Shown piece after piece: positions 1 to 64,000 of a stretch of 64,000 nucleotides of DNA. Position numbers and translations under genes: made by a program. The notes beneath the pieces were generated by a model. The model saw nothing but the letters and a program-made list of their open reading frames with translations. It did not search any database and was not told the origin of the DNA. How positions within the stretch are numbered: the first letter of the stretch is position 1; each line of letters opens with the position of its first letter. This DNA is from Candidatus Shapirobacteria bacterium (lineage in GTDB: Bacteria > Patescibacteriota > Microgenomatia > UBA12405), in assembly GCA_037142555.1 (NCBI GenBank), contig JBAXAJ010000001.1, positions 104,423-168,422 of the forward strand, given 5' to 3'.

Positions 1-1841
1 TTACTAAACAACAATGGGTGCCTATTCGTTATCAAGGTGAATTCATCGAAGGTCCAATTGACCAAGTTAAATTCATTGATTTAGTTCCAAATGAAATCGT
101 CGGTGCTTCTGCATCTATGATTCCTTTTGTTGATCATGATGATGCTACCCGTGCTTTGATGGGTTCCCACATGCAGACTCAAGCTGTTCCATTAATTGCT
201 CCTGAAGCTCCTTATGTCGGTACTGGCATGGAAAGTGCTATTGCTACTGCCATGGGAAGAACAGTTTTAGCCAACAGACCTGGTAAAGTCACTTATGCTG
301 ATGGTAGCCAAGTAGTCGTTACTCTTGATAAAAAGCTTAGCAACACTGAAAGTGAAAATAGCCAAATTAGTGAAGATGGTAAGACTGAAACCTATTATGT
401 AACTAAATTTGAAAGAACTTCACCATATGGAACTTGTTATAACCAAAAAACTAAAGTTCAAGTTGGTGACGTCATTAAAGCTGGCGATCTATTAATTGAT
501 GGTCCTTCAACTGACGGTGGTGAACTTTCAATTGGAAGAAATCTCTTAGTCGCTTATGCTGAAATCGATGGTTTAAATTACGAAGATTCATTCTTAATTT
601 CTGATCGTCTAGTCAAAGAAGACGTTTTCACCAACATCCAAATTTATGAATATTCAGCTCAAGTTGTTGAAACTAAACTTGGTTCTGAAGAATTAACAAA
701 AGACATTCCAAATGTTTCTGAAACTGAATTAGCTAAATTAACTGAAGACGGAATTGTCATGATTGGTGCCTCTGTTGGTCCAAATGACATTTTAGTCGGT
801 AAAGTCGAACCTCGTGGTGAAAAAGAATTATCCGCAGAAGAAAGACTTTTAAGAGCAATCTTTGGTGAAAAGGCTAGAGAAGTTAAAGATACTTCACTTC
901 GCATTCCAAATGGTGAAGGCGGTGTTGTCATTAAAGTTGATGTTCTCGATAAAGAAGCTGGTGATGAACTTGATCCAGGTGTTAACAAGATTGTTAAAGT
1001 TTATGTCGCTCAAATCAGACGTATCCAAGAAGGTGACAAGATTGCCGGAAGACATGGAAACAAAGGTGTCATCTGCCGAATCATGCCTCAATATGACATG
1101 CCTCGACTTGAAGACGGAACTCCAGTTGACTTAGTTATGTCACCAATTTCCGTTATTTCTCGTATGAACCTAGGTCAAATTCTAGAAACAACCTTAGCTT
1201 ATGCTGGTTACAAACTAGATAAAAAATATGCGGTTCCAGTTTTCGAAAAATATCCAGAAACTCAAATTGATAATGAATTAATTTCAGCTGGATTAAATGC
1301 CAATGGTAAAGTCCAACTTTACGATGGTCGAACTGGTGAAGCTTATGACCAACAATCAGTTGTTGGTATTGGCTACATCTTAAAACTTGTCCACATGGTT
1401 GACGATAAAGTTCATGCTCGTTCTACTGGTCCATACTCTTTAGTTACTCAACAACCACTCGGCGGTAAAGCTAGAATGGGAGGTCAAAGACTTGGAGAAA
1501 TGGAAGTCTGGGCACTTGAAGCTCATCGAGCTGCTCATGTCCTACAAGAAATGTTAACTCTTAAATCTGATGATATTGAAGGTAGAACTCATGCCTTCCA
1601 ATCAATCATTAAGGGTCTACCAATTCCAGAACCAGCCATTCCTGAATCATTTAAAGTTTTGACCAAAGAATTAGCCGGTCTAGCTCTAGATATTTCACCT
1701 ACTGGCATGGACGAATTTGCTCTTAGCCAATTAGAGGAAGAAGAAACAGTAGCACCAATAGTGGTGGAAGAAGAAACTATTGTTGCCGAGGAAGCAATTC
1801 CTGAAGAAGTTACTATTTCCGAGGAGGAACAAAATGCTTAA
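1..1841 (+). CDS. rpoB: DNA-directed RNA polymerase subunit beta, C-terminal part (5' end lies outside the window); ends in an acidic Glu-rich tail
   Basis: The frame is open from position 3. The translation (…GKVTYADGSQ…NRPGKV…GQRLGEMEVWALEAH…) matches the conserved RpoB C-terminus. The stop at 1839-1841 overlaps the rpoC start. Confidence 0.95.
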   Translation, partial: TKQQWVPIRYQGEFIEGPIDQVKFIDLVPNEIVGASASMIPFVDHDDATRALMGSHMQTQAVPLIAPEAPYVGTGMESAIATAMGRTVLANRPGKVTYADGSQVVVTLDKKLSNTESENSQISEDGKTETYYVTKFERTSPYGTCYNQKTKVQVGDVIKAGDLLIDGPSTDGGELSIGRNLLVAYAEIDGLNYEDSFLISDRLVKEDVFTNIQIYEYSAQVVETKLGSEELTKDIPNVSETELAKLTEDGIVMIGASVGPNDILVGKVEPRGEKELSAEERLLRAIFGEKAREVKDTSLRIPNGEGGVVIKVDVLDKEAGDELDPGVNKIVKVYVAQIRRIQEGDKIAGRHGNKGVICRIMPQYDMPRLEDGTPVDLVMSPISVISRMNLGQILETTLAYAGYKLDKKYAVPVFEKYPETQIDNELISAGLNANGKVQLYDGRTGEAYDQQSVVGIGYILKLVHMVDDKVHARSTGPYSLVTQQPLGGKARMGGQRLGEMEVWALEAHRAAHVLQEMLTLKSDDIEGRTHAFQSIIKGLPIPEPAIPESFKVLTKELAGLALDISPTGMDEFALSQLEEEETVAPIVVEEETIVAEEAIPEEVTISEEEQNA

Positions 1842-4800
1842 ATTTAAAAATATGATCGATTTTACCGGCTTACAAATAAAATTAGCCTCTCCAGAAGAAA
1901 TTTTATCTTGGTCAAACGGTGAAGTCTTAAAACCAGAAACTATTAATTATCGAAGTTGGAGACCTGAAAAGGACGGTCTCTTCTGTGAAAAGATTTTCGG
2001 ACCATCACGTGACTATGAATGTTACTGTGGTAAATACAAAAAAATCCGATTCAAGGGTGTAATCTGTGATCGCTGTGGTGTTGAAGTCACTACTTCAAAA
2101 GTTCGACGTGACCGAATGGGACACATCGCTCTTGCTGCCCCTGTAACTCATCTTTGGTATTTAAGAAACACTCCATCTCCAATCGGAGTCATTCTTGATG
2201 TTCCTCAAAAAGATCTAGAAGCTGTTGTCTATTTCACTAAATATTTAATCACTTCTGTTGATGATGAAAAGAGAAAAGAAGCTTTAGTCAATTTAAGAGA
2301 AAATTCTAAAAAGAGACAAGAACAAATTGATGTTGATTGTAAAAGAAATGTTACTGAAAAAACAGAACAAATTAACAAAGAAAAAACTGAATTAAAAACT
2401 AAAATTAAAAATTCAGATCAACTTCATATTGCTGAATCAGAAAGAGACGTCAAATTAAAGCAAGATGTTCAAAAAATTGAAAACAAAGCTAATTCTGAAA
2501 AAAATAGAATTGAAAGTTTGATTAACTACTTAGAAGATAAGATTCAATCTCTCCAAGTGCTATCTACTCTTTCTGATGAAGAAAGTTTCTATCTTTCTCA
2601 ATTCAAAGCGGACCTCTTTTTTGAAGCTAAAATGGGTGCTGAAGCTATCATTGAAGTCTTAAAACAAATTGATTTAACTGAAACTGTCAAAAATCTTAAA
2701 AAAGAATTAGCTAAAACTAGTTCAAAACTTAAGAAAAAGAAAATCATGTATAAAATCAGAATTTTAAACGGCATGATTGCAAATGACATCAAATCTGAAT
2801 GGACAGTTCTAACTAACGTCCCAGTCATTCCGCCAGATTTAAGACCTATGGTCCAACTAACTGGTGGTCGTTTTGCTACTTCCGATTTAAATGATTTATA
2901 TCGACGTTTAATCAACCGAAATAATCGTCTTAAAAAATTACTTAAGCTTGGTGCTCCAGAAATTATTTTAAGAAATGAAAAGAGAATGTTACAAGAATCT
3001 GTTGACATCTTAATTGATGCTCAAAAGAGCTCTAAAAACAAACGAAAGAGTGCTAAAAGAACTCCAAGATCTCTTTCAGATCTATTACGCGGTAAGAAAG
3101 GTCGTTTCCGAAGAAATCTTTTAGGTAAAAGAGTTGACTATTCAGGTCGTTCAGTAATCGTCGTCGGTCCTGAACTTAAACTAGATCAAGTCGGTTTACC
3201 AAAAGAAATCGCTCTTGAAATGTATCGTCCATTCGTTTTACGTGAATTGATGATGACTGAAGTTGCTCCAAACATTAAAAGTGCTAAAAACTTAATTGAT
3301 CGCCGATCAAACGAAGTCTATGATATTTTGGAAAAAGTCACTAAAGACAGCTATGTTTTATTAAATCGTGCTCCAACTTTACACAAACTTTCAATCCAAT
3401 CTTTCAAACCAGTTCTAGTCGACGGTTTAGCTATCAGATTACATCCTTGTGTCTGTAAAGGTTTCAACGCTGATTTCGACGGAGATCAAATGGGTGTCCA
3501 TTTACCACTTTCTGATGCTTCCCAAAAAGAAGCTAAGAAATTGATGTTACCTTCACAAAACTTATTAAAACCATCCGATGGTATGCCTGTTTCTGTTCCA
3601 ACTCAAGGTATGGCAGTAGGCTGTTATTACATCACTTCTGTCAGATCTGAAGATCTAGACAAAGAAACTACCCAAAGCTTTGAAGGTCTATCAATCTTTT
3701 CTGATCCTCAAGAAGTTGATTTAGCTTATGAATCTAGAAAAATCGGGTTAAGAGAATTAATTGTCGTCAGAATGGATAGTAAATTAGTCAAAACCACTCA
3801 TGGTCGAATTTGGTTCAACAAAATTTTGCCAAAAGAATTCGATTTTGTTAACGAATCAATGGCTGGTTCAAAAGCCGTCAATGATTTAGTTGTTAAATCT
3901 CTCGAAATTGCTGGCCGAATTCGAACTGCCAGATTAATTGATGATCTTAAAGACATTGGTTTCAAAGGTTTCACTCTTTCTGGAATTTCTCTTTCTATGG
4001 CTGACTGCGGTTACCTAGCTGGAAAAGAAAAATTAATTGAAGTTGCTAACAAAGAAGTCGTTGAAATTGAAGAAAACTACAAAAATGGTTTAATCAGCAA
4101 CGATGAAAAGAAAAGATTGAGTCAAAGTGTTTGGATGGAAAAGACCGAAGAAATTGCCGAAAAAACTTGGGCAACTCTAGACATCGATTCTCCAATCAGA
4201 ATCATTTCATCTGCAGGAATTAAGCGTGCTTCTAAAGATCAAATTAAACAGCTTTCAGGTATGAGAGGTTTAATGGTCGATCCAACTGGAAAGATTGTTC
4301 AACTTCCAACTAAATCAAACTTCCGAGAAGGTCTATCAGTGTTCGAATATGTCACTGGTGCCAGAGGAACTAGAAAAGGTCTAGCTGACACAGCTCTAAA
4401 GACCGCTGACGCTGGTTATTTGACCAGAAGACTTGTCGATGCTGCTCATATTTCTATCATTAGAATGGATGAATGCGGAACTAAAGAATTCCTTACTGTC
4501 GAAAGCAACGATAAAGGTCGTGAAAGATACTTTGGTCGACGTATTATTGGTCGTGTCCTATTCAATGATGTTATTGATCCAAAAACTAAAAAAGTTATAG
4601 TTGCCAAGGGTTCACTCCTAGATAACCACATGGTTTCTGACATTGAAGCTGCTAACGTCGCTTCAGTTGACATCAGATCACCATTAACTTGTGCTTCTGA
4701 AACTGGTCTTTGTCAACAATGTTATGGTTGGGATCTTTCTACTCGAAGATTAGTCGATGTTGGTGTTCCAGTTGGTGTCGTCGCTGCTCAATCAGTCGGT

Positions 4801-5577
4801 GAACCTGGTACTCAGTTAACTCTTCGTACTAAACACACCGGAGGTGTCGTCGGAATCGATGTGACACAAGGTCTACCTCGTGTCCAAGAACTTTTCGAAA
4901 TCAGAATGCCAAAACTTCCATCTCCACTAGCTGAAATTAGTGGAAAGATTAAAGTTAAAGAAACTATTGATGGCTACGAAATCAAATTAACTGGTAAAGA
5001 TGAAAATAACGCTCCAAAAGTTGTTAACTACCTTTTACCAAGCAACGTTGTTCTTCTAGTCGCTGATGGTGATTTAATTGCTCAAGGTACTCAACTTTGT
5101 TCAGGCTCACTTGATGTCCGTGAAATCATGGAAGTTAAGGGAATTAAATCTGCTCAAAAGTATCTTGTTGATTCAATCCAAGGTGTCTACGAATCTCAGG
5201 GAATCACTGTTCATGACAAGCATCTTGAAGTTATCGTTAAAGAAATGAGCGATAAGATTAAGATTGAAGACCCAGGTGACACCTACTTCCTTTATGGTCA
5301 AATTATTACTGCTGCTGTTTTCAACGCTGCTAATAATAAAGCCAAAGCTGAAGGCGGCAAAATCGCTAAAGGTAAAAAAGTCTTATTAGGTCTTATTCAA
5401 TCTGCTTTAACCACTGGTTCTTGGTTGTCTGCTGCTTCATTCCAACAAACAACTAGTGTTTTGACCGAAGCATCCTTGCTTGCTGAGATTGACAACTTGA
5501 TTGGTCTTAAAGAAAATGTTATTATCGGACGATTAATACCTGTCGGTAAAGATCAAAAAATTGAGGTTAAAATATAA
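1834..5577 (+). CDS. rpoC: DNA-directed RNA polymerase subunit beta'
   Basis: ATG at 1834 lies 9 nt downstream of a GAGGAGG Shine-Dalgarno. The N-terminus [39 protein letters not shown]…[11 protein letters not shown] matches RpoC, and the NADFDGD catalytic motif is present. The ORF-track start at 1780 is an upstream overcall. Confidence 0.95.
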
Positions 5578-5999
5578 TGCCAACATTCAATCAACTAATT
5601 AAAAGTGGTCGAAAGACTAGAGTTCTAAAATTAAAAACTGGTGCTTTGCGAAAAAATTTCAACAGCATTAAGAACAGATTAATAGACACTATTAATCCAG
5701 TTAAAAAAGGCGTCGTTATTTCGGTTAAAACTATGACTCCAAAAAAGCCACATTCGGCTTTAAGAAAAATAGCTAAGGTCAAACTTAGTAACCGAAACAT
5801 CGTTACTGCCTACATTCCAGGTATTGGTCACAACTTAGCTGAACACAGCATCGTTAGTGTCCGAGGTGGAAGAGTTAGAGATTTACCAGGTGTTCGCTAC
5901 CGTGTTATTCGTGGTAAGTATGATGCCGGCGCAGTTGCTGGTAGAATGCAATCACGCAGTAAATATGGTGCTAAGAAACCTAGCGCTAAAACCGCCTAA
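5577..5999 (+). CDS. rpsL: 30S ribosomal protein S12
   Basis: The translation shows an S12 signature (…PKKPNSALRK…VRGGRVKDLPGVRY-like). The TAATG overlap with the rpoC stop is typical. Confidence 0.95.
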
Positions 6000-6038
6000 A
6001 TTAAAATTTTAGAAATTAGAAATTAGAAATTTAAATAT

Positions 6039-6521
6039 ATGTCAAGAAAAGGTCCAAGTAAAATTAGAGAAGTCAATCCTGACACTATCTACAACAGCAT
6101 TATAATTACAAAAATTATAAACTCTACAATGAGAGCTGGCAAAAGAGGTCCAGCTGAAAAGCAAGTTTATGATGCTCTAGAAATTCTTAAAAAAGAATAT
6201 CCAGCAGATGATGTAGTAGCTACCCTAGATAGAGCTCTAGAAAATATCAAACCAAAAGTTGAAGTTCGACCTCGCCGAATTGGTGGTGCTGTCTATCAAG
6301 TTCCAACTCCAGTTCGTGGTAATAGACAAAATTCTCTCGCTATTCGTTGGTTATTAACTTCTGCCCGAGCTAAAGCTAATAAGCAATATCATTCTTTCGC
6401 TGAAAAACTAGCTGCTGAACTCAGTTCTGCTATTAAAAGTGAAGGTGCTTCTGTAACTAAGAGAATGGAAATCGAAAGAATGGCTGATGCTAATAAAGCA
6501 TTTGCTCATTTGAGGTGGTAA
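6039..6521 (+). CDS. rpsG: 30S ribosomal protein S7
   Basis: The translation matches S7 (…RAGKRGPAEKQVYDALEIL…RWLLTSARAK…). Confidence 0.95.
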   Translation: MSRKGPSKIREVNPDTIYNSIIITKIINSTMRAGKRGPAEKQVYDALEILKKEYPADDVVATLDRALENIKPKVEVRPRRIGGAVYQVPTPVRGNRQNSLAIRWLLTSARAKANKQYHSFAEKLAAELSSAIKSEGASVTKRMEIERMADANKAFAHLRW

Positions 6522-6530
6522 ACTAAATTA

Positions 6531-7991
6531 ATGTCACTATTTTCTAAACCAAAAGTCGTTTTATGGCCAAAAGCCGAATCTGTTGAAGTCTACATTGACA
6601 GGAAAGAAAACAACAATCTTTCTTTCGATATCAATCTTTGGGAAGAAAAATCCGAAAAAGACCTAGGTCCGCTTTTCTATTATCTAAAACAAAACAAAAT
6701 TGAATCTTGTTCTGTCTTAATTCCAGATGACATTCTTTTAACCAAATCCTTCATCTACGACACCAAAATCACCGAAATCGACAAAAAAGAGGTGATTGGG
6801 CTAGCTGAAAGTTTTGTTCAATTCAAAATTGATCCTGATTCTATTGAATACACTCTTCTTCAAGAAGCCGACAAGACCATAATTCAATCAACTATTTCTC
6901 AAAAAAAGAAAATAGACACTCTAAAACTAAACCTCGCCAAGTTAAATTTAAAAATTAATTCTTTAACTTCTGTTTCTGCTTCAATTTCAAAAGTAATTTC
7001 TAGCCTTAACAGTGGGGAATTCTTCTTAATCTATCCTCTAAATAGTCAAGAATACACTCTTCTTCTATCAAGAAACAACGTCATATATCTAACTGCCAAT
7101 CTTAAAGGGCCATCCCTTGACATTCAAAAAACCATTAACTATTCCACCCTATACTTCGGATCAATCACTAAAAAGATTTATGTTCCAGATATAAAAGAAG
7201 TTGAAATTTTAAGCACTACCGATTTGGAAAAAACCACCTATAATGAAACCCAAATTGCCCAAAGCAGGGGAAAGGCTTCAAACCTACCACTTCCAGTTTT
7301 AGGTGAGTTAATTAGCACAAATTCCACTTATACTGATATAATAAAGCAACCAACTGATATTAGTTTAAAAAAACCTATGGAAAATAAAAAAAATATTCTA
7401 CCTATAGTTGCAGTCTTTATCTTTACTGCAGCCCTAGCCTCAATTATTATTTATATTGTCCTAACCCGCAATAAGACTGAAGATACTCAATCTCCAGCTT
7501 CTGACACTCAATCTCAAATTGAAGAAACTATCCCAACAATTGAACCTGTTGCTACTATAGCTCCAACAATTGCTGAAATTAGTAAAGCTCTCAAACTCCA
7601 AGTTTTAAATGCTACTGAAATTAATGGCCAAGCTGCCACTGTTAAATCAGAATTAGCTGCTCTTGGTTTCACCAGCATCGCTGTTGGTAACAGCAAAGAA
7701 GCTGTGACTTCTAACCAAGTCAAACTTAAAGCTAGCTTATCCACTGCTTCTGCTTATTTCAAAAGCAAAATGGATGCTAATTTCCCAGCTACCTACACAA
7801 GTGATCTTCCAGCTTCCTCTCAATATGACGCTGTCTTCATCATTGGTACTGATTTAAGCACTGGTGCTGCTGCAACTTTAAAAACTACAGTTACTCCAAC
7901 AGTCGCCAAGACTACAGTTACCCCAACAGTCACCAAGACTGCTACTCCAAGTGTAACTAAGGCTCCAACTGCCGTTCCAACTGTAAGATAA
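6531..7991 (+). CDS. Membrane protein with an unknown cytoplasmic N-domain, one TM helix, an extracellular LytR_C-like domain and a Thr/Pro-rich repeat tail
   Basis: Hydrophobic helix ILPIVAVFIFTAALASIIIYIVL. The segment QVLNATEINGQAATVKSELAALGFTSIAVGNSKEA resembles LytR/CpsA/Psr C-terminal domains. The tail carries TVTPTV(A/T)KT repeats. The gene starts 10 nt after rpsG, so it is probably co-transcribed. Confidence 0.6.
   Translation: MSLFSKPKVVLWPKAESVEVYIDRKENNNLSFDINLWEEKSEKDLGPLFYYLKQNKIESCSVLIPDDILLTKSFIYDTKITEIDKKEVIGLAESFVQFKIDPDSIEYTLLQEADKTIIQSTISQKKKIDTLKLNLAKLNLKINSLTSVSASISKVISSLNSGEFFLIYPLNSQEYTLLLSRNNVIYLTANLKGPSLDIQKTINYSTLYFGSITKKIYVPDIKEVEILSTTDLEKTTYNETQIAQSRGKASNLPLPVLGELISTNSTYTDIIKQPTDISLKKPMENKKNILPIVAVFIFTAALASIIIYIVLTRNKTEDTQSPASDTQSQIEETIPTIEPVATIAPTIAEISKALKLQVLNATEINGQAATVKSELAALGFTSIAVGNSKEAVTSNQVKLKASLSTASAYFKSKMDANFPATYTSDLPASSQYDAVFIIGTDLSTGAAATLKTTVTPTVAKTTVTPTVTKTATPSVTKAPTAVPTVR
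7884..7937 (+). repeat. 27-bp perfect/near-perfect tandem repeat (2 units plus a degenerate third) encoding the TVTPTV(A/T)KT tail
   Basis: actacagttac(t/c)ccaacagtc(g/a)ccaag occurs twice, read directly from the sequence. Confidence 0.7.
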
Positions 7992-8009
7992 TCAAAAAGA
8001 ATTTTTAAT

Positions 8010-8036
8010 ACCCCTGCCCCGCAGGGGTATTTTTGT
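8010..8036 (+). terminator. Rho-independent terminator after the LytR_C gene
   Basis: GC hairpin acccctgc-ccc-gcaggggt followed by tatttttgtatt. Confidence 0.6.
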
Positions 8037-8141
8037 ATTAAGCCAAAAAAAATACTCTAAAAAGAAAATGATAGCTTGCGCTAATCAAAATCCATTCAAA
8101 GTATTTTGTCCTACGACCTCAGATTGTTGTTTTTTTTTAAA

Positions 8142-8789
8142 TTAAAGTAAATTGGAGTAATTAGCAATAAAAGTTGCCATAGCCATCTGTGAAACACCAC
8201 AAGAAAATTTAATATCTTTAATTGGGATAAAATCTAATTTTTTATAATTTTTCCCATTAAGCATAATATCTCTTTGTGAATTAACTTCACTTTCTAAAAC
8301 TAAGCAAGAATAAATGTGGATTCCTCCTCCTTCTGAATAAGAGAACCAAGCAGTGTCCATATTAAATGGGCCACCAAGATGAGTAAACCTATCTTTTGGG
8401 ATAATTAAACCACCTTCATCTTCCTCTGAAAGCTCTCTAATAGCAGCATCCATTGGGTCCTCGAAGTTTTCTTTTTTAAAATCTGCATAACCTCTGGGTA
8501 GTTCATCAAAGTATCCATCTGCAGTTGATCTGTACACATCTTTTAAAACACCGATTAGTAAAGCATTTGGTGTTTCCATAAAAGGCACAATTACCGCGGA
8601 AGGAGCAGTGATAGCTATTCTTGTTTGACAGTGTGAGACTTCACCTCTTTCATTTAAAACTAAGCCATACTGAGCCTGGATTCCCATTTTTTCATTTTTT
8701 ATGATTAATCCATCTCTTCCTCCTACAATTTCCCATCTTTTATTTTCTTCAATTTCTTTTGGAATTTTTGTTGTGAACCTTTTATCCAT
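8142..8789 (-). CDS. NUDIX hydrolase
   Basis: Nudix box E-x7-RELSEE-x-GG (FEDPMDAAIRELSEEDEGG). Confidence 0.6.
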   Translation of the reverse strand: MDKRFTTKIPKEIEENKRWEIVGGRDGLIIKNEKMGIQAQYGLVLNERGEVSHCQTRIAITAPSAVIVPFMETPNALLIGVLKDVYRSTADGYFDELPRGYADFKKENFEDPMDAAIRELSEEDEGGLIIPKDRFTHLGGPFNMDTAWFSYSEGGGIHIYSCLVLESEVNSQRDIMLNGKNYKKLDFIPIKDIKFSCGVSQMAMATFIANYSNLL

Positions 8790-9047
8790 TTTTATTACCT
8801 CTTTTCTCCCTATTTGATGAAAGGGAAGTTGGGTCTAAAACATATAGGCCCAGTTTCCCTCTCATCAAATTCAACAAATCTGATTTTTAAAGAACTAAAT
8901 CATAAGTTCTAAGCTTAGCGATTAAGCATATTTCCCATGATTTATCAAAGGTATTATATCCCATAATAGTCATTTTGTCAATTTATAATGTCTTAATTCA
9001 AACTTAAACTTGCCCAAATGCCGTGATTGAATTAAAATAGACTTATT

Positions 9048-10061
9048 ATGAAAATATTAATCACTGGTGGTCTAGGTTTCATTGGTTCAAATTTCATTCG
9101 TTATTGGCTTAAAAAACATCCTAATGATGAGATAGTCAATCTTGACAGCGTCACTTATGCTGCCAATTTCAAAAGCATGATTGAAGTTGAAAGCAACTTA
9201 AATTATAGTTTTGTCCGTGGTGACATTTGTGATGAAAAATTAGTTGATCAAATAATGTCCAAAGGCATTGACATGGTTGTTCATTTTGCTGCCGAATCCC
9301 ATGTTGATCGATCAATTGATGATCCATCTCTTTTTGTCAGGACTAATGTTCTCGGAACCTATGTTCTTCTTAACGCCGCCACTAAATACAACATTAAACG
9401 TTTCCACCACATCTCTACTGATGAAGTTTTTGGTTCAATTGAATTTGGTTCAAACAAGCAATTCAAAGAAACAACTCCTTATGATCCTTCCAGCCCTTAT
9501 TCAGCTTCCAAAGCTTCCTCCGATCATTTAGTTCGATCTTTCTACAAAACTTTTGGACTTCCAGTAACCATCAGCAATTGTTCTAACAACTATGGTCCAT
9601 TCCAACATCCAGAAAAAATGATTCCTCGATCTATCACTAACATCTTAAATGGAAACAAAATCAAAGTTTATGGAAAAGGTCTAAACTTCCGAGATTGGCT
9701 TCATGTTGAAGATCATTGCCGAGCTATCGAAGTTATCTTATTAAAAGGTAAAATAGGTGAAACTTATTGCATTGGTGGTCTCAAAAAAGGCACCAGTAAC
9801 ATCGATCTAGTCAAAGCAATGTTGGGTCTAATGGGCAAGAGTGAGAGTGAAATTGAATATGTTGCCGACAGACCAGCTCATGATAATTATGCCGTTAATT
9901 GGGACAAAATCAATAAAGAACTAGGTTGGGAACCAATCTATGATCTAGATTCTGGTCTCGAACAAACAATCAATTGGTACACTGAAAATAAAGAATGGTA
10001 TGAAGAAACCAAAAAAGAAGCCGAAGAATTCTACATAAAATTAAATAAAGCCAAAAAATAA
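9048..10061 (+). CDS. rmlB: dTDP-glucose 4,6-dehydratase
   Basis: N-terminal Rossmann motif ILITGGLGFIGSNF, catalytic YSASKASSDHL, and a typical RmlB length of 337 aa. Confidence 0.85.
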   Translation: MKILITGGLGFIGSNFIRYWLKKHPNDEIVNLDSVTYAANFKSMIEVESNLNYSFVRGDICDEKLVDQIMSKGIDMVVHFAAESHVDRSIDDPSLFVRTNVLGTYVLLNAATKYNIKRFHHISTDEVFGSIEFGSNKQFKETTPYDPSSPYSASKASSDHLVRSFYKTFGLPVTISNCSNNYGPFQHPEKMIPRSITNILNGNKIKVYGKGLNFRDWLHVEDHCRAIEVILLKGKIGETYCIGGLKKGTSNIDLVKAMLGLMGKSESEIEYVADRPAHDNYAVNWDKINKELGWEPIYDLDSGLEQTINWYTENKEWYEETKKEAEEFYIKLNKAKK

Positions 10062-10591
10062 TGCCAAATTTCATTAAAACCAAAATCGAAGGTCTAGTTA
10101 TAATCGAACCATCAGTTTTTGCTGATGATCGTGGTTTCTTCATGGAAACCTACAACCAAAAAGTTTTTGCCGAAAATGGAATTGATGTCACTTTTGTTCA
10201 AGATAATCATTCCAGATCAAGCAAAGGTGTTTTGCGAGGTCTTCATTTTCAACAAGAGCCTTATGCTCAAGACAAACTAATCAGATGCACCAAGGGTGAA
10301 GTTTTTGATGTCGCTATTGATCTTCGACCAGACTCACCAACTTTTGGCCAATATGAAGGCATAGTTCTTTCAGAAGAAAATAAAAAAATGTTTTTCATTC
10401 CAAAAGGTTTTGCCCATGGCTTTCTAGTTTTAAGTGAAATTGCCGATTTCCAATATAAATGCACTAATCTTTATAATAAAGAATCTGAAGGCGGTCTAAT
10501 GTGGAACGATCCAAAAGTCGCCATCGATTGGCCAAAATTAGACATAAATTATATTTTGTCTGAAAAAGATAATAACTGGCCAAATCTATGA
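10061..10591 (+). CDS. rmlC: dTDP-4-dehydrorhamnose 3,5-epimerase
   Basis: Cupin-like RmlC pattern (…FADDRGFFMETYN…GLHFQ…) and a length of 176 aa. The start overlaps the rmlB stop and the end overlaps the rmlD start (ATGA). Confidence 0.8.
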   Translation: MPNFIKTKIEGLVIIEPSVFADDRGFFMETYNQKVFAENGIDVTFVQDNHSRSSKGVLRGLHFQQEPYAQDKLIRCTKGEVFDVAIDLRPDSPTFGQYEGIVLSEENKKMFFIPKGFAHGFLVLSEIADFQYKCTNLYNKESEGGLMWNDPKVAIDWPKLDINYILSEKDNNWPNL

Positions 10592-11478
10592 ACAAAATAA
10601 TCGGAACAGGTTTAAGTGGTCTAGTTGGCAGTCGCATCGTCGAAATTCTAAAAGATAAATATGAATTTGTCGATTTTTCTCTAGATTCTGGTGTCAACAT
10701 TTTAGACAAAGAAAGTTTAGCTGCTGCTTTTGAAGCTAACAAAGATGCTGTTGCCATTCTTCATTTAGCTGCTTTCACCGACACTAATGCTGCTTGGGAG
10801 CAACTTGGGGATGAGACTGGTCTTTGTTATCAACTCAATGTTGAGGGCACCAGAAACATTTTAAATCTAGCCCAAAAATATAATCAATATTTTATCTATA
10901 TTTCCACTGATTTTGTTTTTGATGGTCAAAAATCAACTCCTTATCTTGAAACTGACGCTCCAACTCCAATTGAATGGTATGGTGAAACTAAATATCTAGG
11001 GGAAAAAGTAATTGAAGATTCAGGCTATCAAAACTTTAATATTTCCAGAATTACCTATCCTTACAGAGCCAAATTTGAACCAAAAGTTGACATCATCAGA
11101 AAAGTCATAGCTAAACTTCAGAATAATGAAGAAGTAAAAATGTTTTCTGATCAAATTTGCACCTACACTTTCATTGATGATATTGCTAAGGCTTTGGGCT
11201 ATTTTTTAGAAAATAAAACAAATGGAATCTATCATCTAGTCGGTTCATCTTCACATTCTCCATATGAAATGTGTCAAAAGATTGCCGAGGCTTTTAATTT
11301 AAACAAAGATTTAATTTCTGCTTCCAGTCTAGAAGACTACATTAAATCTCAACCAGAAGGGAGTCGCCCTTGGCAAAAGACTCTAACCACTTCAAACAAA
11401 AAAATAACTGATCTCGGAATTCACATGTCGACTCTTGAAGAAGGCCTTCAAAAAATCAAAATCCAAATGGGTCTTTAA
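10588..11478 (+). CDS. rmlD: dTDP-4-dehydrorhamnose reductase-like NAD(P)-dependent sugar-nucleotide reductase
   Basis: Gly-rich N-terminus GTGLSGLVG, a Y-x3-K motif (YGETKYLGE), a length of ~296 aa, and an operon position after rmlBC. Confidence 0.6.
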   Translation: MNKIIGTGLSGLVGSRIVEILKDKYEFVDFSLDSGVNILDKESLAAAFEANKDAVAILHLAAFTDTNAAWEQLGDETGLCYQLNVEGTRNILNLAQKYNQYFIYISTDFVFDGQKSTPYLETDAPTPIEWYGETKYLGEKVIEDSGYQNFNISRITYPYRAKFEPKVDIIRKVIAKLQNNEEVKMFSDQICTYTFIDDIAKALGYFLENKTNGIYHLVGSSSHSPYEMCQKIAEAFNLNKDLISASSLEDYIKSQPEGSRPWQKTLTTSNKKITDLGIHMSTLEEGLQKIKIQMGL

Positions 11479-11575
11479 GCTTGATTATTATCCTATATAT
11501 TGTTAGAATGCACAGGTATTGAAGTCAAATCATCATTGCTTTGGTTCAAGAATTTTCGATACGCGCACGTTAAAA

Positions 11576-11597
11576 AACCGTAAAATACAAAAAAAGA
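11576..11597. repeat. Left arm of a ~22-bp imperfect inverted repeat flanking ORF 11619-12032
   Basis: aaccgtaaaatacaaaaaaag; the reverse complement of the right arm is aaccgtaaaatactaaaaaaag. Confidence 0.6.
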
Positions 11598-11618
11598 AAA
11601 AAAAAGGAGCTGGTATGA

Positions 11619-12032
11619 ATGCAACAAAAATTCAACTGTGTAGCAGAATTTAGGTTATGGAAAACAGAAAGGCATTTCAAAAAATTTCTTCACTTCATTG
11701 GATTGAACATTGAATTTCGCGAAAATTGGTATTCCGAAATCGGATACTGTGAAACAAAAAATGTAATAGTATCAAAAAAGGAAGACGAACATCATCATCT
11801 CTCTTACCAAATAAAGAAACTTCAAAGTCTTATTTATGAAGATTTTAAACAGCACCATCCAAAAGGGGTTCAAGAAATAGAGTATTTGCTAAAAATCTAT
11901 CATAAGATAGAAGAGAATATTGCTTTTGCTTTAAGTAATGACATTTCAAAAGAGTTTTCAAAATTTGAAAAATATCTTCATAGAATTCATGAAGTAAATT
12001 TTAAAATTGAATTATTCTTTTCTATTAAATAG
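11619..12032 (+). CDS. Hypothetical protein (137 aa), His/Lys/Glu-rich with no recognisable domain
   Basis: ORF preceded by an AAGGAG Shine-Dalgarno ~10 nt upstream and followed by a perfect hairpin terminator. Confidence 0.45.
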   Translation: MQQKFNCVAEFRLWKTERHFKKFLHFIGLNIEFRENWYSEIGYCETKNVIVSKKEDEHHHLSYQIKKLQSLIYEDFKQHHPKGVQEIEYLLKIYHKIEENIAFALSNDISKEFSKFEKYLHRIHEVNFKIELFFSIK

Positions 12033-12036
12033 AAAT

Positions 12037-12067
12037 GAGAGGAGTTTCTCCTCTCTTTCCTTTTTTT
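12037..12067 (+). terminator. Rho-independent terminator
   Basis: gagaggag-ttt-ctcctctc perfect 8-bp stem followed by a T-rich run. Confidence 0.65.
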
Positions 12068-12068
12068 A

Positions 12069-12090
12069 GTATTTTACGGTTATTTTATTA
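12069..12090. repeat. Right arm of the inverted repeat (pairs with 11576-11597)
   Basis: gtattttacggttattttatt; the core 13 bp GTATTTTACGGTT is the exact reverse complement of AACCGTAAAATAC at 11576-11588. Confidence 0.6.
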
Positions 12091-13261
12091 AATCAGCCAT
12101 TTTCTTCGCTTCTCTAATCGCATAATTAATTCCCCTGTCTTCCGGATAAATTTGAGCAAAATTCAATTGATATAAATTATCTTTAATCTTGTATTTTGGA
12201 GCCTTATAATTTTTACCAACAATATGTTGAGCATTTTTCATTCTAAAAACTTTCTTTTCAATAATTTGTTTTTCATCAAATTCAGGTTTAATTTTCTTTA
12301 AATAATCAAAAAATTCTTTTTCAATTTCTTCATCACTACACTTAAAATATTTATGATCTTGAGTCACATAAGTCCCCAAGTAATAAATATTTTTCTCATT
12401 ATAATTTTTAGTCCCCATCAAATTAGTATGTTCAATCATCACCAAGAAAGGGGAGTTTAGATCATTAATGTTGTGCCAATAATCTTTACTCAGGCTTTGT
12501 TTTGAAGAAAAAACCACATTCACCGCTCCTAAATATTCAATATCTTTAACCGGTCTAGTATCAATCACTACATCAAAAGCCTCCCTGTCAAGGGAGGTGT
12601 CCGCAGGACGGAGGGTTTGTACATTTATTTTTTCTGCCAATTTATCAATAATTTGTCTAAAACCTCCATCCATATATCCCAACACCTCATCACCACTCTC
12701 ATCTTTTGACCCACCTCTAGTGTGAATTCTTGCCCAAAGCCAAGCCATTGAAATTTTTTCATAGTATTGATGGAATTTACCACGTAAAAGTGGTTCCCAA
12801 ATGACTTTATACGCCTCTTTCCCAGCCCATTTCTTCATCCACTCAACTGCTGTTTCATCTTCATACTTTTGCCAATTTTTATCAAGTTTGAGCCATAAAT
12901 AGACTAAACCTAGTCTAAATTTATCCAAAAATCCTAATTCACCAAACTTTAATAAATCAATTGCACCTAAGAATGGATAAAATTTATCATTATAAAAAAG
13001 TGAAATCGAACTTTTATGCCATTTAAGCTTATTTTTTAAACCTAATTCTTCAATTAAATTAATTATTTCACTATCATTTTTAAAAATATGGTGATAAGTC
13101 TTTTCTAAATTTTCACTCTCCATTTCAAAACTCGATAATAAACCCCCAATTTCTTTCTCTTTTTCAAAAACAGTGACTGTATGTCCTTTTTTTGTTAATT
13201 CATATCCAAGGCTCAATCCGCCAATTCCAGCTCCAATTATTGCAATTTTTTTACTATCCAT
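12080..13261 (-). CDS. FAD-dependent oxidoreductase (amine-oxidase/phytoene-desaturase-like fold)
   Basis: N-terminal dinucleotide-binding motif KIAIIGAGIGGLSLGYEL…VFEKEKEIGG. Confidence 0.6.
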   Translation of the reverse strand: MDSKKIAIIGAGIGGLSLGYELTKKGHTVTVFEKEKEIGGLLSSFEMESENLEKTYHHIFKNDSEIINLIEELGLKNKLKWHKSSISLFYNDKFYPFLGAIDLLKFGELGFLDKFRLGLVYLWLKLDKNWQKYEDETAVEWMKKWAGKEAYKVIWEPLLRGKFHQYYEKISMAWLWARIHTRGGSKDESGDEVLGYMDGGFRQIIDKLAEKINVQTLRPADTSLDREAFDVVIDTRPVKDIEYLGAVNVVFSSKQSLSKDYWHNINDLNSPFLVMIEHTNLMGTKNYNEKNIYYLGTYVTQDHKYFKCSDEEIEKEFFDYLKKIKPEFDEKQIIEKKVFRMKNAQHIVGKNYKAPKYKIKDNLYQLNFAQIYPEDRGINYAIREAKKMADLIK

Positions 13262-13295
13262 CCCTTATTATAAAATAGTTATAATAAATTAACTA

Positions 13296-14528
13296 ATGAC
13301 CATTTTTAAATTAATACCATTTTGGGTTTTTATTTTGCTATTTCAACTAGGTGGAAACATCCATTACACTTTTTTGCCAGTTCTTGGTCAAAGACTAACT
13401 GACACTTGGATAGTTGGAATTGTAATTAGTGCTCTTTCTTTTACCCAATTAATGATGGACATTCCCGCTGGATTTTTACTCGATCGTTTTGGTTATCGAA
13501 AAATGATTCGAATCGGAACTGTGATTTTTATTTTGTCTTGTCTAATTTTGGCCTTTGTCCCAGGTTTCCTAGGTTTTGTTCTAGCTTCCATCAGTGCTTC
13601 TTTTGGTTGGCTTTTTTCAATGCCAGGGATTAATGCTTATATTCTTTCTTCAGCCCCAACCAAATCCGCTGAAAAATTTATAGTTTCTCGAGATATTGTC
13701 AGTGCTATTGGTATCGGTTTAGGTTCAATAGCCATCACCTACACAGTCGGGCTAACATCCACCACTGTTGGTTTAATTGCTGCCGCAGTCCTTTCTATGG
13801 CTTTAGTTTTTATTTGGATTTCTCCAAAAGAAACTGCTTCAGTTCACCAAGAAATAAAAGTAAAACACCATCATTTCTATATCAGACGCCATATCTTTAA
13901 AAAATTATTTTCTGCTCTTAATAAACTAAACCCAGCCAGTTGGATGCTTATTTCTCAAGCTCTTTGTTCAAGCATCTTTTATTCAATTGTTTGGTTTGTT
14001 GTTCCAATCATGATTATGGATCCAACCAAAGAAATATTTGGTATCAGTCTTGGTGTTTTTGACTTAGCCATTATATCTCTAGGTTTATTACTTGGTAAGT
14101 TATGTCAAAAAATTAAAGAAAGAAGAGCTATTGTTTTAGGTTTATCTATTTTTGCTTTATCAGCTCTAATAATAGGTAATCAAAATCAATGGTTTTTCCT
14201 ACTTTTTGCTTTTCTAGCCACTTCTGGTGATGAACTATCCAGTGTTTCTCTTTGGTCTTGGTTGGCTAAACTTGATAAAGACCATGGAACAGATGGAGAG
14301 GTTGCCAGTGTTGTCTCCTTCTTTAATGATTTAGGTTGGAGCATCGGTCCAGTCACTGCTGGCATATTATATGGAATCTTTGGTGGTGAATTAACCATAA
14401 CTTTTGCCGCAATTCCAATTTTGATTACCTTTTTAATTTCTGTAATCCTAATTATTAAGTATAATCACACCCTTAATTTTGATAGTTCTAATGTCAGTGC
14501 ACCTAGAAGAATCCGAAGCAAGAGGTAA
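13296..14528 (+). CDS. MFS transporter
   Basis: About 12 predicted hydrophobic helices, an MFS-like D-R-x-G-[YR]-[RK] loop (LLDRFGYRKM), and a length of 410 aa. Confidence 0.65.
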   Translation: MTIFKLIPFWVFILLFQLGGNIHYTFLPVLGQRLTDTWIVGIVISALSFTQLMMDIPAGFLLDRFGYRKMIRIGTVIFILSCLILAFVPGFLGFVLASISASFGWLFSMPGINAYILSSAPTKSAEKFIVSRDIVSAIGIGLGSIAITYTVGLTSTTVGLIAAAVLSMALVFIWISPKETASVHQEIKVKHHHFYIRRHIFKKLFSALNKLNPASWMLISQALCSSIFYSIVWFVVPIMIMDPTKEIFGISLGVFDLAIISLGLLLGKLCQKIKERRAIVLGLSIFALSALIIGNQNQWFFLLFAFLATSGDELSSVSLWSWLAKLDKDHGTDGEVASVVSFFNDLGWSIGPVTAGILYGIFGGELTITFAAIPILITFLISVILIIKYNHTLNFDSSNVSAPRRIRSKR

Positions 14529-14578
14529 GTTAATTAAAAATATTGTAAAATTGATTTGAAATGGTATCATAAGACCAT

Positions 14579-14607
14579 CCGCTGTTGCTCAAATGCAACG
14601 GTTTTTA
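14579..14607 (+). terminator. Rho-independent terminator after the MFS gene
   Basis: ccgctgttgc-tcaaat-gcaacgg hairpin followed by ttttta. Confidence 0.6.
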
Positions 14608-14629
14608 TTATTAAATATAGATATATTAT

Positions 14630-16735
14630 ATGGCTGAACAAATTAAACTTACAAAAAATAGAGATGTAACCATGGATAAAGTCCGTAACATCGGAATTAT
14701 TGCTCACATCGACGGTGGTAAAACTACTACAACTGAAAGAATTTTATTTTATACCGGAAAAATCCACAAAATCGGTTCTGTTGACGAAGGTTCAACCACC
14801 ACCGATTCTATGGCTCAAGAAAAAGAAAGAGGAATCACTATCCAATCTGCTTGTATCACTACTTTTTGGAAAGATTATCGTCTAAACATAATCGACACTC
14901 CTGGGCACGTTGACTTCACTGCTGAAGTTGAAAGATCTCTCCGAGTTCTAGACGGTGCCATCATGATTTTCGATGGTAATGCTGGAGTTCAAGCTCAATC
15001 TGAAACAGTTTGGCGACAAGCTGACAAATATGGTGTCCCTCGAATTGCTTTTGTGAACAAAATGGACAAAATCGGTGCTTCTTTTAAAGGCACTCTTCAA
15101 AGTATTAACGAAAAACTTAAAGCTCCAATCGTTCCAGTCGTCATTCCTGTCGGTGAAGAACATGACCACATTGGTGTCATCGATCTTATGGAAATGAAGA
15201 TGATTGTTTACGATAAAGATGAACAAGGAATGGATTTCACTACTAAAGATGTCACTGATGAATATAAAGATGCTGCAATTAAAGCTCGAGCTGAAATGGT
15301 CGAAAAAATTGCTGGTGAAGATGAAGCTCTAATGGAAAAATTCTTAAATGATGAAGAAATTAGTATCCCAGAATTAAAAGCTGTTCTTCGCAAAGCTACT
15401 ATTGATCGAAAACTTTTCCCAGTTTACTGCGGTGCTGCCTGGAGAAATAAAGGTATCCATCCAGTTCTAGACGGAATCATCAATTATTTGCCATCTCCTC
15501 TAGATTTACCTGCAATTGAAGGTTATGATCCTGAAACTAGTGAAGTTTTGACTAGAAAACCAGAAAGAACTGAACCTCTTTCAGCTCTTCTTTTCAAAGT
15601 TCAATCAGATGCTCATGTCGGAACTCTATCTTATGTTCGTGTCTATTCAGGAACTCTTAAAGCTGGTTCTGAAGTCTATAACACTACCAAGAAAAAAAGC
15701 GAAAGAATAGGACGTTTATTGTTAATGCATGCTGACAAAAGAGAAGGTCTTGAACAAGCTTTTGCTGGAGAAATTGTTGCCTGTATTGGTTTAAAAGAAT
15801 CAACCACTGGTGATACTCTCTGCGATGTAAACAACATTATCTCTCTATCTCCAATTCAATTTTCTGATCCAGTCATTTCTCTATCAGTCGAACCTCTAAC
15901 CACTGATGACCAAGAAAAAATGGGTACAGCTCTTAACCGTCTATCAATTGAAGATCCTACTTTTAAAGTTTCATACAACCACGAAACTGGTCAAACCATC
16001 ATCGCTGGTATGGGAGAACTCTATCTAGAAATCATCGTTGATCGTTTAAAGAGAGAATTCGGTGTCGGTGTCAAAACCGGTGCTCCTCAAGTTGCCTATC
16101 GTGAAGCTATTTCTGCTCCAGCTGATGGTGAAGGTAAATATATTCATCAATCTGGTGGTCATGGTCAATATGGTCATTGTAAAATCAAAATTGAACCTAA
16201 GAATAGAGGAGAAGGTGTTGAATTTGTTAACGCCGTCAAAGGTGGAGCAATTCCATCAAACTTCATTCCTGCTATTGAAAAAGGTGTCCGAGAAACTCTA
16301 ACTAAAGGTATCATTGCTGGCTATCCAGCTACCGACATTAAAGTCACTGTTTATGATGGAACCTACCACGAAGTCGATTCTTCTGAAATGGCTTTCAAAC
16401 TAGCTGGTGCTTATGCTATCAAAGACGCTTTCGTCAAAGCTAACCCACAAGTTCTCGAACCTATCATGAAATTCGAAGTTAACACTCCATCAGAATTTTT
16501 AGGGACAGTAATTGGTGACCTTTCATCTCGCCGTGGTCAAATCAATGGAACCAGTGAAACTGGAACCTTCACTACTATTAATGCTTTCATTCCTCTAGAA
16601 GCAATTCGAGGTTATGCTACCGTTATTAGATCTTTGACTCAAGGACGAGGCGATTTCTACATGGAACCATCTCATTATGATCCAGTTCCTCGTGACGTCC
16701 AAGAAGAATTAACTACAAAAGTCGGTAATAGATAA
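14630..16735 (+). CDS. fusA: Elongation factor G
   Basis: AHIDGGKTTTTERIL and DTPGHVDF G-domain motifs, 701 aa, positioned immediately upstream of tuf. Confidence 0.95.
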   Translation: MAEQIKLTKNRDVTMDKVRNIGIIAHIDGGKTTTTERILFYTGKIHKIGSVDEGSTTTDSMAQEKERGITIQSACITTFWKDYRLNIIDTPGHVDFTAEVERSLRVLDGAIMIFDGNAGVQAQSETVWRQADKYGVPRIAFVNKMDKIGASFKGTLQSINEKLKAPIVPVVIPVGEEHDHIGVIDLMEMKMIVYDKDEQGMDFTTKDVTDEYKDAAIKARAEMVEKIAGEDEALMEKFLNDEEISIPELKAVLRKATIDRKLFPVYCGAAWRNKGIHPVLDGIINYLPSPLDLPAIEGYDPETSEVLTRKPERTEPLSALLFKVQSDAHVGTLSYVRVYSGTLKAGSEVYNTTKKKSERIGRLLLMHADKREGLEQAFAGEIVACIGLKESTTGDTLCDVNNIISLSPIQFSDPVISLSVEPLTTDDQEKMGTALNRLSIEDPTFKVSYNHETGQTIIAGMGELYLEIIVDRLKREFGVGVKTGAPQVAYREAISAPADGEGKYIHQSGGHGQYGHCKIKIEPKNRGEGVEFVNAVKGGAIPSNFIPAIEKGVRETLTKGIIAGYPATDIKVTVYDGTYHEVDSSEMAFKLAGAYAIKDAFVKANPQVLEPIMKFEVNTPSEFLGTVIGDLSSRRGQINGTSETGTFTTINAFIPLEAIRGYATVIRSLTQGRGDFYMEPSHYDPVPRDVQEELTTKVGNR

Positions 16736-16856
16736 ACTGGCTAGTAATTTAGGCTAATATAGTCAAACTTTATCTATTATTTATGATAAAATTTCTGTTA
16801 CCTTAATTTAGATAAAAGTTTTCTAAAAAAAGCATTAAATTGCTTGGTTTTGTATG

Positions 16857-16885
16857 TTGCAAAGCTCTTGCCCAGCTGGTACAAT
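16857..16885 (+). promoter_or_regulatory. Putative sigma70-type promoter for tuf (TTGCAA-17-TACAAT)
   Basis: ttgcaa agctcttgcccagctgg tacaat lies ~80 nt upstream of the tuf Shine-Dalgarno (AAGGAG). Confidence 0.5.
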
Positions 16886-16965
16886 CTAAAAGCATTTTAA
16901 TCTTAAATATTATTAATTTTAAATTTCGTCTTAACAAAGACAATAAATAAAAGGAGAAAAATCAA

Positions 16966-18138
16966 ATGGCAGATACTTATCAAAGAAATAAGCCACACGT
17001 CAATGTCGGAACCATTGGTCACGTCGATCATGGAAAAACCACTTTAACTGCAGCAATTTCAAAAGTCCAAGGTAGCTCAAAATCATACGCAGACATCGCT
17101 AAGGGCGGTACTGTTCGTGATGCTTCCAAAATCGTTACTATCGCTATTTCTCACATCGAATACGAAACTGAGAACAGACATTACGCTCACATCGACTGTC
17201 CAGGACACGCTGATTATGTCAAAAACATGATTACCGGTGCTGCTCAAATGGATGGAGCTATTTTAGTCGTTTCTGCACCAGACGGTCCAATGCCTCAAAC
17301 TAGAGAACACGTTCTTCTAGCTAAACAGGTTAACGTTCCATCTTTGGTCGTTTTCTTAAACAAAGTTGATTTAGTTGAAGATCCAGAATTCTTAGAACTA
17401 GTTGAAATGGAAATCCGAGATTTATTAACTAAATACGGTTTCCCAGGTGATGAAACTCCAATCATTCGTGGTAGTGCTCTTAAAGCTCTAAACGGTGATG
17501 CTGAAGGTATTGAATCTATTAAGAAATTAATGGAAGCTCTTGATACCTACATTCCTGAACCTGTTCGTGAACTTGATAAACCTTTCTTAATGCCAATTGA
17601 AGACGTTTTCTCAATCAAAGGTCGAGGAACTGTTGCTACTGGTAGAATCGAAAAAGGTATCATTAAAATCAATGATGAAATTGAAATCGTTGGTTTAAGA
17701 GACACTAAAAAAGCTATTGTTACTGGTGTTGAAATGTTCCACAAACTACTTGATCAAGGTCAAGCAGGTGATAACGTTGGATTATTGCTCCGCGGAGTTG
17801 AAAAAGATGACATCGAAAGAGGTCAAGTTTTAGCTAAGCCAGGTTCAATCACTCCTCACACTGAATTCAAAGCTGAAGTCCTTTTACTTAAAAAAGATGA
17901 AGGTGGTCGACATACTCCAATCTTCTCTGGTTACAGACCACAAGTTTTCATCAGAACTACTGATGTAACTGGTGACATCTCTCTTCCAGAAGGTATGGAA
18001 ATGGTCATGCCAGGCGACAATGCCACTGTTAACGTTAAATTAATTAAACCTGTTGCTATGCAAGAAGGTCAAAGATTCGCTATTCGTGAAGGTGGTTTGA
18101 CCGTCGGTGCAGGAGCTATAACAGAAATTATTAAATAA
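16966..18138 (+). CDS. tuf: Elongation factor Tu
   Basis: [22 protein letters not shown] and NKVDLV motifs; 390 aa. Confidence 0.95.
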
Positions 18139-18140
18139 AT

Positions 18141-18452
18141 ATGTCCAAAGGTAACCGTATCCGAATTAAATTAAAGTCATTTGATCATCGTATTATCGAT
18201 GAAGCAGCTGTCAAAATTGTTGAGGCTGCGGTTACCGCTGGTGCTCAGGTTGAAGGTCCAATTCCTTTACCGACCGAAAGAAAAACAATCACCGTTTTAA
18301 CCAGTCCTCATACTGATAAAAACGCTCGTGAACATTTTAAAATATTAACCCATAAAAGGCTTATTAATATTTCTAACACTAGTCTTCGTACTGTTGATAG
18401 TCTTCAACACTTAGATTTACCCTCGGGAGTAGAAGTAGAGATTAAGATGTAA
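18141..18452 (+). CDS. rpsJ: 30S ribosomal protein S10
   Basis: IRIKLKSFDHRIID… matches S10; it is the first gene of the S10 operon. Confidence 0.95.
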   Translation: MSKGNRIRIKLKSFDHRIIDEAAVKIVEAAVTAGAQVEGPIPLPTERKTITVLTSPHTDKNAREHFKILTHKRLINISNTSLRTVDSLQHLDLPSGVEVEIKM

Positions 18453-18459
18453 TATAACT

Positions 18460-19080
18460 ATGATTTCAGGATTTATTGTAAAAAAAGGTTTCATGACCAG
18501 TGTATATACCGAAGACGGCAAGCGAATTGCTGTCACTAAGTGCGCCGCGTTACCTATTAAAGTAACTCAAATTAAAACAACCGAAAAAGATGGTTATCAA
18601 GCTGTTCAAGTTGCTTACGGAATCCGCAAAAAACTTGACAAAGCTACTGCTGGAAAATTAAGTAAAGCAAAAATTGATCTTAAACCTCAACATTTTAAAG
18701 AATTTAAAGCTCTTGCTGACCAAGAAATTGAAATAGGTAGTGACATCACTATCGATTCAGTTTTCGCAGTTGGCGACACTGTTGATGCTACCGGCACTAC
18801 TAAAGGTCGTGGTTTTGCTGGTGTTATCAAAAGACATGGTTTCAAGAAGCAACCAATCAAAAACGCTTCAGACAGAATCAGAGCCCCAGGTTCTATTGGT
18901 GCTCAAACTCCTGGTAAAGTTGTCAAAGGTAAAAAAATGCCAGGACACATGGGTAATGTAAATGAAACAGTCACTTTCCTTAAAGTTATCGATGTTAACA
19001 AAGAAACTAACGAAATATTAATTAGTGGTTCAATTCCTGGTTGTATCAATTCCTGGGTAACCATCTCTAAAAGATCATAA
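18460..19080 (+). CDS. rplC: 50S ribosomal protein L3
   Basis: Operon order; L3-like translation (…KGRGFAGVIKRHGF…). Confidence 0.9.
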   Translation: MISGFIVKKGFMTSVYTEDGKRIAVTKCAALPIKVTQIKTTEKDGYQAVQVAYGIRKKLDKATAGKLSKAKIDLKPQHFKEFKALADQEIEIGSDITIDSVFAVGDTVDATGTTKGRGFAGVIKRHGFKKQPIKNASDRIRAPGSIGAQTPGKVVKGKKMPGHMGNVNETVTFLKVIDVNKETNEILISGSIPGCINSWVTISKRS

Positions 19081-19082
19081 TT

Positions 19083-19718
19083 ATGAAAGCTCAAATCTAT
19101 AATATTAAAGCTGAAAATGTTGGTGAAATAGCCTTACCAAAAGCAATCTTTGAATCAAAAATTTGTGAAGATGTCATTTCTCGATCTATTCGTGCTTACT
19201 TAGCTGCTCAAAGAACCGCTAATCCAAAAACAAAAACTCGATCTGAAGTTAAAGCTACCAGAAAGAAAGTTTGGGCTCAAAAGGGGACTGGACGTGCTCG
19301 TCATGGTAACCGAACTGCTCCAATTTTTGCTGGTGGAGGTCGCGCTTGGGGTCCAAGAGGTGAACAAAACTACACTCTAGGAATCAATAAAAAGATGAAA
19401 AGAGTCGCTATAAATTCAATTTTGACTAAATTTGCTCAAGATAAAAAAATCATAATTATCGACAAATTTAATGATATTACTCCTAAAACTAAAGAAGCTA
19501 TTAAATTAATTACTGGACTTAAAGCTAATAATGAAGTATTATCTAAAAGTTCAAAAGTTGGTATTATTACTACTCAAACTCTAGATAATGTCTTAAGAGC
19601 TTTTGGTAATCTTAAAAAAATTAATCTTTTGTCCTTAAAATCATTAAATGCTTACGATCTTTCTAATCAAAACTTTTTGATTATTAGTAAGAAAGTAATC
19701 ACTCATTTTTCTAAATAA
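19083..19718 (+). CDS. rplD: 50S ribosomal protein L4
   Basis: Operon order; L4-like translation (…KKVWAQKGTGRARHG…). Confidence 0.9.
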   Translation: MKAQIYNIKAENVGEIALPKAIFESKICEDVISRSIRAYLAAQRTANPKTKTRSEVKATRKKVWAQKGTGRARHGNRTAPIFAGGGRAWGPRGEQNYTLGINKKMKRVAINSILTKFAQDKKIIIIDKFNDITPKTKEAIKLITGLKANNEVLSKSSKVGIITTQTLDNVLRAFGNLKKINLLSLKSLNAYDLSNQNFLIISKKVITHFSK

Positions 19719-19720
19719 AT

Positions 19721-20026
19721 ATGAATTCTATTAGTACACAACATATTATTTTAAAGCCAATCATAACTGAAAAAGCTTTAATCGAACAATCTAAGGGTAA
19801 ATATTGCTTTTGGGTTGCAAAATCAGCTAACAAGAATCAAATTGAAAAATCTTTTGAAATGGTTTTCGGAGTTAAACCTCTAGCAGTAAACACCATTATT
19901 CTTAAAGGTAAAATGAAAACTGATTGGAAAAAAAGAAAACCAATCAAAAAATCTGATCAAAAGAAAGCAATTATTACAGTTGCTAAAGATCAAAAAATCG
20001 AATTATTAACTATAAATAACAAATAA
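19721..20026 (+). CDS. rplW: 50S ribosomal protein L23
   Basis: Operon order; 101 aa. Confidence 0.85.
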   Translation: MNSISTQHIILKPIITEKALIEQSKGKYCFWVAKSANKNQIEKSFEMVFGVKPLAVNTIILKGKMKTDWKKRKPIKKSDQKKAIITVAKDQKIELLTINNK

Positions 20027-20030
20027 AATT

Positions 20031-20774
20031 ATGCCATTAGTTCGTCCAACATTAACTATCAAGAAAAAGAAAAGCGGTCGTGATGCTCAAGGTCATGTTT
20101 CTGTCAGACACCGAGGTGGAGAACATAAACGTTTCATCAGAACCCTAGAATGGAATCGAAATAAAATTGACATCAAAGCTAAAGTTATCGGGATTGAATA
20201 TGATCCAGGTCGAACAGCTGACATTGCTCTTTTATGTTATGACGATGGAACTAAATCCTACATTTTAGCGACTAGTGCTCTAAAAGTCGGTGATGTCGTC
20301 GTTTCTTCAGAAAATGCTCCAATAAAAGATGGTAACTGCCTAGCTCTTAAAAACATTCCAGTTGGAACTCCAATTCATGCCTTAACATTCCAAGTTGGTA
20401 AACCAGCTCAATTAGTAAAGAGTGCCGGTTCTGCCGCTTACATTCAAAGTGTCGATGGTAACAAAGCCATCGTTAAATTACCTTCTGGTGAAATTAGAAT
20501 TTTTCATGCTGACTCCAAAGCTACTATTGGTCAAGTCGGAAATGCTGATCACAGCAATCAAAAACTAACCAAAGCCGGTGACTCTCGTCATCGAGGTATC
20601 AGACCAACTGTTCGAGGTGTTGCTCAAAATCCTCATTCTCATCCACACGGTGGAGGTGAAGGTCGATCATCTATCGGTATGCATCCAAAAACTCCTTGGG
20701 GTAAACCAGCTTTCAAGAAAACCAGAAAGAAAAAGAATGCCTCTAATAAATTAATTATTAAAAAACGTAAATAG
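20031..20774 (+). CDS. rplB: 50S ribosomal protein L2
   Basis: L2 signature …[27 protein letters not shown]…. Confidence 0.95.
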
Positions 20775-20776
20775 TT

Positions 20777-21052
20777 ATGACTAGAAGTTCACGTAAAGGA
20801 CCATACATAGACGAGAAACTTATTTTAAAAGTTTCTAAAAAAACTGGTTCTGAACCTATTAAAACTTATGCCAGAAGCAGCCAAATATCTCCGGATTTTG
20901 TTGGCACTAACTTCGAAGTTCATAACGGTAAAAAGTTCATTAATGTCTATATTACTGAAGATATGGTTGGACATCGTCTAGGCGAATTCTCTCCAACTCG
21001 AACCTTCAAAGGTCATGGACGTGTTGTTAAAAGAATTATTGAAAAGACATAA
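20777..21052 (+). CDS. rpsS: 30S ribosomal protein S19
   Basis: S19-like translation (…[32 protein letters not shown]…). Confidence 0.95.
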
Positions 21053-21055
21053 ACT

Positions 21056-21499
21056 ATGGCACAAGAAATTAAAAAAATTACTAAAACTAAAATTATCAAA
21101 ACTAAAGCAGTTTCTCCTGTTGTTGAAGCTCCAAAAGTTGAAAAAGTTGCTTTCCAAGTAGCTAAATATGTTAACAAGAATCTAATGATTTCTCCTCGAA
21201 AACTTAGACTTCTAGTTAATAATATTAAAAAATTAGCTCCAAAAGAAGCTTTATTAAGATTAAAATTCACCAACACTAAAGCAGCTCGAGTTATGGTTCA
21301 AGCTCTCCAAAACATAATTTCCGATGCTAAGAACAATTTTAACCTAGACACTGATTCACTAAAATTTGATATTATAAAGGTCGACGAAGCTTTAAAGATT
21401 AAGAGAATGGACAAATCACACGGATCTCGATTTGCTCGTGGTCTTATCATGAAAAGACACAGTCGCTTAACTATACACGTTAAAGGGGTTCAAAAATAA
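21056..21499 (+). CDS. rplV: 50S ribosomal protein L22 (with an N-terminal extension)
   Basis: Operon order; L22-like core (…ISPRKLRLLVNNIK…). Confidence 0.85.
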   Translation: MAQEIKKITKTKIIKTKAVSPVVEAPKVEKVAFQVAKYVNKNLMISPRKLRLLVNNIKKLAPKEALLRLKFTNTKAARVMVQALQNIISDAKNNFNLDTDSLKFDIIKVDEALKIKRMDKSHGSRFARGLIMKRHSRLTIHVKGVQK

Positions 21500-21501
21500 T
21501 T

Positions 21502-22143
21502 ATGGGACAAAAAGTTAATCCAATTGGTTTCAGATTAGAAACCGTCAAAAATAGTCCAGAATGGCAATCTTCTTGGTATGCCAACACTAAACAATATGCA
21601 ATTTATCTTTTAGAAGATAAAAAAATCAGAGATCATCTTCAAAAGAAGCTCTATTCTGCTGGTGTTGTTGCTTTAAGAATCGAAAGATCAACTAAAAAAA
21701 TTAAATTAATAATCATCGTTTCTCGACCAGGTCTAGTAATCGGTCGTGGTGGTAAAGAACTAGAAACCCTTAAAAAAGAAATTCAAAAAATAATTTCTTC
21801 AGCTAAAGGTAAACAAAGTGTCGAAATCCAAGTCGAAGAATTCAAAAACGTTGATTTATCAGCAAAACTAATCGCTGAAAAAATTGCTTACCAACTTACT
21901 AAAAGAATGCCTTACCGCCGAGTAGTTCTTTCCTCTATGGAAAAATCTATTTCTGCAGGTGCTAAAGGTATTAAGATAGTTCTATCTGGAAGAATTAACG
22001 GTTCCGAAATCGGTCGCCGCGAAAAATTCTCAGAAGGTAAAGTTCCGTTAAGCACAATTCGTTCAATAATTGATTATCACGAATGCCCATCTTTAACCAG
22101 ATCAGGCTACATCGGAGTTAAAGTTTATTTATGTTTAGGCTAA
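21502..22143 (+). CDS. rpsC: 30S ribosomal protein S3
   Basis: MGQKVNPIGFRL… KH domain. Confidence 0.95.
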   Translation: MGQKVNPIGFRLETVKNSPEWQSSWYANTKQYAIYLLEDKKIRDHLQKKLYSAGVVALRIERSTKKIKLIIIVSRPGLVIGRGGKELETLKKEIQKIISSAKGKQSVEIQVEEFKNVDLSAKLIAEKIAYQLTKRMPYRRVVLSSMEKSISAGAKGIKIVLSGRINGSEIGRREKFSEGKVPLSTIRSIIDYHECPSLTRSGYIGVKVYLCLG

Positions 22144-22149
22144 ACCATT

Positions 22150-22554
22150 ATGTTACAACCAAAAAAAACTAAATATCGAAAAGAATTCAGAGGTCGAATG
22201 GCTGGCAACTCAAAAGGTTGTCTCGTCACTTTCGGTGATTTTGGTCTTAAATCTATGGAATGTAGCTGGGTAACTGCTAACCAAATCGAAGCAGCTCGAC
22301 GTGCTATCACTCATTCAACTAAAAGAAGTGGTCGTATGTGGATTCGTATCTTCCCTAACAAACCTTATACTTCAAAAGGTGCTGGTGCTCCATTAGGTGC
22401 TGGAAAAGGTGATGTGAAAGGTTATGTCGCTGTTGTTAGACCAGGAAGAATAATGTTTGAGGTTTCCGGAATTAGTGAAGCCGATGCAAAAGTCGCACTT
22501 AAGTTAGCTGCTGCCAAATTACCGGTAGTTTGCAAAATAGTTAGTAAAAAATAG
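22150..22554 (+). CDS. rplP: 50S ribosomal protein L16
   Basis: MLQPKKTKYRKEFRGRM… matches the L16 N-terminus. Confidence 0.95.
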   Translation: MLQPKKTKYRKEFRGRMAGNSKGCLVTFGDFGLKSMECSWVTANQIEAARRAITHSTKRSGRMWIRIFPNKPYTSKGAGAPLGAGKGDVKGYVAVVRPGRIMFEVSGISEADAKVALKLAAAKLPVVCKIVSKK

Positions 22555-22565
22555 GGGTAGATTTT

Positions 22566-22769
22566 ATGAAAAAAACTGATAAAATTTCCTACAGAGAAAA
22601 AAGTAAAGAAGAGTTACTTAAAAACCTGTCGGAGCTTAGAAATAAGTTTGTGGAAACAAAATCCAAACATGCACATGGAAACCAGAAGGACACTTCTGTG
22701 TTTACTAAAATTAAACATGAGATAGCATATATCTTCACTCTTCTCAAACAAAAATCAAATGACAATTAA
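22566..22769 (+). CDS. rpmC: 50S ribosomal protein L29
   Basis: Operon position and size (67 aa). Confidence 0.8.
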   Translation: MKKTDKISYREKSKEELLKNLSELRNKFVETKSKHAHGNQKDTSVFTKIKHEIAYIFTLLKQKSNDN

Positions 22770-23031
22770 AAAAATTGAAACTACTATTAAAAAAACTGGA
22801 AAAACCTTCATTGGTAAGGTTGTCTCTGATAAAATGACAAACACTCTTGTTGTTTCTTTGGAATACACCAGACGTCATCCAATTTATAAAAAAATTGTTA
22901 CTAAACACAACCACATTTATTCTGAAAACAATCTCAGTGCTAAAACTGGAGATATGATCAAAGTGATGGAAACTCGTCCTCTTAGTAAAATTAAAAGATT
23001 CACTACATTAGAAATTATTAAAAAAGCTTAA
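22759..23031 (+). CDS. rpsQ: 30S ribosomal protein S17
   Basis: …[15 protein letters not shown]… S17 OB-fold motif. Confidence 0.9.
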
Positions 23032-23035
23032 AACT

Positions 23036-23407
23036 ATGTCACTCCAACTAAGAAGTATGATCAAACCAGCTGACAATTCCGGAGCTAAACTTGCTCAAGT
23101 AATTCATGTCTATCGAGGTCATTTCCACAAGAAAGGTCATATTGGTGATATTGTTCTAGCTGTTGTTAAAGAAGCCATTCCAAATGGTTTAGTTAAAAAG
23201 AAAGATAAAGTTAAAATGGTTATTGTTAGAACCAAGAAAGAATTCGGTCGAGCTGATGGTTCTTACATCCGTTTCAATGATAACGCTGGTGTTATAATTG
23301 ACTCTCAAAACAATCCTCGAGGCACCAGAATCTTCGGACCAATTGCTCGTGAAATTAAAGATTTAGGTTTTAATAAAATTGCCTCCATGGCAAAAGAGGT
23401 ATATTAA
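23036..23407 (+). CDS. rplN: 50S ribosomal protein L14
   Basis: [11 protein letters not shown]… L14 pattern. Confidence 0.9.
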
Positions 23408-23409
23408 CT

Positions 23410-23736
23410 ATGAAAATATTAAAAGGCGATAAAGTAAAAATTATGATTGGTAAAGACAAAGGCCGTGAAGGTCTAGTTGCCAAAAGTTTTCCTAAGAAAG
23501 CTAAAATTGTTGTTGAAGGTTTAAACACTTTCAAAAAACATGTCAAACCATCTCAAGGTAAAGCTGGATCAATAGTTGAAAGAGAAAGACCTCTTTTAGC
23601 TTGTAAAGTTGCTCTAATTTGTCCTAACTGTAAAAAAACAACTCGAATTGGTTATCAAGTTGACAAAACTGGTGAAAAATACCGAATTTGCAAAAAATGC
23701 AAATCAATTTTAACCAATACTACTATTAAAAAATAA
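23410..23736 (+). CDS. rplX: 50S ribosomal protein L24
   Basis: KOW motif …KGDKVKIMIGKDKGREG…. Confidence 0.9.
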   Translation: MKILKGDKVKIMIGKDKGREGLVAKSFPKKAKIVVEGLNTFKKHVKPSQGKAGSIVERERPLLACKVALICPNCKKTTRIGYQVDKTGEKYRICKKCKSILTNTTIKK

Positions 23737-23738
23737 CT

Positions 23739-24287
23739 ATGTTAAAAGATATTATAAATACTGATATTAAAGAAGAATTGATTAAACTTCTAGGTAAAAA
23801 GAAAAATGTTTTTTCTTTGCCTAAACTAAATAAAGTTGTAATCAATTATCGTGTCAATGATGCTAGAGACAGCCAAGAATCTCTTGAAGCTGCTATTGTT
23901 GAAATTAATGCTATTACTGGCCAAAAACCAAAATTATGTAAAGCTAAAAAAGCTATCTCTTCATTCAAAGTCAGACAAGGTGATCCATTAGCTCTTAAAG
24001 TCACTCTTAGAGGCATCAGAATGTATGACTTCACTGAAAAACTATTCAACATAGTTCTTCCTCGTCTTCGTGATTTCAAAGGTTTACCTTTAAAATCTTT
24101 TGATGGTGAAGGTAACTATAATTTAACTATCAAAGACCAAACCTATTTTCCTGAAGTTAACCTTGATAAAGTTAATAAAATTAGACCTATTCAAATAACA
24201 TTAGGAATAACTGCCTCTTCAAAAGAAGATGCAAAAATGTTACTATCGACGCTAGGCTTACCTTTTGAAAAAGAGGCAAATAACTAA
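23739..24287 (+). CDS. rplE: 50S ribosomal protein L5
   Basis: Operon order; L5-like translation. Confidence 0.9.
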
Positions 24288-24289
24288 AT

Positions 24290-24475
24290 ATGGCTAATAA
24301 AGCAAAAATAGTTCGAGAAACTAAAAAATTAAAGTTTAGTGTACGACATCACAACAGATGTTCTATCTGTGGCCGTCCACGAGGATTTATTCGTTTATTC
24401 GGCGTTTGCCGCATCTGCTTCCGTAAGTTAGCCCATTCAGGCATGCTTCCTGGTGTTAAAAAAGCTAGTTGGTAA
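24290..24475 (+). CDS. rpsN: 30S ribosomal protein S14 type Z (zinc-ribbon, 61 aa)
   Basis: C-x2-C…C-x2-C (CSICGRP…CRICFR) and a short length. Confidence 0.9.
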
Positions 24476-24485
24476 ATAAAAAAAT

Positions 24486-24875
24486 ATGATTTATTCATTA
24501 TCTACAGATTTCTTAATCAGAGTTAAAAATGGTTCCATGGCCAGCAGAAAAACTATTACTGCTCCAGGATCCAAATTTAGCGAACACATTGCTCAACTAA
24601 TGAAAAAATACGGTTATATTGCCGATTTTTCAGTTGAAGGTGATGCTATTAAAACTATTACTATTAAATTGGCCTATGAAAATGGTCAACCAAAAATCAG
24701 TAATGTTAAACTTTTCTCTAAGCCTGGTCGAAGAATGTATGAAAAATCATCTTCTCTTCCATGGGGTAAAACTCCAAACTCATTAATCATTATCTCCACC
24801 AGCAGTGGCGTTATGTCTCAAAAAGAGGCTAAGGTCAAAGGCCTAGGTGGCGAACTCATTGCCGAAATTTGGTAA
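24486..24875 (+). CDS. rpsH: 30S ribosomal protein S8
   Basis: Operon order; S8-like translation. Confidence 0.9.
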   Translation: MIYSLSTDFLIRVKNGSMASRKTITAPGSKFSEHIAQLMKKYGYIADFSVEGDAIKTITIKLAYENGQPKISNVKLFSKPGRRMYEKSSSLPWGKTPNSLIIISTSSGVMSQKEAKVKGLGGELIAEIW

Positions 24876-24881
24876 ACATTT

Positions 24882-25421
24882 ATGTCAAGAATAGGTAAAC
24901 AACCAATCACTATCCCAGCCGGAGTCACTATCAATATTGATGGTACAAAAGTCACTGTAACTGGTCCAAAAGGAACTTTAGACTTAAACTTCTCTCCAAG
25001 AATTAAAGTTGAAGTCATTGAAAATGAAGTTATAGTCACTAGACTTGGTGAAGATAAAAAAACCAAAGCTAATCACGGAACAACCAGAGCTCATATTAAT
25101 AATATGGTTCAAGGTGTCCAAACTCACTGGAAAAAAGAATTAGAAATTAAAGGAACAGGTTACAAAGCTTCTTTAAACGGTAATAAACTAAGACTTAACG
25201 TTGGTTACATCCACCCAGTCGATGTTGAAGCTCCAGTCGGTATTCAATTTGAACTCCCAGAAGATACTAAAATTATCATTACCGGTGCTAATAAAGAAGT
25301 AGTTGGACAAGTCGCCAGCAACATTCGTAAAATTAGAAAGCCAGAACCTTACAAAGGTAAAGGTATTCGATATGCTGATGAAGTTATTAAACTTAAAGCA
25401 GGTAAAAAAGCTAAAGCTTAA
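24882..25421 (+). CDS. rplF: 50S ribosomal protein L6
   Basis: MSRIGKQPITIPAGV… L6 N-terminus. Confidence 0.95.
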   Translation: MSRIGKQPITIPAGVTINIDGTKVTVTGPKGTLDLNFSPRIKVEVIENEVIVTRLGEDKKTKANHGTTRAHINNMVQGVQTHWKKELEIKGTGYKASLNGNKLRLNVGYIHPVDVEAPVGIQFELPEDTKIIITGANKEVVGQVASNIRKIRKPEPYKGKGIRYADEVIKLKAGKKAKA

Positions 25422-25427
25422 ACAAAT

Positions 25428-25769
25428 ATGATTATTCAAAATGCAAAATTAAGAAGATTAAAAAGAGTTAGAAAGAAACTAGCTCAAAATGTAGGTATCC
25501 CAAGACTTTCAGTCTTCCGCAGTAATCAACACATTTGGGCTCAAATTATTGACGACAAACACGGTCGAACTCTAGTTTCTGCTTCAACTAAAACTACCAA
25601 GACTAAAGGTACTAAAACTGAAAAAGCTTTCGCTATTGGTGAAGCTATTGCAGTTCTTGCTCAAGACAAAAAAATCGTTAATATTAGATTTGATCGCGGT
25701 TTATACCGTTACCATGGCCGAGTTAAAGCTCTTGCTGAAGGTGCCAGATCTAAAGGTTTAAATTTTTAA
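25428..25769 (+). CDS. rplR: 50S ribosomal protein L18
   Basis: Operon order; L18-like translation (…RLSVFRSNQHIWAQ…). Confidence 0.9.
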   Translation: MIIQNAKLRRLKRVRKKLAQNVGIPRLSVFRSNQHIWAQIIDDKHGRTLVSASTKTTKTKGTKTEKAFAIGEAIAVLAQDKKIVNIRFDRGLYRYHGRVKALAEGARSKGLNF

Positions 25770-25774
25770 AATAT

Positions 25775-26254
25775 ATGACTCCAGACACACATCAAAATAA
25801 AAGATTTGAAAGATATGAAAAACCAGTCAGTGAATTTTCTGAAAAGGTTGTTCAAATCAAAAGAGTATCTAAAAAAACTAAAGGTGGAAATCAAATCCAT
25901 TTTACTGCTCTTGTAGTTTCTGGTGACAAAAAATCACGAGTCGGTGTTGGTCTTGGAAAAGCTAAAAGCGTTTCTGAAGCTATTCAAAAGGGAATTAAAA
26001 AAGCTCAAAAAAATATGCTTACTGTTCCAATGGTTAATGGAACTATCTCTGCTTCTATTCAACTTAAATTTAAAGGTGCTGTCGTTTTAATTAGACCAGG
26101 AAAAGAGGGAAGTGGTTTAATTGCTGGTGGACCAGTCAGATCAGTTGTCGAACTAGCTGGAATTAAAGATATCGTTTCAAAAATTATTGGTTCTAAAAAC
26201 AAAGCAATTAACGTTTGGGCTACTCTCAAAGCTCTATCAACATTAAAGAAATAA
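25775..26254 (+). CDS. rpsE: 30S ribosomal protein S5
   Basis: …VVQIKRVSKKTKGG…VGLGKAKSV… S5 motifs. Confidence 0.95.
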   Translation: MTPDTHQNKRFERYEKPVSEFSEKVVQIKRVSKKTKGGNQIHFTALVVSGDKKSRVGVGLGKAKSVSEAIQKGIKKAQKNMLTVPMVNGTISASIQLKFKGAVVLIRPGKEGSGLIAGGPVRSVVELAGIKDIVSKIIGSKNKAINVWATLKALSTLKK

Positions 26255-26258
26255 CACT

Positions 26259-26708
26259 ATGGAAATCTTAAATAAATTAAATAAAACTACTACTAAATCA
26301 AAAAGAAGACTCGGTCGAGGAATCGGTTCTGGAAATGGGGGTCACACTGTTGGTCGTGGTGCTAAAGGTGACAAAGCTCGAGGTAAAAACAAATTAACTT
26401 TCGATGGTCAAAAAATCAAAAAATCTTGGATTAAACGTCTACCTTTCTTAAGAGGTAAACACCGAACCCTTAAAAGAAATGAAACTATGGTTCTAAATCT
26501 TAATCATCTAGAAAAATGGTTCAAAAAAGACGAAGTTGTCGATCTTAACTCAATCTCTAAAAAAATTAAATTATCACCAAAAGATCTCATTGGTAGAATC
26601 AAAATTCTTTCCGATGGAGAACTCACAAAAGCTTTAACTATAAAGAATGTTTTAGTATCAAAAGATGCTGCTAAAAAAATTATTGCTGCCGGTGGTAATA
26701 TAGATTAA
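26259..26708 (+). CDS. rplO: 50S ribosomal protein L15
   Basis: …[16 protein letters not shown]… L15 motif. It starts 4 nt after rpsE, which leaves no room for rpmD. Confidence 0.95.
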
Positions 26709-27988
26709 TGAATCAGTTAACTAAGACTCTCTCTCTATATATTGAAGGATTTAAAACTCCTCTTTTTAGAAAAAAATTATTATGGACTATCGGAATTTTA
26801 ATATTTTTTCGATTCATCGCCCACATTCCTGTTCCAGGTGTTAATCTAGCTCTTCTTCGCCAATTCTTTGCTCAAAATCAACTTCTCTCTTTATTAGACA
26901 TTTTTTCTGGAGGAACCTTAGCCAATTTTTCAATTGCCGCTTTAGGTTTAAATCCATACATCAATGCCTCAGTTATGATGCAACTTCTAGCCTTAATTGT
27001 TCCCAAAATTGAAGAACTTCAAAAAGAAGGGGAATATGGTCGAGCTAAAATTAATCAATATACTCGAATGGCCACCATTCCTTTTGCCATCATCAACGGT
27101 TTAGGTATGTTTGCCATCTTAAAATCCCAAAATATCATCACTAGTTTCACTCCTTTAACTATTGTCGGCATGGTCGCCAGCATGGTCGCTGGAACAATGC
27201 TTATGATTTTCCTTGGAGAAATGATCAACAGCCATGGTGTTGGTAATGGAATTTCTATGTTGATTTTTGCCGGAATCGTTTCTCGTCTACCAACCAGTTT
27301 CATCAAAACTGCCAGTGTCACCGATTTCTCTAATCCTCAAACAAGTTTGAATATCCTTATTTTTGCCATTCTAGCTGTAGTATTAGTTCTAGGCATTGTC
27401 ATGGTTGAAGAAGCAATCCTTCGAGTACCGATTAATTATGCTAAAAGGGCTCAAGTAACCTATCTACCAATAAAAGTTAACACAGCCGGTGTTATGCCTA
27501 TCATTTTCGCTGTTTCTCTAGCCACTGCACCATCATTAATTGGCCAATTTTTAGGCAAAGTTCCAAATCAATTTGTCGCTAATTTTGCCAATGGCTTTGC
27601 TCACTTTTTCCGAGCTGACAGTTATTTTTATATGATTTTCTATTTTCTCTTAGTCATTGGTTTCACTTTTTTCTACACTTCAGTCATTTTCAAACCAAAA
27701 GACATTGCTGAAGAACTAAGAAAATCTGGTGGATTCATCCCTGGCATCAGACCAGGCATTTCTACCGAAAAAAGACTTCAATATGTGATCAATCGGGTTA
27801 TTATCATTGGAGCCGTATTTTTAGGCTTCATTGCTGTTTCTCCATCAATTGTTCAAAAAATGACTGGAATTACTACCTTAACCATCGGTGGAACCAGTAT
27901 CTTAATCGTCGTCTCTGTTGTTCTAGAATTAACTAGAAAACTAGAAAATGTTGTTCAAATGCACAACTACGACAAAATTAGTTATTAA
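26708..27988 (+). CDS. secY: Protein translocase subunit SecY
   Basis: 426 aa with about 10 predicted hydrophobic helices; it sits in the conserved position after rplO. Confidence 0.95.
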
Positions 27989-27998
27989 TTAGAAAAAC

Positions 27999-28589
27999 AT
28001 GTCAAAAGAAACAAATCTATTCATAATTGGTCCATCAGGCTGTGGTAAATCAACTCAAGCAAAATTAATTGCTGAAAAATATTCTTTAACTCATTACTCA
28101 ATGGGTCAACTATTGCGCGACGAAATGGCTAGTAAGTCAGAATTAGGCTTAAGAGCTCAATCTTATGTTGACGGTGGGACCTGGGCTCCAGATGAGCTTG
28201 TTATCGATATCCTTGAATCAAACTTAGATAAAGTTAATAATCAAAACTTCATTGTTGATGGTTTCCCAAGAATGGTCAACCAAGGCATCCAAATTGAAGA
28301 ATATCTTGATTCAAAAAACAATCCAATGTCCTATCTTATTCTTTTAGACGTCACTTTTGAAGAAATTATGACCAGAAGACAAAATTCAGGTCAAGCTTTT
28401 CAAGATGCTTCCAGAACTGACAACACCCCAGAAGCTATTGCTCAACGCCAAAAATCATACGATGACACTATAAATCCTATTATTGAACACTACCAAAGTG
28501 AAGGTAAATTGATCAAAGTTGATGGCAACAGACAAATTGAACCAATATTTAATGACATTTGCCAAATAATTGATAAAATTAATAATTAA
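27999..28589 (+). CDS. adk: Adenylate kinase
   Basis: P-loop IIGPSGCGKSTQA; located after secY. Confidence 0.9.
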   Translation: MSKETNLFIIGPSGCGKSTQAKLIAEKYSLTHYSMGQLLRDEMASKSELGLRAQSYVDGGTWAPDELVIDILESNLDKVNNQNFIVDGFPRMVNQGIQIEEYLDSKNNPMSYLILLDVTFEEIMTRRQNSGQAFQDASRTDNTPEAIAQRQKSYDDTINPIIEHYQSEGKLIKVDGNRQIEPIFNDICQIIDKINN

Positions 28590-28595
28590 ACAAAA

Positions 28596-28802
28596 ATGAC
28601 AAAAGACCCAACAGTCAAAGGACAAATAACAGAGGTATTGCCTAACTCCCTTTTTCGGGTTAAACTCGAAAACGGTAATGACATAATTGCCCACTTGGCG
28701 GGAAAATTAAGAATGCACCGCATTCGAGTTATGACCGGTGATTCCGTTTCTTTAGTCCTAAGTCCAGAAGGAGAAAAAGGTCGAATCGTCTATCGCATAT
28801 AA
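28596..28802 (+). CDS. infA: Translation initiation factor IF-1
   Basis: …GQITEVLPNSLFRVKLENGNDIIAHLAGKLR… S1-like fold. Confidence 0.95.
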   Translation: MTKDPTVKGQITEVLPNSLFRVKLENGNDIIAHLAGKLRMHRIRVMTGDSVSLVLSPEGEKGRIVYRI

Positions 28803-28817
28803 ATTTAAATTTAGTCT

Positions 28818-28846
28818 TTGATATTCTAATCTTTTTAGGTTACAAT
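28818..28846 (+). promoter_or_regulatory. Putative promoter TTGATA-17-TACAAT upstream of rpmJ
   Basis: ttgata ttctaatctttttaggt tacaat, read from the sequence. Confidence 0.4.
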
Positions 28847-28859
28847 ATCCAAGTTCCTT

Positions 28860-28973
28860 ATGAAAGTAAAATCTAGTATTAAAACCCGTTGTAAAAATTG
28901 TAAGATAGTTATCCGTAGAGGAGCTAGACGCGTTATATGTTCTACAAAAAGGCATACCCAAAGACAGGGTTAA
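28860..28973 (+). CDS. rpmJ: 50S ribosomal protein L36
   Basis: [37 protein letters not shown], 37 aa with a zinc-ribbon C-x2-C…C…H. It is too short to appear in the ORF track. Confidence 0.9.
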
Positions 28974-28979
28974 TCAAAT

Positions 28980-29387
28980 ATGAGAATAGTTGGTGTTGAA
29001 ATTCCAGATAACGAAAGAGCCGAAGTTGGTTTAACTCGTTTTTTTGGTATTGGAAAAACAAATGTAAAACAAGTGGCTAAAATGGCCAATATTGCTTTAG
29101 ATACTAGAATTAAAGACTTATCTCGAGATGATGTTTCTCGATTAATGAAAGTTCTTGAATCTTTTGTTATTGAAGGTGACCTTAAAAAGGAAATCAGAGA
29201 AAACATTGATCGCTTAAAAGCAATCAGAACTTATCGAGGCATTCGTCACATTGTTAATTTACCAGTCAGAGGTCAACGAACTAAAACTAACTCTCGAACC
29301 CGAAAAGGTAAGAAGAAGACAGTCGGTTCATTAACCAAAGAAGCATGGGCAAAAATTGAAGCAAATCAAAAAGCTGCTAATAAATAA
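28980..29387 (+). CDS. rpsM: 30S ribosomal protein S13
   Basis: MRIVGVEIPDNERAEVGLTRFFGIG… S13 N-terminus. Confidence 0.95.
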   Translation: MRIVGVEIPDNERAEVGLTRFFGIGKTNVKQVAKMANIALDTRIKDLSRDDVSRLMKVLESFVIEGDLKKEIRENIDRLKAIRTYRGIRHIVNLPVRGQRTKTNSRTRKGKKKTVGSLTKEAWAKIEANQKAANK

Positions 29388-29398
29388 TTAAAATAAAA

Positions 29399-29806
29399 AT
29401 GGCTCAAACTACTAAAACTAAAAAAACTATAACTAATAAAAAGAAAGTATACAAAAATGTTGCTGAAGGCAGATTGTATATTCAATCAACTTTCAATAAC
29501 ACCCTTGTTACTGTCACTGATGTTAAAGGTCACACTTTAGCTTGGTCAAGTTCAGGTCATTGTGGTTTTAAAGGAGCTAGAAAATCTACTCCATTTGCTG
29601 CCACTACTGCTATCGAGAGAACTCTCGAAGAAGCAAAAAAATATGGTGTTAAAAAATTAGAAGTTTATTTGAAGGGTCCAGGTGCTGGTCGAGATGCTGC
29701 TTTGCGATATCTCCGATCAAAGAGAGACTTTGATGTCGACATGATTTCCGATGTCACTCCAATTCCACACAATGGTCCTAGACCTCCAAAACAAAGAAGA
29801 GTTTAA
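29399..29806 (+). CDS. rpsK: 30S ribosomal protein S11
   Basis: …TFNNTLVTVTDVKGHTLAWSSSG… S11 motif. Confidence 0.95.
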   Translation: MAQTTKTKKTITNKKKVYKNVAEGRLYIQSTFNNTLVTVTDVKGHTLAWSSSGHCGFKGARKSTPFAATTAIERTLEEAKKYGVKKLEVYLKGPGAGRDAALRYLRSKRDFDVDMISDVTPIPHNGPRPPKQRRV

Positions 29807-29813
29807 AAAAAAT

Positions 29814-30446
29814 ATGTCAAGAATTACTTTAGATACAAAATGTAGACTTTGCCGAAGAGAAGGCACAAAACTTTATATTAAAGGTGAAAGATGTCTTTCA
29901 TCTAAATGTCCTTTAGAAAAGAAAGGTGCTGTTGCTCCAGGTATGCACGGTCTTAAAAACACTAAAAAGCCTACTGATTACGGAATCCAACTTCGAGCTA
30001 AACAAAAAGCTAAGAGAATTTATGGAGTTCAAGAAACTCAATTCCACAACTATTATGATAAATCTAAAAAATTAAAAGGTTTAGTTGGTGACAACTTAAT
30101 GATTCTTCTCGAAAGAAGATTAGATAATGTTGTTTACTCAGCTGGTTTAGCACCTTCAAGATCTGCTGCTAAGCAATTAGTTAGTCATAGACACATCATT
30201 GTTAATGATAAAGTTCTAAACGTTTCTTCTGCTGAAATCAATGTTGGTGATGTCATTTCTCTAAATTCTAAAAATACTAAAAAATACCAAGAAAATCTTC
30301 CACTTTCAGAGAAAGACTTCAAATCTCCAAGCTGGTTAGATGTCAAAAAACAAACTTACACTGCCAAAGTTATTTCTTTACCTATTCGTGAGGAAATCAA
30401 TAATGGTATTGATGTAAATTTAATTGTTGAATATTATTCAAGATAA
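29814..30446 (+). CDS. rpsD: 30S ribosomal protein S4
   Basis: MSRITLDTKCRLCRREGTKLYIKGERC zinc-ribbon S4 N-terminus. ATG at 29814 is in frame with the 29751 start in the ORF track; I take 29814 as the true start because the longer form would overlap rpsK. Confidence 0.9.
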   Translation: MSRITLDTKCRLCRREGTKLYIKGERCLSSKCPLEKKGAVAPGMHGLKNTKKPTDYGIQLRAKQKAKRIYGVQETQFHNYYDKSKKLKGLVGDNLMILLERRLDNVVYSAGLAPSRSAAKQLVSHRHIIVNDKVLNVSSAEINVGDVISLNSKNTKKYQENLPLSEKDFKSPSWLDVKKQTYTAKVISLPIREEINNGIDVNLIVEYYSR

Positions 30447-30466
30447 AAATTAAAAAGGAGAAACCA

Positions 30467-31384
30467 ATGATAGATACTAGTAAATTTAATATTAAAACCG
30501 TTAAGTCAAATGAAGGCTACGGTAAATTCGAACTTAGTCCTCTATTTGGAGGTTTAGGTCATACTTTAGGTAACAGTTTACGCCGTGTTCTTTTGATCAC
30601 CGTTCCTGGTGCTGCCATCACTCGAATCAAGATTGAAGGCACTAATCATATTTTTACCACTCTTCCGGGTGTTAAAGAAGATTTAGTCGAAGTTTCATTA
30701 AATCTTAAAAAGATTAAATTTGATTACAATAAAGATGAACCAATCGTTCTTACTCTAGAAAAGAAAGGTCCAGGAGTTGTCACCGCTGCTGACATCGTTG
30801 ATAATGATCTTTGTAAAGTTACTACTCCAAACCAAATCATCGCTACTCTTGCTGACAGCAAAGCTGTTTTCAAAATGGAATTAACCGTCGAAAGAGGAGT
30901 TGGTTACACTCTCGCTAAAGAACAAAAAACTGACATTGTCGGTGAAATAATTCTTGATGCTACTTTCACTCCAGTCATCAAAGCTAATTACATGGTTGAA
31001 CCTACTCGTTTAGGTAAAAAATCTAACTATGACAAGCTCACTATGGAAATCTGGACTGATGGTTCAGTTGATCCTCTCTATGCTCTAAAATTAGCTGCAA
31101 ATGATTTAATCAATGCTTACAGCCAAATTGCTGATCCAAAAGAATTTGAAGATGAAATAATCACTATTGCTTCTAATCCATCTAATTCCGGTGCTGACAT
31201 TTCTGTTGAAGAAATTGAATTACCTTTAAGAGTCACTAATGCCTTAAAGAAATCTGGTTATGCAACCATCGAAGCCCTCTTAAAAGCTGGCCGACTCGAT
31301 GTTAGTAAAGCTAAAAATGTTGGTGAAAAATCGTTAAAAATCATTGATTCATGGTTAAAAGAAAGATCTTTTAGTTGGAAATAA
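30467..31384 (+). CDS. rpoA: DNA-directed RNA polymerase subunit alpha
   Basis: AAAGGAG Shine-Dalgarno; …FGGLGHTLGNSLRRVLL… N-terminal domain motif. Confidence 0.95.
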   Translation: MIDTSKFNIKTVKSNEGYGKFELSPLFGGLGHTLGNSLRRVLLITVPGAAITRIKIEGTNHIFTTLPGVKEDLVEVSLNLKKIKFDYNKDEPIVLTLEKKGPGVVTAADIVDNDLCKVTTPNQIIATLADSKAVFKMELTVERGVGYTLAKEQKTDIVGEIILDATFTPVIKANYMVEPTRLGKKSNYDKLTMEIWTDGSVDPLYALKLAANDLINAYSQIADPKEFEDEIITIASNPSNSGADISVEEIELPLRVTNALKKSGYATIEALLKAGRLDVSKAKNVGEKSLKIIDSWLKERSFSWK

Positions 31385-31387
31385 ATT

Positions 31388-31873
31388 ATGAAACATCGTA
31401 TTTTTGGAAAAAAACTAGGTAGAAACCACAACGAACGTAAAGCTCTCTTTACTTCTATGACTAGAAGTATGTTCACTCATGGAAGCATTAAAACTACTGA
31501 AGCTAAAGCTAAAGCAGTCGTTTCCTTAGTTGAAAGATTATCTAATGTAATCATCACTAAATCAGAACTAACTGCTAAGCGTGAATTATTCAGATATCTT
31601 CAAGATCAAACTTGGGTGAACAATGTTTGTGCCACTTTTAAAGCCACTTTTGGTGAACAATCTTCAAATTTCACCAGAATTAAGAGAATTAAATATAGAT
31701 ATGGTGACAATGCTCTAGTTGTAAGTTTAAGTTTCGTTAAAGAAATTAAATTCGAAACCAAAAAACCTAAAGTCGAAAAAGAAGAAAAAGCTGATAAAAA
31801 AGCAGTTAAAAAAATTGTCAAAACAGAAAAGAAAGCAATCAAAAAACCAGTTGTTAAAAAGGAGAAAAAATAA
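31388..31873 (+). CDS. rplQ: 50S ribosomal protein L17 (with a Lys-rich C-terminal extension)
   Basis: MKHRIFGKKLGRNHNERKALF… L17 N-terminus. Confidence 0.9.
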   Translation: MKHRIFGKKLGRNHNERKALFTSMTRSMFTHGSIKTTEAKAKAVVSLVERLSNVIITKSELTAKRELFRYLQDQTWVNNVCATFKATFGEQSSNFTRIKRIKYRYGDNALVVSLSFVKEIKFETKKPKVEKEEKADKKAVKKIVKTEKKAIKKPVVKKEKK

Positions 31874-32295
31874 TGAAAGCAAAAACTACAGTATTAAAAG
31901 GCAGTCATGTTGACAGAAGTTGGCATTTAGTTGATCTTAAAGGTAAAACTCTAGGTCGTGTTTGCAGTGAAATTGCTCAAATCCTTATGGGTAAAGATAA
32001 AATAACTTTTTCCTATCATCGTGATGATGGTGATTATGTTGTTGCCATCAATTCTTCAGAAATTGTCACTACTGGTAAAAAATTAAAAGATAAAATTTAT
32101 TATCACCACACAGCTTGGTCTGGTCATTTAAAAGAAGCCACTCTAGGTGAATTATTAAAAAAAGATTCTCGAAAAGTTATTTCTCATGGTGTCTATGGAA
32201 TGCTTCCAAAAAACAAACTCCGTGATGTCAGAATGACTAGATTAAAAATTTTTGTTGGTGAAGAACATAAATACGCCGACAAGTTCACTAAATAA
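31873..32295 (+). CDS. rplM: 50S ribosomal protein L13
   Basis: …WHLVDLKGKTLGRVCSEIAQILMGK… L13 motif. Confidence 0.95.
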   Translation: MKAKTTVLKGSHVDRSWHLVDLKGKTLGRVCSEIAQILMGKDKITFSYHRDDGDYVVAINSSEIVTTGKKLKDKIYYHHTAWSGHLKEATLGELLKKDSRKVISHGVYGMLPKNKLRDVRMTRLKIFVGEEHKYADKFTK

Positions 32296-32299
32296 AGCT

Positions 32300-32710
32300 A
32301 TGGTTAAAAAAACTAATTTAAATAAATACACTTACGCAGTTGGTCGACGTAAATCAGCCATTGCTACTATTAAACTTTTCCCAGGAAAAGGTGATTCATT
32401 AGTCAATAAAATGGCTGTTGATAAATACTTCCCAGGTGCTACCGACAAGATTAACTATAATAAACCTTTTGTGATTACTGAAACTCTTGGTAAGTTCTAT
32501 TTCGAAGCCAAAGTCATCGGTGGTGGAAAACAAGGTCAAGTTGAATCTTTGATGTTAGCAACTTCCAGAGCTCTTTTTAAACAAAATGAAACTCTTAAAC
32601 CAGTTTTAAGACAAGCAGGACTATTAACTGTCGATTCACGAGTCAGAGAAAGAAGAATGGTTGGAACCGGTGGAAAATCTCGCCGACAAAAACAATCTCC
32701 AAAGCGTTAA
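32300..32710 (+). CDS. rpsI: 30S ribosomal protein S9
   Basis: C-terminal …GGKSRRQKQSPKR S9 signature. ATG at 32300 follows the rplM stop at 32293-32295; the 32252 start in the ORF track is an overcall. Confidence 0.9.
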   Translation: MVKKTNLNKYTYAVGRRKSAIATIKLFPGKGDSLVNKMAVDKYFPGATDKINYNKPFVITETLGKFYFEAKVIGGGKQGQVESLMLATSRALFKQNETLKPVLRQAGLLTVDSRVRERRMVGTGGKSRRQKQSPKR

Positions 32711-32732
32711 GCAATATATTTTGTCTTTCCAA

Positions 32733-32760
32733 ATCCCTCACTCCTGTGGGGGATTTTTGT
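32733..32760 (+). terminator. Rho-independent terminator at the end of the ribosomal super-operon
   Basis: atccctcac-tcct-gtgggggat 9-bp stem followed by ttttgtttt. Confidence 0.65.
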
Positions 32761-32767
32761 TTTCTCT

Positions 32768-32830
32768 TATTGACAATATTTTCTATAATGTCTATCTTTA
32801 AATAACATTTAATATTTTATTTAAAAATAG
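32768..32830 (+). promoter_or_regulatory. Conserved upstream element (copy 1 of 3) with TTGACA and a TTAAATaacATTTAA palindrome
   Basis: Near-identical ~60-bp elements precede genes A, C and D; the palindrome lies at 32798-32812. Confidence 0.55.
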
Positions 32831-33796
32831 ATGAAAACATCCTCAATCGCCAAATTTTTAGTAGTAGCTCTAGTTCTAGGAGCTGGTGTGACCTTTGGAA
32901 CTCAAATGGTTCAAAAGAACCAAGAAAACCGAAGTCAAGCATTTGTTCCAGTAGCTGTTTGGGGATTAATATTAGTAGGAGATGCGATAGCTACTTGGAT
33001 TGCCACTCACCCAGATGCAACTCAGGCAATCGGTGAAGCAGCTTCTGAGACAGCGGGAGGAGTAGTGGATCTTTTAGACGATCCTGCAAATCCAGAGAGA
33101 CAAAGAATAATTGATGCAAATGCAGCAGCTTTAAAGTGTCCTGCTGGTTCAAAATATGAATGTCCTCCACTCACTTCACGGGGCGAAGGACCACCATGTG
33201 GTTGCAATAATAATGGTACTTGGACTCCAGTCTTAGTTAAAAAAGATGGTAAGTGTAGTACTAAAAATTATAATACTTGTGAATATGGTGCTGTTTATGA
33301 TAATTTAAAAGACACTACAACACAAGTTCTATGGCAATGTAAGGGTTCTGTTGGTGGCCAAACTGATTTTTGTACTGCGAACAAACCAAAAATCAATGGT
33401 ATTTGTTCTACAACAAAAAATAAATGTACTAAAGGAAAATATTCAGAACTTAAAGACACTGAAGATTATTATTATTGGATGTGTAATGGCACAGCCAATG
33501 GAACATCAGCTAAGTGTCATTCTTCAAAACCTAATAAAGTCAATGGCATTTGTTCAAACACAAAATATTCTTGTTCTAGCGGGACAGTAGTTAATAAAGT
33601 TGACACTACAATTGCCTACAAATGGAGCTGTAAAGGATCTAATGGTGGAAGCCAAACTCCTTGTGATGTAGATAAGCCTGGTGCTTGTGGTAAAACAAAG
33701 AATTCATGTTCTGCTGGTAAGTGGACTGATGTCACTGACACCACAGCTGCTTATAAATGGAAATGTGCAAATATTATTTGTAGTCTTAAAAAATGA
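32831..33796 (+). CDS. Secreted/membrane-anchored cysteine-rich repeat protein, paralog A (321 aa)
   Basis: N-terminal MK..IAKFLVVALVLGAGV.FGTQMVQKNQENRS module shared with B-D. The C-terminus carries repeated C-x5-C-x2-GK(Y/W)-x5-DT-x3-YKWKC modules. The stop overlaps the B start (ATGA). Confidence 0.8.
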   Translation: MKTSSIAKFLVVALVLGAGVTFGTQMVQKNQENRSQAFVPVAVWGLILVGDAIATWIATHPDATQAIGEAASETAGGVVDLLDDPANPERQRIIDANAAALKCPAGSKYECPPLTSRGEGPPCGCNNNGTWTPVLVKKDGKCSTKNYNTCEYGAVYDNLKDTTTQVLWQCKGSVGGQTDFCTANKPKINGICSTTKNKCTKGKYSELKDTEDYYYWMCNGTANGTSAKCHSSKPNKVNGICSNTKYSCSSGTVVNKVDTTIAYKWSCKGSNGGSQTPCDVDKPGACGKTKNSCSAGKWTDVTDTTAAYKWKCANIICSLKK

Positions 33797-34644
33797 AAAA
33801 ATTTAAAATAGCCAAATTTCTTGTAATAGCTTTAGTTCTAGGAGGAGGTCTTTTTTATGGAACCCAAATGGTTCAAAAAAATCAAGAAAACAGAAGTAAT
33901 GCTGCCGGGGGAGCTTTGGTAGCTGAAGGTATCGGAAAATTAGTTGCACCTTACGCAAAAGAGGCAATAAAGGGGTTAAAAGGTAATGACCCAATGCCAA
34001 CAGAAATTTATAAAAGTGGCACTGCTGTATGTGGTTTAAAAAGTTCATGTGAATCTGGGACATATGCACCTTTCTCTAGTGATGATAAGGAAATAAAATG
34101 GACTTGTCAAAAAGGTACTGGACTTAAGCTATTATGCAAGTATATAAAACCTAAAGTTGATGGTCTCTGTTCCACAGATAGAAATAAATGTAGGGCAGGA
34201 ACATTTAAAGAGTCTAAAGACAGTGAAGACCACTATTATTGGCTTTGTGAAGGAATAAATGGTGGATCATCACCATTATGTAATAAACCCAAACTAGTTT
34301 CTCGTGGTGGCACCGACAGACCAATCAAAGGTGTTTGTGGCGAAACAAAAAATTCATGTTCTACTGGTAAGTGGTCTGAAACCACTGACACCACAACTGC
34401 TTATAAATGGAAATGCAATACAACAGTTTGTTTAAAAGACAAAGCTCCTCTATGTGGTGTTTATGCTTTTGATGGTAAACCTATCAAAACAGCTTCTTGT
34501 TATGTTGGTAGTTTAGACAGACCAAACTTCGGACTAGCAATTTATGATGTCACTATTAATGGTAAAAAATATAAAGCATGGTATTGTAAAAACGGTAGTA
34601 GTAAAGTTTCCTGCACAAACAAAACGCCTGTCATAAACTATTAA
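33793..34644 (+). CDS. Cysteine-rich repeat protein, paralog B (283 aa)
   Basis: Shared N-terminal module; the C-terminal ~80 aa are near-identical to C at the DNA level. Confidence 0.8.
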   Translation: MKKFKIAKFLVIALVLGGGLFYGTQMVQKNQENRSNAAGGALVAEGIGKLVAPYAKEAIKGLKGNDPMPTEIYKSGTAVCGLKSSCESGTYAPFSSDDKEIKWTCQKGTGLKLLCKYIKPKVDGLCSTDRNKCRAGTFKESKDSEDHYYWLCEGINGGSSPLCNKPKLVSRGGTDRPIKGVCGETKNSCSTGKWSETTDTTTAYKWKCNTTVCLKDKAPLCGVYAFDGKPIKTASCYVGSLDRPNFGLAIYDVTINGKKYKAWYCKNGSSKVSCTNKTPVINY

Positions 34645-34685
34645 ATTCAAATTTTTTCCAAAAACAAAGCTTATTTACACTAATC

Positions 34686-34748
34686 ATTGACAAAGTTTCA
34701 AATTATATCTATCTTTAAATAACATTTAACAATCTTATTTAAAAATAT
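34686..34748 (+). promoter_or_regulatory. Conserved upstream element (copy 2) with the palindrome at 34715-34729
   Basis: ttgacaaagtttcaaattatatctatctttaaataacatttaacaatcttatttaaaaatat, about 90% identical to copy 3. Confidence 0.55.
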
Positions 34749-35606
34749 ATGAAAAAACTAGGAATAGCCAAATTTTTGGTCATAGCCTTAGTTCTAGGTG
34801 GTGGATTAATTTATGGAACCCAAATGGTTCAAAAGAACCAAGAAAATAGAAGCAAAGCCGCTGAATATGGTAAAACATATAATAATGGAGATGTTATTTG
34901 TGGTGTATCTATACCAGCTGATTGGAGAGGATTAGCAAAATGGAAGCTTCCAAGTGAAATATCTGACGCGGCTGTTGATGAATTTGAAAATGCAGTTTTT
35001 AAATGTAACAAAGATAAATGTACTTTCTCAACTGATTCTATAGGTGACTGGCAATATCTTGAATTTTGTGGCCCAGTTGCAAATACTAGGAAATCTTGCC
35101 AAGAAATAAATGGAGTTAATGCTTCTTGTAAAAATATTGAGGGTGCTTGTGCTTCTAAATTAAATACTTGTCAAAATGGAAAGTTTAAAGATACTGCTGA
35201 CACTCCAACTGAATATAAATGGAATTGTGAAGGAGTTTCAATTTTAGGTGGTACCACAAGTGGTACCACAGCATCTTGTTCTATAAAAAAACAAGTTTGT
35301 GGTGCCAACAGAAATACTTGTAAAATTGGTAAATATTCAAAACTGGATGACACTAACAACCAATATAAATGGAAATGCAATACAACAGTTTGTTTAAAAG
35401 ACAAAGCTCCTCTATGTGGTGTTTATGCTTTTGATGGTAAACCTATCAAAACAGCTTCTTGTTATGTTGGTAGTTTAGACAGACCAAACTTCGGACTAGC
35501 AATTTATGATGTCACTATTAATGGTAAAAAATATAAAGCATGGTATTGTAAAAACGGTAGTAGTAAAGTTTCCTGCACAAACAAAACACCATCTATAAAC
35601 TATTAA
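34749..35606 (+). CDS. Cysteine-rich repeat protein, paralog C (285 aa)
   Basis: Shared N-terminal module, a different middle region, and a C-terminus shared with B. Confidence 0.8.
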   Translation: MKKLGIAKFLVIALVLGGGLIYGTQMVQKNQENRSKAAEYGKTYNNGDVICGVSIPADWRGLAKWKLPSEISDAAVDEFENAVFKCNKDKCTFSTDSIGDWQYLEFCGPVANTRKSCQEINGVNASCKNIEGACASKLNTCQNGKFKDTADTPTEYKWNCEGVSILGGTTSGTTASCSIKKQVCGANRNTCKIGKYSKLDDTNNQYKWKCNTTVCLKDKAPLCGVYAFDGKPIKTASCYVGSLDRPNFGLAIYDVTINGKKYKAWYCKNGSSKVSCTNKTPSINY

Positions 35607-35685
35607 ATTAAAATTTTTTCCAGAAAAAACTGAAATTATTATTCTTTCGAATATTTAACATCAGTCATTGTTTCTTTTGCTAATA

Positions 35686-35747
35686 ATTGACAAAGTTTCA
35701 AATTATATATATCTTTAAATAACATTTAACAAATTTATTTAAAAAAA
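35686..35747 (+). promoter_or_regulatory. Conserved upstream element (copy 3) with the palindrome at 35715-35729; an A8 tract directly abuts the ATG
   Basis: ttgacaaagtttcaaattatatatatctttaaataacatttaacaaatttatttaaaaaaaatg. Confidence 0.55.
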
Positions 35748-36632
35748 ATGAAAAAATTAGGAATAGCAAAATTTTTAGTAATGGCTCTAGTTCTAGGCGG
35801 TGGATTAATTTATGGAACTCAAATGGTTCAAAAGAACCAAGAGAACAGAAGTAAAGCCGCTAATGAAATTACAACACAAGATGGACCCTGTGGTTCTACT
35901 GCTAATGTATGTCTTGATGGGAGACCTGCAACTAACATAACTTCAGACGCTGTTAAGAACAACTGGAAATGCCCATATAATGGAGGATTCGCTAGTTGTG
36001 TATTAATTAAACCAGGTGAATGTGGCACTAAAGCATATGGTGATTGTGTTGCTGGAAAATATCAAAATATAAATGGCACTAACACTCAATGGAAATGTGC
36101 TAATGTTACTTGCTCTATCCCAAAAACTGCAATACCAAAAGGACCTTGCGGTTCTACTGCTAATGTATGTCTTAATGGTGGATCTGCAACCAACATAACT
36201 TCAGATGCTGTTAAGAGCAACTGGAAATGCCCATATAATGGAGGATTAGCTAGTTGTATTTTAATTAAACCAGGTAAATGTGGTACTAAGTCGTATGGTG
36301 ATTGTATTAGTGGAACATATCAAAATATAAATGGCACTAACACTCAATGGAAATGTGCTAATGTTACTTGCTCTATGCCAAAAGTAGTTACAGCACCAAA
36401 AGGACCTTGTAGTACTACTGCCAATAAATGTGTTGATGGGAGACCTGCAACCAACATAACTTCAGATGCTGTTAAGAACAACTGGAAATGCCCATATAAT
36501 GGAGGATTCGCTAGTTGTATTTTAATTAAACCAGGCGAATGTGGCATTAAATATGGTAATTGTATTAGTGGAAAATTTGAAAAAATAAACGACATTCAGT
36601 GGAAATGTGCTAATGTTACTTGCTCTCTTTAA
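35748..36632 (+). CDS. Cysteine-rich repeat protein, paralog D (294 aa), built from three ~87-aa tandem repeats
   Basis: Shared N-terminal module. PKGPCGSTANVC…NWKCPYNGG…QWKCANVTCS is repeated three times with ~90% DNA identity. Confidence 0.8.
   Translation: MKKLGIAKFLVMALVLGGGLIYGTQMVQKNQENRSKAANEITTQDGPCGSTANVCLDGRPATNITSDAVKNNWKCPYNGGFASCVLIKPGECGTKAYGDCVAGKYQNINGTNTQWKCANVTCSIPKTAIPKGPCGSTANVCLNGGSATNITSDAVKSNWKCPYNGGLASCILIKPGKCGTKSYGDCISGTYQNINGTNTQWKCANVTCSMPKVVTAPKGPCSTTANKCVDGRPATNITSDAVKNNWKCPYNGGFASCILIKPGECGIKYGNCISGKFEKINDIQWKCANVTCSL
35880..36632 (+). repeat. Three tandem ~260-bp repeats inside paralog D
   Basis: 35883-36140, 36141-36407 and 36408-36629 align base by base with few substitutions. 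Confidence 0.8.
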
Positions 36633-36658
36633 AAACAATAAATACTTTGTCTATTCAA

Positions 36659-36693
36659 ATCCCTTCCCTCCACTATGGGAGGGGATTTTTGTT
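36659..36693 (+). terminator. Rho-independent terminator after the cysteine-rich cluster
   Basis: atcccttccctcc-acta-tgggaggggat followed by ttttgttt; its sequence resembles the terminator at 32733. Confidence 0.55.
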
Positions 36694-36716
36694 TAATTTA
36701 TTGTTAAAATAATTCT

Positions 36717-37466
36717 ATGACTTTAATCCAATCAATCATTTTAAGTATAGTTCAAGGCATATCTGAATTTTTGCCAATTTCATCATCTGGTCATTTAAAC
36801 CTTTTTCAGTATCTTTTTAATCTCCAACCATCCTTAACTTTAGACATTTTTCTCAATACTGCCACTTTTGTTTCAGTTTTGTTTTTTTTCAGAAAACAAC
36901 TAAACTATTTTTTTAAAAATCTAAAATACATCATTGTTGCTTCAATTCCAGCTGCTCTAGTCGGAATTTTCCTAAAAGATCAAGTTGAATCAATTTTTGC
37001 CGACATAAATTTATTACCATCTTTCTTCCTAATCACCGCCGCTCTCGTCTTTTCTACAAAATATTTAAATGGTAAATCTCAAAAATTAGACTACAAAAAA
37101 GCTTTGGTTATTGGATTTTTTCAAGCCATAGCCATTCTTCCAGCAATTTCTCGTTCTGGAGCCACCATTTTTGCTGCTCTTTTACTAGGCTTAGCGCCTA
37201 TAGAAGCGTTCAAATTCTCTTTTTGCTTATTCATTCCAGCTTCACTTGGAGCTTTGCTTTTAAGTGCTAAAGATCTCAAGGGCGCTAATTTTTTTGAACC
37301 AAACTATTTAATTGCTTTTGTAGTCACTACAATTGTCGGGATAATCGCTCTAAATATTCTTCAAAAAGTATTAATTGGTAAAAAACTTTGGATTTTTGGA
37401 TTTTACACTCTAATCATTGCCATTGTTACTTTCATCCTCTTAACATTCACCGGTTCTGCCGTTTAA
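36717..37466 (+). CDS. uppP: Undecaprenyl-diphosphatase
   Basis: GISEFLPISSSGHL signature and a PAISRSGATI second motif; 249 aa membrane protein. Confidence 0.85.
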   Translation: MTLIQSIILSIVQGISEFLPISSSGHLNLFQYLFNLQPSLTLDIFLNTATFVSVLFFFRKQLNYFFKNLKYIIVASIPAALVGIFLKDQVESIFADINLLPSFFLITAALVFSTKYLNGKSQKLDYKKALVIGFFQAIAILPAISRSGATIFAALLLGLAPIEAFKFSFCLFIPASLGALLLSAKDLKGANFFEPNYLIAFVVTTIVGIIALNILQKVLIGKKLWIFGFYTLIIAIVTFILLTFTGSAV

Positions 37467-37603
37467 CCTGTCCACACTCAATTTAATCAAGTTCTGTCTA
37501 GCCACTTTAACTATTTTTTTAGTTCTAGCGACCTTATTATCTTTTTTATTCTCAGGTTCAACCTGAAAAACTAATTCATTTTCGTATTGTATATTGTCCA
37601 TAT

Positions 37604-38560
37604 TTATATTTGTCCTGACATAAATTCTTTCCAAATTAAATATAATTCAGAAGTGGCAGTTGCATCTCTGGCCACATAGTCAGCAATTTTATTAAATTCA
37701 CTTTCATTAAAAAGTCGAGTCACATCATCTCCATGAACTCCTTCTTCTTTTGGATTTTCAATTCCAAAAGCCTTACAAATCATTTCTAGTTTAAAACTAC
37801 GGCCATTTTGTCTTATTCTGTTGGCCAAATCAATTGATTTATCAAATCCCCATTTTTTAATTTCAAATGGCATTTTTACTCGATTAATTCCTGATCGAAT
37901 CATTAAGAAAGGAAAATCAAAACCATCACCATTGTAAGTCACAAATTCTTCATAATTAGGTGTAATTTTCCAAAATTCTTCTAATAGCTCTTTTTCAGTT
38001 TTAAAAGTTTTATAAACAAAGTTTTCTTTCTCTGGCTTAATTTCTTTTGTTGATAGACTTAAAACAATACCAGTTTTTTTACCGATGTCATAAGCACCAA
38101 TTGCACAAACACTTCCAAAAATAGAGTATAAACCAGTTTTTTTCTTAGCTATTTCTTTGTCAGTCTCATTTTTTTCTAGATTATTTAAAAGATAGTCTTT
38201 TTCAACTTCATCCAAATCTTCAAATTTTTTTCCTAAAGTTTCAATATCAAAAACTAAAGTTGGAACAGAAGGGGAGAAATCACTAGCATTTTCACTTTCA
38301 ACAATTTGACAACTATCAATAATTAATCCTACTTTACCGTTATATTCTTGCGTCTTACCATTAACTTCAATAACTTTTCCTTCCTCAAAATTACACATCG
38401 AGATATTATTATTCCAAATTTTAGCTTCAATACAACCATTTATATCGCAAAGTTCAAGAATATAATAATTATCTCCTTTAACTGTTTGTCTAACTTCTTT
38501 GCTTTTAACTACAAAATGTCTGTCTCTAATTAATTCATTTGCTCCAATTTTTATTGCCAT
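37604..38560 (-). CDS. Predicted 3'-5' exonuclease (DEDD/RNase H-like fold, PolB-exo/YprB-like) with an N-terminal OB-fold
   Basis: LVFDIETLG (Exo I) and YNGDGFDFPFL (Exo II, DEDDy-like) motifs. The N-terminus VVKSKEVRQTVKGDNYYILELCDINGCIEAKIW is OB-fold-like. Confidence 0.55.
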   Translation of the reverse strand: MAIKIGANELIRDRHFVVKSKEVRQTVKGDNYYILELCDINGCIEAKIWNNNISMCNFEEGKVIEVNGKTQEYNGKVGLIIDSCQIVESENASDFSPSVPTLVFDIETLGKKFEDLDEVEKDYLLNNLEKNETDKEIAKKKTGLYSIFGSVCAIGAYDIGKKTGIVLSLSTKEIKPEKENFVYKTFKTEKELLEEFWKITPNYEEFVTYNGDGFDFPFLMIRSGINRVKMPFEIKKWGFDKSIDLANRIRQNGRSFKLEMICKAFGIENPKEEGVHGDDVTRLFNESEFNKIADYVARDATATSELYLIWKEFMSGQI

Positions 38561-38623
38561 AAATTGAATTATAACCTAATAACTTCTTTAAAAGAATTAG
38601 TCTTTTAAAATTGTAGAAACAAA

Positions 38624-38920
38624 GTGGTGCTTAATAATTCAAAATATAACATTTTTAATCAAAAATATGCTATTATTTATCGAATGAATGAAAAAGAAAA
38701 TTATAATAAAGCTCATCGTGAAATCGAAGAGATATTAATAAAATCAATCAAAGAAAAAACTAGTCCTGAAGATCGAATGGATACTTTAGATAAATATCTT
38801 GATGACTTAGAAAATAATGATCCTAACACTTTTGAAAAACTATTTAAATCAGAAAACAATCAACCAAACGAATTAATGAAAATTAATCAAAAATATTTTC
38901 CAAATAAGTTAAACAGATAA
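38624..38920 (+). CDS. Hypothetical protein (98 aa)
   Basis: ORF only; no Shine-Dalgarno or similarity evident. Confidence 0.3.
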   Translation: MVLNNSKYNIFNQKYAIIYRMNEKENYNKAHREIEEILIKSIKEKTSPEDRMDTLDKYLDDLENNDPNTFEKLFKSENNQPNELMKINQKYFPNKLNR

Positions 38921-39457
38921 TTAAACTTTGTCTTTTTTAAGTTCTCTGTAAACTAAAATCGTCAAGAGTGCTGTAAACAAATCAAAACAAGAAAAGAAGA
39001 TTAAAAGTGGGGCATGAGTGTGGGTATATCTATATATTTGATAAGAGGCAAATATTATTAAAGTTGTCGCCACCACTGGATAAGCCCAAAGTTTTTTTTG
39101 CAAAAGCATTGTAACCATAAAAATTTTAAGGACTCCATGAGCCAATAAATAAATAGCTCCAAACAAAGTTGCTCCAACTGATAATGTTTGTCCAAAACTT
39201 AAAATATGAGTAGCAATGAAATCATTTGGGTCCTGACTCAGTTCATGCTCAGTTAACATTAAAATAACTTTGTCAATTCTAGTTGAGTTAGACACATAAA
39301 ACAAAATTCCACTACCTAAAATTTCTAAAAATCCATCAATTCCTTTAATAATAATACTGACTTCAAAAATTCTAAAAATTATCTTAGCCGATTTATGCAA
39401 CAATCTTCCAATTTTTTTAAAAATCCCAATAATAAATTTAATTATCTTCATCATCAA
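38921..39457 (-). CDS. Hypothetical small integral membrane protein (178 aa, ~4 TM)
   Basis: Hydrophobicity pattern only. Confidence 0.45.
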   Translation of the reverse strand: MMMKIIKFIIGIFKKIGRLLHKSAKIIFRIFEVSIIIKGIDGFLEILGSGILFYVSNSTRIDKVILMLTEHELSQDPNDFIATHILSFGQTLSVGATLFGAIYLLAHGVLKIFMVTMLLQKKLWAYPVVATTLIIFASYQIYRYTHTHAPLLIFFSCFDLFTALLTILVYRELKKDKV

Positions 39458-39489
39458 ATTTGATTATATAGCAAAAAACTTGATATTAG

Positions 39490-39563
39490 TCGGGGATACA
39501 GGATTCGAACCTGCAACCTCACACACCCCATGCGTGCACGCTAGCCAATTGCGCCAATCCCCG
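39490..39563 (-). tRNA. tRNA-Pro (anticodon GGG)
   Basis: The reverse complement folds as a cloverleaf: acceptor CGGGGAT/ATCCCCG, D-arm GCGC…GCGT, anticodon stem CACGC/GTGTG with loop AT-GGG-GT, and T-arm GCAGG-TTCGAAT-CCTGT. No encoded CCA. Confidence 0.85.
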
Positions 39564-39633
39564 TCGTAATTAAACTATTTTACTTCACTAAAATATAATT
39601 TGCATATTTTTATTTGTAATTATAGAATAGGGC

Positions 39634-40350
39634 ATGGAAGGTGAAATAATTGAAAATTTTGAACCTAAAAACACTAGAGACACTATTATAGATAGACAGA
39701 AAGAATTTGTCTCTTCAGTTAAAGAAGAGTCTAAAAATTTACCAGCAATTATTGAACATACAAATGATTCAGAAGCAGTCAAAGTCAAACAGCTAGAAGA
39801 TGGAAGATATCTCTACGAAGTATCAGATAAAGACAATGATAAACTAAAATCATTTTTTATTAGTGATGACTTATTCAATCAGTTTCCTGAAGATTCAGAT
39901 CTTGATTGTAGTAGTTTTTTACGTAAAAAACTAACAGGCCCAATTATTGAATATAATGCTAAAAAAGATGATGGCACTGAAGAAATCCTCTACACCATCA
40001 AAAGTCGCGAAACTGATAAATATAAAGTTTTACAAGAAATGACTGGCCAAACTTATGATTATCTACCGACAGTCTTATTTTCTGCTAATTTAACAAGAGG
40101 GATTGTCCATGTCCCATGGTTAATCGATTTAAAACCAGAAGGAATTATAAAAATAGGTTTAAACCAGATTAATAAAGATGGCACTCTCAGAAAAGCAAAA
40201 GAAGAATGGTCATATATTTCTTATACCCCAACTGAAGAGGAGTTTGAAGAAATGGACAGAGAAAGAGAGGATAGATTTAATAAAGCCAAAGTTTATTTAA
40301 GCAACGTCGTACCAAACCTCCCTTTACTCGAAAACCCTAAAAATAATTAA
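39634..40350 (+). CDS. Hypothetical acidic protein (238 aa)
   Basis: ORF only. Confidence 0.45.
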   Translation: MEGEIIENFEPKNTRDTIIDRQKEFVSSVKEESKNLPAIIEHTNDSEAVKVKQLEDGRYLYEVSDKDNDKLKSFFISDDLFNQFPEDSDLDCSSFLRKKLTGPIIEYNAKKDDGTEEILYTIKSRETDKYKVLQEMTGQTYDYLPTVLFSANLTRGIVHVPWLIDLKPEGIIKIGLNQINKDGTLRKAKEEWSYISYTPTEEEFEEMDREREDRFNKAKVYLSNVVPNLPLLENPKNN

Positions 40351-40437
40351 TCTTCGGCTTTTATTCGGTTTTGCCCCTTGACTTGATATATTTCTTTTTG
40401 ATATCACTATAGATGTAAAGTTAATTTTAAAAAAAAT

Positions 40438-41493
40438 ATGAAAAAAACAACTATAAAAACAAAATCAGTCGCTAGTAACAACATCCAAGACAAAAAAATG
40501 GAGTCTGTCCGTTTAGCCATGGAACAAATCACAAAAAATTATGGAACCGGATCCATCATGTTAATGGGTGAAAAGAAAGCCGACATGTCAATTGAAGTCA
40601 TTCCTACTGGTTGTCTTCCTCTCGACATTGCTCTTGGTGTTGGTGGTCTTCCTCGAGGCCGAGTCACTGAAATTTTTGGACCAGAAGCTTCTGGTAAAAC
40701 CACTGTTTGTCTTCATCTAATTGCTGAAGCTCAAAAACTTGGTGGAACCGCTGCTTTCATCGATGTTGAACATGCTCTCGATCCTACCAGAGCAGCCACT
40801 GTTGGTGTAGATCTAGACAGTCTTTTAATTTCTCAACCAGACAATGGTGAACAAGCCCTAGAAATCGTTGAAACTCTAGTTCGTTCCAATGCTGTTGATG
40901 TAATCGTCATCGATTCCGTTGCTGCTCTAGTTCCAAAAGCCGAAATTGAAGGTGAAATGGGTGATTCAATGATGGGTGTTCAAGCTCGTCTAATGTCTCA
41001 AGCTCTAAGAAAACTCACTGGTGCTATTTCTAAATCAAAATGTGTTGTTATTTTTACCAATCAACTTCGTCAAAAAATTGGTGTTATGTTCGGCAATCCA
41101 GAAACAACTCCAGGCGGTGTTGCTCTAAAATTCTATTCTTCAGTCAGAATCGACTTAAGAAAAATTGCCAACATCAAAACTCCAGCTGGTGAAACCATTG
41201 GTTCCCAACATCGAGCCAGAATAGTCAAAAATAAAATTGCCCCACCTTTCAAAGAAGCTGAATTTGACATGATGAGTACCGAGGGTATATCTATCAATGG
41301 TGGAATAGTCGACCTAGGTGTCCAACATGGCCTAATCACAAAAGCTGGTGCTTTCTTCAAAATTGGAGATCAAAATCTTCAAGGTCGTGAAGCAGCCAAG
41401 AAATATCTTAAAGAAAACCCAAAAATTGCTGAAAAACTCAAAGCTGAAGTTTGGGAAAAGGTCAAAGATGCAAATCCTGTGGACAAAAAATAG
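40438..41493 (+). CDS. recA: Recombinase RecA
   Basis: Walker [10 protein letters not shown] and FIDVEHALD motifs. The true start may be the internal M at 40497 ([11 protein letters not shown]…). Confidence 0.9.
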
Positions 41494-42106
41494 TCGTTTT
41501 CCAAACAGAATCTATATCAAGTTTTCTGATGGTCTTTTATTGCCATTATTTATCGATGATTTAGTTAAATTATCCCTAAATTCTGGCAAAGAAGTTAGTG
41601 AAGACGAATTAAATATCATTATAAATTTATCTCTATCTTATCTTTTAAGAGATTATGCTCTTCGTCAAATTGCTCTTTCTCCTAGAAGTGAAAAGTCTCT
41701 AAGTCAAAAACTTAAAAAATACATCGATGGCCGAATCTATAAATATTCTATTCCTCAAAATAATCTAGATTTAAAAGATTTAACTGATCAGTGTGTTACT
41801 AAACTTAAAAGCCAAAAATTGATCAGAGATTCAGAATATATCGATTTTTTCATCAAAAAATATCATAACAAATCAAAAAAAGAGATAATTTATCTTCTCC
41901 AAAAAGAAGGTCTTAAAATAGACATTTCTCAATTAAAAGCTTCTGACATTGATAAAATAAAAAAATTAATTCAAAAAAAGAAGATAAATTCAGAAAAATT
42001 AGCTGATTTTAAGTATAAAAATAAAATTATGTCTTATCTATACCAAAAAGGATTTTCTATAGATGACATCAAAAATGTGATTGACGGATTGATGATTTCC
42101 AGTTAA
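41468..42106 (+). CDS. recX: Regulatory protein RecX (probable)
   Basis: It lies immediately after recA with a 26-nt overlap. [20 protein letters not shown] matches the RecX repeat motif (YALRLLxRRxRSExEL). The start is uncertain. Confidence 0.55.
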
Positions 42107-42263
42107 AATATAGGCAACTTAAATTAAAATATTAATTATTAAATTTAACTTTTTATATACGCACTCAAATGTTATTCAAATTTAAAAGATTATTAGCGCC
42201 TGTTTCTCATTTCTAATATCTTAGTGTAGCCGTGCTGTGTCGTAAAAAGTGAAGGAGTTCTTT

Positions 42264-43835
42264 ATGTTAGATAATTTTTTGTCCAGAGTTAAAGGTTTAT
42301 TTTCTGAAAAAACCTCAACTAAAACAGTCACTAAGAAAAATAGTGCAGTTAAAAAAGAAGTAAAAAAAGAAGAAGTCGTTAATCAAGATAAAAATAGGGT
42401 TGTCTTCTCACCAACCAAAACAGTTGAAGCAACTCCTGTTGCCCCAGCTCCAGTTGTTAACACAGCTCAAATTGATGCTGCCTTGCAAAATGCTAAAAGG
42501 ATAGAAGCTGATGCCAAAGCTAAAGAAACTGAAATTTTTCAACGTCTCTCTTCTCTGAATGATAAAGAGAAATACATGATTGAAAAAGAAAGATCTCTAG
42601 ACACTCAATCTGCCGAAATCAAAGCAAAAATGAATAGTGTTGAAGATCTCTATAAAAAACAATTAGAAAAATTAGAAAACATTTCTGGTCTTGATATTGA
42701 AAAAGCTAAACAATTAATAATTAGCAGCACTGAAAAGAAAATGGTCAGTTGGATTGCTAAAAAAGTTGAAGATGCTAAGGAAGAAATCAGAAACAAAGGT
42801 GATGAATTAGCCAAAGAAATTTTGATTGATAATATTCGTCATGGAGTCACTGATTATGTTGCTGAATACACTGTTTCCACTATTTCTCTTCCAGATGACA
42901 CCATCAAAGGAAAAATCATTGGTCGAGAAGGTCGAAACATTCGTGCTTTTGAAAAAGCTACTGGTGTTGAACTAGAGCTAGACGAATCTAACGATATCCG
43001 CATTTCTTCTTTTGATTCAACTAGAAGAGAAATCGCTAAACTATCTCTCGAAAAGTTGATCAAAGATGGTCGAATTCAACCTCTTAAGATTGAACAAATT
43101 GTGGCTCAAACTAAAAACGAAATGGAAAAGATTTTAATAAATGAAGGTCGAAAAATCTGCCAAGAAGTTGGAGTCTTTAATTTACCACTCGATTTAATGA
43201 GAGAAATTGGTAAATTTAAATTCCGCTACTCTTATGGTCAAAATTTAGCTAAACACACCATCGAAGCTACTAAAATTGCCACCGCCATTGCCTATGAGTT
43301 AAAAGCTGATGTCAACACTGTTCGGCTTGGAGCTTTATTACACGATATTGGTAAGGTAGTCACCGATCAAGAGGGGACTCACATTGATCTTGGTGTTGAT
43401 TTATTAAGACAATTCAAAGTCACTGAAGCCGTCATCAATTGTGTCGCTGAACACCATGAAGATAAAGAATTTTCTTCACTAGAATCAACCATTGTTTACA
43501 TTGGGGATGCCGCTTCTGGTGCTCGTCCTGGTGCTCGATATGAAGTCCATGAAGAATATCTTAAAAGAATGAAAAACATCGAAGAAGTTGCTAAAAACTT
43601 TCCTGGTGTTCTAAGTGTCGCCGCCTATCAAGCTGGACGTGAAGTTGTAGTTATTGTCGAACCTACAATAGTTTCTGACAATGAAGCTGAAGTTCTAAGC
43701 CAAAATATCGCTCAACATCTAGAAGAAGAAGCTAAATGGGCCGGTCAAATAAAAGTTACTGTTATTAGAGAGTTAAGAACTAGCAGTATTATTGTTGGTA
43801 ATAAAATCAATAATAATGCGGTAAAAAATGACTAA
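42264..43835 (+). CDS. rny: Ribonuclease Y
   Basis: N-terminal TM/coiled coil, a KH domain (IIGREGRNIRAFEKATGVEL) and an HD domain (LLHDIGK). GAAGGAG Shine-Dalgarno before ATG 42264. Confidence 0.85.
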   Translation: MLDNFLSRVKGLFSEKTSTKTVTKKNSAVKKEVKKEEVVNQDKNRVVFSPTKTVEATPVAPAPVVNTAQIDAALQNAKRIEADAKAKETEIFQRLSSLNDKEKYMIEKERSLDTQSAEIKAKMNSVEDLYKKQLEKLENISGLDIEKAKQLIISSTEKKMVSWIAKKVEDAKEEIRNKGDELAKEILIDNIRHGVTDYVAEYTVSTISLPDDTIKGKIIGREGRNIRAFEKATGVELELDESNDIRISSFDSTRREIAKLSLEKLIKDGRIQPLKIEQIVAQTKNEMEKILINEGRKICQEVGVFNLPLDLMREIGKFKFRYSYGQNLAKHTIEATKIATAIAYELKADVNTVRLGALLHDIGKVVTDQEGTHIDLGVDLLRQFKVTEAVINCVAEHHEDKEFSSLESTIVYIGDAASGARPGARYEVHEEYLKRMKNIEEVAKNFPGVLSVAAYQAGREVVVIVEPTIVSDNEAEVLSQNIAQHLEEEAKWAGQIKVTVIRELRTSSIIVGNKINNNAVKND

Positions 43836-43902
43836 CAATACTTGCATTTTGCCGATATTCCGCTATTATTAAAATAATTATTAATTAATTAACAAAAAAA
43901 TA

Positions 43903-44175
43903 ATGACTAAAAAAGACTTAATCGAAATCGTTTCGCAAAAAGCAAAACTCAGCAAAAAAGCTGCTAAGCAATCTGTTGAAACTTTCTTAAATGAAATTAT
44001 GAAAGCACTCTCTGGTGGAGAAGTTGTTAAGCTTTCAGGTTTTGGAACTTTCAAAACCAAAATGTTCAAAGCTAAAACTATCAAAGCTATTGGAACTAAA
44101 GAATCTAAAAAAATCGTCGCTCGAAGAATGCCTCGATACATTCCAGGAACCAAGATCAAGAAAATGGTAAAGTAA
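43903..44175 (+). CDS. hup: DNA-binding protein HU
   Basis: MTKKDLIE…GFGTFKTK…RMPRYIPGT matches the HU/IHF fold; 90 aa. Confidence 0.9.
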   Translation: MTKKDLIEIVSQKAKLSKKAAKQSVETFLNEIMKALSGGEVVKLSGFGTFKTKMFKAKTIKAIGTKESKKIVARRMPRYIPGTKIKKMVK

Positions 44176-44194
44176 TTTTTTTGAAATTAATTAA

Positions 44195-44221
44195 GCCCTC
44201 CGAATCTCGGGGGGCTTTTTG
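44195..44221 (+). terminator. Rho-independent terminator after hup
   Basis: gccctccga-atc-tcggggggc followed by ttttt. Confidence 0.7.
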
Positions 44222-44281
44222 TTACCTTGCGATTAACCTAAAAAACCTTTATAAATATATACAGTATGTATTTTATTTATT

Positions 44282-47200
44282 TTGTCTAAAAATTTGATCA
44301 AGTTTAGGTTCAAATTACCAATAAAGAAAAAAGTTTCAGACTATTTTTTTGCGCCTCGTTTTTACTTCTCCAGATTTCAGTTTAATTTAATCGCTGTTTT
44401 ATTCATCAGCATCGGTCTTGCCACTGGGACTTATTTAACCATGTCCAAAGTGATTTTACCTTCAATCTTCGCTGTGTCTCAAACTTCCAACACCCTAAAT
44501 TTTGATGTCGGCAGTTCTGGTAATTATAATTATGACACCTCCTCAGTCACTATTGGTGCCAGTGGTGTCCAACCAATAGCAACCAACAAATTTTCTAATT
44601 CTAGTTTCGCCACTAATAGTGTTGGTTGGACTTCAGATATCATAGTTCCAAATGGTTATGTCAAAGTTCCTGGAAATTCAACTTTTAGTACTACTGATTT
44701 TGCTGTTATGAAATATGAAGCTAAATGTGCTTCCACAAGTGACCCTGCTACTGGTTTAACAAGTCCTACTTTTATACCATTTTATACTTATAAAAATAAT
44801 GTAGATGATTGTATTTCAGCTAATAATAAGCAAGTAGTTTCAGTAGCTAATGGATATCCAATTGCCTTAATTACTCAGCCTGATGCAATCACCAAATGTG
44901 CCAGTGTTTCTGTTTCCGGTGCCACTGCTCATTTAATTAATAATAATGAATGGATGACTATTGCCAGAAATGCTGAAGCTCAAAACACCAATTGGTCTCT
45001 AGGCGCTGTTGGTTCTGGTTATTTATATGCCGGTAATAATAACATTGATACAAGTTACTCTCATTATATTTACAATGCATCGACTAATGATACAGGTAAT
45101 TATCGTTGTGCTTACACTAACACTGGTTCTTCAGACAATCCATCTCCTTGTCCTTATAACACAGCTCAAAATACTTCTGGAACTAGGGGAAGTCAAGTCA
45201 GAGTTTTAAAATTATCAAATAATGAATCAATTTGGGATATGGCGGGAAATGTTGGAGAGTGGATTAATAATACTCAAACAGGCACAACTATAGGCCCTAG
45301 TAGTATTTTAGAGTGGAATTCTTCTAGCCTTGCTTCTGGAGCTAGAGATCTTTATGGGCCATCAAGCTCTTCATATCTTAAAGCCCAGGGAATGGGGTCT
45401 TTCACTGGTGGTGCTTTGGGTAATGTTTTTATGCGTGGAGGTATTTATCTTGACTCTTTAGATGCTGGTATTTATAGTTTAAGTTTAAGTTCTAGTTCTT
45501 CTTATTTATATCCTGGAATTGGTTTTCGTTGTGCCATTTCTGGTAATGTTTTATCACAAGTATCAAATGTTGGTTTAGGAGCAAGTGGAGCTGCAAAAAT
45601 TATTGCTAATCCTGGATCAGATTCTAAGATTTATCAGACAATGGCCAATCTTACTACCAATTCTACTTACGACTTTTCCGCCTATGTTTATAATAATACT
45701 GCTGGTGGTATTGGTGGCACAGTCAATGCTTCTATTGCTCAACTAGAATATAATGGAGTTGGAATTACTACTACCTACACTAATTCAGGTTCAGGTTGGT
45801 GGAAACTTTCCGCCACCGTCACTGCGGCCAGTGGCTCACAAGAATTTGGTCTTCTAACCAAAGCCGGCAAAACAGTCTTTTCTGATAATTTTAGTTTAAT
45901 TCCTATTATTTCTCCTATCTACACCACCACTTCTTTTTATAATCGTCAAATTATGGAATGGAGCTCTTTTAGTGCAGTTGGCACTACTTTTGCCACTTCT
46001 CCAATTACTTATCAACTTTGTTCAACCGATGCTTCTATTTGTGAAAGTAGTAATACTTGGCAATATTGGAATGTCTCCAGTTCCACTTGGTCCAACGCCA
46101 CCAATCTCACTATGACTAATACTGCCGGAGATATAAATACTCATATCAGCACTTTCCCTGTCACCAACAAAAAAATTGCTGTCAAAATCATTATGACTTA
46201 TGATGGCACCAATGTTCCAACTCTTAGTTCCATTAATTATGGTTTTAAAATTGATAATCTTGCTCCAGTGACTAATGCTTCAAGTGTAATAATGAATTCT
46301 TCAATCGGCTTAACTTGGGCTAACACAAATCCATCTTTTACTTGGACAGCTGCCACAGATGATGATCCAAGTGCTTCAGGAATAAAGGGCTACTGTCTAT
46401 CTTTATCCACTACCACCGGTGGTGTCGATCCAGTTTCTTCAAAAGGCAAACTAGGCACTTCTCCAGTCCCTATTTCTGATAATATTTGTCAATTTATTGT
46501 TCCTTCAAATTCTCTAAATTTAAATACCGCTGGCTATTTAGCCTCGGCATTACTTGATTCTGAAGAAACTTATTATTTAAACATTAAAGCTATTGATAAT
46601 GTAAACAATGTTTTCCCTACTTCAACTTATTTTGAGTTCAAATATGACTCTACTAAACCTAGAAATGTCTCTTATATTTCTCCAGCTTCTGGCAATTTTT
46701 CCAATGTCGTTGATATGAGTTTTTCTTGGCCAATCAGTGTTGGTAGTAGTGTATCTTCATCAGATAGTGGCAGTGGAATTTTGGGTTGGCAATACCAAAT
46801 AAATACTAATGATGCTGATAAATGGCAAGGAAGCACTACGGCTCCAGAATTAGGTGGCCTAAAATATATTCCTAGTGGCACTTCTAGTTATAGCCTAGTT
46901 GAAGGTAAAGATGCTATTGTTTCCGGAAACAATGTTATTTACTTCAGAACTGTCGATAAAGCCGGCAATTTTTCTACCGATGCTACTATTCGCACTGGTA
47001 ATATTGCTTTTGGTGGTGCGGCTCCTGCTTTCAACCAAAATAATAGTGTCACTATCAATCCTAATACTTCTACAACTAATTCTTTTGCTCTGTCTTGGCC
47101 AAGTGCCACTGCTACTAATGGTCAAAGTGTCACTAATTATTACTATATGTTAAACACTCCACCACCATCAACTTTAGCCACTCTACAGGGTAATATTTCA

Positions 47201-48904
47201 ACCTATATCAACAATGGCACTGCAACCACAGTTGCTGTCAAAAGTCTTCCAAATGTCAACAAAGGTACTAATACTGTCTATGTTGTTGCAGTCGATAGTG
47301 CCAACAATTATTCACCATCAAATTACACTAGTGGTACTTTTGTTCTAGATTCCAATACTCCCGACAATGTCAGCAATTTAGTTTCTTCTGATTCTTCAAT
47401 CAAATCTCAATCTCAATGGAATATTACTCTTACTTGGACCGCTCCAATCTATCAAGGTGCTGGCAATTTAATTTATCAAGTCTATCGATCAACCGATGGT
47501 GTTAATTTTGCTCAAGTTGGTTCTTCTACTGGCCTTTCCTATGTCGATAATACTCCAGCTTCAAGCAAATATTATTACAAAGTCTATACCAAAGATGGTG
47601 CCAATGCGGTCTCTTCTGGTACTAATGCTGTTTCTATTACTCCAACTGGTAAATGGACTACTTCTCCAATTATTGATTCCCAACCAACTACTTCTTCAGT
47701 AACTACCAAAAAAGCTACTGTCAATTGGTCTACTGACCGAAAAGCCGATTCTAAAATTGCTTTTGGAACTAAATCTGGCAGTTATAATACCGAAGAACCA
47801 AGTAATCCAACTCAAGTTTCCAGTCATTCCATTAATCTTACCGGTCTTTCTCCAGGAACCACTTATTATTATCGGGCCAAGTGGACAGATGAAGACGGAA
47901 ACACAGGAACCAGTGATGAAAAATCTTTCACCACTGCCGCTGCTCCAACAGTTAAAGATGTTTTAGTCAAAAATGTTAATCTAAGTTCAGCTTTAGTCCA
48001 GTTCACTTCAACTGGAGCTAGTAAAGTCAAGGTTTATTATGGCACCAGCACCGCTTTTGGCGGAGCCCTAGAAATTCATACTTCAACTTCTGAAGCTACT
48101 TATACAGTCAACTTAATTGGTTTACTCGATGGCACAAAATATTATTACAAAATAAATGCTTTTGACAGTGAATCTAGTGAATATGAAGGCACAGTTCTAG
48201 ATTTCACCACTATTCCAAGACCAAAAATTTCTAGCGTTCAACTCCAAGAAGTAGCTGGAACTTCTCAATCTACAATTTTAGTCACTTGGAACACTAACAC
48301 CGAAATTTCTTCAATTGTCACTTATTATCCAGAAGGTAAGCCAGAACAATCTCGAGATGAAGTCAGTATCCAATCAATCAAAGGCCAACACAAAATGATT
48401 CTTCGAGGCTTCACTCCTGAAACTAACTACATTTTAGTTGTTAAAGGTCGTGACAAAATTGGCAATGAAGCAGTTTCTGATAATCATCATTTCACCACTG
48501 CCACCGACACCAGACCACCACAAATTTCTAGTCTACTAGTTGAAGGTCAAAATGTTCCAACAGTTTCTGGTGCTGCTCAAGAATCAACAGCTCAATTAAT
48601 CGTTTCTTGGAACACTGATGAACCAGCCACTTCTCAAGTTGAATTTAGTGAGGGAACTGGTGCCACTTATTCTCAAAAAACTCAAGAAGATGCAAAACTT
48701 ACCTACAACCATCTAGTCATTATTTCTGGTCTAACAGCTTCAAAAGTCTATCACTTGAAAGCAATTTCCAGAGATAAAGCCAATAACACTGGTAAATCAA
48801 TTGACACTGTCACTATCACTCCAAAAGCCACTGATAATGCTCTAAACTTAGTTGTTTCCAATCTAGGCCAAGTATTTGGTTTCTTAGGAGGATTTAATAA
48901 ATAA
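44282..48904 (+). CDS. Giant membrane-anchored surface protein (1540 aa): N-terminal TM, FGE-sulfatase (SUMF1-like) domain, Ig/FN3-like repeat array
   Basis: TM helix LIAVLFISIGLATGTYLTM. IWDMAGNVGEW and …YLYPGIGFRCAISG match the formylglycine-generating-enzyme fold signature. The C-terminal half holds ~100-aa FN3-like repeats (…TVNWSTD…TYYYRAKWTDEDGNTG…). The TTG start is uncertain. Confidence 0.7.
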   Translation: MSKNLIKFRFKLPIKKKVSDYFFAPRFYFSRFQFNLIAVLFISIGLATGTYLTMSKVILPSIFAVSQTSNTLNFDVGSSGNYNYDTSSVTIGASGVQPIATNKFSNSSFATNSVGWTSDIIVPNGYVKVPGNSTFSTTDFAVMKYEAKCASTSDPATGLTSPTFIPFYTYKNNVDDCISANNKQVVSVANGYPIALITQPDAITKCASVSVSGATAHLINNNEWMTIARNAEAQNTNWSLGAVGSGYLYAGNNNIDTSYSHYIYNASTNDTGNYRCAYTNTGSSDNPSPCPYNTAQNTSGTRGSQVRVLKLSNNESIWDMAGNVGEWINNTQTGTTIGPSSILEWNSSSLASGARDLYGPSSSSYLKAQGMGSFTGGALGNVFMRGGIYLDSLDAGIYSLSLSSSSSYLYPGIGFRCAISGNVLSQVSNVGLGASGAAKIIANPGSDSKIYQTMANLTTNSTYDFSAYVYNNTAGGIGGTVNASIAQLEYNGVGITTTYTNSGSGWWKLSATVTAASGSQEFGLLTKAGKTVFSDNFSLIPIISPIYTTTSFYNRQIMEWSSFSAVGTTFATSPITYQLCSTDASICESSNTWQYWNVSSSTWSNATNLTMTNTAGDINTHISTFPVTNKKIAVKIIMTYDGTNVPTLSSINYGFKIDNLAPVTNASSVIMNSSIGLTWANTNPSFTWTAATDDDPSASGIKGYCLSLSTTTGGVDPVSSKGKLGTSPVPISDNICQFIVPSNSLNLNTAGYLASALLDSEETYYLNIKAIDNVNNVFPTSTYFEFKYDSTKPRNVSYISPASGNFSNVVDMSFSWPISVGSSVSSSDSGSGILGWQYQINTNDADKWQGSTTAPELGGLKYIPSGTSSYSLVEGKDAIVSGNNVIYFRTVDKAGNFSTDATIRTGNIAFGGAAPAFNQNNSVTINPNTSTTNSFALSWPSATATNGQSVTNYYYMLNTPPPSTLATLQGNISTYINNGTATTVAVKSLPNVNKGTNTVYVVAVDSANNYSPSNYTSGTFVLDSNTPDNVSNLVSSDSSIKSQSQWNITLTWTAPIYQGAGNLIYQVYRSTDGVNFAQVGSSTGLSYVDNTPASSKYYYKVYTKDGANAVSSGTNAVSITPTGKWTTSPIIDSQPTTSSVTTKKATVNWSTDRKADSKIAFGTKSGSYNTEEPSNPTQVSSHSINLTGLSPGTTYYYRAKWTDEDGNTGTSDEKSFTTAAAPTVKDVLVKNVNLSSALVQFTSTGASKVKVYYGTSTAFGGALEIHTSTSEATYTVNLIGLLDGTKYYYKINAFDSESSEYEGTVLDFTTIPRPKISSVQLQEVAGTSQSTILVTWNTNTEISSIVTYYPEGKPEQSRDEVSIQSIKGQHKMILRGFTPETNYILVVKGRDKIGNEAVSDNHHFTTATDTRPPQISSLLVEGQNVPTVSGAAQESTAQLIVSWNTDEPATSQVEFSEGTGATYSQKTQEDAKLTYNHLVIISGLTASKVYHLKAISRDKANNTGKSIDTVTITPKATDNALNLVVSNLGQVFGFLGGFNK

Positions 48905-48912
48905 TTAAAACT

Positions 48913-49671
48913 ATGATTGAATCAATTGTTCAAATTAAAAATATTTTTAAAACTTTTCGGGTTGGAACTCAAGATGTTCCAGTTCTAAAAGACATCAGTT
49001 TTAATGTAAAGAAAGGTGATTTCCTAGTTATCTACGGGCCATCAGGTTGTGGCAAATCGACTCTTCTCCACACTATTCTAGGTCTAGAAGCTCCAACCAA
49101 AGGTACTATTATTTTTCTAGGAAAAGATCTCTACAAAGATTCATATGGAGAAGACCGAATTGAAGACGATAGAACTGACTTCAGAAAAAATCATATTGGT
49201 ATGGTCTATCAACAGGCTAACTGGATTAAATCTCTAACCGTTCTCGAAAATATAATTTTCCCACTATCACTTTTAGGCATGGATAAATTAAAAAGAGAAG
49301 AAATGGCTAAAAATGCTCTTAAGACTATGGAAATGTTAGCTTGGGCAAATTATTCACCTTCAGAACTTTCCTCTGGTCAACAACAAAAAGTGGCTCTGGC
49401 TCGAGCTCTAGTCACCAATCCAGAAGTGATTATTGCTGATGAACCAACCGGAAATCTAGATTTCGAATCAGGCCAAGAATTGATGTCTCTTTTGACTGAT
49501 TTAAGTAATAATGAAGGTAAAACTATAATTATGGTTACTCACGATTTGGAATATTTGAAATATGCTAAAAGCACAGTCAGAATGCTCAATGGCCAAGTTG
49601 TCGAGTTAAACACTAGTCAAGAAACAATTAAAAAAATAAAATGTAAGAAAGTTGATCAAAATGAAAAATAA
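48913..49671 (+). CDS. ABC transporter ATP-binding protein (MacB/LolD/FtsE-like)
   Basis: Walker A GPSGCGKST, signature LSSGQQQKV, Walker B IIADEPTGNLD. Confidence 0.9.
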   Translation: MIESIVQIKNIFKTFRVGTQDVPVLKDISFNVKKGDFLVIYGPSGCGKSTLLHTILGLEAPTKGTIIFLGKDLYKDSYGEDRIEDDRTDFRKNHIGMVYQQANWIKSLTVLENIIFPLSLLGMDKLKREEMAKNALKTMEMLAWANYSPSELSSGQQQKVALARALVTNPEVIIADEPTGNLDFESGQELMSLLTDLSNNEGKTIIMVTHDLEYLKYAKSTVRMLNGQVVELNTSQETIKKIKCKKVDQNEK

Positions 49672-51601
49672 ACAAAAAATAAACTATTTTAAGAAAATAA
49701 AAGAAGGAGCTATCTTTTTAGCTGTTTTAGTAGTCTATTTTATATTCCAAATAATAAAATTTGCCTGTCCTAAAAAAAATGTTTCTGGAGTAATAAGTTG
49801 TCATTTAAAAGTAAATTCATTTTTAAATGGAAAACAAGATGACACAATTTCTAGAACTGATTTAATTGAAATTTCACTTCGTAATTTAAAGTCAAAAAAA
49901 ACCAGAACTATGGTCACAATTGGAGGAATGACTATTGGAATTGCTGCTATCGTCTTTTTAGTTTCACTTGGTTATGGTATTCAACAACTAGTCATAACTC
50001 GGGTTGCCAGACTTGAAGAAATGCGCCAAACCGACGTCACGCCTCAAACTGGTGGAAAACTTAAAATTAATGATAAAACACTCTCTGACTTCAAGGGGAT
50101 TAGTAATGTTGAACTAAGTCTACCTCTTATCTCTGTTGTTGGTCGAGTTAACTACAAAAACTCAGTTTCAGACATGGCTGTTTATGGAGTAACCACTGAT
50201 TATCTTAAACAATCAGCTGTCAAACCAATCTATGGAAAAATTTTTGAGAGTAACCAATTAGCTGCTCAAGTATCAAAAGGAGAAGTTGCTGGAGTTTCCA
50301 CTGAAAACACAGCCACAATTGGCACTGAAATTGGAAATCTAGAATTTAATATTAAACCAGGTGATTGGGTCAGAGTCAGAGAAAGTCCAGATGCAAAATC
50401 AAAATTATTAGGTTACACCCAAAGAAGCGAGGGTAAAAATCAAGGTATGGAAGTTTGGGGAGCATCTTATGTCTCAGATTCTAAAGTTGGAGAAGCCATT
50501 CAAGATCAAAATGGTAAAAATCTTGGGAAATGGATTAAAACTCCAGCTCTAATTTGGCAAAAGAAAGATAATGAATATATCCTTGACCAAGATACCGATG
50601 GGAAGCAAGTTCAGAAAACTGGCTATTTAGCCGAATCAAATGTCACTGTTGAAGCCAAAATTAAAGAATCAAATGTTCTAGGTGTTTCGACTGATGCCAA
50701 AACTTCATTAGCCACAAATTCAGCCTCAGCCTCACTTTCTCTAGTCGAAATTGCTTCAGAATCTGGGGTAGCTGTTTCTGAAAATACAAAGATAGTCGCT
50801 CTTGGTGAATCGGCTAAAAAAGAAGCAGTGATTAACAGAGCTGCCCTTAGTGTTCTAGGTATTAAAGAAAATGAAGCTGTGGGTAAAAAATTCACTACTT
50901 CCTTTGTCGTTGTTGGTGATTTATTAGAAGATCGAACCCAAAAAATTGAATCTATTCCAACTGAATACACTATTATTGGAGTAATTCCTGATGATAAAAC
51001 TCCAGTCTTTTATATTCCTTTTGTCGATCTAAAAACTTTAGGTGTTTCTAATTATTCTCAAATTAAATTAGTGGTTAATAACCAAACTAATCTAGACAAA
51101 ACTAGACGTCAGATTGAAGCCATGGGTTATGTGACTCGATCAGTTGCCGACACTGTCGCCCAAATTAATAGTCTTTTTGCTACTGCCAGAACTATTCTTG
51201 CCTTATTAGGCTTTTTAGCCCTAACAGTTGCTGCTCTAGGAATGTTTAACACCTTAACTGTTTCTCTTCTAGAAAGAACTCGAGAAGTCGGTCTTATGAA
51301 AGCTATGGGAATGAAATCATCTGAAGTCCAAGAACTATTTTTAACTGAATCAATGATTATTGGTCTATCTGGAGGAGTTCTAGGGATTGTTCTAGGTTCT
51401 CTTCTTGGGAAATTAATCGGTCTAATTCTAACCGCTTTTGCTCTTTTCAAAGGTGTTGGTCCAATCGACATTTCCTATGTCCCACCATTTTTCATCTTAA
51501 TCATAATTGGCCTTTCCTTAATTGTTGGTATAGTCACTGGAATATATCCAGCTCGACGAGCTACCAAAATTTCTGCTCTTAACGCTCTTAGATATGAATA
51601 A
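49652..51601 (+). CDS. ABC transporter permease, MacB/FtsX type with a large extracytoplasmic domain
   Basis: …SLRNLKSKKTRTMVTIGGMTIGIAAIV… first TM, a ~400-aa loop, and a C-terminal FtsX-type module …RTREVGLMKAMGMKSS…. Confidence 0.85.
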   Translation: MIKMKNKQKINYFKKIKEGAIFLAVLVVYFIFQIIKFACPKKNVSGVISCHLKVNSFLNGKQDDTISRTDLIEISLRNLKSKKTRTMVTIGGMTIGIAAIVFLVSLGYGIQQLVITRVARLEEMRQTDVTPQTGGKLKINDKTLSDFKGISNVELSLPLISVVGRVNYKNSVSDMAVYGVTTDYLKQSAVKPIYGKIFESNQLAAQVSKGEVAGVSTENTATIGTEIGNLEFNIKPGDWVRVRESPDAKSKLLGYTQRSEGKNQGMEVWGASYVSDSKVGEAIQDQNGKNLGKWIKTPALIWQKKDNEYILDQDTDGKQVQKTGYLAESNVTVEAKIKESNVLGVSTDAKTSLATNSASASLSLVEIASESGVAVSENTKIVALGESAKKEAVINRAALSVLGIKENEAVGKKFTTSFVVVGDLLEDRTQKIESIPTEYTIIGVIPDDKTPVFYIPFVDLKTLGVSNYSQIKLVVNNQTNLDKTRRQIEAMGYVTRSVADTVAQINSLFATARTILALLGFLALTVAALGMFNTLTVSLLERTREVGLMKAMGMKSSEVQELFLTESMIIGLSGGVLGIVLGSLLGKLIGLILTAFALFKGVGPIDISYVPPFFILIIIGLSLIVGIVTGIYPARRATKISALNALRYE

Positions 51602-52913
51602 TCCTAAAAAGAAATTAAATGTTTTGATAATTGATGGTGGTGGTCGCGGTTCAGTTTTAGTTGAAAAATATTCTCAAAGTAAATTCGTGAAAAACATTTT
51701 TGCTCTTCCAGGCAATGATTTAATGTCTATTAACACTAAAAAACCAGTAAAAACATATCCAGAATTTAAAAGTACTGACGTCCAAGACATAATTCAAATT
51801 TGTCTTCAAGAAAAAATAGACTTAGTTGATGTTGCTCAAGATAATGCCATTGCGGTGGCTCTAGTTGATGAATTAATTAAAAATAACATCCAAGCTATTG
51901 GCCCAACTAAAGATGCTGGACAAATAGAATGGGACAAATCTTGGTCTCGTGATTTCATGGAAAAATATAAAATTCCGTCTCCTTTCTACAAAGTTTTTAA
52001 TAATAAAGAAGAAGGTTTCAAATTTTTAGATAAAAAAAATGATCAAGCTTGGTTTATAAAAGCTTCTGGTTTAGCCGAAGGTAAAGGAGTAATCCCAGCT
52101 AATAATAATCAAGAAGCCAAAGAAGCTATCAAAAAAATGGCTAATTTTGGAAACAGTGGTGAGACCTATCTTTTAGAAGATTGGTTAATTGGTGAAGAGT
52201 TCTCTGCTTTTGCTGTTGTTGATGGTAAAAATTTCCAAATCTTAGGTTATGCTCAAGACCATAAACGAGTTAATGATTCAGACCAGGGGCCAAATACTGG
52301 CGGCATGGGTTGTGTCAGTAATCCTCTAATTGTCAGTAAAGACATTGAATCTCAAGTTGAAGTGATTTTTAAAAAAACTATTAATGGTTTAGCCAAAGAA
52401 AAAAGACCATATAAGGGGATTTTATATCTTGGTGGGATGGTAGTTGGCAAAAAAGTTTTTATCATCGAATTTAATGCTCGTTGGGGTGATCCAGAAGCTC
52501 AAGTCATAATTCCTAGCATCAAAACCGATTTTATAAAAATAAACAGAGCCATTTTGAAAGGGAGAATCAATAAATTAAAATTAATAATTGATAAAAAAGT
52601 CAGAGTGGTTGTGGCTGGAACTTCCAAAGGTTATCCATCTTCCTACGAAGAAGTAAAAGGTAAACAAATTTTTGGCCTAGAAAAAATGTCAAATTCGAAA
52701 GAAGTTAAATTATATGGAGCTGGAATCAAAGTTAAAGATAATAAATTCTTTGCTAATGGTGGTCGTGTTTTCTATTTAATGGCCCAAGGCAAAGATATTA
52801 TTGAAGCTCGAAAAAAAGTGTACAAAAATTTAGCTCTAATAGACATTGATGGTAATAACCTCCATTTCCGCACCGACATCGGCTGGCGCGACCTCGCCAG
52901 ATTAAATAAATAA
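51594..52913 (+). CDS. purD: Phosphoribosylamine--glycine ligase
   Basis: N-terminal KLNVLIIDGGGRGSVL and an ATP-grasp region; 439 aa. Confidence 0.8.
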   Translation: MNNPKKKLNVLIIDGGGRGSVLVEKYSQSKFVKNIFALPGNDLMSINTKKPVKTYPEFKSTDVQDIIQICLQEKIDLVDVAQDNAIAVALVDELIKNNIQAIGPTKDAGQIEWDKSWSRDFMEKYKIPSPFYKVFNNKEEGFKFLDKKNDQAWFIKASGLAEGKGVIPANNNQEAKEAIKKMANFGNSGETYLLEDWLIGEEFSAFAVVDGKNFQILGYAQDHKRVNDSDQGPNTGGMGCVSNPLIVSKDIESQVEVIFKKTINGLAKEKRPYKGILYLGGMVVGKKVFIIEFNARWGDPEAQVIIPSIKTDFIKINRAILKGRINKLKLIIDKKVRVVVAGTSKGYPSSYEEVKGKQIFGLEKMSNSKEVKLYGAGIKVKDNKFFANGGRVFYLMAQGKDIIEARKKVYKNLALIDIDGNNLHFRTDIGWRDLARLNK

Positions 52914-52949
52914 ACTGACATAGCCACGATTACTTGGTAAAATACACCC

Positions 52950-54020
52950 ATGAAACTATCAATCGGGATTGTCGGTCTTCCTAATGTTGGCAAATCAACT
53001 CTTTTTAATGCTCTTCTTGGTAAACAAGTTGCTGATGCCAGCAACTATCCTTTTTGCACTATCGATCCAAATGTTGGTGTAGTTGAAGTTCCTGATGATA
53101 AATTGCCAGTTCTGGCCGAAATTGTTAAAACTACCAAAATAGTTCCAGCCATTGTCGAATTTGTTGACATTGCTGGTCTAGTCAAAGGTGCTTCTCAAGG
53201 TGAAGGTCTAGGCAACAAATTTTTAACCAACATTCGCGACTGTGATGCCATCTGTCACGTAGTCCGCAATTTTTCTGATAACAACATCATTAAAGAAGGT
53301 TCTGTTGACCCACAAGGCGATTTTGAGGTCATTTGCACCGAATTAATCATCAAAGACCTCGATAGTGTTGATAAATATATAAGCACTAACAAAAATAATC
53401 CAAAAGAAAGCAAAACTAAGAAATTTATTTTTGCTCAAAAACTTAAATCAGAACTAGAACAAGGTCATTTAGCCGTCAACATTTCTCTAGATGATGAGGA
53501 AAAAGATTTAATCAAAGAATTTTTCTTATTAACTGCCAAGCCTTATTTCATAGTCGCTAATGTCGATGAAGATACCTATCAAAACATTGAAAATTGGAAA
53601 TTAAACATTACCAACTGGGAATCTGTCGTTCCGGTTTGTGCCAAAATTGAATTTGAACTTTCTGAACTAGATAAAGAAGAAAAATTAGCCTATTTAAAGG
53701 AATTAGGAGTAGAGAAGTCAGGTCTAGAAAGAGTCATTCAAAAAGCTTACGAAACTCTTGGTCTCCAATCCTACTATACCGCTGGAGTTAAAGAAGCCAG
53801 AGCCTGGACAATCTACAAAGGTGACACCGCTCCAAAAGCTGCCTCAGCAATCCACACTGATTTTGAAAAAGGTTTCATCATGGCCGAGGTTGTTTCTTAT
53901 CAAGATTTCATCGAACATAAAGGTTTATTAGGGGCCAAAGAAGCCGGCAAACTTCGACACGAAGGTCGTGATTACATCATGCGCCCTGACGATGTTGTCG
54001 AATTCAGAATCAATGCTTAA
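52950..54020 (+). CDS. ychF: Ribosome-binding ATPase YchF
   Basis: GIVGLPNVGKSTLFNAL… and DIAGLVKGAS motifs, plus a C-terminal TGS domain. Confidence 0.9.
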   Translation: MKLSIGIVGLPNVGKSTLFNALLGKQVADASNYPFCTIDPNVGVVEVPDDKLPVLAEIVKTTKIVPAIVEFVDIAGLVKGASQGEGLGNKFLTNIRDCDAICHVVRNFSDNNIIKEGSVDPQGDFEVICTELIIKDLDSVDKYISTNKNNPKESKTKKFIFAQKLKSELEQGHLAVNISLDDEEKDLIKEFFLLTAKPYFIVANVDEDTYQNIENWKLNITNWESVVPVCAKIEFELSELDKEEKLAYLKELGVEKSGLERVIQKAYETLGLQSYYTAGVKEARAWTIYKGDTAPKAASAIHTDFEKGFIMAEVVSYQDFIEHKGLLGAKEAGKLRHEGRDYIMRPDDVVEFRINA

Positions 54021-54927
54021 CAAAATTTTAATTATTTCTGGTCCAACTGCCACCGGCAAAACCGATTTAGCCGTAAAATTGGCAAAAAAATATAAAGGCG
54101 AACTAGTTTCCACCGATTCTTGTCAGATTTATAAAGGTCTTGATATTGGCACCGGCAAAGATCAACCAGATGAAACTCCAATTCATCTAGTCGACATCAT
54201 CACTCCAGACCAAAAATATTCTGTAGCTCAATTCCAAAAAGATGGACTAGAAGCCATCAAAAAGCTTCAATCCCAAAACAAATTACCAGTTTTAGTCGGT
54301 TGCAGTGGCTTTTATCTTGATTCTTTAATCAATCCAAACTATGACACTTTTTCAATTAAACCAAACAAATTTTTAAGATTTATTTTAAAAAGATTATCAG
54401 TCAAAAATCTCCAAACTATCTATAAACTTTTAGATCCAACTAATTTTTCTAAATTAAATAACTCTGACATCAACAACCACTACCGCCTCGGTCGCAAAAT
54501 CGAAATAAAATTAAGTTTTAAGTCTCCCTTGTCAAAGGGAGATTTAGAGGGATTGAACCAAAATATTCTCCACATTTCTCTCACTGCCCCTCTCGATTTT
54601 CTCTATGACCGCATTGATAAACGAGTTCAAAAAAGAATAGACATTGGTTTTTTTGATGAAATTAAAAATTTATTAAAAAGATATAAATGGTCAGATCCAG
54701 GCATGCAAATTGGCGCCTATCAATGTCTAAAACCTTATTTTAATAAAAAAGAAAATTTAGAAGATTGTCTAAAACTTTGGCAATATGCCGAACACAGTGA
54801 TGCCAGACGCCAAAGCACTTATTTCAAATCCAGATATCAAAATAAAGCCTATTTTTTCGACATTACTTCAAAAAATTTCAATACAAAAATTTCTAGTTTA
54901 GTGTCAAAATGGTACAATAAAGCATGA
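54013..54927 (+). CDS. miaA: tRNA dimethylallyltransferase
   Basis: ILIISGPTATGKTDLAVKLA… P-loop and ..STDSCQIYKGLDIGTGK. ATG 54013 overlaps the ychF stop. Confidence 0.8.
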   Translation: MLNKILIISGPTATGKTDLAVKLAKKYKGELVSTDSCQIYKGLDIGTGKDQPDETPIHLVDIITPDQKYSVAQFQKDGLEAIKKLQSQNKLPVLVGCSGFYLDSLINPNYDTFSIKPNKFLRFILKRLSVKNLQTIYKLLDPTNFSKLNNSDINNHYRLGRKIEIKLSFKSPLSKGDLEGLNQNILHISLTAPLDFLYDRIDKRVQKRIDIGFFDEIKNLLKRYKWSDPGMQIGAYQCLKPYFNKKENLEDCLKLWQYAEHSDARRQSTYFKSRYQNKAYFFDITSKNFNTKISSLVSKWYNKA

Positions 54928-55895
54928 AAACAAATAAAATTGAAATTTCTCAAAAAACCATCATTTTCACTATTTTATTTCTAATTGCTCTTGGCCTACT
55001 TTGGTTAATCAAAGATGTAATTGTCTTGTTTTTTGTTTGTTTTATTTTAATGCAAGCCATAAATCCAGCTGTTGTCCGTTTAGAAAAATTTAAAGTTCCT
55101 AGAATTTTAGGTATAGTCTTAATCTATTTATTAATTTTAATCGCAATTGTTCTTTCTTTTGCTGGAATAATTCCAATTCTAATTGAACAAACAACTGGTC
55201 TAGCTAAAACCCTACCAGATTTAATCAAAAATGCCTCTTTCTTTGGGATTTCCACTGCTGATTTATCTTCACAATTTAAAATTCTAGAAAGTCTTCCAGG
55301 TGGAATTGCCAACACCGCTTTCGCCATTTTATCTAACTTATTTTCTGCCATAGTTATTTTAATGGTCACTTTCTATCTACTCCTAGAAAGAAAAAATATG
55401 GGTGATTATAGTATTAAATATTTTGGTCAAAACACCGGTTCTAAAATCAAAAAAATTATTGATCAACTAGAAATTAGACTAGGTAGCTGGGTCAGTGCTG
55501 AAGTGTTGTTAATGATTATTATCGGGATTCTTTCATTCATTGGGTATTCACTTCTTGGTTTAAAATATGCCGTAGCCTTAGCATTAATTGCTGGGATACT
55601 AGAAATAGTCCCTAATATTGGTCCAATTATCTCAGTGATTTTAGCTTCAATAATTGGTTTCACAGTTTCACCAACCATTGGTCTTTTAACAATTCTAGTT
55701 GGAACTATTGTCCAACAATTAGAGAACAATTTGATTGTCCCAAAAATAATGAAAGAAACTTGTAACATCAGTCCTGTAATAACAATCTTATTACTTATGG
55801 TTGGGGCTAAACTAGGGGGAGTTGTTGGTGCTATTATAGCCGTCCCAATATACATGACAGCTGAAGTCATTTTTAAGACATTAAAAAAACCCTAA
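54924..55895 (+). CDS. AI-2E family (UPF0118/PerM-like) transporter
   Basis: About 8 TM helices; conserved C-terminal …GAIIAVPI… region. Confidence 0.6.
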   Translation: MKTNKIEISQKTIIFTILFLIALGLLWLIKDVIVLFFVCFILMQAINPAVVRLEKFKVPRILGIVLIYLLILIAIVLSFAGIIPILIEQTTGLAKTLPDLIKNASFFGISTADLSSQFKILESLPGGIANTAFAILSNLFSAIVILMVTFYLLLERKNMGDYSIKYFGQNTGSKIKKIIDQLEIRLGSWVSAEVLLMIIIGILSFIGYSLLGLKYAVALALIAGILEIVPNIGPIISVILASIIGFTVSPTIGLLTILVGTIVQQLENNLIVPKIMKETCNISPVITILLLMVGAKLGGVVGAIIAVPIYMTAEVIFKTLKKP

Positions 55896-55896
55896 A

Positions 55897-56168
55897 GAAA
55901 CTGATAAGCTGGATTTTGTTTAAGGATCATCTATCTATTCTCTCTACCTGAGGCTCTCAAAAGCTAGATATTAACGCCTCATCTTGAGATTTCCACCAGA
56001 AGGATGCTCGTTTCACTTCAGCCGCCGTAGCCTTCTTGCGAAGGTGGCTAGCTTGCTCGTCTCTGTAGCATTGCCCAAAGCTCACGCCCTGGCCCCTAAG
56101 GACTTCTGTGCTTTTTGTGGTCCAGACTTTCCTCCCCGAAAAATCGGGGTAGACCCTTCAACTTCTTT
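55897..56168 (-). ncRNA. rnpB: RNase P RNA (bacterial type A, reduced to ~270 nt)
   Basis: The minus-strand transcript contains GGAGGAAAGUCUGGAC (P4 5' strand), …ACAGAGACGAGCAAGC…, …GAAGUGAAACGAGC…, …CAAGAUGAGGCG…, and ACAAAAUCCAGCUUAUCAG (P4 3' strand, matching E. coli ACAGAACCCGGCUUAUCGG). The 5' AAAGAAGUUGA pairs with the 3' UCAGUUUCUUU to form P1. GC content is locally elevated. Confidence 0.8.
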
Positions 56169-56187
56169 AAGGTTGATGTATTTTACC

Positions 56188-56216
56188 AAAAAAAACCCCC
56201 CGAAGCTTCGGGAGGT
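56188..56216 (-). terminator. Rho-independent terminator (minus strand) for the small gene 56245-56418
   Basis: cctcccgaag/cttcggggg palindrome followed by T8 on the minus strand. Confidence 0.6.
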
Positions 56217-56244
56217 TAAAAACAAATTTTGTTTTTAATATCAC

Positions 56245-56418
56245 CTATAGCAAAGCTGCATCAGCTGCTGAAAGGATTTTGAACATTTTTGTTCCAGTTT
56301 CTGGATCAATAGTCTCAGCTGCTGGTCGTCCGTTCTTAAGAGTAACTTTCTTGACCTTAGTTACATCGATTTCAACAGTCTTTCTTGATTTTACGTTGTA
56401 AAATTTAATGGTTGTCAT
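56245..56418 (-). CDS. Small basic protein (57 aa), possibly DNA-binding with an SH3-like fold
   Basis: GGGGGTG Shine-Dalgarno 8 nt before the ATG. MTTIKFYNVKSRKTVEIDVTKVKKVTLKNGRPAAETIDPETGTKMFKILSAADAALL. A terminator lies downstream. Confidence 0.6.
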   Translation of the reverse strand: MTTIKFYNVKSRKTVEIDVTKVKKVTLKNGRPAAETIDPETGTKMFKILSAADAALL

Positions 56419-56614
56419 GAAAAATTCACCCCCTTAAAAAAAATTAATAATTTTTAACATTAATATAGAGTTTGAAAATAATATATAACCACAATCACTA
56501 AAACGGCAACGATACTTAAAATTAAGCTTTTAATTAAATCTTTTTTAATAAAATTTACTTCTTTCATTTTTATATGGCCAGTATAGCATAGACTTTTGTT
56601 ACAATAATTTAACG

Positions 56615-56965
56615 ATGAATTTTTTAATCTATCTTTTAATTATTTGTAACTTAATTTGGGTTGCTTATCTAACCTACCTAGTTTATAGAAGAAATAACAA
56701 CAAAAATAAACCAGCAACTTTAGGCACAAAAGAGAACAATCTAAAGCTAACTGTAACACGCTTCAATCCATTTGAGGATGTTGGAGGCGATCAGAGCTTC
56801 ATTTTATGCATCTTGGACACTAACAATTCTGGTGCTATTATTACTTCATTACATAGTCGTGATTTCACTAGGGTTTATGCAAAACCTATCAAAAGTGGAC
56901 AAGGTGACAATATCACTTTATCTAAAGAAGAAAAATCAGCGATATTAAAAACTATTAAAAATTAA
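56615..56965 (+). CDS. Hypothetical protein with an N-terminal TM anchor (116 aa)
   Basis: ORF plus a hydrophobic N-terminus. Confidence 0.45.
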   Translation: MNFLIYLLIICNLIWVAYLTYLVYRRNNNKNKPATLGTKENNLKLTVTRFNPFEDVGGDQSFILCILDTNNSGAIITSLHSRDFTRVYAKPIKSGQGDNITLSKEEKSAILKTIKN

Positions 56966-56972
56966 AAAACAA

Positions 56973-58202
56973 ATGAATAATAAAACTACAAAAATTTTTG
57001 TTTACTCAGGCTTATTTTTATTATTTTCTGGAATTTCATATTTCCTTTTTAATGCTCTAATCCCAGTCTCAATCAGTTCAATCTCTCCAAAGTCCAAAAG
57101 TTCTAAAGTCCAAACTAGTGAAACTGGTGTTTTAAGCTTTTCAGGTAAAAAAACTGAACTTTGTCCTATTAATGGCCAACTTTACACTAAAGAAGAAAAA
57201 GAAATTTGGTCTCAAAGAAGACCTCTAATGGTTATGATCGAAAACCATGAAGATGCCAGGCCTCAATCTGGTCTTCAATCAGCAGACATTGTTTATGAAG
57301 CTGTTGCCGAAGGCGGAATAACTCGTTTTATGGGAGTTTTCTATTGTGGAATTGTTGCTGGCTTTGAAAACAAATATGATGTCGGTCCAGTTCGTTCAGC
57401 CAGAACTTACTTTCTAGATCTTGCTTCTGAATATTCTGATTATCCTCTTTATAATCATGTCGGTGGTGCTAATTGTAGTGCAGCAGATTCAAAAAGTCCT
57501 TGTACTACCAATAAAAAAGCTCAAGCTATAGAACAAATTGCTGATTATGGTTGGAATAGTCAAGGAACTTGGGGTGATTTAAGTCAATTTGCACTATCAT
57601 ATAAAGCTTGTCGTCGTGAACCAGATCGAACTGATGGTGAAAAAGCTACAGAACACACTATGTATTGTTCAACTAAAGAACTCTACAACATTGCTGCCAA
57701 CAGAGGTTTAACCAACATGACTGTTGCTAAAAAGAATACTTGGGATAAAGCTTATAAAGCTTGGACTTTCACTCAAAAAGATCAAGCTTCAACCTCTGCT
57801 CCAACTGTTTCTCTAGACTTTTGGTCTGGATATAAACAATATTCAGTTTCTTGGAAATATGATTCAGTTGCAAATGTTTATGCCCGAAGCAATGGTGGCA
57901 AAGAACATATTGATTTCAACACTAAAAAAGTCATCACTGCTAAAAATATTGTAATTCAATACACAAAAGAAACCAGATCAGTTGATGAACATGCTCACAA
58001 TCTCTACGATGTAATCGGCAGTGGCAATGGTGCTCTCCTTCAAAACGGCAAAAAAAGTGACATCACTTGGTCAAAATCTACCAGAACTTCCAGAACTATA
58101 TTCAAGGATGCTAGTGGTAAGGAAGTCAATTTCGTTCCAGGAAACATCTGGGTTGAAATTTTACCTATAGGTTCAAAAGTTGATTATGAAGGCACAATCT
58201 AG
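56973..58202 (+). CDS. DUF3048-family (YerB-like) secreted/lipoprotein-like protein
   Basis: N-terminal signal/TM. RPLMVMIENHEDARPQSGLQSADIVYEAVAEGGITRFMGVFY matches the DUF3048 N-domain signature. Confidence 0.6.
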   Translation: MNNKTTKIFVYSGLFLLFSGISYFLFNALIPVSISSISPKSKSSKVQTSETGVLSFSGKKTELCPINGQLYTKEEKEIWSQRRPLMVMIENHEDARPQSGLQSADIVYEAVAEGGITRFMGVFYCGIVAGFENKYDVGPVRSARTYFLDLASEYSDYPLYNHVGGANCSAADSKSPCTTNKKAQAIEQIADYGWNSQGTWGDLSQFALSYKACRREPDRTDGEKATEHTMYCSTKELYNIAANRGLTNMTVAKKNTWDKAYKAWTFTQKDQASTSAPTVSLDFWSGYKQYSVSWKYDSVANVYARSNGGKEHIDFNTKKVITAKNIVIQYTKETRSVDEHAHNLYDVIGSGNGALLQNGKKSDITWSKSTRTSRTIFKDASGKEVNFVPGNIWVEILPIGSKVDYEGTI

Positions 58203-58764
58203 TCTAAAACATCTCTTTGTTTCTCAAACTAGACTGAAATTAATAAATACTCTCTTTTATTTACCAAAAGAAATCTATTATGTTCGTCAACTAGTCAGAC
58301 TTCTAGATGAAGAAATCAATTCAGTCAGACGTGAACTTGATAATCTTAAAAAGGCTGACATTGTTGAATCAGAATGGCGAGGTAACAGACTCTATTATTG
58401 GGCTAATCAAAAAAACCAACTCTTTCACGAGCTTCTAGCCTTAGCTAATAAAACTAGTGGATTGGGAGTTAAACTCCAAGACAAAAACAACGATATAGGC
58501 AAAATTAAGCTATTAATTTACAGTTATAAATTCATAACTTGTGAAAAGAAAAACCCTGATGACATTGATTTAATCATTGTCGGCAATGTTTCCTATAAAG
58601 AAGTAGAAAATAATATAAAACAAGAAGAAGAAATTCGTGGTCATGAAATAAATTACATGATAATGGATAAGAACGAATTCCAAATGCGTAAGCAAAAACG
58701 CGATCAATTTATTGTTGACTTCTTTCTCGACTGTCCTGTTGTTATAATAGGTAGTAATGAGTAA
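58186..58764 (+). CDS. Winged-HTH protein with a C-terminal nucleotidyltransferase-like (…DIDLIIVG…) region
   Basis: ArsR-like wHTH (LVRLLDEEINSVRRELDNLKKADIVES). The start could be TTG 58180. Confidence 0.45.
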   Translation: MKAQSSLKHLFVSQTRLKLINTLFYLPKEIYYVRQLVRLLDEEINSVRRELDNLKKADIVESEWRGNRLYYWANQKNQLFHELLALANKTSGLGVKLQDKNNDIGKIKLLIYSYKFITCEKKNPDDIDLIIVGNVSYKEVENNIKQEEEIRGHEINYMIMDKNEFQMRKQKRDQFIVDFFLDCPVVIIGSNE

Positions 58765-58948
58765 AGCAAGAAAAGTAATTAAAACAGGGAACAGTTTAGC
58801 CATAACTATTCCTTCAAAATCAATCAAAGATTTTAATATTAAAGAAGGGGATTTAGTTCAAGCTAAAATAAACAGAAGTAAGGCTTCAATAACCTACGTG
58901 TTTTCTGGTCACCCTCGCCAACTTTCACTAATGGCTCAAAAAAACTAA
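58757..58948 (+). CDS. SpoVT/AbrB-domain (MazE/PemI antitoxin-like) small protein (63 aa)
   Basis: VIKTGNSLAITIPSKSIKDFNIKEGDLV matches the looped-hinge-helix consensus (…GNSxxVxIPK…GxxEGDxV). Confidence 0.55.
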   Translation: MSKARKVIKTGNSLAITIPSKSIKDFNIKEGDLVQAKINRSKASITYVFSGHPRQLSLMAQKN

Positions 58949-58953
58949 AACTA

Positions 58954-60324
58954 ATGAAAAATAGCAGAAAAACTATTAATATTTTTTGGACAATAATCGG
59001 ACTAACTTTTGTTTGTTTGATTATCAACATGCCAAAGATTTTGCCTGTCAAAATTCACCAAGGGCCAATAAATTGGGAACACACTTTTTATAAACCAGAA
59101 TTAAAAATCGGTTCTTTCACAAAAAATCTTGATTTAAAATATGGACTAGATTTAGCCGGTGGTTCCAGTTTAACTTTCGAGGTTGACACTTCTGGGGCTA
59201 AAAAAGAAAACTTAACTCAAGCTCTAGATTCTCTAAAAGGAAACATCGAAAGAAGAGTCAATCTCTTTGGGGTCAGTGAAGCCAATGTTCAATCTTCAAA
59301 AGAAGGGGACAGCAATCGTCTGAAAGTTGATCTTCCAGGAATTGAAAATGTCAACGATGCTATCGGTCTAATCGGTCAAACCGCTCAATTAAGTTTCAAA
59401 GGTGAAGATACAAAAGTGACTAGCGCCACTGATTCAGCTAGTTACAGAGATGCTTTTCCTTTTGACACTGGCATAAATGGTTCTCATTTAACCAGAGCTG
59501 CTGTTGAAATTAACTCTAATAATGGTGAACCAGAAGTAGCTTTGGAATTTAATCCAGAAGGGTCAAAATTATTTGCCAAAGCCACCAAAGATTATCTAGA
59601 CAAAAGAATTGCCATATTTTTAGATGAACAACCAATCACCTCTCCAAAAGTTCAAACAGTAATTACCGATGGTAGGGCAGTAATCAATGGTTCTTTTGAT
59701 TCAAAATCAGCCAAAGAACTTTCAGCTCAACTAAATGCTGGTGCTCTTCCTCTGCCAATTAAATTAATTCATCAAACCCAAATTGGGGCAACTCTAGGGA
59801 AAGATTCAATCGATAAAGGTCTTTTTGCCGGAATTGTTGGTCTAATTTTAGTTTCTCTCTTTATGATCGGAAACTACGGTAAATTAGGTCTAATTGCTGA
59901 TCTTGGTTTAATAATCTATGCTCTAATCACTCTAAGTCTCTATCGTCTGATTCCAGTCACTCTAACTCTTCCAGGCATTGTCGGTTTCATTCTCTCAGTC
60001 GGAATGGCCGTTGACAGTAATATCCTAATTTTTGAACGTATGAAAGAAGAACTTCGAAAAGGTAAGCCTTGGAACATTGCTATGGAACTTGGTTTTGGTC
60101 GAGCTTGGGACTCAATTAAAGATGCTAATGCGTGTACAGTCATCACTGGTCTAATTTTATTCAACCCTTTCAATTGGACTTTCCTAAACACTTCTGGAAT
60201 GGTTCGAGGTTTTGCCGTCACTTTACTTCTCGGAATTTTTATTAGTATTTTCACTGGTGTTTTTGTCACTCGAAATCTACTTCGGGTTCTAGCTAAACCA
60301 TCAAAAAAGGATAACCAACTATGA
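58954..60324 (+). CDS. secD: Protein translocase subunit SecD
   Basis: N-terminal TM, a periplasmic domain (LGLDLAGG), and a C-terminal 5-TM region GLILVSLFMIGNYG…. Confidence 0.85.
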   Translation: MKNSRKTINIFWTIIGLTFVCLIINMPKILPVKIHQGPINWEHTFYKPELKIGSFTKNLDLKYGLDLAGGSSLTFEVDTSGAKKENLTQALDSLKGNIERRVNLFGVSEANVQSSKEGDSNRLKVDLPGIENVNDAIGLIGQTAQLSFKGEDTKVTSATDSASYRDAFPFDTGINGSHLTRAAVEINSNNGEPEVALEFNPEGSKLFAKATKDYLDKRIAIFLDEQPITSPKVQTVITDGRAVINGSFDSKSAKELSAQLNAGALPLPIKLIHQTQIGATLGKDSIDKGLFAGIVGLILVSLFMIGNYGKLGLIADLGLIIYALITLSLYRLIPVTLTLPGIVGFILSVGMAVDSNILIFERMKEELRKGKPWNIAMELGFGRAWDSIKDANACTVITGLILFNPFNWTFLNTSGMVRGFAVTLLLGIFISIFTGVFVTRNLLRVLAKPSKKDNQL

Positions 60325-61187
60325 ACATAATGAAATTTCGAAAAATCTTCTACATCATTTCTCTAACTCTAATTGCCGTTTCAGTTTTTTCAATTGTAAA
60401 ATGGGGATTCAGAACTTCAATCGACTTTTCTGGTGGAACCAATTGGGAATTTGTTTTGCCAAATAATCCATCAAAAGAGAAAATAGCCGAAGCTTTCAAT
60501 CAAAATAACATAACTCTTTCTTCAATAGATTCAAACGGAAAGAATAATTTCACCCTAAAATTTGCCAACATTTCAACTGACCAAAAGAAAATTCTTGACG
60601 ATTCTATGGTCAAAATCGATAAAGACTATAAAGAATTAAAATTTGAAACTCTTGGTCCAATCCTAGGAAAAGAATTACTCAGAAAAACCATCACTGCCAT
60701 AATTTTATCATCACTATTTTTGCTAATTTTCATTGGTACTCGTTTCAAAGATTTCACTTTTGGGGCTGGTGCTGTTTTAGCCATGTTCCACGATTCATTA
60801 ATTTTGATTGGGGCTTTTTCAATTCTCGGTCATTTCTTTGGAGCCGAACTAGACGCTCTTTTTGTAACTGCTCTTCTTACAACTCTTGCTTCCTCAGTCC
60901 ATGACACAGTTGTCACTTTTGACAGAATGCGCGAACTAAAAAGACGAAACTTTAAATTTGATTGGGTTGATCTTGCCAATCAAGCTGTGACCGAAACTTT
61001 AACCAGATCTATCAATAACTCTATGACCATCATTTTGATGTTACTATCTCTAGTTATGTTAGGTGGTTCTACTACCAAATGGTTTGCCACCGCTCTCTTA
61101 ATCGGTGTCATCTGTGGAACTTATTCCTCAACCGGTGTTGCCATCCCTCTAGTTCTACTTGCCAAAAAATATCTCAAAAAGAAGTAA
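60321..61187 (+). CDS. secF: Protein translocase subunit SecF
   Basis: Located after secD with ATGA overlap; …DFSGGT… and a 5-TM C-terminal region. Confidence 0.85.
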   Translation: MNIMKFRKIFYIISLTLIAVSVFSIVKWGFRTSIDFSGGTNWEFVLPNNPSKEKIAEAFNQNNITLSSIDSNGKNNFTLKFANISTDQKKILDDSMVKIDKDYKELKFETLGPILGKELLRKTITAIILSSLFLLIFIGTRFKDFTFGAGAVLAMFHDSLILIGAFSILGHFFGAELDALFVTALLTTLASSVHDTVVTFDRMRELKRRNFKFDWVDLANQAVTETLTRSINNSMTIILMLLSLVMLGGSTTKWFATALLIGVICGTYSSTGVAIPLVLLAKKYLKKK

Positions 61188-62535
61188 TTTTTTCCAACAA
61201 AATCTCTCTCTCATTTAATTCTGGTTTTTCTTCAACCTCTTTAAATATAGCTTCCAAAACTTCACCAACTTTTCGGCCTGGTTTAATTTTCAAAATTTCC
61301 ATCACATCTTGACCATTAACTTTTAAGTCCTTTATACAAAATGGTTGTTTTTGCACTTCCACAATTCTTTCCTTAAAAAGTTCCCATCTCCAACTACTTT
61401 CTTTAGCCCCACTTCCAAGTCTATCAGCCCGTCTTAGAGCGATCATTTCGTCAATATAATCTAAAGTGACGTTTCGAATAAATCTTCGCACCGCTTTGTC
61501 TGTTTGAGTGGCCTCAGTTGTGAACATATGCCATCTGACTAATTTGAATAATTGGTCTAATTCTTTATTAGAAAATCTTAATCTCTTACCAACAGCAACC
61601 GCAATTCTTGATCCAATTATTTCGTGATTATGAAAAGTTCTAGCTTCTCCATCTCCAAACATTGATCTAGGTTTTCCTACATCGTGTAATAAACTAGCCA
61701 ATTTTGTAATTGGATTTTCAGTCGCACAATTATCCAAAGTTTTTAAATTATGATTCCAAACATCATCAATATGGTGGCCTTTTTGAGCCATTCCAACTCC
61801 ATCTAATAATTCTGGAATAATTTGTTCCAAAAGACCAGAATCTCTCAAAAGTTCAATTCCGGCTGATGGAATAGGCGAGACTAATATTTTAAAAAGTTCA
61901 TCTCTAATCCTTTCCCCAGCCACATTATTAATTAATTTAGCGTTTTTTTGAATTGATTTAAAAGTTTTCTCTTCAATTAAAAATCCTAATTGAGAAGCAA
62001 TTCTAATCGCTCTCATCATTCTCAAAGCATCTTCACCAAATCTTTCATCTGCATCTCCCACAGTTCTGATTAATCTATTTTTTAAATCAACTTGTCCACC
62101 ATACAAATCAGTTATTTTTAATTTACTATCCAAGGCGATTGCATTAATAGTGAAATCTCTTCTTTGCAAATCCTCTTCTAAACTTTTTCCCCATTTAACT
62201 TCATCAGGATGTCTTTTGTCAGAATAGCCTTGTTCAGTTCTAAAAGTTGTTATTTCAAAAATATCATCGCCATCAAGAACACTAAAAGTTCCAAAGACAT
62301 TATTACAAAAACTATTTTTAGGAAATATTTTCCTCATCTCTTCTGGAGTCAAATTGGTGGTGAAATCCCAATCTTTAACCTTTCTCTCCAAAATCAAATC
62401 ACGAACAGCTCCGCCGATAATATAAATTTCAGCGCCATTTTCTTCAAACTTTTTGATTAATTTTTCTACTTTATTAGGGATATTAAATTCCATGCCCAAT
62501 TTTACTACATTTCGAGGATAAAAAAATAAACCCAC
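61174..62535 (-). CDS. cca: CCA-adding enzyme / tRNA nucleotidyltransferase with an HD domain
   Basis: IIGGAVRDLIL…DWDF head domain; HD motif LLHDVGKP. The start is possibly the internal M at 62493. Confidence 0.75.
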   Translation of the reverse strand: MGLFFYPRNVVKLGMEFNIPNKVEKLIKKFEENGAEIYIIGGAVRDLILERKVKDWDFTTNLTPEEMRKIFPKNSFCNNVFGTFSVLDGDDIFEITTFRTEQGYSDKRHPDEVKWGKSLEEDLQRRDFTINAIALDSKLKITDLYGGQVDLKNRLIRTVGDADERFGEDALRMMRAIRIASQLGFLIEEKTFKSIQKNAKLINNVAGERIRDELFKILVSPIPSAGIELLRDSGLLEQIIPELLDGVGMAQKGHHIDDVWNHNLKTLDNCATENPITKLASLLHDVGKPRSMFGDGEARTFHNHEIIGSRIAVAVGKRLRFSNKELDQLFKLVRWHMFTTEATQTDKAVRRFIRNVTLDYIDEMIALRRADRLGSGAKESSWRWELFKERIVEVQKQPFCIKDLKVNGQDVMEILKIKPGRKVGEVLEAIFKEVEEKPELNEREILLEKITSF

Positions 62536-62557
62536 AAAACCAAAAAAACACTAACAA

Positions 62558-62599
62558 CAAAAAACCCAAAAAAGGGAAGAGTTTGGCCACCAAACTCTT
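62558..62599 (-). terminator. Terminator (perfect 10-bp stem aagagtttgg/ccaaactctt) downstream of the tiny-peptide operon; T-rich on both sides, so possibly bidirectional
   Basis: Hairpin at 62577-62599; the minus strand continues cccttttttgggtttttt. Confidence 0.55.
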
Positions 62600-62638
62600 A
62601 TTTTTTTGATTTTTTGTCTCTTTTTCAAGTGAATATTT

Positions 62639-62749
62639 TCAGAAAGTAATTACATGAGTAATAAACAAAAGTGCAAACACTATTACAATAACTACAACAA
62701 CGATTACAGCAATTGTAACCCATGGAATAGGGCTAGGAGGACAATACAT
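62639..62749 (-). CDS. Tiny hydrophobic peptide (36 aa) MYCPPSPIPWVTIAVIVVVVIVIVFALLFITHVITF
   Basis: AAGGAGGGG Shine-Dalgarno 5 nt before the ATG; a single TM; a terminator follows. Confidence 0.5.
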   Translation of the reverse strand: MYCPPSPIPWVTIAVIVVVVIVIVFALLFITHVITF

Positions 62750-62786
62750 GTCAACCCCTCCTTTCTTCTTTTCTTTTTAATTTTTA

Positions 62787-62879
62787 TTAATTAATTAATA
62801 TAATAATCGCTATTATAGAAATCAATAACAACACCAAATACAACATCCCAGATTTTACAAACTTTCTATCTCTTTCCAT
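62787..62879 (-). CDS. Tiny hydrophobic peptide (30 aa) MERDRKFVKSGMLYLVLLLISIIAIIILIN
   Basis: AAGGAGGAG Shine-Dalgarno 5 nt before the ATG; a single TM. Confidence 0.5.
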   Translation of the reverse strand: MERDRKFVKSGMLYLVLLLISIIAIIILIN

Positions 62880-62939
62880 AACAACTCCTCCTTCTTTCTA
62901 TTTTTTAGTTTTGTGAGTTAAAGTGCAACAAACTAACCT

Positions 62940-62968
62940 ATAATACTCCTAACTATACTAAAAGTCAA
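62940..62968 (-). promoter_or_regulatory. Putative promoter TTGACT-17-TATTAT (minus strand) for the tiny-peptide operon
   Basis: Reverse complement of 62940-62968: ttgact tttagtatagttaggag tattat. Confidence 0.45.
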
Positions 62969-62996
62969 TCTATCAGTGTAAAATTAAATCTATCTC

Positions 62997-64000
62997 ATGA
63001 ATCAATTGCAAATCATTTTAAAATCAAAAAAAATCATTGAAAGGGGAATAATCGAAGCCGATTTTCTAGAATTATTATTAACCAATCGTGGCATCACCAA
63101 ATCCAAAACAGCTGAATTTTTAAAACCAAACAATCCCAAAAAACTTGAAGCCAAAGATTTTGGAGTCAACCAAAAACAATTAGATTTGGCTGTCAATCGA
63201 ATTAAACAAGCCATCGATAATCAAGAAAATGTCCTAATATACGGCGATTATGATGTTGATGGTATAACTTCAACTGCTGTTCTTTGGAAATCTCTAAGAA
63301 AAAATGGTCTAAAAGTCATGCCTTTCATTCCCGATCGAGAACACGACGGCTACGGCATCAAAGCCAAATCATTTTTTAAGTTTGAAGAGGAAAGAGCCAC
63401 TAAATTCTCTTTATTAATCACTGTCGATAACGGCATTGTCGCCAACAAAGAAATCCAAAAAATCATCGACACTGGGGTTGATGTAATCATCACCGATCAC
63501 CACCTTCCAACCGAATCTTTGCCAAATTGTCTTGCCTGCGTCCATTCAACTGCCTTTTCTGGTTGTACTCTAGCCTGGCTTCTAGCTCTTCAATTCGATT
63601 CTGAAGCTGATCTAGGATTGGCCGCTCTCGGTGCCATTGCTGACTGTATGCCTCTAGTTGGGATCAATCGCAGCATTGTGGTCCATGGCATCCAAGAATT
63701 AAGATTAAACCCTTCTCCAGGCATGAAAAAATTAATGCAAGTCAGTGGTTCTAAACAAGAATCACTTTCTGCTTATGATCTAGGCTACATTCTTGGCCCT
63801 CGAATCAACGCTGTTGGTCGTCTTTCCAACCCAACCGATGCTCTGCGACTTCTATGCAGTCCAACTCTGGTCCAAGCCGCCAAATATGCCCAAGTTCTAG
63901 ACGATCACAACAAAGACCGTCAAATTCTTCAAAAAGACAGTTTGGAAGTTGCTGAGAAAAATATTTTCAACAACTCCGACAAATTAGTCTTTATTGCTGA
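62997..64000 (+). CDS. recJ: Single-stranded-DNA-specific exonuclease RecJ (3' end lies outside the window)
   Basis: DHH-family motifs VLIYGDYDVDGITS, …DNG… and ITDHH; the frame stays open to the window end. It is not in the ORF track because there is no stop. Confidence 0.8.
   Translation, partial: MNQLQIILKSKKIIERGIIEADFLELLLTNRGITKSKTAEFLKPNNPKKLEAKDFGVNQKQLDLAVNRIKQAIDNQENVLIYGDYDVDGITSTAVLWKSLRKNGLKVMPFIPDREHDGYGIKAKSFFKFEEERATKFSLLITVDNGIVANKEIQKIIDTGVDVIITDHHLPTESLPNCLACVHSTAFSGCTLAWLLALQFDSEADLGLAALGAIADCMPLVGINRSIVVHGIQELRLNPSPGMKKLMQVSGSKQESLSAYDLGYILGPRINAVGRLSNPTDALRLLCSPTLVQAAKYAQVLDDHNKDRQILQKDSLEVAEKNIFNNSDKLVFIA

Follow-up and report, generated by a model that had tools for sequence, protein, structure and literature searches.

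An inverted repeat with compensatory changes encloses an orphan gene inserted in the str operon of a Candidatus Shapirobacteria bacterium

Described systems and the present locus

Pairing of the 5′ UTR with the 3′ UTR of one mRNA has been described for hbs of B. subtilis, in which the helix is 14 bp long, has its 3′ element upstream of the terminator and modulates the access of RNase Y and RNase J (PMC5737220; Braun, Durand and Condon 2017). For icaR of S. aureus, a pyrimidine-rich 3′ element is reported that is complementary to the Shine-Dalgarno (SD) region, this anti-SD motif being located in a 3′ UTR of ~390 nt (Ruiz de los Mozos et al. 2013, PMC3868564). A third example is hok, an mRNA of a type I toxin-antitoxin system whose 5′ and 3′ ends pair in the tac/fbi stem, this pairing being its defining feature (PMC9841398).

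The locus analyzed here lies in a 64-kb stretch of a metagenome-assembled Candidatus Shapirobacteria genome, termed the window, and consists of an accessory gene, ORF137, enclosed by an inverted repeat. It resembles hbs in being a small gene with a structured leader and in having a stretch just upstream of the SD that could pair near a 3′ hairpin; it differs in that the helix would be ~24 bp long, in that the 3′ core is downstream of the terminator-like hairpin and in being known from sequence alone. As in icaR, a pyrimidine-rich element, CUCCUCUC, faces the SD, and a duplex of a length suited to RNase III would block initiation; unlike in icaR, the SD-complementary part also serves as the hairpin's 3′ half, and the SD is not included in the co-varying core. 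With hok, the locus would share an end-to-end pairing that closes the whole message and a selfish or accessory character, a Phd/ParE pair being present in the equivalent slot of relatives. The hok product, however, is a hydrophobic peptide of ~50 aa, and the system also includes the antisense RNA Sok and the leader ORF mok, whereas the 137-aa product of ORF137 is hydrophilic and no antisense RNA gene was evident.

Two further classes are DNA elements. Invertons (PMC11602134, PMC11892184) resemble the locus in having inverted repeats of tens of base pairs around a few hundred base pairs of DNA beside cell-surface polysaccharide genes. Classical invertons have the promoter inside the repeats, a recombinase and both orientations; at this locus the promoter-like site is outside, and neither of the other features was seen. 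MITEs of the Correia/NEMIS type are multi-copy, are flanked by target-site duplications and usually encode no selected protein, and the stems formed by their terminal inverted repeats can be cleaved by RNase III. The locus likewise is a short AT-rich segment with terminal inverted repeats that could form an RNase III-cleavable stem when transcribed, but it is single-copy, lacks a target-site duplication and encodes a protein under selection.

The inverted repeat and the gene it encloses

The exact 13-mer AACCGTAAAATAC was read at positions 11576 to 11588 and its exact reverse complement at 12069 to 12081. Ungapped scoring extended the match to 22 of 24 positions (left arm, 11572 to 11595; right arm, 12062 to 12085; plus-strand coordinates), while a repeat search returned a longer pair, 11572-11609 and 12048-12085, with 31 of 38 positions matching (82%). 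The arms are 466 nt apart (11595 to 12062) and, with an arm length of 24 bp, bracket a segment of 514 bp. Within the window, the 13-mer occurs only in the two arms, with no other occurrence at up to two mismatches. An exact 13-mer is by itself non-significant, with about two such near-matches being expected by chance. The bracketing repeat, however, had a score of 18, the maximum for the window at spacings of ≤800 nt and of ≤5 kb (runner-up, 13 to 15), and 60 simulations with a block-wise Markov model all failed to reach this score (mean best, 13.9; maximum, 17). The ~22-bp inverted repeat reported in the initial annotation was thus recovered as the best in the window, and it is counted as real because of its extension and conservation rather than because of the bare 13-mer. 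The outer part of the repeat is of low complexity, with an A run opposite a T run and GGAG opposite CTCC, and neither arm has internal dyad symmetry when read from the sequence.

The insert is located within the str operon, as first proposed, with the genes for S12 and S7 before it and those for EF-G and EF-Tu after it. The left border of the slot is rmlD, encoding dTDP-4-dehydrorhamnose reductase (10588 to 11478, plus strand; Pfam). A consensus scan predicted a promoter-like site on the plus strand at 11481 to 11509 (TTGATT, 17 nt and TAGAAT, with a TG upstream of the −10), although matches to this consensus are no commoner in this DNA than the chance rate; the related L011 locus has kept the block CCTATATATTGT and a −10 hexamer reading TATAAT. 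This predicted promoter is outside the bracket, to the left of the left arm, which begins and ends ~63 to 86 nt downstream of the −10 hexamer. A leader stem-loop at 11519 to 11549 (plus strand, minimum free energy fold) lies close to where the ORF137 transcript is predicted to begin; RNAalifold analysis of the window, L011 and L096 detected three pairs changed on both sides, a weak indication of conservation of this structure.

The left arm falls within the predicted 5′ UTR, with the SD 10 nt downstream of it, and its purine-rich extension to 11609 takes in the SD itself (AGGAG, 11605 to 11609, plus strand), which was read 9 nt before the ATG at 11619; in L011, a GGAG is found 8 nt ahead of a TTG start. 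ORF137 (WCG91_00600, MEI8067437.1) occupies 11619 to 12032 of the plus strand. It is followed at 12037 to 12067 by a terminator-like element for both strands, consisting of the hairpin GAGAGGAG-TTT-CTCCTCTC (12037 to 12055) and a T-rich run (12056 to 12067), with hairpin energies of −14.9 kcal/mol for the plus strand and −16.5 kcal/mol for the minus strand. The extension of the right arm begins at 12048, in the 3′ half of the hairpin. The right border of the slot is a convergent gene for an FAD-dependent oxidoreductase of the amine-oxidase or protoporphyrinogen-oxidase-like type (12080 to 13261, minus strand; Pfam and homologues). All of the enclosed parts listed in the initial annotation, namely, the SD, a 137-aa ORF without a recognizable domain and the hairpin, were found as described. 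Its statement that the right arm overlaps the oxidoreductase gene was also accurate, but the extent of the overlap was not: the core of the arm shares 2 nt with the stop codon (12080 to 12082), and the extended arm reaches the last codon only. A permissive Rfam search of 11400 to 12200 gave nothing beyond sub-threshold chance matches. RNase Y and RecA are both encoded in the window.

ORF137 is a fast-evolving orphan gene. A word-indexed search of 5.8 billion proteins matched ORF137 only to itself, and an exhaustive search of 1.84 billion representatives with phmmer yielded nothing but matches of the low-complexity, multi-stretch kind to long proteins. A profile built from ORF137 and ORF138, its counterpart in L011, which are about 20% identical, recovered only their own two clusters; the family comprises two protein clusters among the 5.8 billion proteins. 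No family was assigned by Pfam, PHROG or PADLOC. An HUH/IS200-type transposase was considered for ORF137 and rejected, as the HHH at residues 58 to 60 is not conserved in ORF138. The AlphaFold2 model, made with a three-sequence alignment, had a pLDDT of 42 and was unusable for that reason. Between L011 and L096, ORF138 had an omega of 0.18, which indicates that it evolves under purifying selection. The GC content of ORF137 is 27%, and its GC3 is native-like; a recent foreign origin of the cassette was rejected because the GC3 equals that of the neighboring genes.

Comparison with related loci

The initial annotation had asked whether relatives carry rmlD directly followed by the oxidoreductase gene. 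The two genes adjoin or overlap in many relatives (including L002, L003, L010, L021, L022, L027 and L028). Other lineages have different cargo in this slot, which is hypervariable, and in L024 and L019 the cargo includes the Phd/ParE toxin-antitoxin pair. Only the window genome and the L011 clade bear the cassette, and the ORF family was seen at this locus only. Relative to the window, RmlD of the L011 clade is 86% identical, and the oxidoreductase and MFS protein are 73% identical. An MFS gene situated between the oxidoreductase gene and fusA is a marker of the clade with the cassette. These comparisons support the ~0.6-kb insert being lineage-specific accessory DNA. No convincing inverted repeat brackets the other cargo of the slot among the relatives; pairs scoring 14 in L039 and L081 fall within the flanking coding regions.

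In comparison with cassette-less relatives, the additional sequence starts right at the stop of rmlD (11479), about 93 to 95 nt ahead of the left arm, and the arms do not, therefore, delimit the insertion. No target-site duplication was present, the flanks being CACGTT and TATTAA in the window and GATCCT and TTTTAT in L011, without a direct repeat. An attC core (GTTRRRY or RYYYAAC) was also not found: the nearest sequences, GTTAAAA at 11568 to 11574 and GTTATTT at 12078 to 12084, break the consensus, and the repeat consists of two distant arms rather than the compact 3′ palindrome required of an integron cassette. The predicted promoter of its own is a further departure from integron cassettes, which lack a promoter and are adjacent to IntI, attI and Pc. 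Integrases, transposases and recombinases were absent from the 31 window ORFs that were scanned. A search for further copies, as suggested in the initial annotation, found none of either arm elsewhere in the window or in the 103 loci examined, and viral contigs yielded one chance match, a single copy inside a coding ORF.

At the corresponding two positions, the L011 clade carries an inverted repeat of 22 nt (91%) with a different core sequence. Within each genome, the arms match each other at 16 of 17 core positions, compared to 12 of 17 and 10 of 17 for the respective arms between genomes. When the arms were aligned as a helix of 24 pairs, 93.8% of cells were paired, and five of the pairs had changed on both sides; sliding of the partner by one to three columns reduced the double-changed pairs to zero or one. 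Three of the five double changes were from A-T to T-A. Two more changes in L011 convert A-U to G-U on the plus strand and are mismatches if read as DNA. Duplex energies were −24.2 and −22.1 kcal/mol for cognate arms as opposed to −14.2 and −11.3 kcal/mol for cross-genome combinations. The observed covariation values were reached in 14 of 500 shuffles, these statistics being thin because they derive from two independent lineages (three with the truncated L096). Both arms have changed together in the sole related lineage bearing the gene, and the arms have therefore been kept complementary.

The leader is also constrained. While rmlD and ORF138 each differ by 6.2% of nucleotides between L011 and L096, the 115-nt leader, inclusive of the left arm, exhibits no substitutions and one indel in an A run; the chance of such an invariant leader is 0.938^115, about 6 × 10⁻⁴. 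Homopolymer length in the arm-proximal spacer differs between these two loci.

Possible roles of the repeat

We tentatively regard a conserved long-range 5′/3′ helix in RNA, akin to those of hbs, icaR or hok, as the best reading of the repeat. The arms would be a pairing element whose complementarity is maintained by selection, and the bracketed accessory gene would be self-contained, with a promoter, a leader of ~100 nt, an SD, ORF137 and a hairpin, and it probably dates back at least to the ancestor that the window genome shared with the L011 clade. In a transcript running from the leader past the 3′ hairpin, positions 11572 to 11596 could pair with 12060 to 12085, giving an A-U-rich helix of about 24 bp and about −24 kcal/mol that would close the entire ORF. 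Such a helix may determine how readily RNase III, RNase Y and ribosomes reach the leader and SD and could thereby set the stability and translation of the ORF137 mRNA, the mode of action of the hbs and icaR interactions and of the hok tac/fbi stem; for ORF137, we infer this downstream effect. The location of the left arm just upstream of the SD and the presence of an RNase Y gene in the window are consistent with this reading. So is the complementarity of CUCCUCUC (12048 to 12055), in the extended right arm, to the SD region AAAGGAG at 11603 to 11609. In the minimum free energy fold of a 574-nt plus-strand transcript, the long-range helix forms alongside the local hairpin.

Several observations count against the helix. 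The core of the right arm is 3′ of a hairpin and U tract that score as an intrinsic terminator, and an mRNA ending at the hairpin would lack this core because the core is beyond the predicted terminator; both arms would be carried on one RNA only upon read-through of the terminator-like hairpin. Three of the five double changes are not specific for RNA, since gene conversion in DNA would give A-T to T-A changes equally well. The strand that would fold is not fixed by the duplex energies: in the window genome, the minus-strand arm duplex has −26.9 kcal/mol versus −24.2 kcal/mol for the plus strand, and the energies and wobble positions give conflicting hints.

The main rival, which we consider unlikely, is that the arms are inversion sites at which the 0.5-kb segment is turned around by a recombinase or by RecA, arm identity being kept by recombination between the arms. 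Once inverted, the segment would present its hairpin directly to the promoter on the rmlD side, while the SD and ORF137 would directly follow the oxidoreductase stop codon within that transcription unit. A 514-bp segment with 24-bp arms that flank it as inverted repeats fits this explanation, as does a promoter-like site outside the repeat, and concerted change of the arms would be expected if strand exchange requires identity. RecA is available within the window, and the problem of terminator position does not arise. Cell-surface sugar genes are nearby, and such surroundings are typical of the invertons of gut bacteria (PMC11892184). However, a single orientation was found in all 10 cassette-spanning assemblies, representing three sequence variants (the window, L001, L011, L012, L097, L099, L100, L101, L102 and the left side of L096), so that, at the assembly level, the sequence data contained one orientation rather than both. 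None of the 31 ORFs scanned in the 64-kb window is a site-specific recombinase, and, unlike Hin- or Cre-type sites, the arms have no internal dyad symmetry. Inversion would also leave unexplained the invariant leader outside the arm, and the G-U pairs would be mismatches in DNA.

A non-functional origin of the repeat is improbable. The arms would in this case be the relic of an ancestral inverted duplication of the terminator flank, in which the T tract and CTCC stem were reverse-complemented into an A-rich leader and GGAG, with occasional gene conversion or template switching keeping the arms alike without any role. The low-complexity outer part could, indeed, be just an initiation region facing a terminator tail, and the variable homopolymer length of the arm-proximal spacer between L011 and L096 is in keeping with this explanation. 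Against it, the 17-nt core has been held at 16 of 17 matches in both lineages despite the turnover of five positions, and the leader, including the left arm, is strongly constrained. The usual minimum repeat length for efficient RecA-dependent exchange is at or above 17 to 24 bp, placing these arms at or below the limit.

About equally improbable is the explanation that the arms do not pair and are two recognition sites for a trans-acting factor such as a small RNA or a protein that binds DNA or RNA, perhaps the ORF137 product. At the RNA level, the sites would be same-sense copies of AACCGUAAAAUAC in the 5′ UTR of ORF137 and in the 3′ UTR of the oxidoreductase mRNA, between stop codon and hairpin. 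Both arms do lie in predicted untranslated regions of two convergent genes, read-through of the hairpin would be unnecessary, and proteins evolving as fast as ORF137 and ORF138 could co-evolve with their sites. The specificity of the factor would, however, have had to shift at 5 of 17 positions together with both sites, which is less parsimonious than pairing, and the motif has no third copy in 64 kb. ORF137 has no recognizable nucleic-acid-binding domain, and the low pLDDT of its model offers no help. The pair of operators suggested as an alternative in the initial annotation fares poorly for similar reasons: the left arm is past the −10 hexamer and off the promoter, the right arm is beyond the gene and neither is palindromic.

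Mobility of a MITE- or integron-like cassette with the arms as its terminal inverted repeats, the first proposal of the initial annotation, is very improbable and largely refuted: the segment is ~0.5 kb, AT-rich and MITE-like, in a slot with high gene turnover and missing from most relatives, but the arms do not look like mobile-element ends, being single-copy, inside the insertion boundary and without target-site duplication, attC core, integrase or transposase, while the ORF family is confined to one locus, other slot cargo lacks a bracketing repeat, GC3 is native-like and the ends of an immobilized element would decay independently rather than co-vary. The annotation had reasoned that a repeat that was unique, with relatives carrying the same ORF without flanking repeats, would speak against such a cassette; the repeat is unique, but the sole ORF-bearing relative does have flanking repeats, in co-varied form. 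Readings as a DGR or CRISPR were rejected since the matching anatomy is absent from the sequence.

Since CPR/Patescibacteria are known chiefly through metagenomes, their gene regulation has, to our knowledge, hardly been explored. The practical weight of the locus is limited, as the cassette is carried by two lineages only. It is nevertheless a compact and directly testable candidate cis-element, with a 24-bp bracket, five compensatory changes, an invariant leader and a constrained orphan gene, and it sits in a hot spot of gene turnover within the str/ribosomal-protein supercluster. An unlikely but consequential possibility is that the arms act in one of two specific designs, either as a helix of ~24 bp that is maintained by compensatory evolution, encloses the whole of a fast-evolving coding mRNA and, its 3′ strand being beyond the terminator-like hairpin, forms on read-through transcripts only, which would couple termination efficiency to mRNA processing or translation, or as a switch that flips the gene and thereby places ORF137 either behind the rml-side promoter or in the convergent oxidoreductase operon. 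If true, either design would be previously undescribed and would have no earlier counterpart among described elements of CPR/Patescibacteria genomes. Pairing of the arms in RNA would add a clear comparative case, from reduced genomes, to the very short list of hbs, icaR and hok; recombination between them would make ORF137 a phase-variable accessory gene of a CPR bacterium.

An inverted repeat around ORF137

Direct reading of the sequence confirmed the exact 13-bp inverted repeat reported in the initial annotation: AACCGTAAAATAC is located at 11576-11588 and its reverse complement at 12069-12081, and these were the only two sites in the 64-kb window with ≤2 mismatches permitted. A repeat search extended the pair to 38 nt with 82% complementarity (11572-11609 / 12048-12085). 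With ungapped scoring (+1/-2), the best segment was 24 nt with 22 matches and a score of 18 (left arm, 11572-11595; right arm, 12062-12085), bearing out the ~22-bp extension also claimed and strengthening the original observation. This score was the highest in the window for inverted repeats spaced by ≤800 nt (runner-up, 13) and by ≤5 kb (runner-up, 15). Simulated windows (block-wise Markov; n = 60) had a mean best score of 13.9 and a maximum of 17, and 18 was reached in 0/60. The extended repeat is significant, while the 13-mer by itself would not be, and the likelihood of a chance origin is negligible. Low-complexity sequence (an A run and GGAG versus CTCC and a T run) makes up the outer portion of the 38-nt match, and complementarity there could simply be that of a translation-initiation region opposite a terminator tail. 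Specificity resides in a 17-nt core, AAA(A/T)AACCGTAAAATAC. A second exact inverted repeat, of 15 nt (GGCCAAAATTAGACA / TGTCTAATTTTGGCC; 10530-10544 / 13539-13553), has one arm within the coding region of rmlC and the other within that of the MFS gene, with rmlD, ORF137 and the oxidoreductase gene between, and is probably due to chance at this 3-kb spacing.

The rmlD gene ends at 11478 and is followed by a sigma-70-like site (TTGATT-17-TAGAAT with TG upstream; 11481-11509), predicted only from the consensus; hits of this kind occur in the cassette region at the chance rate. Downstream is a predicted leader of ~100 nt with a small stem-loop (11519-11549) near its predicted 5′ end. Three pairs of this stem-loop were changed on both sides (RNAalifold) between the window and L011, a member of a sister lineage with a 138-aa counterpart gene (ORF138), and the structure may act as a hairpin that stabilises the 5′ end. 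The left arm is followed by a Shine-Dalgarno (SD) sequence, AGGAG (11605-11609), ORF137 (11619-12032) and a hairpin (GAGAGGAG-TTT-CTCCTCTC, 12037-12055; then TTTCCTTTTTTT) with a terminator score on both strands. As the stop codon of the convergent FAD-dependent oxidoreductase gene is at 12080-12082, the overlap of the right arm with the end of this gene is real but limited to the stop and last codon. ORF137 is preceded by an extra ATG, 4 nt before its own start codon, and the 12-codon frame beginning there (MNATKIQLCSRI; 11615-11653), which overlaps the first part of ORF137, exhibited no conservation in L011.

ORF137 (MEI8067437.1; WCG91_00600), from a Candidatus Shapirobacteria MAG, is an orphan: a word-indexed search of 5.8 billion proteins detected only the self-match, an exhaustive search of 1.84 billion representatives produced low-complexity matches only, and no match was found in Pfam, PHROG or PADLOC. 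The AlphaFold2 model was unusable (pLDDT 42). The GC content is low (27%); recent foreign import was, however, ruled out, as the GC3 of 0.24 equals that of the neighbouring genes.

The rmlD/oxidoreductase junction in relatives

The gene order is rpoC, rpsL, rpsG, a LytR_C protein gene, a 215-aa ORF (-), rmlB, rmlC, rmlD, ORF137, the oxidoreductase gene (-), an MFS transporter gene, fusA and tuf, so that the str operon (rpsL, rpsG … fusA, tuf) does contain an insert, as previously described. This interruption (5577-16735), in which the LytR_C protein gene, rmlBCD and the convergent oxidoreductase gene separate rpsL-rpsG from fusA, was kept across Shapirobacteria contigs (loci L002, L003, L010 and L015) despite oxidoreductase identities of just 52-75%, indicating that the insert is old. 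No Pfam match at E ≤ 1e-4 was obtained for the 215-aa ORF (8142-8789, minus strand) or for four consecutive ORFs at 32831-36632 (321, 283, 285 and 294 aa).

Approximately 90 loci with oxidoreductase relatives were gathered, and rmlD, the oxidoreductase gene and the MFS gene were located in each. The check for rmlD lying directly beside the oxidoreductase gene was positive, the two abutting or convergently overlapping in many contigs (L002, L003, L010, L021, L022, L027, L028, L033, L035-L038 and others). Other loci carried a PhdYefM/ParE toxin-antitoxin pair (L024 and L019), proteins of 221-577 aa starting at the rmlD stop with an N-terminus of MENSGE or a close variant (MEGNSE/MEGNGE), a HAD-like hydrolase or further ORFs. 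The junction (11479-12079) is, hence, a hot spot of gene turnover among Shapirobacteria-like contigs (L010, L013, L015, L019, L023, L024, L031, L034, L039, L050, L074 and L081), and is the only part of the insert that varies. No bracketing repeat was found around the other cargo at this site.

Only one further clade among these loci shared the MFS gene and an ORF of 138 aa at the junction. It comprised L011, L012, L032, L097-L102 and a 94%-identical variant, L096. Identities to the window were 86% for RmlD, 73% for the oxidoreductase and 73% for the MFS protein, and ~20% for ORF138 versus ORF137 (pairwise E = 8e-4; colinear and full-length). A profile search with both proteins retrieved these two clusters only, and the promoter block could be aligned between the two genomes, as could parts of the leader, indicating that the cassette is orthologous and was present in the common ancestor. 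The MFS gene (window, 13296-14528; L011, 2708-3940) was found between the oxidoreductase gene and fusA only in the two lineages carrying ORF137/138; in the remaining relatives, fusA adjoins the oxidoreductase gene.

Comparison of L011 with L096 gave a dS of 0.31 and an omega of 0.04 for rmlD, and a dS of 0.20, a dN of 0.037 and an omega of 0.18 for ORF138, the latter omega indicating that ORF138 genuinely encodes a protein and evolves under purifying selection. Both genes differed at 6.2% of nucleotides. In the 115 nt that begin at the rmlD stop and take in the promoter, leader and left arm as far as the SD, there were 0 substitutions and one A-run indel (probability of no substitution, 0.938^115, ~6e-4). 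The stretch separating the hairpin from the right arm did vary in its homopolymer lengths. The Logan contig of the third variant, L096 (SRR22315509), terminates within the right arm (region 1500-1540), which could be due to low coverage or an assembly-graph branch; the other assemblies span both arms.

Co-variation of the arms

An inverted repeat with a different core sequence (22 nt, 91%, arms 461 nt apart) was also found in the L011 clade, its arms occupying the same positions as in the window: one immediately precedes the SD and the other adjoins the oxidoreductase stop codon. The left arm and the reverse complement of the right arm are AAAAAACCGTAAAATAC and AAATAACCGTAAAATAC in the window and TAAAATCCATAAAAAAT and TAAAATCCATAAAAATT in L011. 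Arms matched at 16/17 positions within each genome, as compared to 12/17 (left-left) and 10/17 (right-right) between genomes. Counted on the named 24-pair helix, standard pairs occupied 93.8% of cells (3 unpaired), with 5 pairs changed on both sides and 2 changed from A-U to G-U on the plus strand. Sliding the 3′ partner by 1-3 columns reduced pairing to 44-63% of cells with 0-1 double changes. Duplex energies were -24.2 and -22.1 kcal/mol for cognate arms and -14.2 and -11.3 kcal/mol for cross-genome arms. The observed values were reached by 14/500 shuffles, a statistic that is necessarily thin with two lineages. The feature that has been kept is the complementarity of the arms and not their sequence.

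Possible functions of the repeat

Compensatory change is a classical sign of an RNA helix, and this, together with the location of both arms in untranslated sequence, favours such a helix. A long-range 5′/3′ helix closing the ORF137 message is, hence, the favoured, if tentative, reading, in which pairing would govern the accessibility of the leader and SD to RNases and ribosomes. The arm helix formed together with the local hairpin in minimum-free-energy folds of either strand, and an RNase Y gene is present in the window. An Rfam search of the cassette region gave no match. Known interactions include a 14-bp pairing in hbs that modulates RNase Y cleavage (PMC5737220), 3′-UTR/SD pairing in icaR that blocks initiation and makes an RNase III substrate (PMC3868564) and the tac/fbi fold-back stem of hok (PMC9841398). 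The chief weakness of this reading lies in the arrangement of the elements: the core of the right arm comes immediately after the terminator-like hairpin with its U tract and would be carried on read-through transcripts only, whereas the hbs 3′ element is upstream of its terminator (PMC5737220). Read on the minus strand, the oxidoreductase stop and the hairpin flank the right arm, but the left arm is then 450 nt past the hairpin. Hints as to the strand conflict, with the G-U pairs of L011 pointing to the plus strand and the energy in the window genome slightly to the minus strand.

A DNA inversion site, for which the geometry fits and concerted arm evolution is expected, is unlikely: one orientation was observed in 10/10 assemblies, none of the 31 scanned window ORFs encodes a recombinase and neither arm has dyad symmetry. 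A flip of this kind would place the SD and ORF137 directly behind the oxidoreductase gene. Less probable again is a leftover of an inverted duplication that serves no function, its arms being kept alike by gene conversion, and marginally less so is a pair of sites recognised by a trans-acting factor, which may be ORF137 itself. Ends of dead mobile elements decay independently, unlike these co-varying arms. The MITE-like or integron-cassette-like element of the initial annotation holds as accessory DNA in a variable slot, but its mobility was largely unsupported and such readings, which we consider very improbable, fail on their defining features: there was no target-site duplication at the arm flanks, no meaningful second arm copy in the window, 103 loci or viral contigs, no attC-type core and no integrase, transposase or recombinase (0/31 scanned ORFs), while the ORF137/138 family is confined to one locus, the cassette has a promoter-like site and the lineage-specific DNA starts 93 nt before the left arm.

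A clean evolutionary signal was obtained, though from two lineages. The repeat can best be regarded as a co-varying, conserved element around an orphan gene. It probably represents a new variant of the 5′/3′-UTR long-range interaction class, of which, to our knowledge, no example has been described in this group of organisms.

Follow-up and report, generated by a model that had tools for sequence, protein, structure and literature searches.

A tandem block of four genes for cysteine-rich, repeat-built proteins with a common N-terminal module in a Candidatus Shapirobacteria genome

Between the rpsI and uppP genes of a Candidatus Shapirobacteria MAG lie four genes (A–D) that we read, with a probability of roughly 0.6, as a lineage-specific block encoding binding proteins of the cell surface or the extracellular space, which are exported by the Sec route, carry disulfide bonds and owe their diversity to duplication and gene conversion. 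In the 64 kb stretch of DNA that was analysed (64 000 nucleotides, hereafter the window), the four ORFs are intact and co-oriented on the + strand within 32831–36632 (Table 1), exactly where an earlier note on this DNA had placed them, and the ATGA overlap proposed there to couple the translation of A and B is present. The general architecture that it described, a multigene family combining a conserved expression and export module with variable, mosaic bodies built from repeats, is likewise supported. The uncultured organism belongs to the CPR/Patescibacteria and is not a mollicute; its genome is probably reduced and the bacterium symbiotic or host-associated, as had been supposed.

Table 1. 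Features of the four-gene block and its borders (window positions)
Feature	Position	Strand	Description
Terminator-like hairpin	32731..32756	+	Closes the rpoA-rplQ-rplM-rpsI operon; left-hand border of the block
Promoter/leader copy 1	32770..32830	+	Promoter-like TTGACA-17-TATCTT and ~32-nt AT-rich leader; 5' of A
21-nt core of copy 1	32792-32812	+	CTATCTTTAAATAACATTTAA
Gene A	32831..33796	+	321 aa, 20 Cys
A, N-terminal module	32831-32941	+	Codons 1-37; followed by hydrophobic stretch aa 38-59, acidic linker and four-Cys region
A, four four-Cys modules	33248-33376, 33398-33520, 33545-33667, 33680-33784	+	
Gene B	33793..34644	+	283 aa, 16 Cys; N-terminal module; ATGA overlap with A
B, modules	34024-34140, 34162-34284, 34330-34434 (short); 34450-34614 (long variant)	+	
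Identical 224-nt tract	34402..34625 = 35364..35587	+	3' ends of B and C
Promoter/leader copy 2	34687..34748	+	5' of C
Gene C	34749..35606	+	285 aa, 18 Cys; N-terminal module and unique six-Cys region (aa 38-130)
C, modules	35139-35282, 35292-35396 (short); 35412-35576 (long variant)	+	
Promoter/leader copy 3	35687..35747	+	5' of D
Gene D	35748..36632	+	294 aa, 24 Cys; N-terminal module and six modules
D, tandem repeat	35866-36626	+	3 x 258 nt; each unit one longer and one shorter module
Terminator-like hairpin	36657..36688	+	3' of D; right border of the block; uppP (36717-37466) next

In relatives, the hairpin equivalent to the one on the left border leads straight into uppP, and in all five syntenic relatives rpsI adjoins uppP or an unrelated small ORF intervenes. 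The copy number at this site differs across related genomes (four family genes here versus none in five relatives); as nothing comparable is found between rpsI and uppP in these genomes, the four-gene block is a lineage-specific insertion. Judged by its sequence, it is an accessory, recombining block. The neighbouring genes are housekeeping ones, and no immunity or export partner genes are found near A–D. We found neither a housekeeping domain in these proteins nor an invariant locus, the two outcomes that the earlier note had set against its proposal of a variable surface system.

The first 37 residues are common to the four proteins (76–97% pairwise amino-acid identity), with 23 positions invariant across six family members. 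This module comprises a basic tip, a hydrophobic helix of ~15 residues and a juxtamembrane motif, QMVQKNQENRS-x-A; MKK, FLVIALVLGGGLIYG and S-x-A (residues 35–37) are present, and the c-region (14 residues) is longer than is typical of Sec signals. The shared start MKK(L/F)(G/K) described previously does reflect a module common to all four, but A deviates from it and begins MKTSS. Nor do the copies have ‘the same nucleotide-level identity’: they are 77–89% identical in nucleotides, with differences that are mostly synonymous (dS 0.57–1.2 versus dN 0.01–0.17 between copies), and the synonymous sites vary freely across relatives. The codons of the N-terminal module bear the mark of protein-level selection. 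In B, C and D a single hydrophobic segment stands behind the basic tip. Protein A has a second (aa 38–59), which would reverse the topology if it were inserted into the membrane. No other membrane anchor is found in A–D; LPXTG and a C-terminal hydrophobic segment are both absent (the C-termini are ...CSLKK, ...PVINY, ...PSINY and ...TCSL, from A to D), which argues against sortase anchoring.

Among the loci examined, the core motif (L/M)VQxNQENRSxA heads 29 distinct N-termini, always 13–45 residues from the start. Relatives carry the N-terminal module in front of no fewer than five further types of Cys-rich body, the genes being arranged in tandem sets of one to three at two other genomic sites, and the core motif also heads large dockerin-bearing Cys-rich proteins. 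A tentative reading is that the N-terminal ~37–45 residues are no ordinary Sec signal but a dedicated CPR sorting or processing domain, read by a specific peptidase or assembly factor and bringing varied Cys-rich cargo to one destination, comparable to LPXTG and PEP-CTERM signals and, among eukaryotes, to those of RXLR proteins and conotoxin superfamilies. Paralogs and species all keep the motif unchanged, whereas their cargo and synonymous sites diverge; it is carried by at least six unrelated body types (including dockerin proteins of 600–1000 residues), it is absent from the other exported proteins of the window and sequence similarity ends exactly after RS-x-A(A). Such strong conservation of helix and motif is unusual for a disposable signal and would be easier to explain by an anchor that is kept or by a site for dedicated recognition. 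On the other hand, RS-x-A conforms to the usual rule for signal peptidase I, the genes are not linked to any candidate processing enzyme (the neighbours are housekeeping, and the adjacency of rseP in relatives is the usual frr...rseP gene order) and Pfam and NCBIfam hold no model for comparison. A sorting role is compatible with our preferred explanation and does not exclude it.

The conserved helix could also belong to a class III (prepilin) signal with a PilD-type cut after the glycine preceding IAKFLV, the helix then assembling the Cys domains into a fibre. Type IV pili are abundant in CPR bacteria, the relatives mostly show K-F-G-I-(A/G)-K-F-L-V behind a basic leader, and the larger motif-bearing proteins start with K-G-(F/I)-(A/S)-Q, loosely like K-G-F-T-L-I-E. 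However, the residue before IAKFLV is a glycine in C and D, a serine in A and a lysine in B, the glutamate at +5 is absent, no N_methyl match is obtained with Pfam even at E ≤ 1 and, unlike in pilins, the most conserved element sits after the helix. We consider a pilin-like nature very improbable.

Beyond the N-terminal module, the bodies of A–D are arrays of one four-Cys module of about 40 residues, with 15 short and two long copies (three modules in C, four in A, four in B and six in D). Its consensus is C-x5-6-C-x2-G-x12-16-W-x-C-x3-16-C, in which C, C, G, W, C and C are invariant in 15 aligned copies; modules of the C-x5-C-x2-G type had indeed been recognized in the earlier note. D(T/S)-x-T-x-Y-x-W-x-C-x-G-x-NGG is often seen in the repeat units of the family. 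The C-terminal regions are not ‘unrelated’, as was first thought, and even the tail of B and C aligns as a long variant of the module. The Cys counts are all even (20, 16, 18 and 24 in A, B, C and D, the figure of ~30 given previously for D being too high), and Cys content reaches 5.7–8.2% in A–D versus about 0–2% in the neighbouring proteins (most ≤1.5%).

An exhaustive profile search (profile A1) retrieved 926 cluster representatives at E ≤ 1e-3 and 311 at E ≤ 1e-10. Relatives contain up to 45 module copies per protein, and the same module builds surface-type proteins of 1000–3400 residues; canonical units are visible in P0007, P0012, P0058 and others. In relatives it occurs together with domains that include RCC1, LRR/subtilase, dockerin and fn3, all typical of extracellular proteins. 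Profile searches and structure prediction, proposed earlier as a check on the Cys module, agree with the impression that it is no named domain. Pfam and NCBIfam gave nothing above threshold for A–D or for the canonical relatives, a PDB sequence search with the module profile gave no match (for P0058, one at chance level, E = 0.49), and with Foldseek (best E of 0.36 against the PDB and 0.03 against BFVD) there was no fold match to a solved structure. AlphaFold models the modules as all-beta units, with pLDDT values of 81.5 (one module) and 83.7 (four modules; A, aa 138–321), and the pTM of 0.44 suggests that they are independent beads. As far as profiles and predicted folds tell, neither domain nor structure databases include the four-Cys module, widespread as this repeat is. 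Sushi/CCP, fibronectin type I and EGF are disulfide modules arranged as beads on a string in extracellular proteins. Like them, the present module is a tandemly repeated all-beta unit of ~40 residues in which four Cys, a Trp and a Gly are conserved, but its Cys spacing and Trp position differ, and no solved structure matches it in sequence or fold.

In conotoxin superfamilies and families of small secreted Cys-rich effectors, such as those of fungi, conservation is much stronger in the signal than in the mature region, the Cys frameworks are kept while the loops vary and expansion proceeds by tandem duplication. A conserved signal followed by diversifying disulfide-rich bodies is a hallmark of such families, and A–D might likewise be secreted toxins, antimicrobials or effectors, whose signal is cleaved and whose diversifying Cys-rich mature part acts on host or competitor cells. 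This would agree with the lack of a C-terminal anchor, with the relaxed dN/dS of 0.57 between repeats 1 and 2 of D and with the accessory positions of the family, which differ between genomes. The mature proteins (246–284 residues), however, are built from repeats and look adhesin-like or matrix-like rather than like compact toxins. Elsewhere the same module makes the very large surface-type proteins mentioned above, partner genes for immunity or export are absent nearby and no similarity to any toxin family was found. The likeness to conotoxins and effectors, taken from their general description, also sets eukaryotic, mostly short single-domain proteins beside bacterial, multi-module ones with ~250 mature residues. 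Toxicity of A–D is not indicated, and we regard this explanation as unlikely.

The block also bears signs of exchange between its members. B and C share their 3' ends, and the perfect identity of the 224-nt tract points to a recent event, either a duplication or a gene conversion. It is also where metagenome assemblies are interrupted: contig L001 stops within the tract, and contig L018 begins in the 3' end of C, shortly before D. Nucleotide identity between the last module of A and module three of B is 88%, and the internal tandem repeats reported earlier are found in D. In another sample, strain contig L002 combines the C–D spacer and a signal of D type with a body of C type; it should be noted that L002 is a 1.8 kb MEGAHIT contig, so that this mosaic could be a chimera made within that sample. 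The B/C tract and the L002 mosaic are the signs of the recombination among paralogs that had been anticipated. The term ‘hypervariable’ was overstated: in a strain comparison made up of three assemblies of this population only, two match the window at 100% identity and the third, leaving the mosaic tract aside, at 99.5%. Diversity would arise through tandem duplication, gain or loss of modules and homologous recombination or gene conversion, for which the conserved blocks (promoter with N-terminal module on one side, the shared 3' module on the other) may serve as homology arms. D was also said to be rich in N-x-S/T sequons. Many are present, but the hint of glycosylation has no statistical weight (8 versus 4.1 ± 1.8 in shuffles, with A–C at expectation), and the surplus comes from three copies of one repeat unit.

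The 21-nt core of the upstream element occurs three times in the window, versus 0.05 expected. C and D each have their own copy of this element, as described, but it is not limited to them and A has one too. Transcription would proceed from three copies of one strong promoter/leader, giving the units A+B, C and D. The spacers contain no long homopolymer, and the A-run before the ATG sits in the leader, outside the −35/−10 spacer. Given three intact promoter copies, the genes are probably expressed together and not switched. This bears on the comparison with the Vsp/Vpma/Vlp lipoproteins of Mycoplasma, in which the earlier note had seen a matching architecture. The tandem family, the conserved 5' UTR and signal-coding region, the variable repeat bodies and the segments shared by paralogs are indeed common to both (PMC2268961). 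The Vsp/Vpma type has a prolipoprotein signal with a lipobox Cys (e.g. AAKC), an adjacent site-specific recombinase, sites in the 5' UTR and inversions (PMC2268961). For A–D to be phase-variable lipoproteins of this kind, one gene would be on at a time through promoter inversion or homopolymer slippage, and an N-terminal Cys would carry the lipid anchor. The likeness does not extend to such a mechanism or to membership of the family: residues 1–45 contain no lipobox [LVI][ASTVIG][GAS]C (A–D have their first Cys at 103, 80, 51 and 48, respectively), there are no inverted repeats in 32700–36720 and no invertible DNA, and no recombinase, integrase or transposase domain was found by Pfam in the scanned ORFs of the window. 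There are three intact, equivalent TTGACA-17-TATCTT promoters instead of one switchable promoter, all four genes are co-oriented, the bodies are Cys-rich and the organism is a CPR bacterium, from a different phylum. Membership of this class is extremely improbable.

In the explanation that we prefer, that of exported binding proteins, the N-terminal domain would carry each protein across the membrane by the Sec route, and would then either be cleaved after RS-x-A (small residues at −3 and −1) or be retained as a single-pass anchor. The remainder would lie outside the cell as a string of three to six small all-beta modules, each with four cysteines that probably form two disulfides; CPR bacteria carry MdbA-like/VKOR disulfide machinery (10.1101/335083). 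A string of this kind could make a stiff, multivalent rod able to bind to a surface, be it the envelope of the bacterium itself or that of its host cell.

Clustered Cys-rich extracellular proteins with strain variation and a proposed role in attachment have been described in CPR Peribacteria (Anantharaman et al., 2016; PMC4736985). The two sets have in common a CPR organism, clustered genes and ~6–8% Cys, and the Peribacteria proteins show predicted signal peptides, no functional annotation and strain-level variation. Those proteins are large (mean ~1655 residues, versus 283–321 here) and have weak similarity to Myxococcus Cys-rich repeats (PMC4736985), whereas the present family, compared by description, is made from another four-Cys module, one that is uncatalogued, and its members have a near-invariant N-terminal domain and a promoter in common. 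On our reading, A–D are a previously undescribed form of the Cys-rich extracellular proteins known from CPR bacteria.

The locus offers a compact and tractable case of such proteins (four proteins of ~300 residues) and defines a widespread repeat module that domain and structure databases are missing. In Shapirobacteria-like CPR, the near-invariant N-terminal motif could be used as a sequence tag to search out exported or surface Cys-rich proteins. If it is a dedicated sorting signal, it would represent a new N-terminal class of bacterial protein-sorting signals; if it is merely a lineage-typical Sec signal, it would be a useful but ordinary annotation. CPR/Patescibacteria account for a sizeable part of bacterial diversity and are mostly found attached to other cells, and hardly any of the molecules responsible have been described. 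A bolder possibility, to which we give limited credence, is that the locus reveals two undescribed building blocks of the CPR surface. One would be an N-terminal sorting domain, in which basic tip, helix and (L/M)VQ(K/Q)NQENRS-x-A mark varied Cys-rich proteins, from 110-residue singletons to dockerin proteins of 1000 residues, for processing or anchoring in a step of their own. The other would be a new four-Cys extracellular repeat fold, found in ~900 bacterial protein clusters, with neither a Pfam entry nor a solved structure. The tandem genes would then be a set of rapidly recombining cassettes by which the episymbiont tunes how it attaches to its host.

The four intact open reading frames claimed for A–D were all confirmed on the plus strand, as was the ATGA overlap of A and B. 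In a Candidatus Shapirobacteria MAG their products are listed as hypothetical proteins (WCG91_00775 to _00790), and the genes form a block with rpoA–rplQ–rplM–rpsI on one side and uppP on the other, flanked on both sides by terminator-like hairpins. The upstream element that the earlier note had assigned to C and D is indeed found before both but is not restricted to them: a TTGACA-17-TATCTT promoter-like element with an AT-rich leader is located upstream of A, C and D. The 64 kb window contains three copies of its 21-nt core, compared with 0.05 expected. An Rfam search of the A–D locus gave no match near the gathering score. In five related Shapirobacteria contigs (UppP 70–74% identical), rpsI is followed directly by uppP or separated from it by one unrelated small minus-strand ORF; since these syntenic relatives lack A–D, the 3.9 kb block is an insertion specific to this lineage, placed where two operons meet. 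Among Shapirobacteria the content of this rpsI/uppP junction varies. Its small ORFs are mutually unrelated between relatives, and other relatives are empty there.

Features of the A–D locus (window positions) and of related contigs (L numbers, contig positions)
Feature	Location	Strand	Remark
Gene A	32831–33796	+	ORF confirmed
Gene B	33793–34644	+	ORF confirmed
Gene C	34749–35606	+	ORF confirmed
Gene D	35748–36632	+	ORF confirmed
Terminator-like hairpins	32731–32756; 36657–36688		flanking the four-gene block
Palindrome TGGTTCAAAAGAACCA	32907–32922; 34825–34840; 35824–35839		perfect, 16 nt; within the MVQKNQ codons of A, C and D
Second hydrophobic stretch of A, FVPVAVWGLILVGDAIATWIA	32942–33010		residues 38–59
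Identical B/C tract	34402–34625 = 35364–35587		224 nt
Exported protein, predicted	44282–48904		1540 residues
DHH-family gene	62997–64000		runs off the window end
Small ORF, rpsI/uppP junction	L021 6439–6825	-	without Pfam match
Small ORF, rpsI/uppP junction	L022 135–506	-	without Pfam match
Small ORF, rpsI/uppP junction	L023 513–818	-	without Pfam match
Small ORF, rpsI/uppP junction	L024 6434–6832	-	without Pfam match
Family site 1 in relatives	between frr and rseP
Family site 2 in relatives	after the homologue of the window-end DHH-family gene
Cellulosome-like set	L005 4591–12268; L006 4345–12008; L011 3402–7107		adjoins family members
Other body type, example	L011 904–1584		behind the N-terminal module

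The bodies of the four proteins had been described as unrelated, with about 30 cysteines in D. Neither statement holds: the counts for A–D are 20, 16, 18 and 24, respectively, and all four bodies are built from one repeated module. Cysteine accounts for 5.7–8.2% of their residues, compared with about 0–2% (mostly no more than 1.5%) in the other window proteins. Fifteen segments align as a unit of about 40 residues with invariant C, C, G, W, C and C, following the pattern C-x5-6-C-x2-G-x12-16-W-x-C-x3-16-C; the C-terminal 55 residues common to B and C can be aligned to it as a longer version, and D consists of three 258-nt tandem repeats with two modules each. AlphaFold2 predicts a three-stranded β unit for a single module (pLDDT 81.5) and four all-β beads for residues 138–321 of A (pLDDT 83.7, pTM 0.44). 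N-glycosylation sequons, which the earlier note had pointed out in D, exceed the shuffle expectation only in that protein and only via one triplicated unit, and were discarded as a signal.

An exhaustive HMMER search with the 15-copy profile against 1.84 billion cluster representatives matched 926 proteins at E ≤ 1e-3, of which 311 reached E ≤ 1e-10, with up to 45 copies per protein and lengths of up to 3421 residues. The canonical unit reads (V/I)(N/D)G-x-CG-x3-N-x-C-x2-G-x5-6-D(T/S)-x-T-x-Y-x-W-x-C-x-G-x-NGG-x4-C, and the domains beside it include RCC1 repeats, LRR with subtilase, and fn3. As some carriers lie on 3.6–5.5 Mb contigs and one cluster bears the label Acidimicrobiales, the module ranges more widely than CPR. 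At the whole-protein level the family is narrow, as full-length A matched only the window's own genes and two Logan proteins.

Exchange between the genes has left traces at the nucleotide level. B and C have a perfectly identical tract of 224 nt, which is good evidence for recombination, and the last module of A is 88% identical in nucleotides to the third of B. The metagenome sample ERZ27300156 yielded two contigs that match the window at 100% identity; one stops inside the B copy of this tract and the other begins in the 3′ end of C, just ahead of D. A third contig, L002 from sample ERZ27300174 (1767 nt), is 99.5% identical across A and B but then continues after the tract with a C–D-type spacer, a D-type signal-coding region and a C-type body, the last two joining near codons 25–38. 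This is the pattern expected from gene conversion between homology blocks; as the contig is short, chimerism within its assembly is another possible origin, and the between-strain mosaic is thus suggestive of recombination. The palindrome TGGTTCAAAAGAACCA also occurs in the L002 mosaic gene, inside the interval holding the breakpoint. We rejected it as a conserved recombination or RNA element, since it is missing in B and in all relatives, where the synonymous positions of the core motif vary freely.

The first 37 residues are indeed common to A–D (76–97% pairwise amino-acid identity), and 23 of these positions are invariant when two relatives are compared along with the four genes. Over codons 2–37 the paralogs differ mostly synonymously (dS 0.57–1.2, dN 0.01–0.17; 11 synonymous changes and one non-synonymous between C and D), so that the conservation reflects selection on the peptide and not recent homogenisation. 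In relatives the module reads K-F-G-I-(A/G)-K-F-L-V-M-A-L-V-L-G-G-G-L-(I/V)-Y-G-x-Q-M-V-Q-K-N-Q-E-N-R-S-x-A. Its core, [LMIV]VQ-x1-2-QENRS-x-A, was found in 29 distinct N-termini among the loci examined, always 13–45 residues from the protein start and behind a hydrophobic stretch. A protein search with the module alone gave 46 word-sharing candidates and none at E ≤ 10, probably owing to hydrophobic-bias correction. Other exported-looking window proteins lack the motif, among them a predicted 1540-residue protein with purple-acid-phosphatase N-terminal-like and fn3 domains, so that it is not universal among the exported proteins of this organism. Many family members encode the lysine of Q-K-N-Q by AAG, a codon used for only about 9% of lysines in the window's housekeeping genes; a slippery A7 run (CAA AAA AAT), which B does contain, may be avoided in this way.

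A–D lack a lipobox, LPXTG and the conserved Gly/Glu prepilin signature, and prepilin-type processing was rejected on account of the missing Gly and Glu. The S-x-A at residues 35–37 conforms to the signal peptidase I rule, and family members cease to be similar exactly at residue 37; both observations suggest cleavage after this residue. The 14-residue gap between the hydrophobic core and the proposed cut, and the unusually strong conservation, would also fit an N-terminal domain that is kept as an anchor or serves as a dedicated recognition site. Gene A alone encodes a second hydrophobic stretch, which begins directly past the proposed cleavage site and is followed by an acidic linker. The M50 protease gene rseP adjoins family members in relatives; we set it aside as a processing partner, as insertion into the usual frr...rseP housekeeping order is the simpler explanation.

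The N-terminal module also precedes no fewer than five other Cys-rich body types in related loci from metagenomes and MAGs, in single genes or tandem sets of two or three with a similarly built promoter and leader upstream. Among the bodies on L003, L011, L013 and L017, one repeat, C-T-S-x-x-Y-S-x-W-S-x-C-x-x-G-x-x-T-R...P-S-G-C, is reminiscent of thrombospondin type 1 repeats, and a six-Cys unit, C-S-x-I-G-G-K-C-G-D-F...C-C-A-P, occurs once or twice per protein. Family genes in relatives occupy two other genomic sites. As L003, L008 and L012 carry such a gene directly after the DHH-family homologue and before aspS, a further member may sit just past the window end. Core-motif proteins also include some of 560–1010 residues with dockerin or cohesin domains. 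A cellulosome-like surface set adjoins family members in related CPR genomes; it comprises Cys-rich proteins of 630–1010 residues with terminal dockerin type I repeats, several of which have the four-Cys module as well; small proteins with cohesin domains, of which one has an LPXTG anchor; and a protein combining cohesin and Big_2. All of those checked begin with (L/M)VQxNQENRSxA.

The earlier note had likened A–D to the Vsp/Vlp variable surface lipoproteins of Mollicutes. The Vsp/Vpma/Vlp proteins of Mycoplasma are defined by a lipobox, a recombinase or inversion and a single promoter (PMC2268961). The conserved 5′ end with variable bodies is common to both, whereas these three features are not: no scanned window ORF has a recombinase, integrase or transposase domain, and the A–D locus has no inverted repeats. 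A–D match the clustered, strain-variable Cys-rich extracellular proteins of Peribacteria, for which a role in attachment has been proposed (PMC4736985). On the best-supported reading, with function inferred, A–D are a tandem family from an episymbiotic CPR bacterium: binding proteins of several modules each, exported through Sec, carrying disulfide bonds and located at the surface or outside the cell. This reading also agrees with the MdbA-like/VKOR disulfide machinery enriched in CPR (10.1101/335083). Three equivalent promoters would drive expression, and the genes would diversify through duplication, gene conversion and the shuffling of modules. This kind of system is already known; the libraries and papers that were searched appear to contain no description of the compact four-gene cassette, of the four-Cys module (about 900 clusters, with no Pfam, NCBIfam or PDB counterpart) or of the near-invariant N-terminal domain that recurs on many types of cargo. 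The most interesting point is that this N-terminal motif is possibly a dedicated sorting signal.

Follow-up and report, generated by a model that had tools for sequence, protein, structure and literature searches.

Probable recent gene conversion between tandem paralogs of a secreted protein family in a Candidatus Shapirobacteria genome

Introduction

How do two neighbouring genes whose proteins have diverged far from one another come to end in the same stretch of DNA? The question is raised by a tandem gene array in a Candidatus Shapirobacteria metagenome-assembled genome (MAG) of the candidate phyla radiation (CPR), from which the 64-kb stretch of DNA analysed here derives (the whole stretch is referred to below as the window). 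Two of the four paralogs in this array, B and C, share their 3' ends almost letter for letter, and a reading made from the letters alone (the sequence-only reading) had attributed this to recent gene conversion or unequal crossing-over. Full-text searches returned no literature on this protein family, nor on conversion between paralogs in the candidate phyla radiation. We describe the array and the shared tract, compare the locus with independent assemblies from two further samples, and weigh the processes that could have made the two ends alike.

Results

The four paralogs A–D (NCBI WCG91_00775 to 00790) form a head-to-tail tandem array on the forward strand, flanked by the ribosomal-protein/rpoA operon, the last gene of which is rpsI, and by uppP (Table 1). 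All four open reading frames are complete and are spaced with a period of ~960 bp (962, 956 and 999 bp from start to start). The same promoter-like site, TTGACA-17-TATCTT, precedes A, C and D, while the start of B overlaps the stop codon of A (ATGA), leaving B coupled to A with no promoter of its own. This promoter and a palindromic 5'UTR are the conserved non-coding elements of the array. Terminator-like hairpins were found only before A and after D, with none after B or C.

Table 1 Positions of the features discussed in the text, numbered from the first letter of the window
Feature	Position	Strand	Description
Terminator-like hairpin	32731-32756	+	between rpsI and the array
Promoter-like site of the A-B pair	32770-32798	+	TTGACA-17-TATCTT
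Paralog A	32831-33796	+	321 aa, WCG91_00775; leader, cysteine-rich modules, end ...YKWKCANIICSLKK, no cassette
Paralog B	33793-34644	+	283 aa, WCG91_00780; cassette at end (TPVINY)
224-nt tract, copy 1	34402-34625	+	3' end of B; left end in motif TATAAATGGAAATG (YKWKC)
Diverged B/C homology	34626-34668	+	last B codons and start of spacer; 34/43 identical to 35588-35630
Promoter-like site of C	34687-34715	+	TTGACA-17-TATCTT, then conserved 5'UTR
Paralog C	34749-35606	+	285 aa, WCG91_00785; cassette at end (TPSINY)
224-nt tract, copy 2	35364-35587	+	3' end of C
C-D junction	35588-35858	+	C tail, 141-nt spacer with 38-nt insert (35629-35666), promoter, D leader
Promoter-like site of D	35687-35715	+	within the C-D junction
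Paralog D	35748-36632	+	294 aa, WCG91_00790; leader, three internal ~86-aa repeats, no cassette
Terminator-like hairpin	36657-36688	+	closes the array, after D
recA	40438-41493	+	PF00154, E 1e-127
recX	41348-42106	+	adjoins recA; the pair lies ~5 kb downstream

The proteins encoded by A–D are predicted to be secreted or membrane-anchored and are rich in cysteine. They begin with a near-invariant leader (MKK..IAKFLVxALVLGGGLIYGTQMVQKNQENRSxA), which is followed by modules of the form C-x4-N-x-C-x2-G-x8..-D-x5-Y-x-W-x-C. None of the four has a match above cut-off in Pfam or NCBIfam, or a sequence match in the PDB. An AF2 model of C resolves two cysteine modules with confidence (pLDDT ~90, aa 130-220) and the C-terminal cassette poorly, and a Foldseek comparison of this model against the PDB gave no match with E < 0.001. 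In the searches run here, the leader-bearing family was found only in Shapirobacteria and nearby CPR lineages, with very variable bodies; in relatives, two or three of its genes lie together in an array that neighbours frr/rseP and dockerin/cohesin genes. As proteins, the bodies of B and C are distantly homologous, with 26% identity over 142 aa (E 5e-13), and the earlier description of their middle portions as unrelated was thus too strong.

Set against this divergence is a tract of 224 nt in which B and C match at all 224 positions, in frame 0 of both genes. Counted from the start of the tract to the stop codon, the 3' ends are identical at 238 of 243 positions, and the five differences fall in three near-terminal codons (ACG CCT GTC in B, ACA CCA TCT in C) that change a single residue, giving TPVINY in B and TPSINY in C. 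The near-identity of these ends and their shared (V/S)INY terminus are as the sequence-only reading had described them, except that the B copy begins at 34402 rather than 34403; the mismatches (G/A, T/A, G/T, T/C and C/T) are likewise not restricted to adenines, as it had noted. Nor is the tract of low complexity, which that reading had named as a ground for refuting it; its composition is ordinary, with a GC content of 0.32 compared to 0.35 in the window. A 58-nt probe from the tract occurs exactly twice in the 64-kb window with up to three mismatches allowed and in none of 100 shuffles, and neither this probe nor a scan for repeats across the window revealed a third copy or a template repeat. 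Were the two copies identical at a background level of 85%, 224 consecutive identities would be expected with a probability of 1.6e-16.

Selection on the encoded protein cannot explain such identity. Across the ~74 codons of the tract none differs between B and C, synonymous sites included, whereas even the leader, the most conserved stretch of these genes, is 82% identical as DNA between B and C and uses different codons at 12 of the 33 positions (36%) that encode the same residue. Selection could instead act on the DNA or RNA itself, for instance on a regulatory RNA embedded in the tract. Nothing speaks for this directly, although the array does hold a conserved promoter and a palindromic 5'UTR. 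The synonymous differences in the near-invariant leader argue against it, as do an Rfam scan of positions 32000-37500 that found nothing near threshold and the polymorphism between samples of the junction adjoining the tract (see below), and we give this explanation next to no weight.

The position of the repeat also invites comparison with diversity-generating retroelements (DGRs), the variable regions of which lie at the 3' ends of genes for extracellular proteins, as the repeat does here. Any such element, or another form of programmed diversification acting on the 3' ends, would be expected to leave a different record: the tract holds no differences in 224 nt, the five nearby mismatches are not adenine-specific, and both copies are coding 3' ends rather than one being a non-coding template. 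A Pfam scan of 20 other open reading frames in the window identified no reverse transcriptase, integrase or other site-specific recombinase, only housekeeping genes together with RecA and RecX. With no third copy and no adenine bias either, a DGR is excluded for this window, and the probability of programmed diversification in general is negligible.

The two edges of the tract differ in character. The left edge falls at a 14-nt motif, TATAAATGGAAATG, which encodes YKWKC and is common to A, B and C. In the 72 nt upstream of this motif B resembles A (62/72) far more than C (39/72), while in the 31 nt downstream the relationship is reversed (A-B 11/31, B-C 31/31), and A itself ends 31 nt after the motif. 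In keeping with this, the last module of A (33680-33765) is 88% identical to the corresponding module of B (34330-34415). The left end is thus the place where homology between B and C itself stops. The right edge lies 19 nt before the stop codon and inside older B/C homology, as the next 43 nt are specific to B and C, absent from A and D, and 79% identical. The tract is therefore sharp-ended, falling from 224/224 to 39/72 on its upstream and 34/43 on its downstream side. Beyond the 43 nt the two junctions differ by a 38-nt indel (the insert in the C-D spacer, which measures 141 nt compared to 104 nt for the B-C spacer), after which the promoter and 5'UTR are 87.5% and the leader 89% identical. 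The sequence-only reading had followed the similarity into the spacers and the next element; it does continue, yet at a far lower level than in the tract and across an indel. Moreover, the similarity of promoters and leaders is family-wide and extends to A. The outcome is a mosaic in which the last module of B is nearest to A (86–88%), its cassette is nearest to C (100%), and the leader of C is nearest to that of D (89%).

One reading of this mosaic is that B once ended like A (...YKWKCANIICSLKK) and lately gained its cassette from C, or the reverse. The last module of B is indeed A-like up to the YKWKC motif, shortly beyond which A stops, and the cassette has been found nowhere else. More specifically, an exhaustive HMMER search of 1.84 billion representative proteins returned the B/C cluster and four spurious repeat proteins, so that the 72-aa cassette is without a homolog besides B and C in this set, and a scan of GTDB species representatives recovered seven distant family loci, none of which carries it. 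A search of JGI metagenomes for more strain variants yielded nothing or distant relatives only. The sequence that trails the tract tells against a single gain, however. The B/C-specific 43 nt have diverged about as far as the leaders of these genes (79% compared to 82%), which suggests that both genes already possessed the cassette and its trailing sequence before one copy was overwritten. We therefore regard a single gain of the cassette as unlikely.

As the window derives from a MAG, the repeat might also have been collapsed, copied or wrongly joined during assembly, and the full-length protein C is on record from the NCBI assembly only. An independent MEGAHIT-style assembly (k=141) of another sample (ENA ERZ27300156) bears on this directly. 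Its contigs match the window at 100% on either flank of the tract and break 141 nt into it from each side, one (L001) ending at window position 34542 (34402+140) and the other (L003) starting at 35447 (35587-140). A de Bruijn assembler breaks in this manner at an exact repeat with two entries and two exits, which indicates a true two-copy repeat. These break points prove the exactness of the first and last 141 nt, which overlap and together make up all 224 nt in that sample. In addition, a contig from a third sample crosses the B copy of the tract, and two direct copies with unique flanks should allow only one order that uses all pieces. The failure of an exact look-up to find protein C elsewhere is probably due to other assemblies breaking inside gene C. 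An artefact is thus very improbable, though the match may be a little less than perfect should an assembler have merged a few true differences halfway along the tract. As the tract breaks short-read assemblies, MAGs can be expected to show this locus fragmented or mis-called in many cases.

The contig from the third, sister sample (L002, 1767 bp, ENA ERZ27300174) provides a natural variant of the locus, and it was to strain variants that the sequence-only reading had looked for a comparison. Its first 1333 nt, which run from the end of A through all of B as far as the tract extends, are free of mismatches to the window (0/1333). The following 271 nt (contig positions 1334-1604), which comprise the tail, spacer, promoter and leader, match the C-D junction of the window at 267 of 271 positions (98.5%) and the B-C junction at 77%, and the last 163 nt are C body, 97.5% identical to the window. 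In this haplotype B ends in TPSINY, and the B-C junction is thus a different one, of which the C-D junction of the window is the apparent donor. Private SNPs in the contig identify it as a different haplotype rather than a chimera made up of sequence from the window itself. It crosses the tract without a break, which is unexpected if its strain also carries two copies; this may reflect low coverage, a strain with no second copy, or a join between strains inside the tract. Even if the contig was joined across strains, some genome has a C-D-type junction directly upstream of a C-type body.

Several features of the array would fit an origin of the repeat by unequal crossing-over, or by the recent duplication in tandem of a unit that runs from 3' end through spacer and promoter to 5' end. 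The genes stand head to tail with a regular period, similarity runs on from the tract into spacer, promoter and leader, and in the variant contig near-identity covers ~495 nt of exactly this unit. The spacers furthermore seem to preserve the flanking terminator region in decayed form, which fits an old building of the array by unit duplication. A single duplication would, however, leave uniform identity, and the identity observed is uneven across the unit (100%, then 79%, a 38-nt indel and ~88%); the likeness of promoter and leader, as noted, is shared with A. A crossover between the tract copies would in turn delete or duplicate C, which gives neither the window nor the variant. Between these two haplotypes a patch has been replaced, which takes two exchange points; both have B before the patch and the C body after it, and neither shows gain or loss of a gene. 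Two exchange points with gene order and number unchanged point to conversion, not to one unequal crossover. The layout of the unit had earlier been taken to be as expected of unequal crossing-over, a view that the uneven identity, the likeness to A and the constant copy number do not bear out. As the source of the present repeat we consider it quite unlikely; as the origin of the array itself in the deep past it is reasonable.

Discussion

Recent ectopic gene conversion between B and C is the probable origin of the shared tract and would represent a fresh example of a known process. This half of the sequence-only reading is supported by a sharp-ended perfect tract within diverged paralogs, by the mosaic structure of B, and by the junction patch in the variant haplotype. 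We posit that B and C already held diverged versions of the ~72-aa C-terminal cassette, and that RecA-type homologous recombination between misaligned copies, on a single chromosome or on sister chromosomes, replaced one version by the other while gene number was kept. The converted stretch would correspond to the 224 nt from the YKWKC motif to 19 nt before the stop codon, with either B or C as the donor. The window does encode machinery for homologous recombination in the form of RecA and RecX, consistent with an exchange that would be RecA-dependent; the transfer was presumably non-reciprocal. More than one rewriting of the B-C junction appears to have taken place in the population, as this junction is in the variant sample almost a duplicate of the one between C and D. 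Such exchange could possibly be adaptive, either by keeping a common C-terminal domain on different bodies or by shuffling the parts of surface proteins.

Partial homogenisation of this kind is not unique to the present array. In a relative, a segment of 254 nt is 92% identical between two adjacent genes of the family, compared to 78% for the third gene, which suggests that such homogenisation recurs in the family.

RecA-dependent gene conversion is well known as a cause of concerted evolution, for example between tufA and tufB in Salmonella and among rRNA operons, where essential genes are homogenised over their whole length. The B/C tract resembles these cases in that short perfect tracts, synonymous sites included, are shared between paralogs in a genome encoding RecA. 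It differs in that a single domain-sized piece of a fast-evolving accessory family has been homogenised.

Antigenic variation from silent cassettes, as in Neisseria pilE/pilS, Borrelia vlsE and the MgPa repeats of Mycoplasma genitalium, relies on a single expression site together with partial cassettes that lack promoters, and proceeds by high-frequency switching. As in those systems, segments here may be copied non-reciprocally between sequences of surface-protein type, giving rise to mosaics. Unlike them, the array consists of four complete open reading frames, with promoter-like sites before A, C and D and with B coupled to A, and a silent-cassette system was rejected on these grounds.

The closest analogue of the array is the family of bab adhesin paralogs in Helicobacter pylori. 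Across babA, babB and babC the N-terminal region is homologous, the middle varies and the C-terminal region is >90% identical; intragenomic homologous recombination produces chimeric bab genes by gene conversion, with an outcome that varies among isolates (PMC4552749). A–D similarly combine a conserved leader with a divergent body, a 3' end homogenised between B and C, and a junction that depends on the sample. The bab genes, by contrast, occupy dispersed loci and encode beta-barrel outer-membrane proteins, whereas the genes described here form a tandem array and encode modular proteins, rich in cysteine, for which no relation to Bab could be detected.

Gene conversion between tandem paralogs is a textbook process, and the mechanism proposed here is in itself ordinary. 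The value of the locus lies in a clean and independently verified case in a CPR genome, accompanied by natural polymorphism at the junction, and in an uncharacterised secreted cysteine-rich family with an unusually conserved leader, the exchanged cassette of which is an orphan domain. A bolder view would be that the array is an often-switching cassette-exchange locus of an episymbiotic CPR bacterium, in which the junction module of cassette, spacer, promoter and leader serves as a portable substrate for recombination. We consider this unlikely, but were it true, cells within one population would go on combining different protein bodies with other promoters, leaders and C-terminal ends. This would be surface variation of a type undescribed in CPR, and the two junction haplotypes would be snapshots of switching. 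Frequent exchange would make the locus a candidate surface-variation system in organisms thought to live attached to other cells.

Two minor observations bear on the idea that the cassette could be a degenerate module of the family. Scored against the family's own module HMM it reaches 4.6 bits, which is not significant, as 44 of 2000 shuffles (2.2%) did equally well. Its end, YKAWYCKNGSSKVSC, echoes the module pattern Y-x-W-x-C-x-G-x-N-G-G...C.

Conserved leader and cysteine module

The four tandem plus-strand paralogs A–D belong to a family of secreted or membrane-anchored cysteine-rich proteins with a common N-terminal leader, KFLVxALVLGGGLIYGTQMVQKNQENRSxA, which shows almost no variation over 31 proteins of otherwise widely differing sequence and matches no Pfam or NCBIfam model. 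Its polar motif, (L/M)VQKNQENRSKAA, is also found after unrelated hydrophobic helices on larger proteins from MAGs labelled Parcubacteria, Shapirobacteria and Gammaproteobacteria, the last of which is probably mis-binned. The leader with this motif looks like a lineage-wide signal for export or processing. A second shared element is a cysteine module of 27 aa (C-x4-N-x-C-x2-G...Y-x-W-x-C, in many cases with x-G-x-N-G-G-x4-C after it), which AlphaFold2 modelled at a pLDDT of about 90 within residues 130–220 of protein C. Having neither a Pfam entry nor a match among PDB folds, the module is, as modelled, an undescribed small disulfide-rich domain.

Promoters and palindromes

Genes A and B look translationally coupled, as evidenced by an ATGA in which the stop codon of A overlaps the start codon of B, and by the lack of a promoter-like site for B, whereas C and D each have their own promoter. 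A conserved AT-rich palindrome, TTTAAATAA-N11/12-TTATTTAAA, sits in the interval between -10 box and ATG in A, C and D, and could either act as an operator bound by a dimeric regulator or form a weak hairpin hiding the start site. As RNA, only the version in A clearly outperformed shuffles in folding (z -3.6); those in C and D did not (z -1.0 and 0.0, respectively). The MVQKNQ leader codons of the same three genes form a second, perfect DNA palindrome, TGGTTC-AAAA-GAACCA, which coincides with a minus-strand call in the terminator scan and is disrupted in B and likewise in distant relatives; this palindrome is probably a side effect of codon choice.

Array structure and related arrays

The sequences flanking the array resemble each other (ATATTTTGTCTTTCCAAATCCCT... 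on the 5' side, ATACTTTGTCTATTCAAATCCCT... on the 3' side) and both lead into a terminator hairpin. Combined with a 38-nt insert in the C–D spacer that looks like a decayed version of the flank, this likeness suggests an ancestral repeat unit of terminator-promoter-gene. Duplication in the array is also intragenic, as gene D is built from three internal repeats of 258–261 nt (about 86 aa) each, arranged in tandem; identity to the first repeat is 89% for the second and 67% for the third.

Related Shapirobacteria carry two- or three-gene arrays of the family, bordered by frr on one side and rseP (M50 peptidase) on the other. Proteins with dockerin and cohesin domains come next, indicative of a neighbourhood of extracellular proteins. 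Genes 2 and 3 of one such array (L013) are 92% identical over 254 nt at their 5' ends.

Positions of array features (window coordinates unless a related locus, L, is named)
Feature	Position
Leader	32831-32941, 33793-33903, 34749-34859, 35748-35858; also L004, L006-L010
Protein C gene	34749-35606
A/B ATGA overlap	33793-33796
TTTAAATAA-N11/12-TTATTTAAA palindrome	32791-32831, 34707-34750, 35714-35743
TGGTTC-AAAA-GAACCA palindrome	32907-32922, 34825-34840, 35824-35839
Similar flanks	32716-32756 (before array), 36642-36688 (after array)
C–D spacer insert	35629-35666
Internal repeats of D	35866-36642
Family arrays in relatives	L013 6001-8459, L014 2819-4359, L015 6001-7056

Follow-up and report, generated by a model that had tools for sequence, protein, structure and literature searches.

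A triplicated pair of four-cysteine modules in a putatively exported protein of a Candidatus Shapirobacteria bacterium

The 64-kb stretch of Candidatus Shapirobacteria DNA analysed here, which we refer to as the window, contains a gene (D; Table 1) in which one segment is repeated three times in frame, raising the question as to whether this is a locus whose length changes readily, as the initial annotation supposed when it likened the repeats to those of variable adhesin families, or the product of ordinary domain amplification, and what sort of protein has been built in this way. The identical 294-aa sequence is present in NCBI, JGI and ENA, where it is either called hypothetical or left nameless, and we find no named or experimentally studied homologue.

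Tandem Repeats Finder places the array at 35866-36626, with a period of 258, 3.0 copies, 86% matches, 2% indels and a score of 1116, by far the strongest tandem array in the window and one that bears out the description of D as three in-frame tandem repeats of about 260 bp. The same three copies are recovered by a second repeat search, and the array lies wholly in frame within a single ORF. The start and end previously assigned to the first unit hold, but the third begins at 36402 rather than 36408, and the proposed length of about 87 residues fits the first two units (U1 and U2) and not the third, U3. The consensus peptide that had been quoted is essentially right, but each unit carries eight cysteines and not ten; cysteine makes up 8% of D and is scarce in the other window ORFs examined. 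Nor are the repeats perfect, long and protein-coding as they are: DNA identity is 89.1% for U1/U2, 88.6% for U1/U3 and 87.3% for U2/U3, protein identity is 83%, 80% and 75% respectively, there are indels, the linkers differ (IPKTAIPK versus MPKVVTAPK), and each pair of units has 28-29 mismatches. Two antisense ORFs (35828-36028, minus strand, 66 aa; 36344-36595, minus strand, 83 aa) resemble one another simply as mirror images of the tandem units, and show no sign of being genes.

Table 1. Coordinates of gene D, its repeat units and modules, and associated features. Positions are those of the window except for the last row, and module scores are from a local hmmsearch with the module profile.
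Feature	Position	Strand	Size or score	Remarks
ORF D	35748-36632	+	294 aa, 24 Cys	NCBI: hypothetical protein WCG91_00790, Candidatus Shapirobacteria MAG
N-terminal leader of D	35748-35858	+	residues 1-37	MKKLGIAKFLVMALVLGGGLIYGTQMVQKNQENRSKA
Unit U1	35883-36140	+	258 nt, 86 aa, 8 Cys	a long module (a), then a short one (b) and the linker IPKTAIPK
Unit U2	36141-36401	+	261 nt, 87 aa, 8 Cys	89.1% nt / 82.6% aa identity to U1
Unit U3	36402-36629	+	228 nt, 76 aa, 8 Cys	terminal; without linker; in-frame deletions of 1 and 2 codons
Module 1, long	35880-36005	+	residues 45-86; 42.8 bits	
Module 2, short	36012-36119	+	residues 89-124; 29.5 bits	
Module 3, long	36138-36263	+	residues 131-172; 38.7 bits	
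Module 4, short	36270-36377	+	residues 175-210; 30.3 bits	
Module 5, long	36399-36524	+	residues 218-259; 43.1 bits	
Module 6, short	36531-36629	+	residues 262-294; 28.2 bits	ends …WKCANVTCSL
Paralog A	32831-33796	+		same leader (32831-32941), same module
Paralog B	33793-34644	+		same leader (33793-33903), same module
Paralog C	34749-35606	+		same leader (34749-34859), same module
Promoter-like site	35687-35715	+		TTGACA-17-TATCTT, upstream of D; consensus scan only
Terminator-like hairpin	36657-36688	+	12 pairs, then T run	closes the four-gene cluster
Terminator-like hairpin	32731-32756			other bracket of the four-gene cluster
Leader-bearing genes of genome L002	4585-6282 and 8349-10250			Big_2 + Cohesin + modules, or Dockerin

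Each unit is itself composite, consisting of two modules, each some 40 residues long and containing four cysteines, with the pattern NGxCGxxxNxCxxG…WxCxG..GG….C, such that the protein has the architecture of a leader followed by three pairs of a long and a short module, six modules in all. The long form (GPCGSTANVCLDG…NNWKCPYNGGFASC) has the spacing C-x6-C…W-K-C-x8-C, the short form (GECGTKAYGDCVAG…TQWKCANVTC) the spacing C-x7-C…W-K-C-x4-C, and successive modules are separated by 2-7 residues with a start-to-start distance of 42-44 residues. When 28 copies are aligned, six columns are invariant (C4, C11, G14, W29, C31 and C40) and the consensus is xGxCGxxxNxCxxGxxxxxxDxxxxYxWxCxGxxGGxxxxC, with the invariant order C, C-x2-G, W-x-C, C, spread over some 33-45 residues, kept in each of the six D modules. 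Four paralogs, A to D, stand in tandem, D being the last, and all have the same N-terminal leader; the module is also present in A (four copies), B (three) and C (two). The C-terminus of A (…WKCANIICSLKK) resembles that of D, and A likewise ends with a long and a short module, a pair sharing 35% identity with U1; the D unit probably derives from such a terminal didomain.

The wider distribution of the module is not evident from word-indexed protein searches, which returned a single uninformative match for each of two module alignments, and the family was revealed by an exhaustive HMMER search with a 43-position module profile (A2) against 1.84 billion representative proteins. Of these representatives 1,942 match at E<=1e-3, a number that falls to 704 with the threshold at E<=1e-10 and to 134 with E<=1e-30; D itself matches at E = 3.3e-49 over six stretches, and the number of copies per protein reaches 45, in a protein of 2,655 aa. 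Modules most often start 45-59 residues apart (1,398 module instances). A pair of modules at least 80% identical within four positions of each other occurs in 60 of the 153 proteins that have at least three modules, and there are super-repeats of two modules (P0111, P0120 and P0139) and of three (P0036 and P0044), from which it appears that intragenic amplification is a habit of the family and that D is a small example of it.

None of the established resources gives this family a name. Scans of A to D against Pfam and NCBIfam yield nothing at the curated thresholds, the only matches being chance ones below threshold (zf-4CXXC_R1, for example, scores 17.8 bits against a cut-off of 22.7 bits); no Pfam or NCBIfam match covers the module in ten family members; the module profile has no matches among PDB sequences at E<=10; and the top family members bear no informative source names. 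The module is similar to the Myxococcus cysteine-rich repeat, other bacterial Cys-rich repeats, EGF-like domains and zinc ribbons in having about 40 residues, four cysteines and long extracellular arrays, and none of the Pfam or NCBIfam models for known Cys-rich repeats scores at threshold, be it with D and its paralogs or with the scanned members of the family. The literature on Cys-rich repeats or leaders in CPR bacteria, Shapirobacteria, Patescibacteria and Saccharibacteria offers general mentions only: DsbA/VKOR and CAP-domain families are named, as is, for Roizmanbacteria, a "secreted cysteine-rich protein". More is to be learned from the company that the module keeps: in 53 further family members, where no single Pfam family is matched by more than three of the proteins, the neighbouring domains include PA14, CARDB, InlB B-repeat, RCC1, Laminin_G_3, fn3, Beta_helix, LRR, FG-GAP, NHL, Big_7, Peptidase_S8 and PG_binding_1. 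These are extracellular, adhesin-like architectures.

Structure prediction gives a confident fold for the repeat unit. A single-sequence AlphaFold model of the whole of D is unusable (pLDDT 40), and a model of U1 (80 residues) built with an 89-row alignment of module pairs reaches a pLDDT of 88 and a pTM of 0.65; it is all beta, with three strands in the long module and four short strands in the short one. Foldseek comparison of this model with the PDB and with viral models gives nothing at E<=1e-3. The differences among the three D units spare the Cys/Gly/Trp scaffold and the central W-x-C hairpin and cluster in the loop between the first two cysteines (C1-C2) and just past the second, a pattern that would be expected of exposed loops carried on a fixed, putatively disulfide-bonded frame.

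The leader begins with a lysine-rich segment, continues with a hydrophobic core of 15 residues and ends with a polar stretch, QMVQKNQENRSxA, that closes with a small-x-small motif (S-x-A); its consensus in A to D is MKK..IAKFLVxALVLGGGLxYGTQMVQKNQENRSxA. Comparison of the paralog leaders gives dN values of 0.01-0.14 and dS values of 0.55-1.2 (0.014 and 0.78 for C versus D), and the leader is under strong purifying selection. A perfect palindrome, TGGTTCAAAAGAACCA, is present in the codons for M-V-Q-K-N-Q in D, C and A (35824-35839, 34825-34840 and 32907-32922 respectively); it is broken in B, was flagged on the minus strand by a terminator scan, and may be a mere by-product of the conserved peptide. 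A protein search with D shows that the leader is common to 28 further, otherwise different Cys-rich proteins (P0004 and P0006-P0032), all from Shapirobacteria-like genomes, in which the match has 74-92% identity (mostly above 80%), covers 12-15% of the D query and ends right after NRSxA. It is absent from the top 150 module-family proteins outside the lineage of D, and no Pfam or NCBIfam signal model, prepilin or other, matches it in A to D or in four leader-bearing relatives. In another CPR genome, L002, the …MVQKNQENRSKAA motif stands after different hydrophobic segments, and two of its leader-bearing proteins differ in what follows: one has Big_2, Cohesin and two modules, the other a C-terminal type I Dockerin, which hints at an extracellular assembly of the cohesin-dockerin style in these CPR bacteria.

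We read the leader as a probable export signal of the Sec type, the conserved polar tail of which is unusual in its length. Cleavage could follow NRSxA, a point made uncertain by the distance of about 14 residues between the core and this site, which is long for a standard Sec signal; the uncleaved hydrophobic segment could otherwise act as an anchor. The C-terminus of D (…VTCSL) has no sorting motif. A family of DsbA/MdbA-like oxidoreductases is widely encoded by CPR bacteria, with VKOR as the gene most often next to it (in 76 CPR genomes; 10.1101/335083), and extracellular disulfide formation is therefore plausible; together with the high cysteine content this fits an oxidised, extracellular D. 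The same CPR-type leader is also found in two MAG contigs labelled "uncultured Gammaproteobacteria" (L004, 848-1183; L005, approximately 5974-6309), on a 111-aa protein in which it precedes a single module with a variant long loop (CGESNG…LCSNG…YNWSC…C). An frr-like ORF comes next in L004, as it does in L002, with the L005 counterpart out of frame in the translation examined, and both contigs are probably mis-binned or mis-labelled.

The four genes form a cluster that sits after the operon for ribosomal proteins and rpoA (…rpoA, rplQ, rplM, rpsI) and before uppP (BacA), bracketed by terminator-like hairpins. The start of B overlaps the stop codon of A, and a consensus scan alone places the promoter-like sequence found upstream of D also upstream of A (32770) and C (34687); A, C and D can be aligned with one another from this upstream site as far as the end of the leader. 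B and C share a different Cys-containing domain at their C-termini (…CGVYAFDGKPIK…KAWYCKNGSSKVSC…), and their last 80 codons (240 nt; 34402-34641 and 35364-35603) are 97.9% identical at the DNA level with a dS of 0.06, compared with about 0.9 for their leaders, which suggests that gene conversion or a partial duplication took place recently; an ENA protein (P0005) corresponds to B carrying the last variant residue of C. For a relative represented by a 949-kb contig (L006), whose UppP is 65% identical, comparison of positions 9515-10732 with 32252-37466 of the window shows that uppP lies only 85 nt past rpsI with no gene between them, so that the A to D cluster is an accessory, lineage-specific addition. 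Some other features of the window deserve mention. The 318-aa product of an ORF directly downstream of uppP (37604-38560, minus strand) matches the Pfam families DNA_pol_B_exo1, RNase_H_2 and DNA_pol_B_exo2 and looks like a stand-alone exonuclease of the family-B polymerase type; an RNase P RNA (55896-56166, minus strand) is only about 271 nt long, and the match kept among overlapping Rfam clan members is a full-length one to RF00373 (115.5 bits), which is an archaeal and not a bacterial model; and a 27-nt tandem repeat (7884-7940, 2.1 copies, 93% matches), the consensus of which reads TTVTPTVTK in one possible frame, is located toward the 3′ end of an ORF of 486 aa (6531-7991).

How old, then, is the array in D, and does its length change? 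Pairwise comparison of the units gives dN values of 0.09-0.12, dS values of 0.20-0.22 and omega values of 0.41-0.60, and the units are under purifying selection. Because their dS lies between that of the paralog leaders and that of the B and C 3′ ends, the triplication is younger than the split of the paralogs and clearly not recent. Each site that varies among the three units is a singleton, and the numbers of unit-specific changes (8, 11 and 17) fit a star-like history. Among the collections searched D is carried by one genome only: there are no orthologs in the protein collection, the genome contigs or the JGI metagenome contigs, a scan of genome contigs with D finds only loci in which the well-matched part is the leader, and a scan of metagenome contigs with the leaderless repeat region finds no relative.

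One explanation for these repeats is that D is a contingency locus, in which RecA-dependent unequal crossover or slippage changes the length frequently to yield a variable adhesin. Unequal recombination within the array is physically possible, as the longest exact stretches common to the units are 60, 51 and 33 nt and recA lies in the window, 4 kb downstream of D; near-identical neighbours are frequent in the family, so amplification recurs, and length variation in the number of stalk domains is described for fibrillar adhesins (PMC8286594). The copies in D are, however, not the identical or near-identical DNA sequences of a contingency locus. A DNA divergence of 11-13%, a dS of about 0.2 and small indels, including those peculiar to U3, indicate that the three-unit array is old enough to have diverged and has not been homogenised, as frequent unequal exchange would have done. 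The evidence for copy number points the same way: a single 294-aa sequence recurs unchanged in NCBI, JGI and ENA, no variant of another length occurs among 5.8 billion protein clusters, and an 11,186-nt MEGAHIT k141 contig in ENA (L001) is 100% identical to positions 35447-46632 of the window, all three units included, though its end falls inside the 98%-identical B/C repeat. The three-unit state thus looks stable rather than actively phase-variable, and we regard a contingency locus as an unlikely description of D. That the neighbouring B/C repeat did break another assembly, and that the genome is a MAG, does raise the suspicion that the array is a short-read assembly artefact and that in reality the gene contains only one or two units; but an artefact would give identical copies, and those of D are distinct in sequence and linkers, the ENA contig agrees over 11,186 nt, and every unit has its reading frame, cysteines and module profile intact, such that we give this explanation scarcely any credence.

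Two further alternatives arise from the leader. The leader/core logic of the precursors of ribosomally made, post-translationally modified peptides resembles the pattern of a conserved leader followed by a variable Cys-rich tail, and the occurrence of one conserved leader of about 37 residues on dozens of unrelated Cys-rich tails could be read as making D a multi-core precursor with three cassettes. Such a reading is extremely improbable given that the leader has a membrane-type hydrophobic segment, that the tails are folded domains of 120-600 aa, among them cohesin, dockerin and Big_2, that the module folds confidently and reaches 45 copies among proteins 2,000-3,400 aa in length, and that no ORF resembling a modification enzyme is seen among the window ORFs translated and the annotated stretch downstream of D. 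It is also very unlikely, if somewhat less so, that the leader is a pilin-like helix and D a minor pilin or pseudopilin with a Cys-rich variable head. The single-sequence AlphaFold model draws, at low confidence, a long helix over residues 7-39, the leaders of two L002 proteins start KGFAQL… and KGFSQI…, recalling the G/F site of prepilins, and pilus genes abound in CPR genomes (10.1101/335083); but eight leader-bearing proteins give no prepilin, N_methyl or TIGR02532-type match at E<=1, A and B lack the glycine ahead of the hydrophobic stretch, there is no glutamate at +5, and the conserved part follows the hydrophobic segment instead of standing at its start.

We therefore return to an exported protein of repeated domains, for which the fibrillar adhesins, with tandem stalk domains of one family fewer than 35 residues apart (Monzon et al., BMC Genomics 2021, PMC8286594), provide the closest basis for comparison. 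D is similar to these in its tandem array of small, beta-rich domains of a single family at short intervals, and the module family as a whole is similar in its highly identical neighbours, its PA14, LRR, Big and fn3-type company and its extracellular context. It differs in that D is only 294 aa long, has no adhesive domain recognised by Pfam or NCBIfam, has no LPxTG, SLH or other recognised wall anchor, and is built of a module that is not among the Pfam stalk families. The name "adhesin" is a reasonable guess for D, suggested by the domain company of the module, and of the proposed variability what survives is the family's tendency toward near-identical neighbours. A further likeness is to BAD-1 of Blastomyces, described in the source cited as having 41 copies of 17-residue loops, each with one disulfide, and a WxxWxxW motif (PMC3708853); as portrayed there it is, like D, made of tandem short, cysteine-constrained, Trp-containing repeats, in its case in a surface protein, though it is eukaryotic and without sequence relation to D.

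The leader, too, has parallels. Several groups of Gram-positive surface proteins carry a conserved motif within the N-terminal export signal, including the YSIRK-G/S, KxYKxGKxW and SipW-cognate (TasA/CalY-type) signals. The first of these is listed as the signal domain YSIRK_signal, PF04650 (PMC8286594). The leader of D resembles them as a lineage-specific, conserved export-signal motif common to many unrelated surface proteins, but differs in that QMVQKNQENRSxA stands after the hydrophobic core and not before or inside it.

On balance we consider it probable that D is an exported, disulfide-rich protein of the "beads-on-a-string" type, built from a triplicated didomain and serving in binding or as a spacer at the cell surface or in secreted form. 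The leader would carry it across the membrane and then either stay as an anchor or be cut after NRSxA, leaving about 257 residues that would form the six modules, each of them small, all-beta and with four cysteines. A didomain like that at the C-terminus of A may have been triplicated in two rounds, by slippage or unequal recombination, with the copies subsequently drifting apart by 11-13% while the Cys/Gly/Trp scaffold and the W-x-C hairpin stayed fixed and the C1-C2 loop and the stretch past C2 changed. D may accordingly be seen as part of a lineage-specific, fast-evolving extracellular set at the surface of a CPR bacterium of the episymbiotic type. Its triplication is ordinary domain amplification, a routine way for extracellular repeat proteins to grow.

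Attachment to other cells is the presumed way of life of CPR bacteria, whose surface proteins are for the most part uncharacterised. The four-cysteine module is widespread yet has no counterpart in Pfam, NCBIfam or the PDB, so that it might merit an entry as a new domain family, and the leader is conserved far beyond an ordinary signal peptide and could mark a dedicated sorting route. A more speculative proposal, which we advance tentatively as a possibility, is that A to D belong to a lineage-specific surface proteome of Shapirobacteria-like bacteria in which the leader would be read by a specialised peptidase or sorting machine and Cys-rich, cohesin and dockerin parts would be interchangeable, the module would be a new extracellular binding fold, and the arrays would be evolvable, tracking the surface of a host or partner. 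A defined and recognisable CPR surface repertoire of this sort would offer a concrete target for experimenters.
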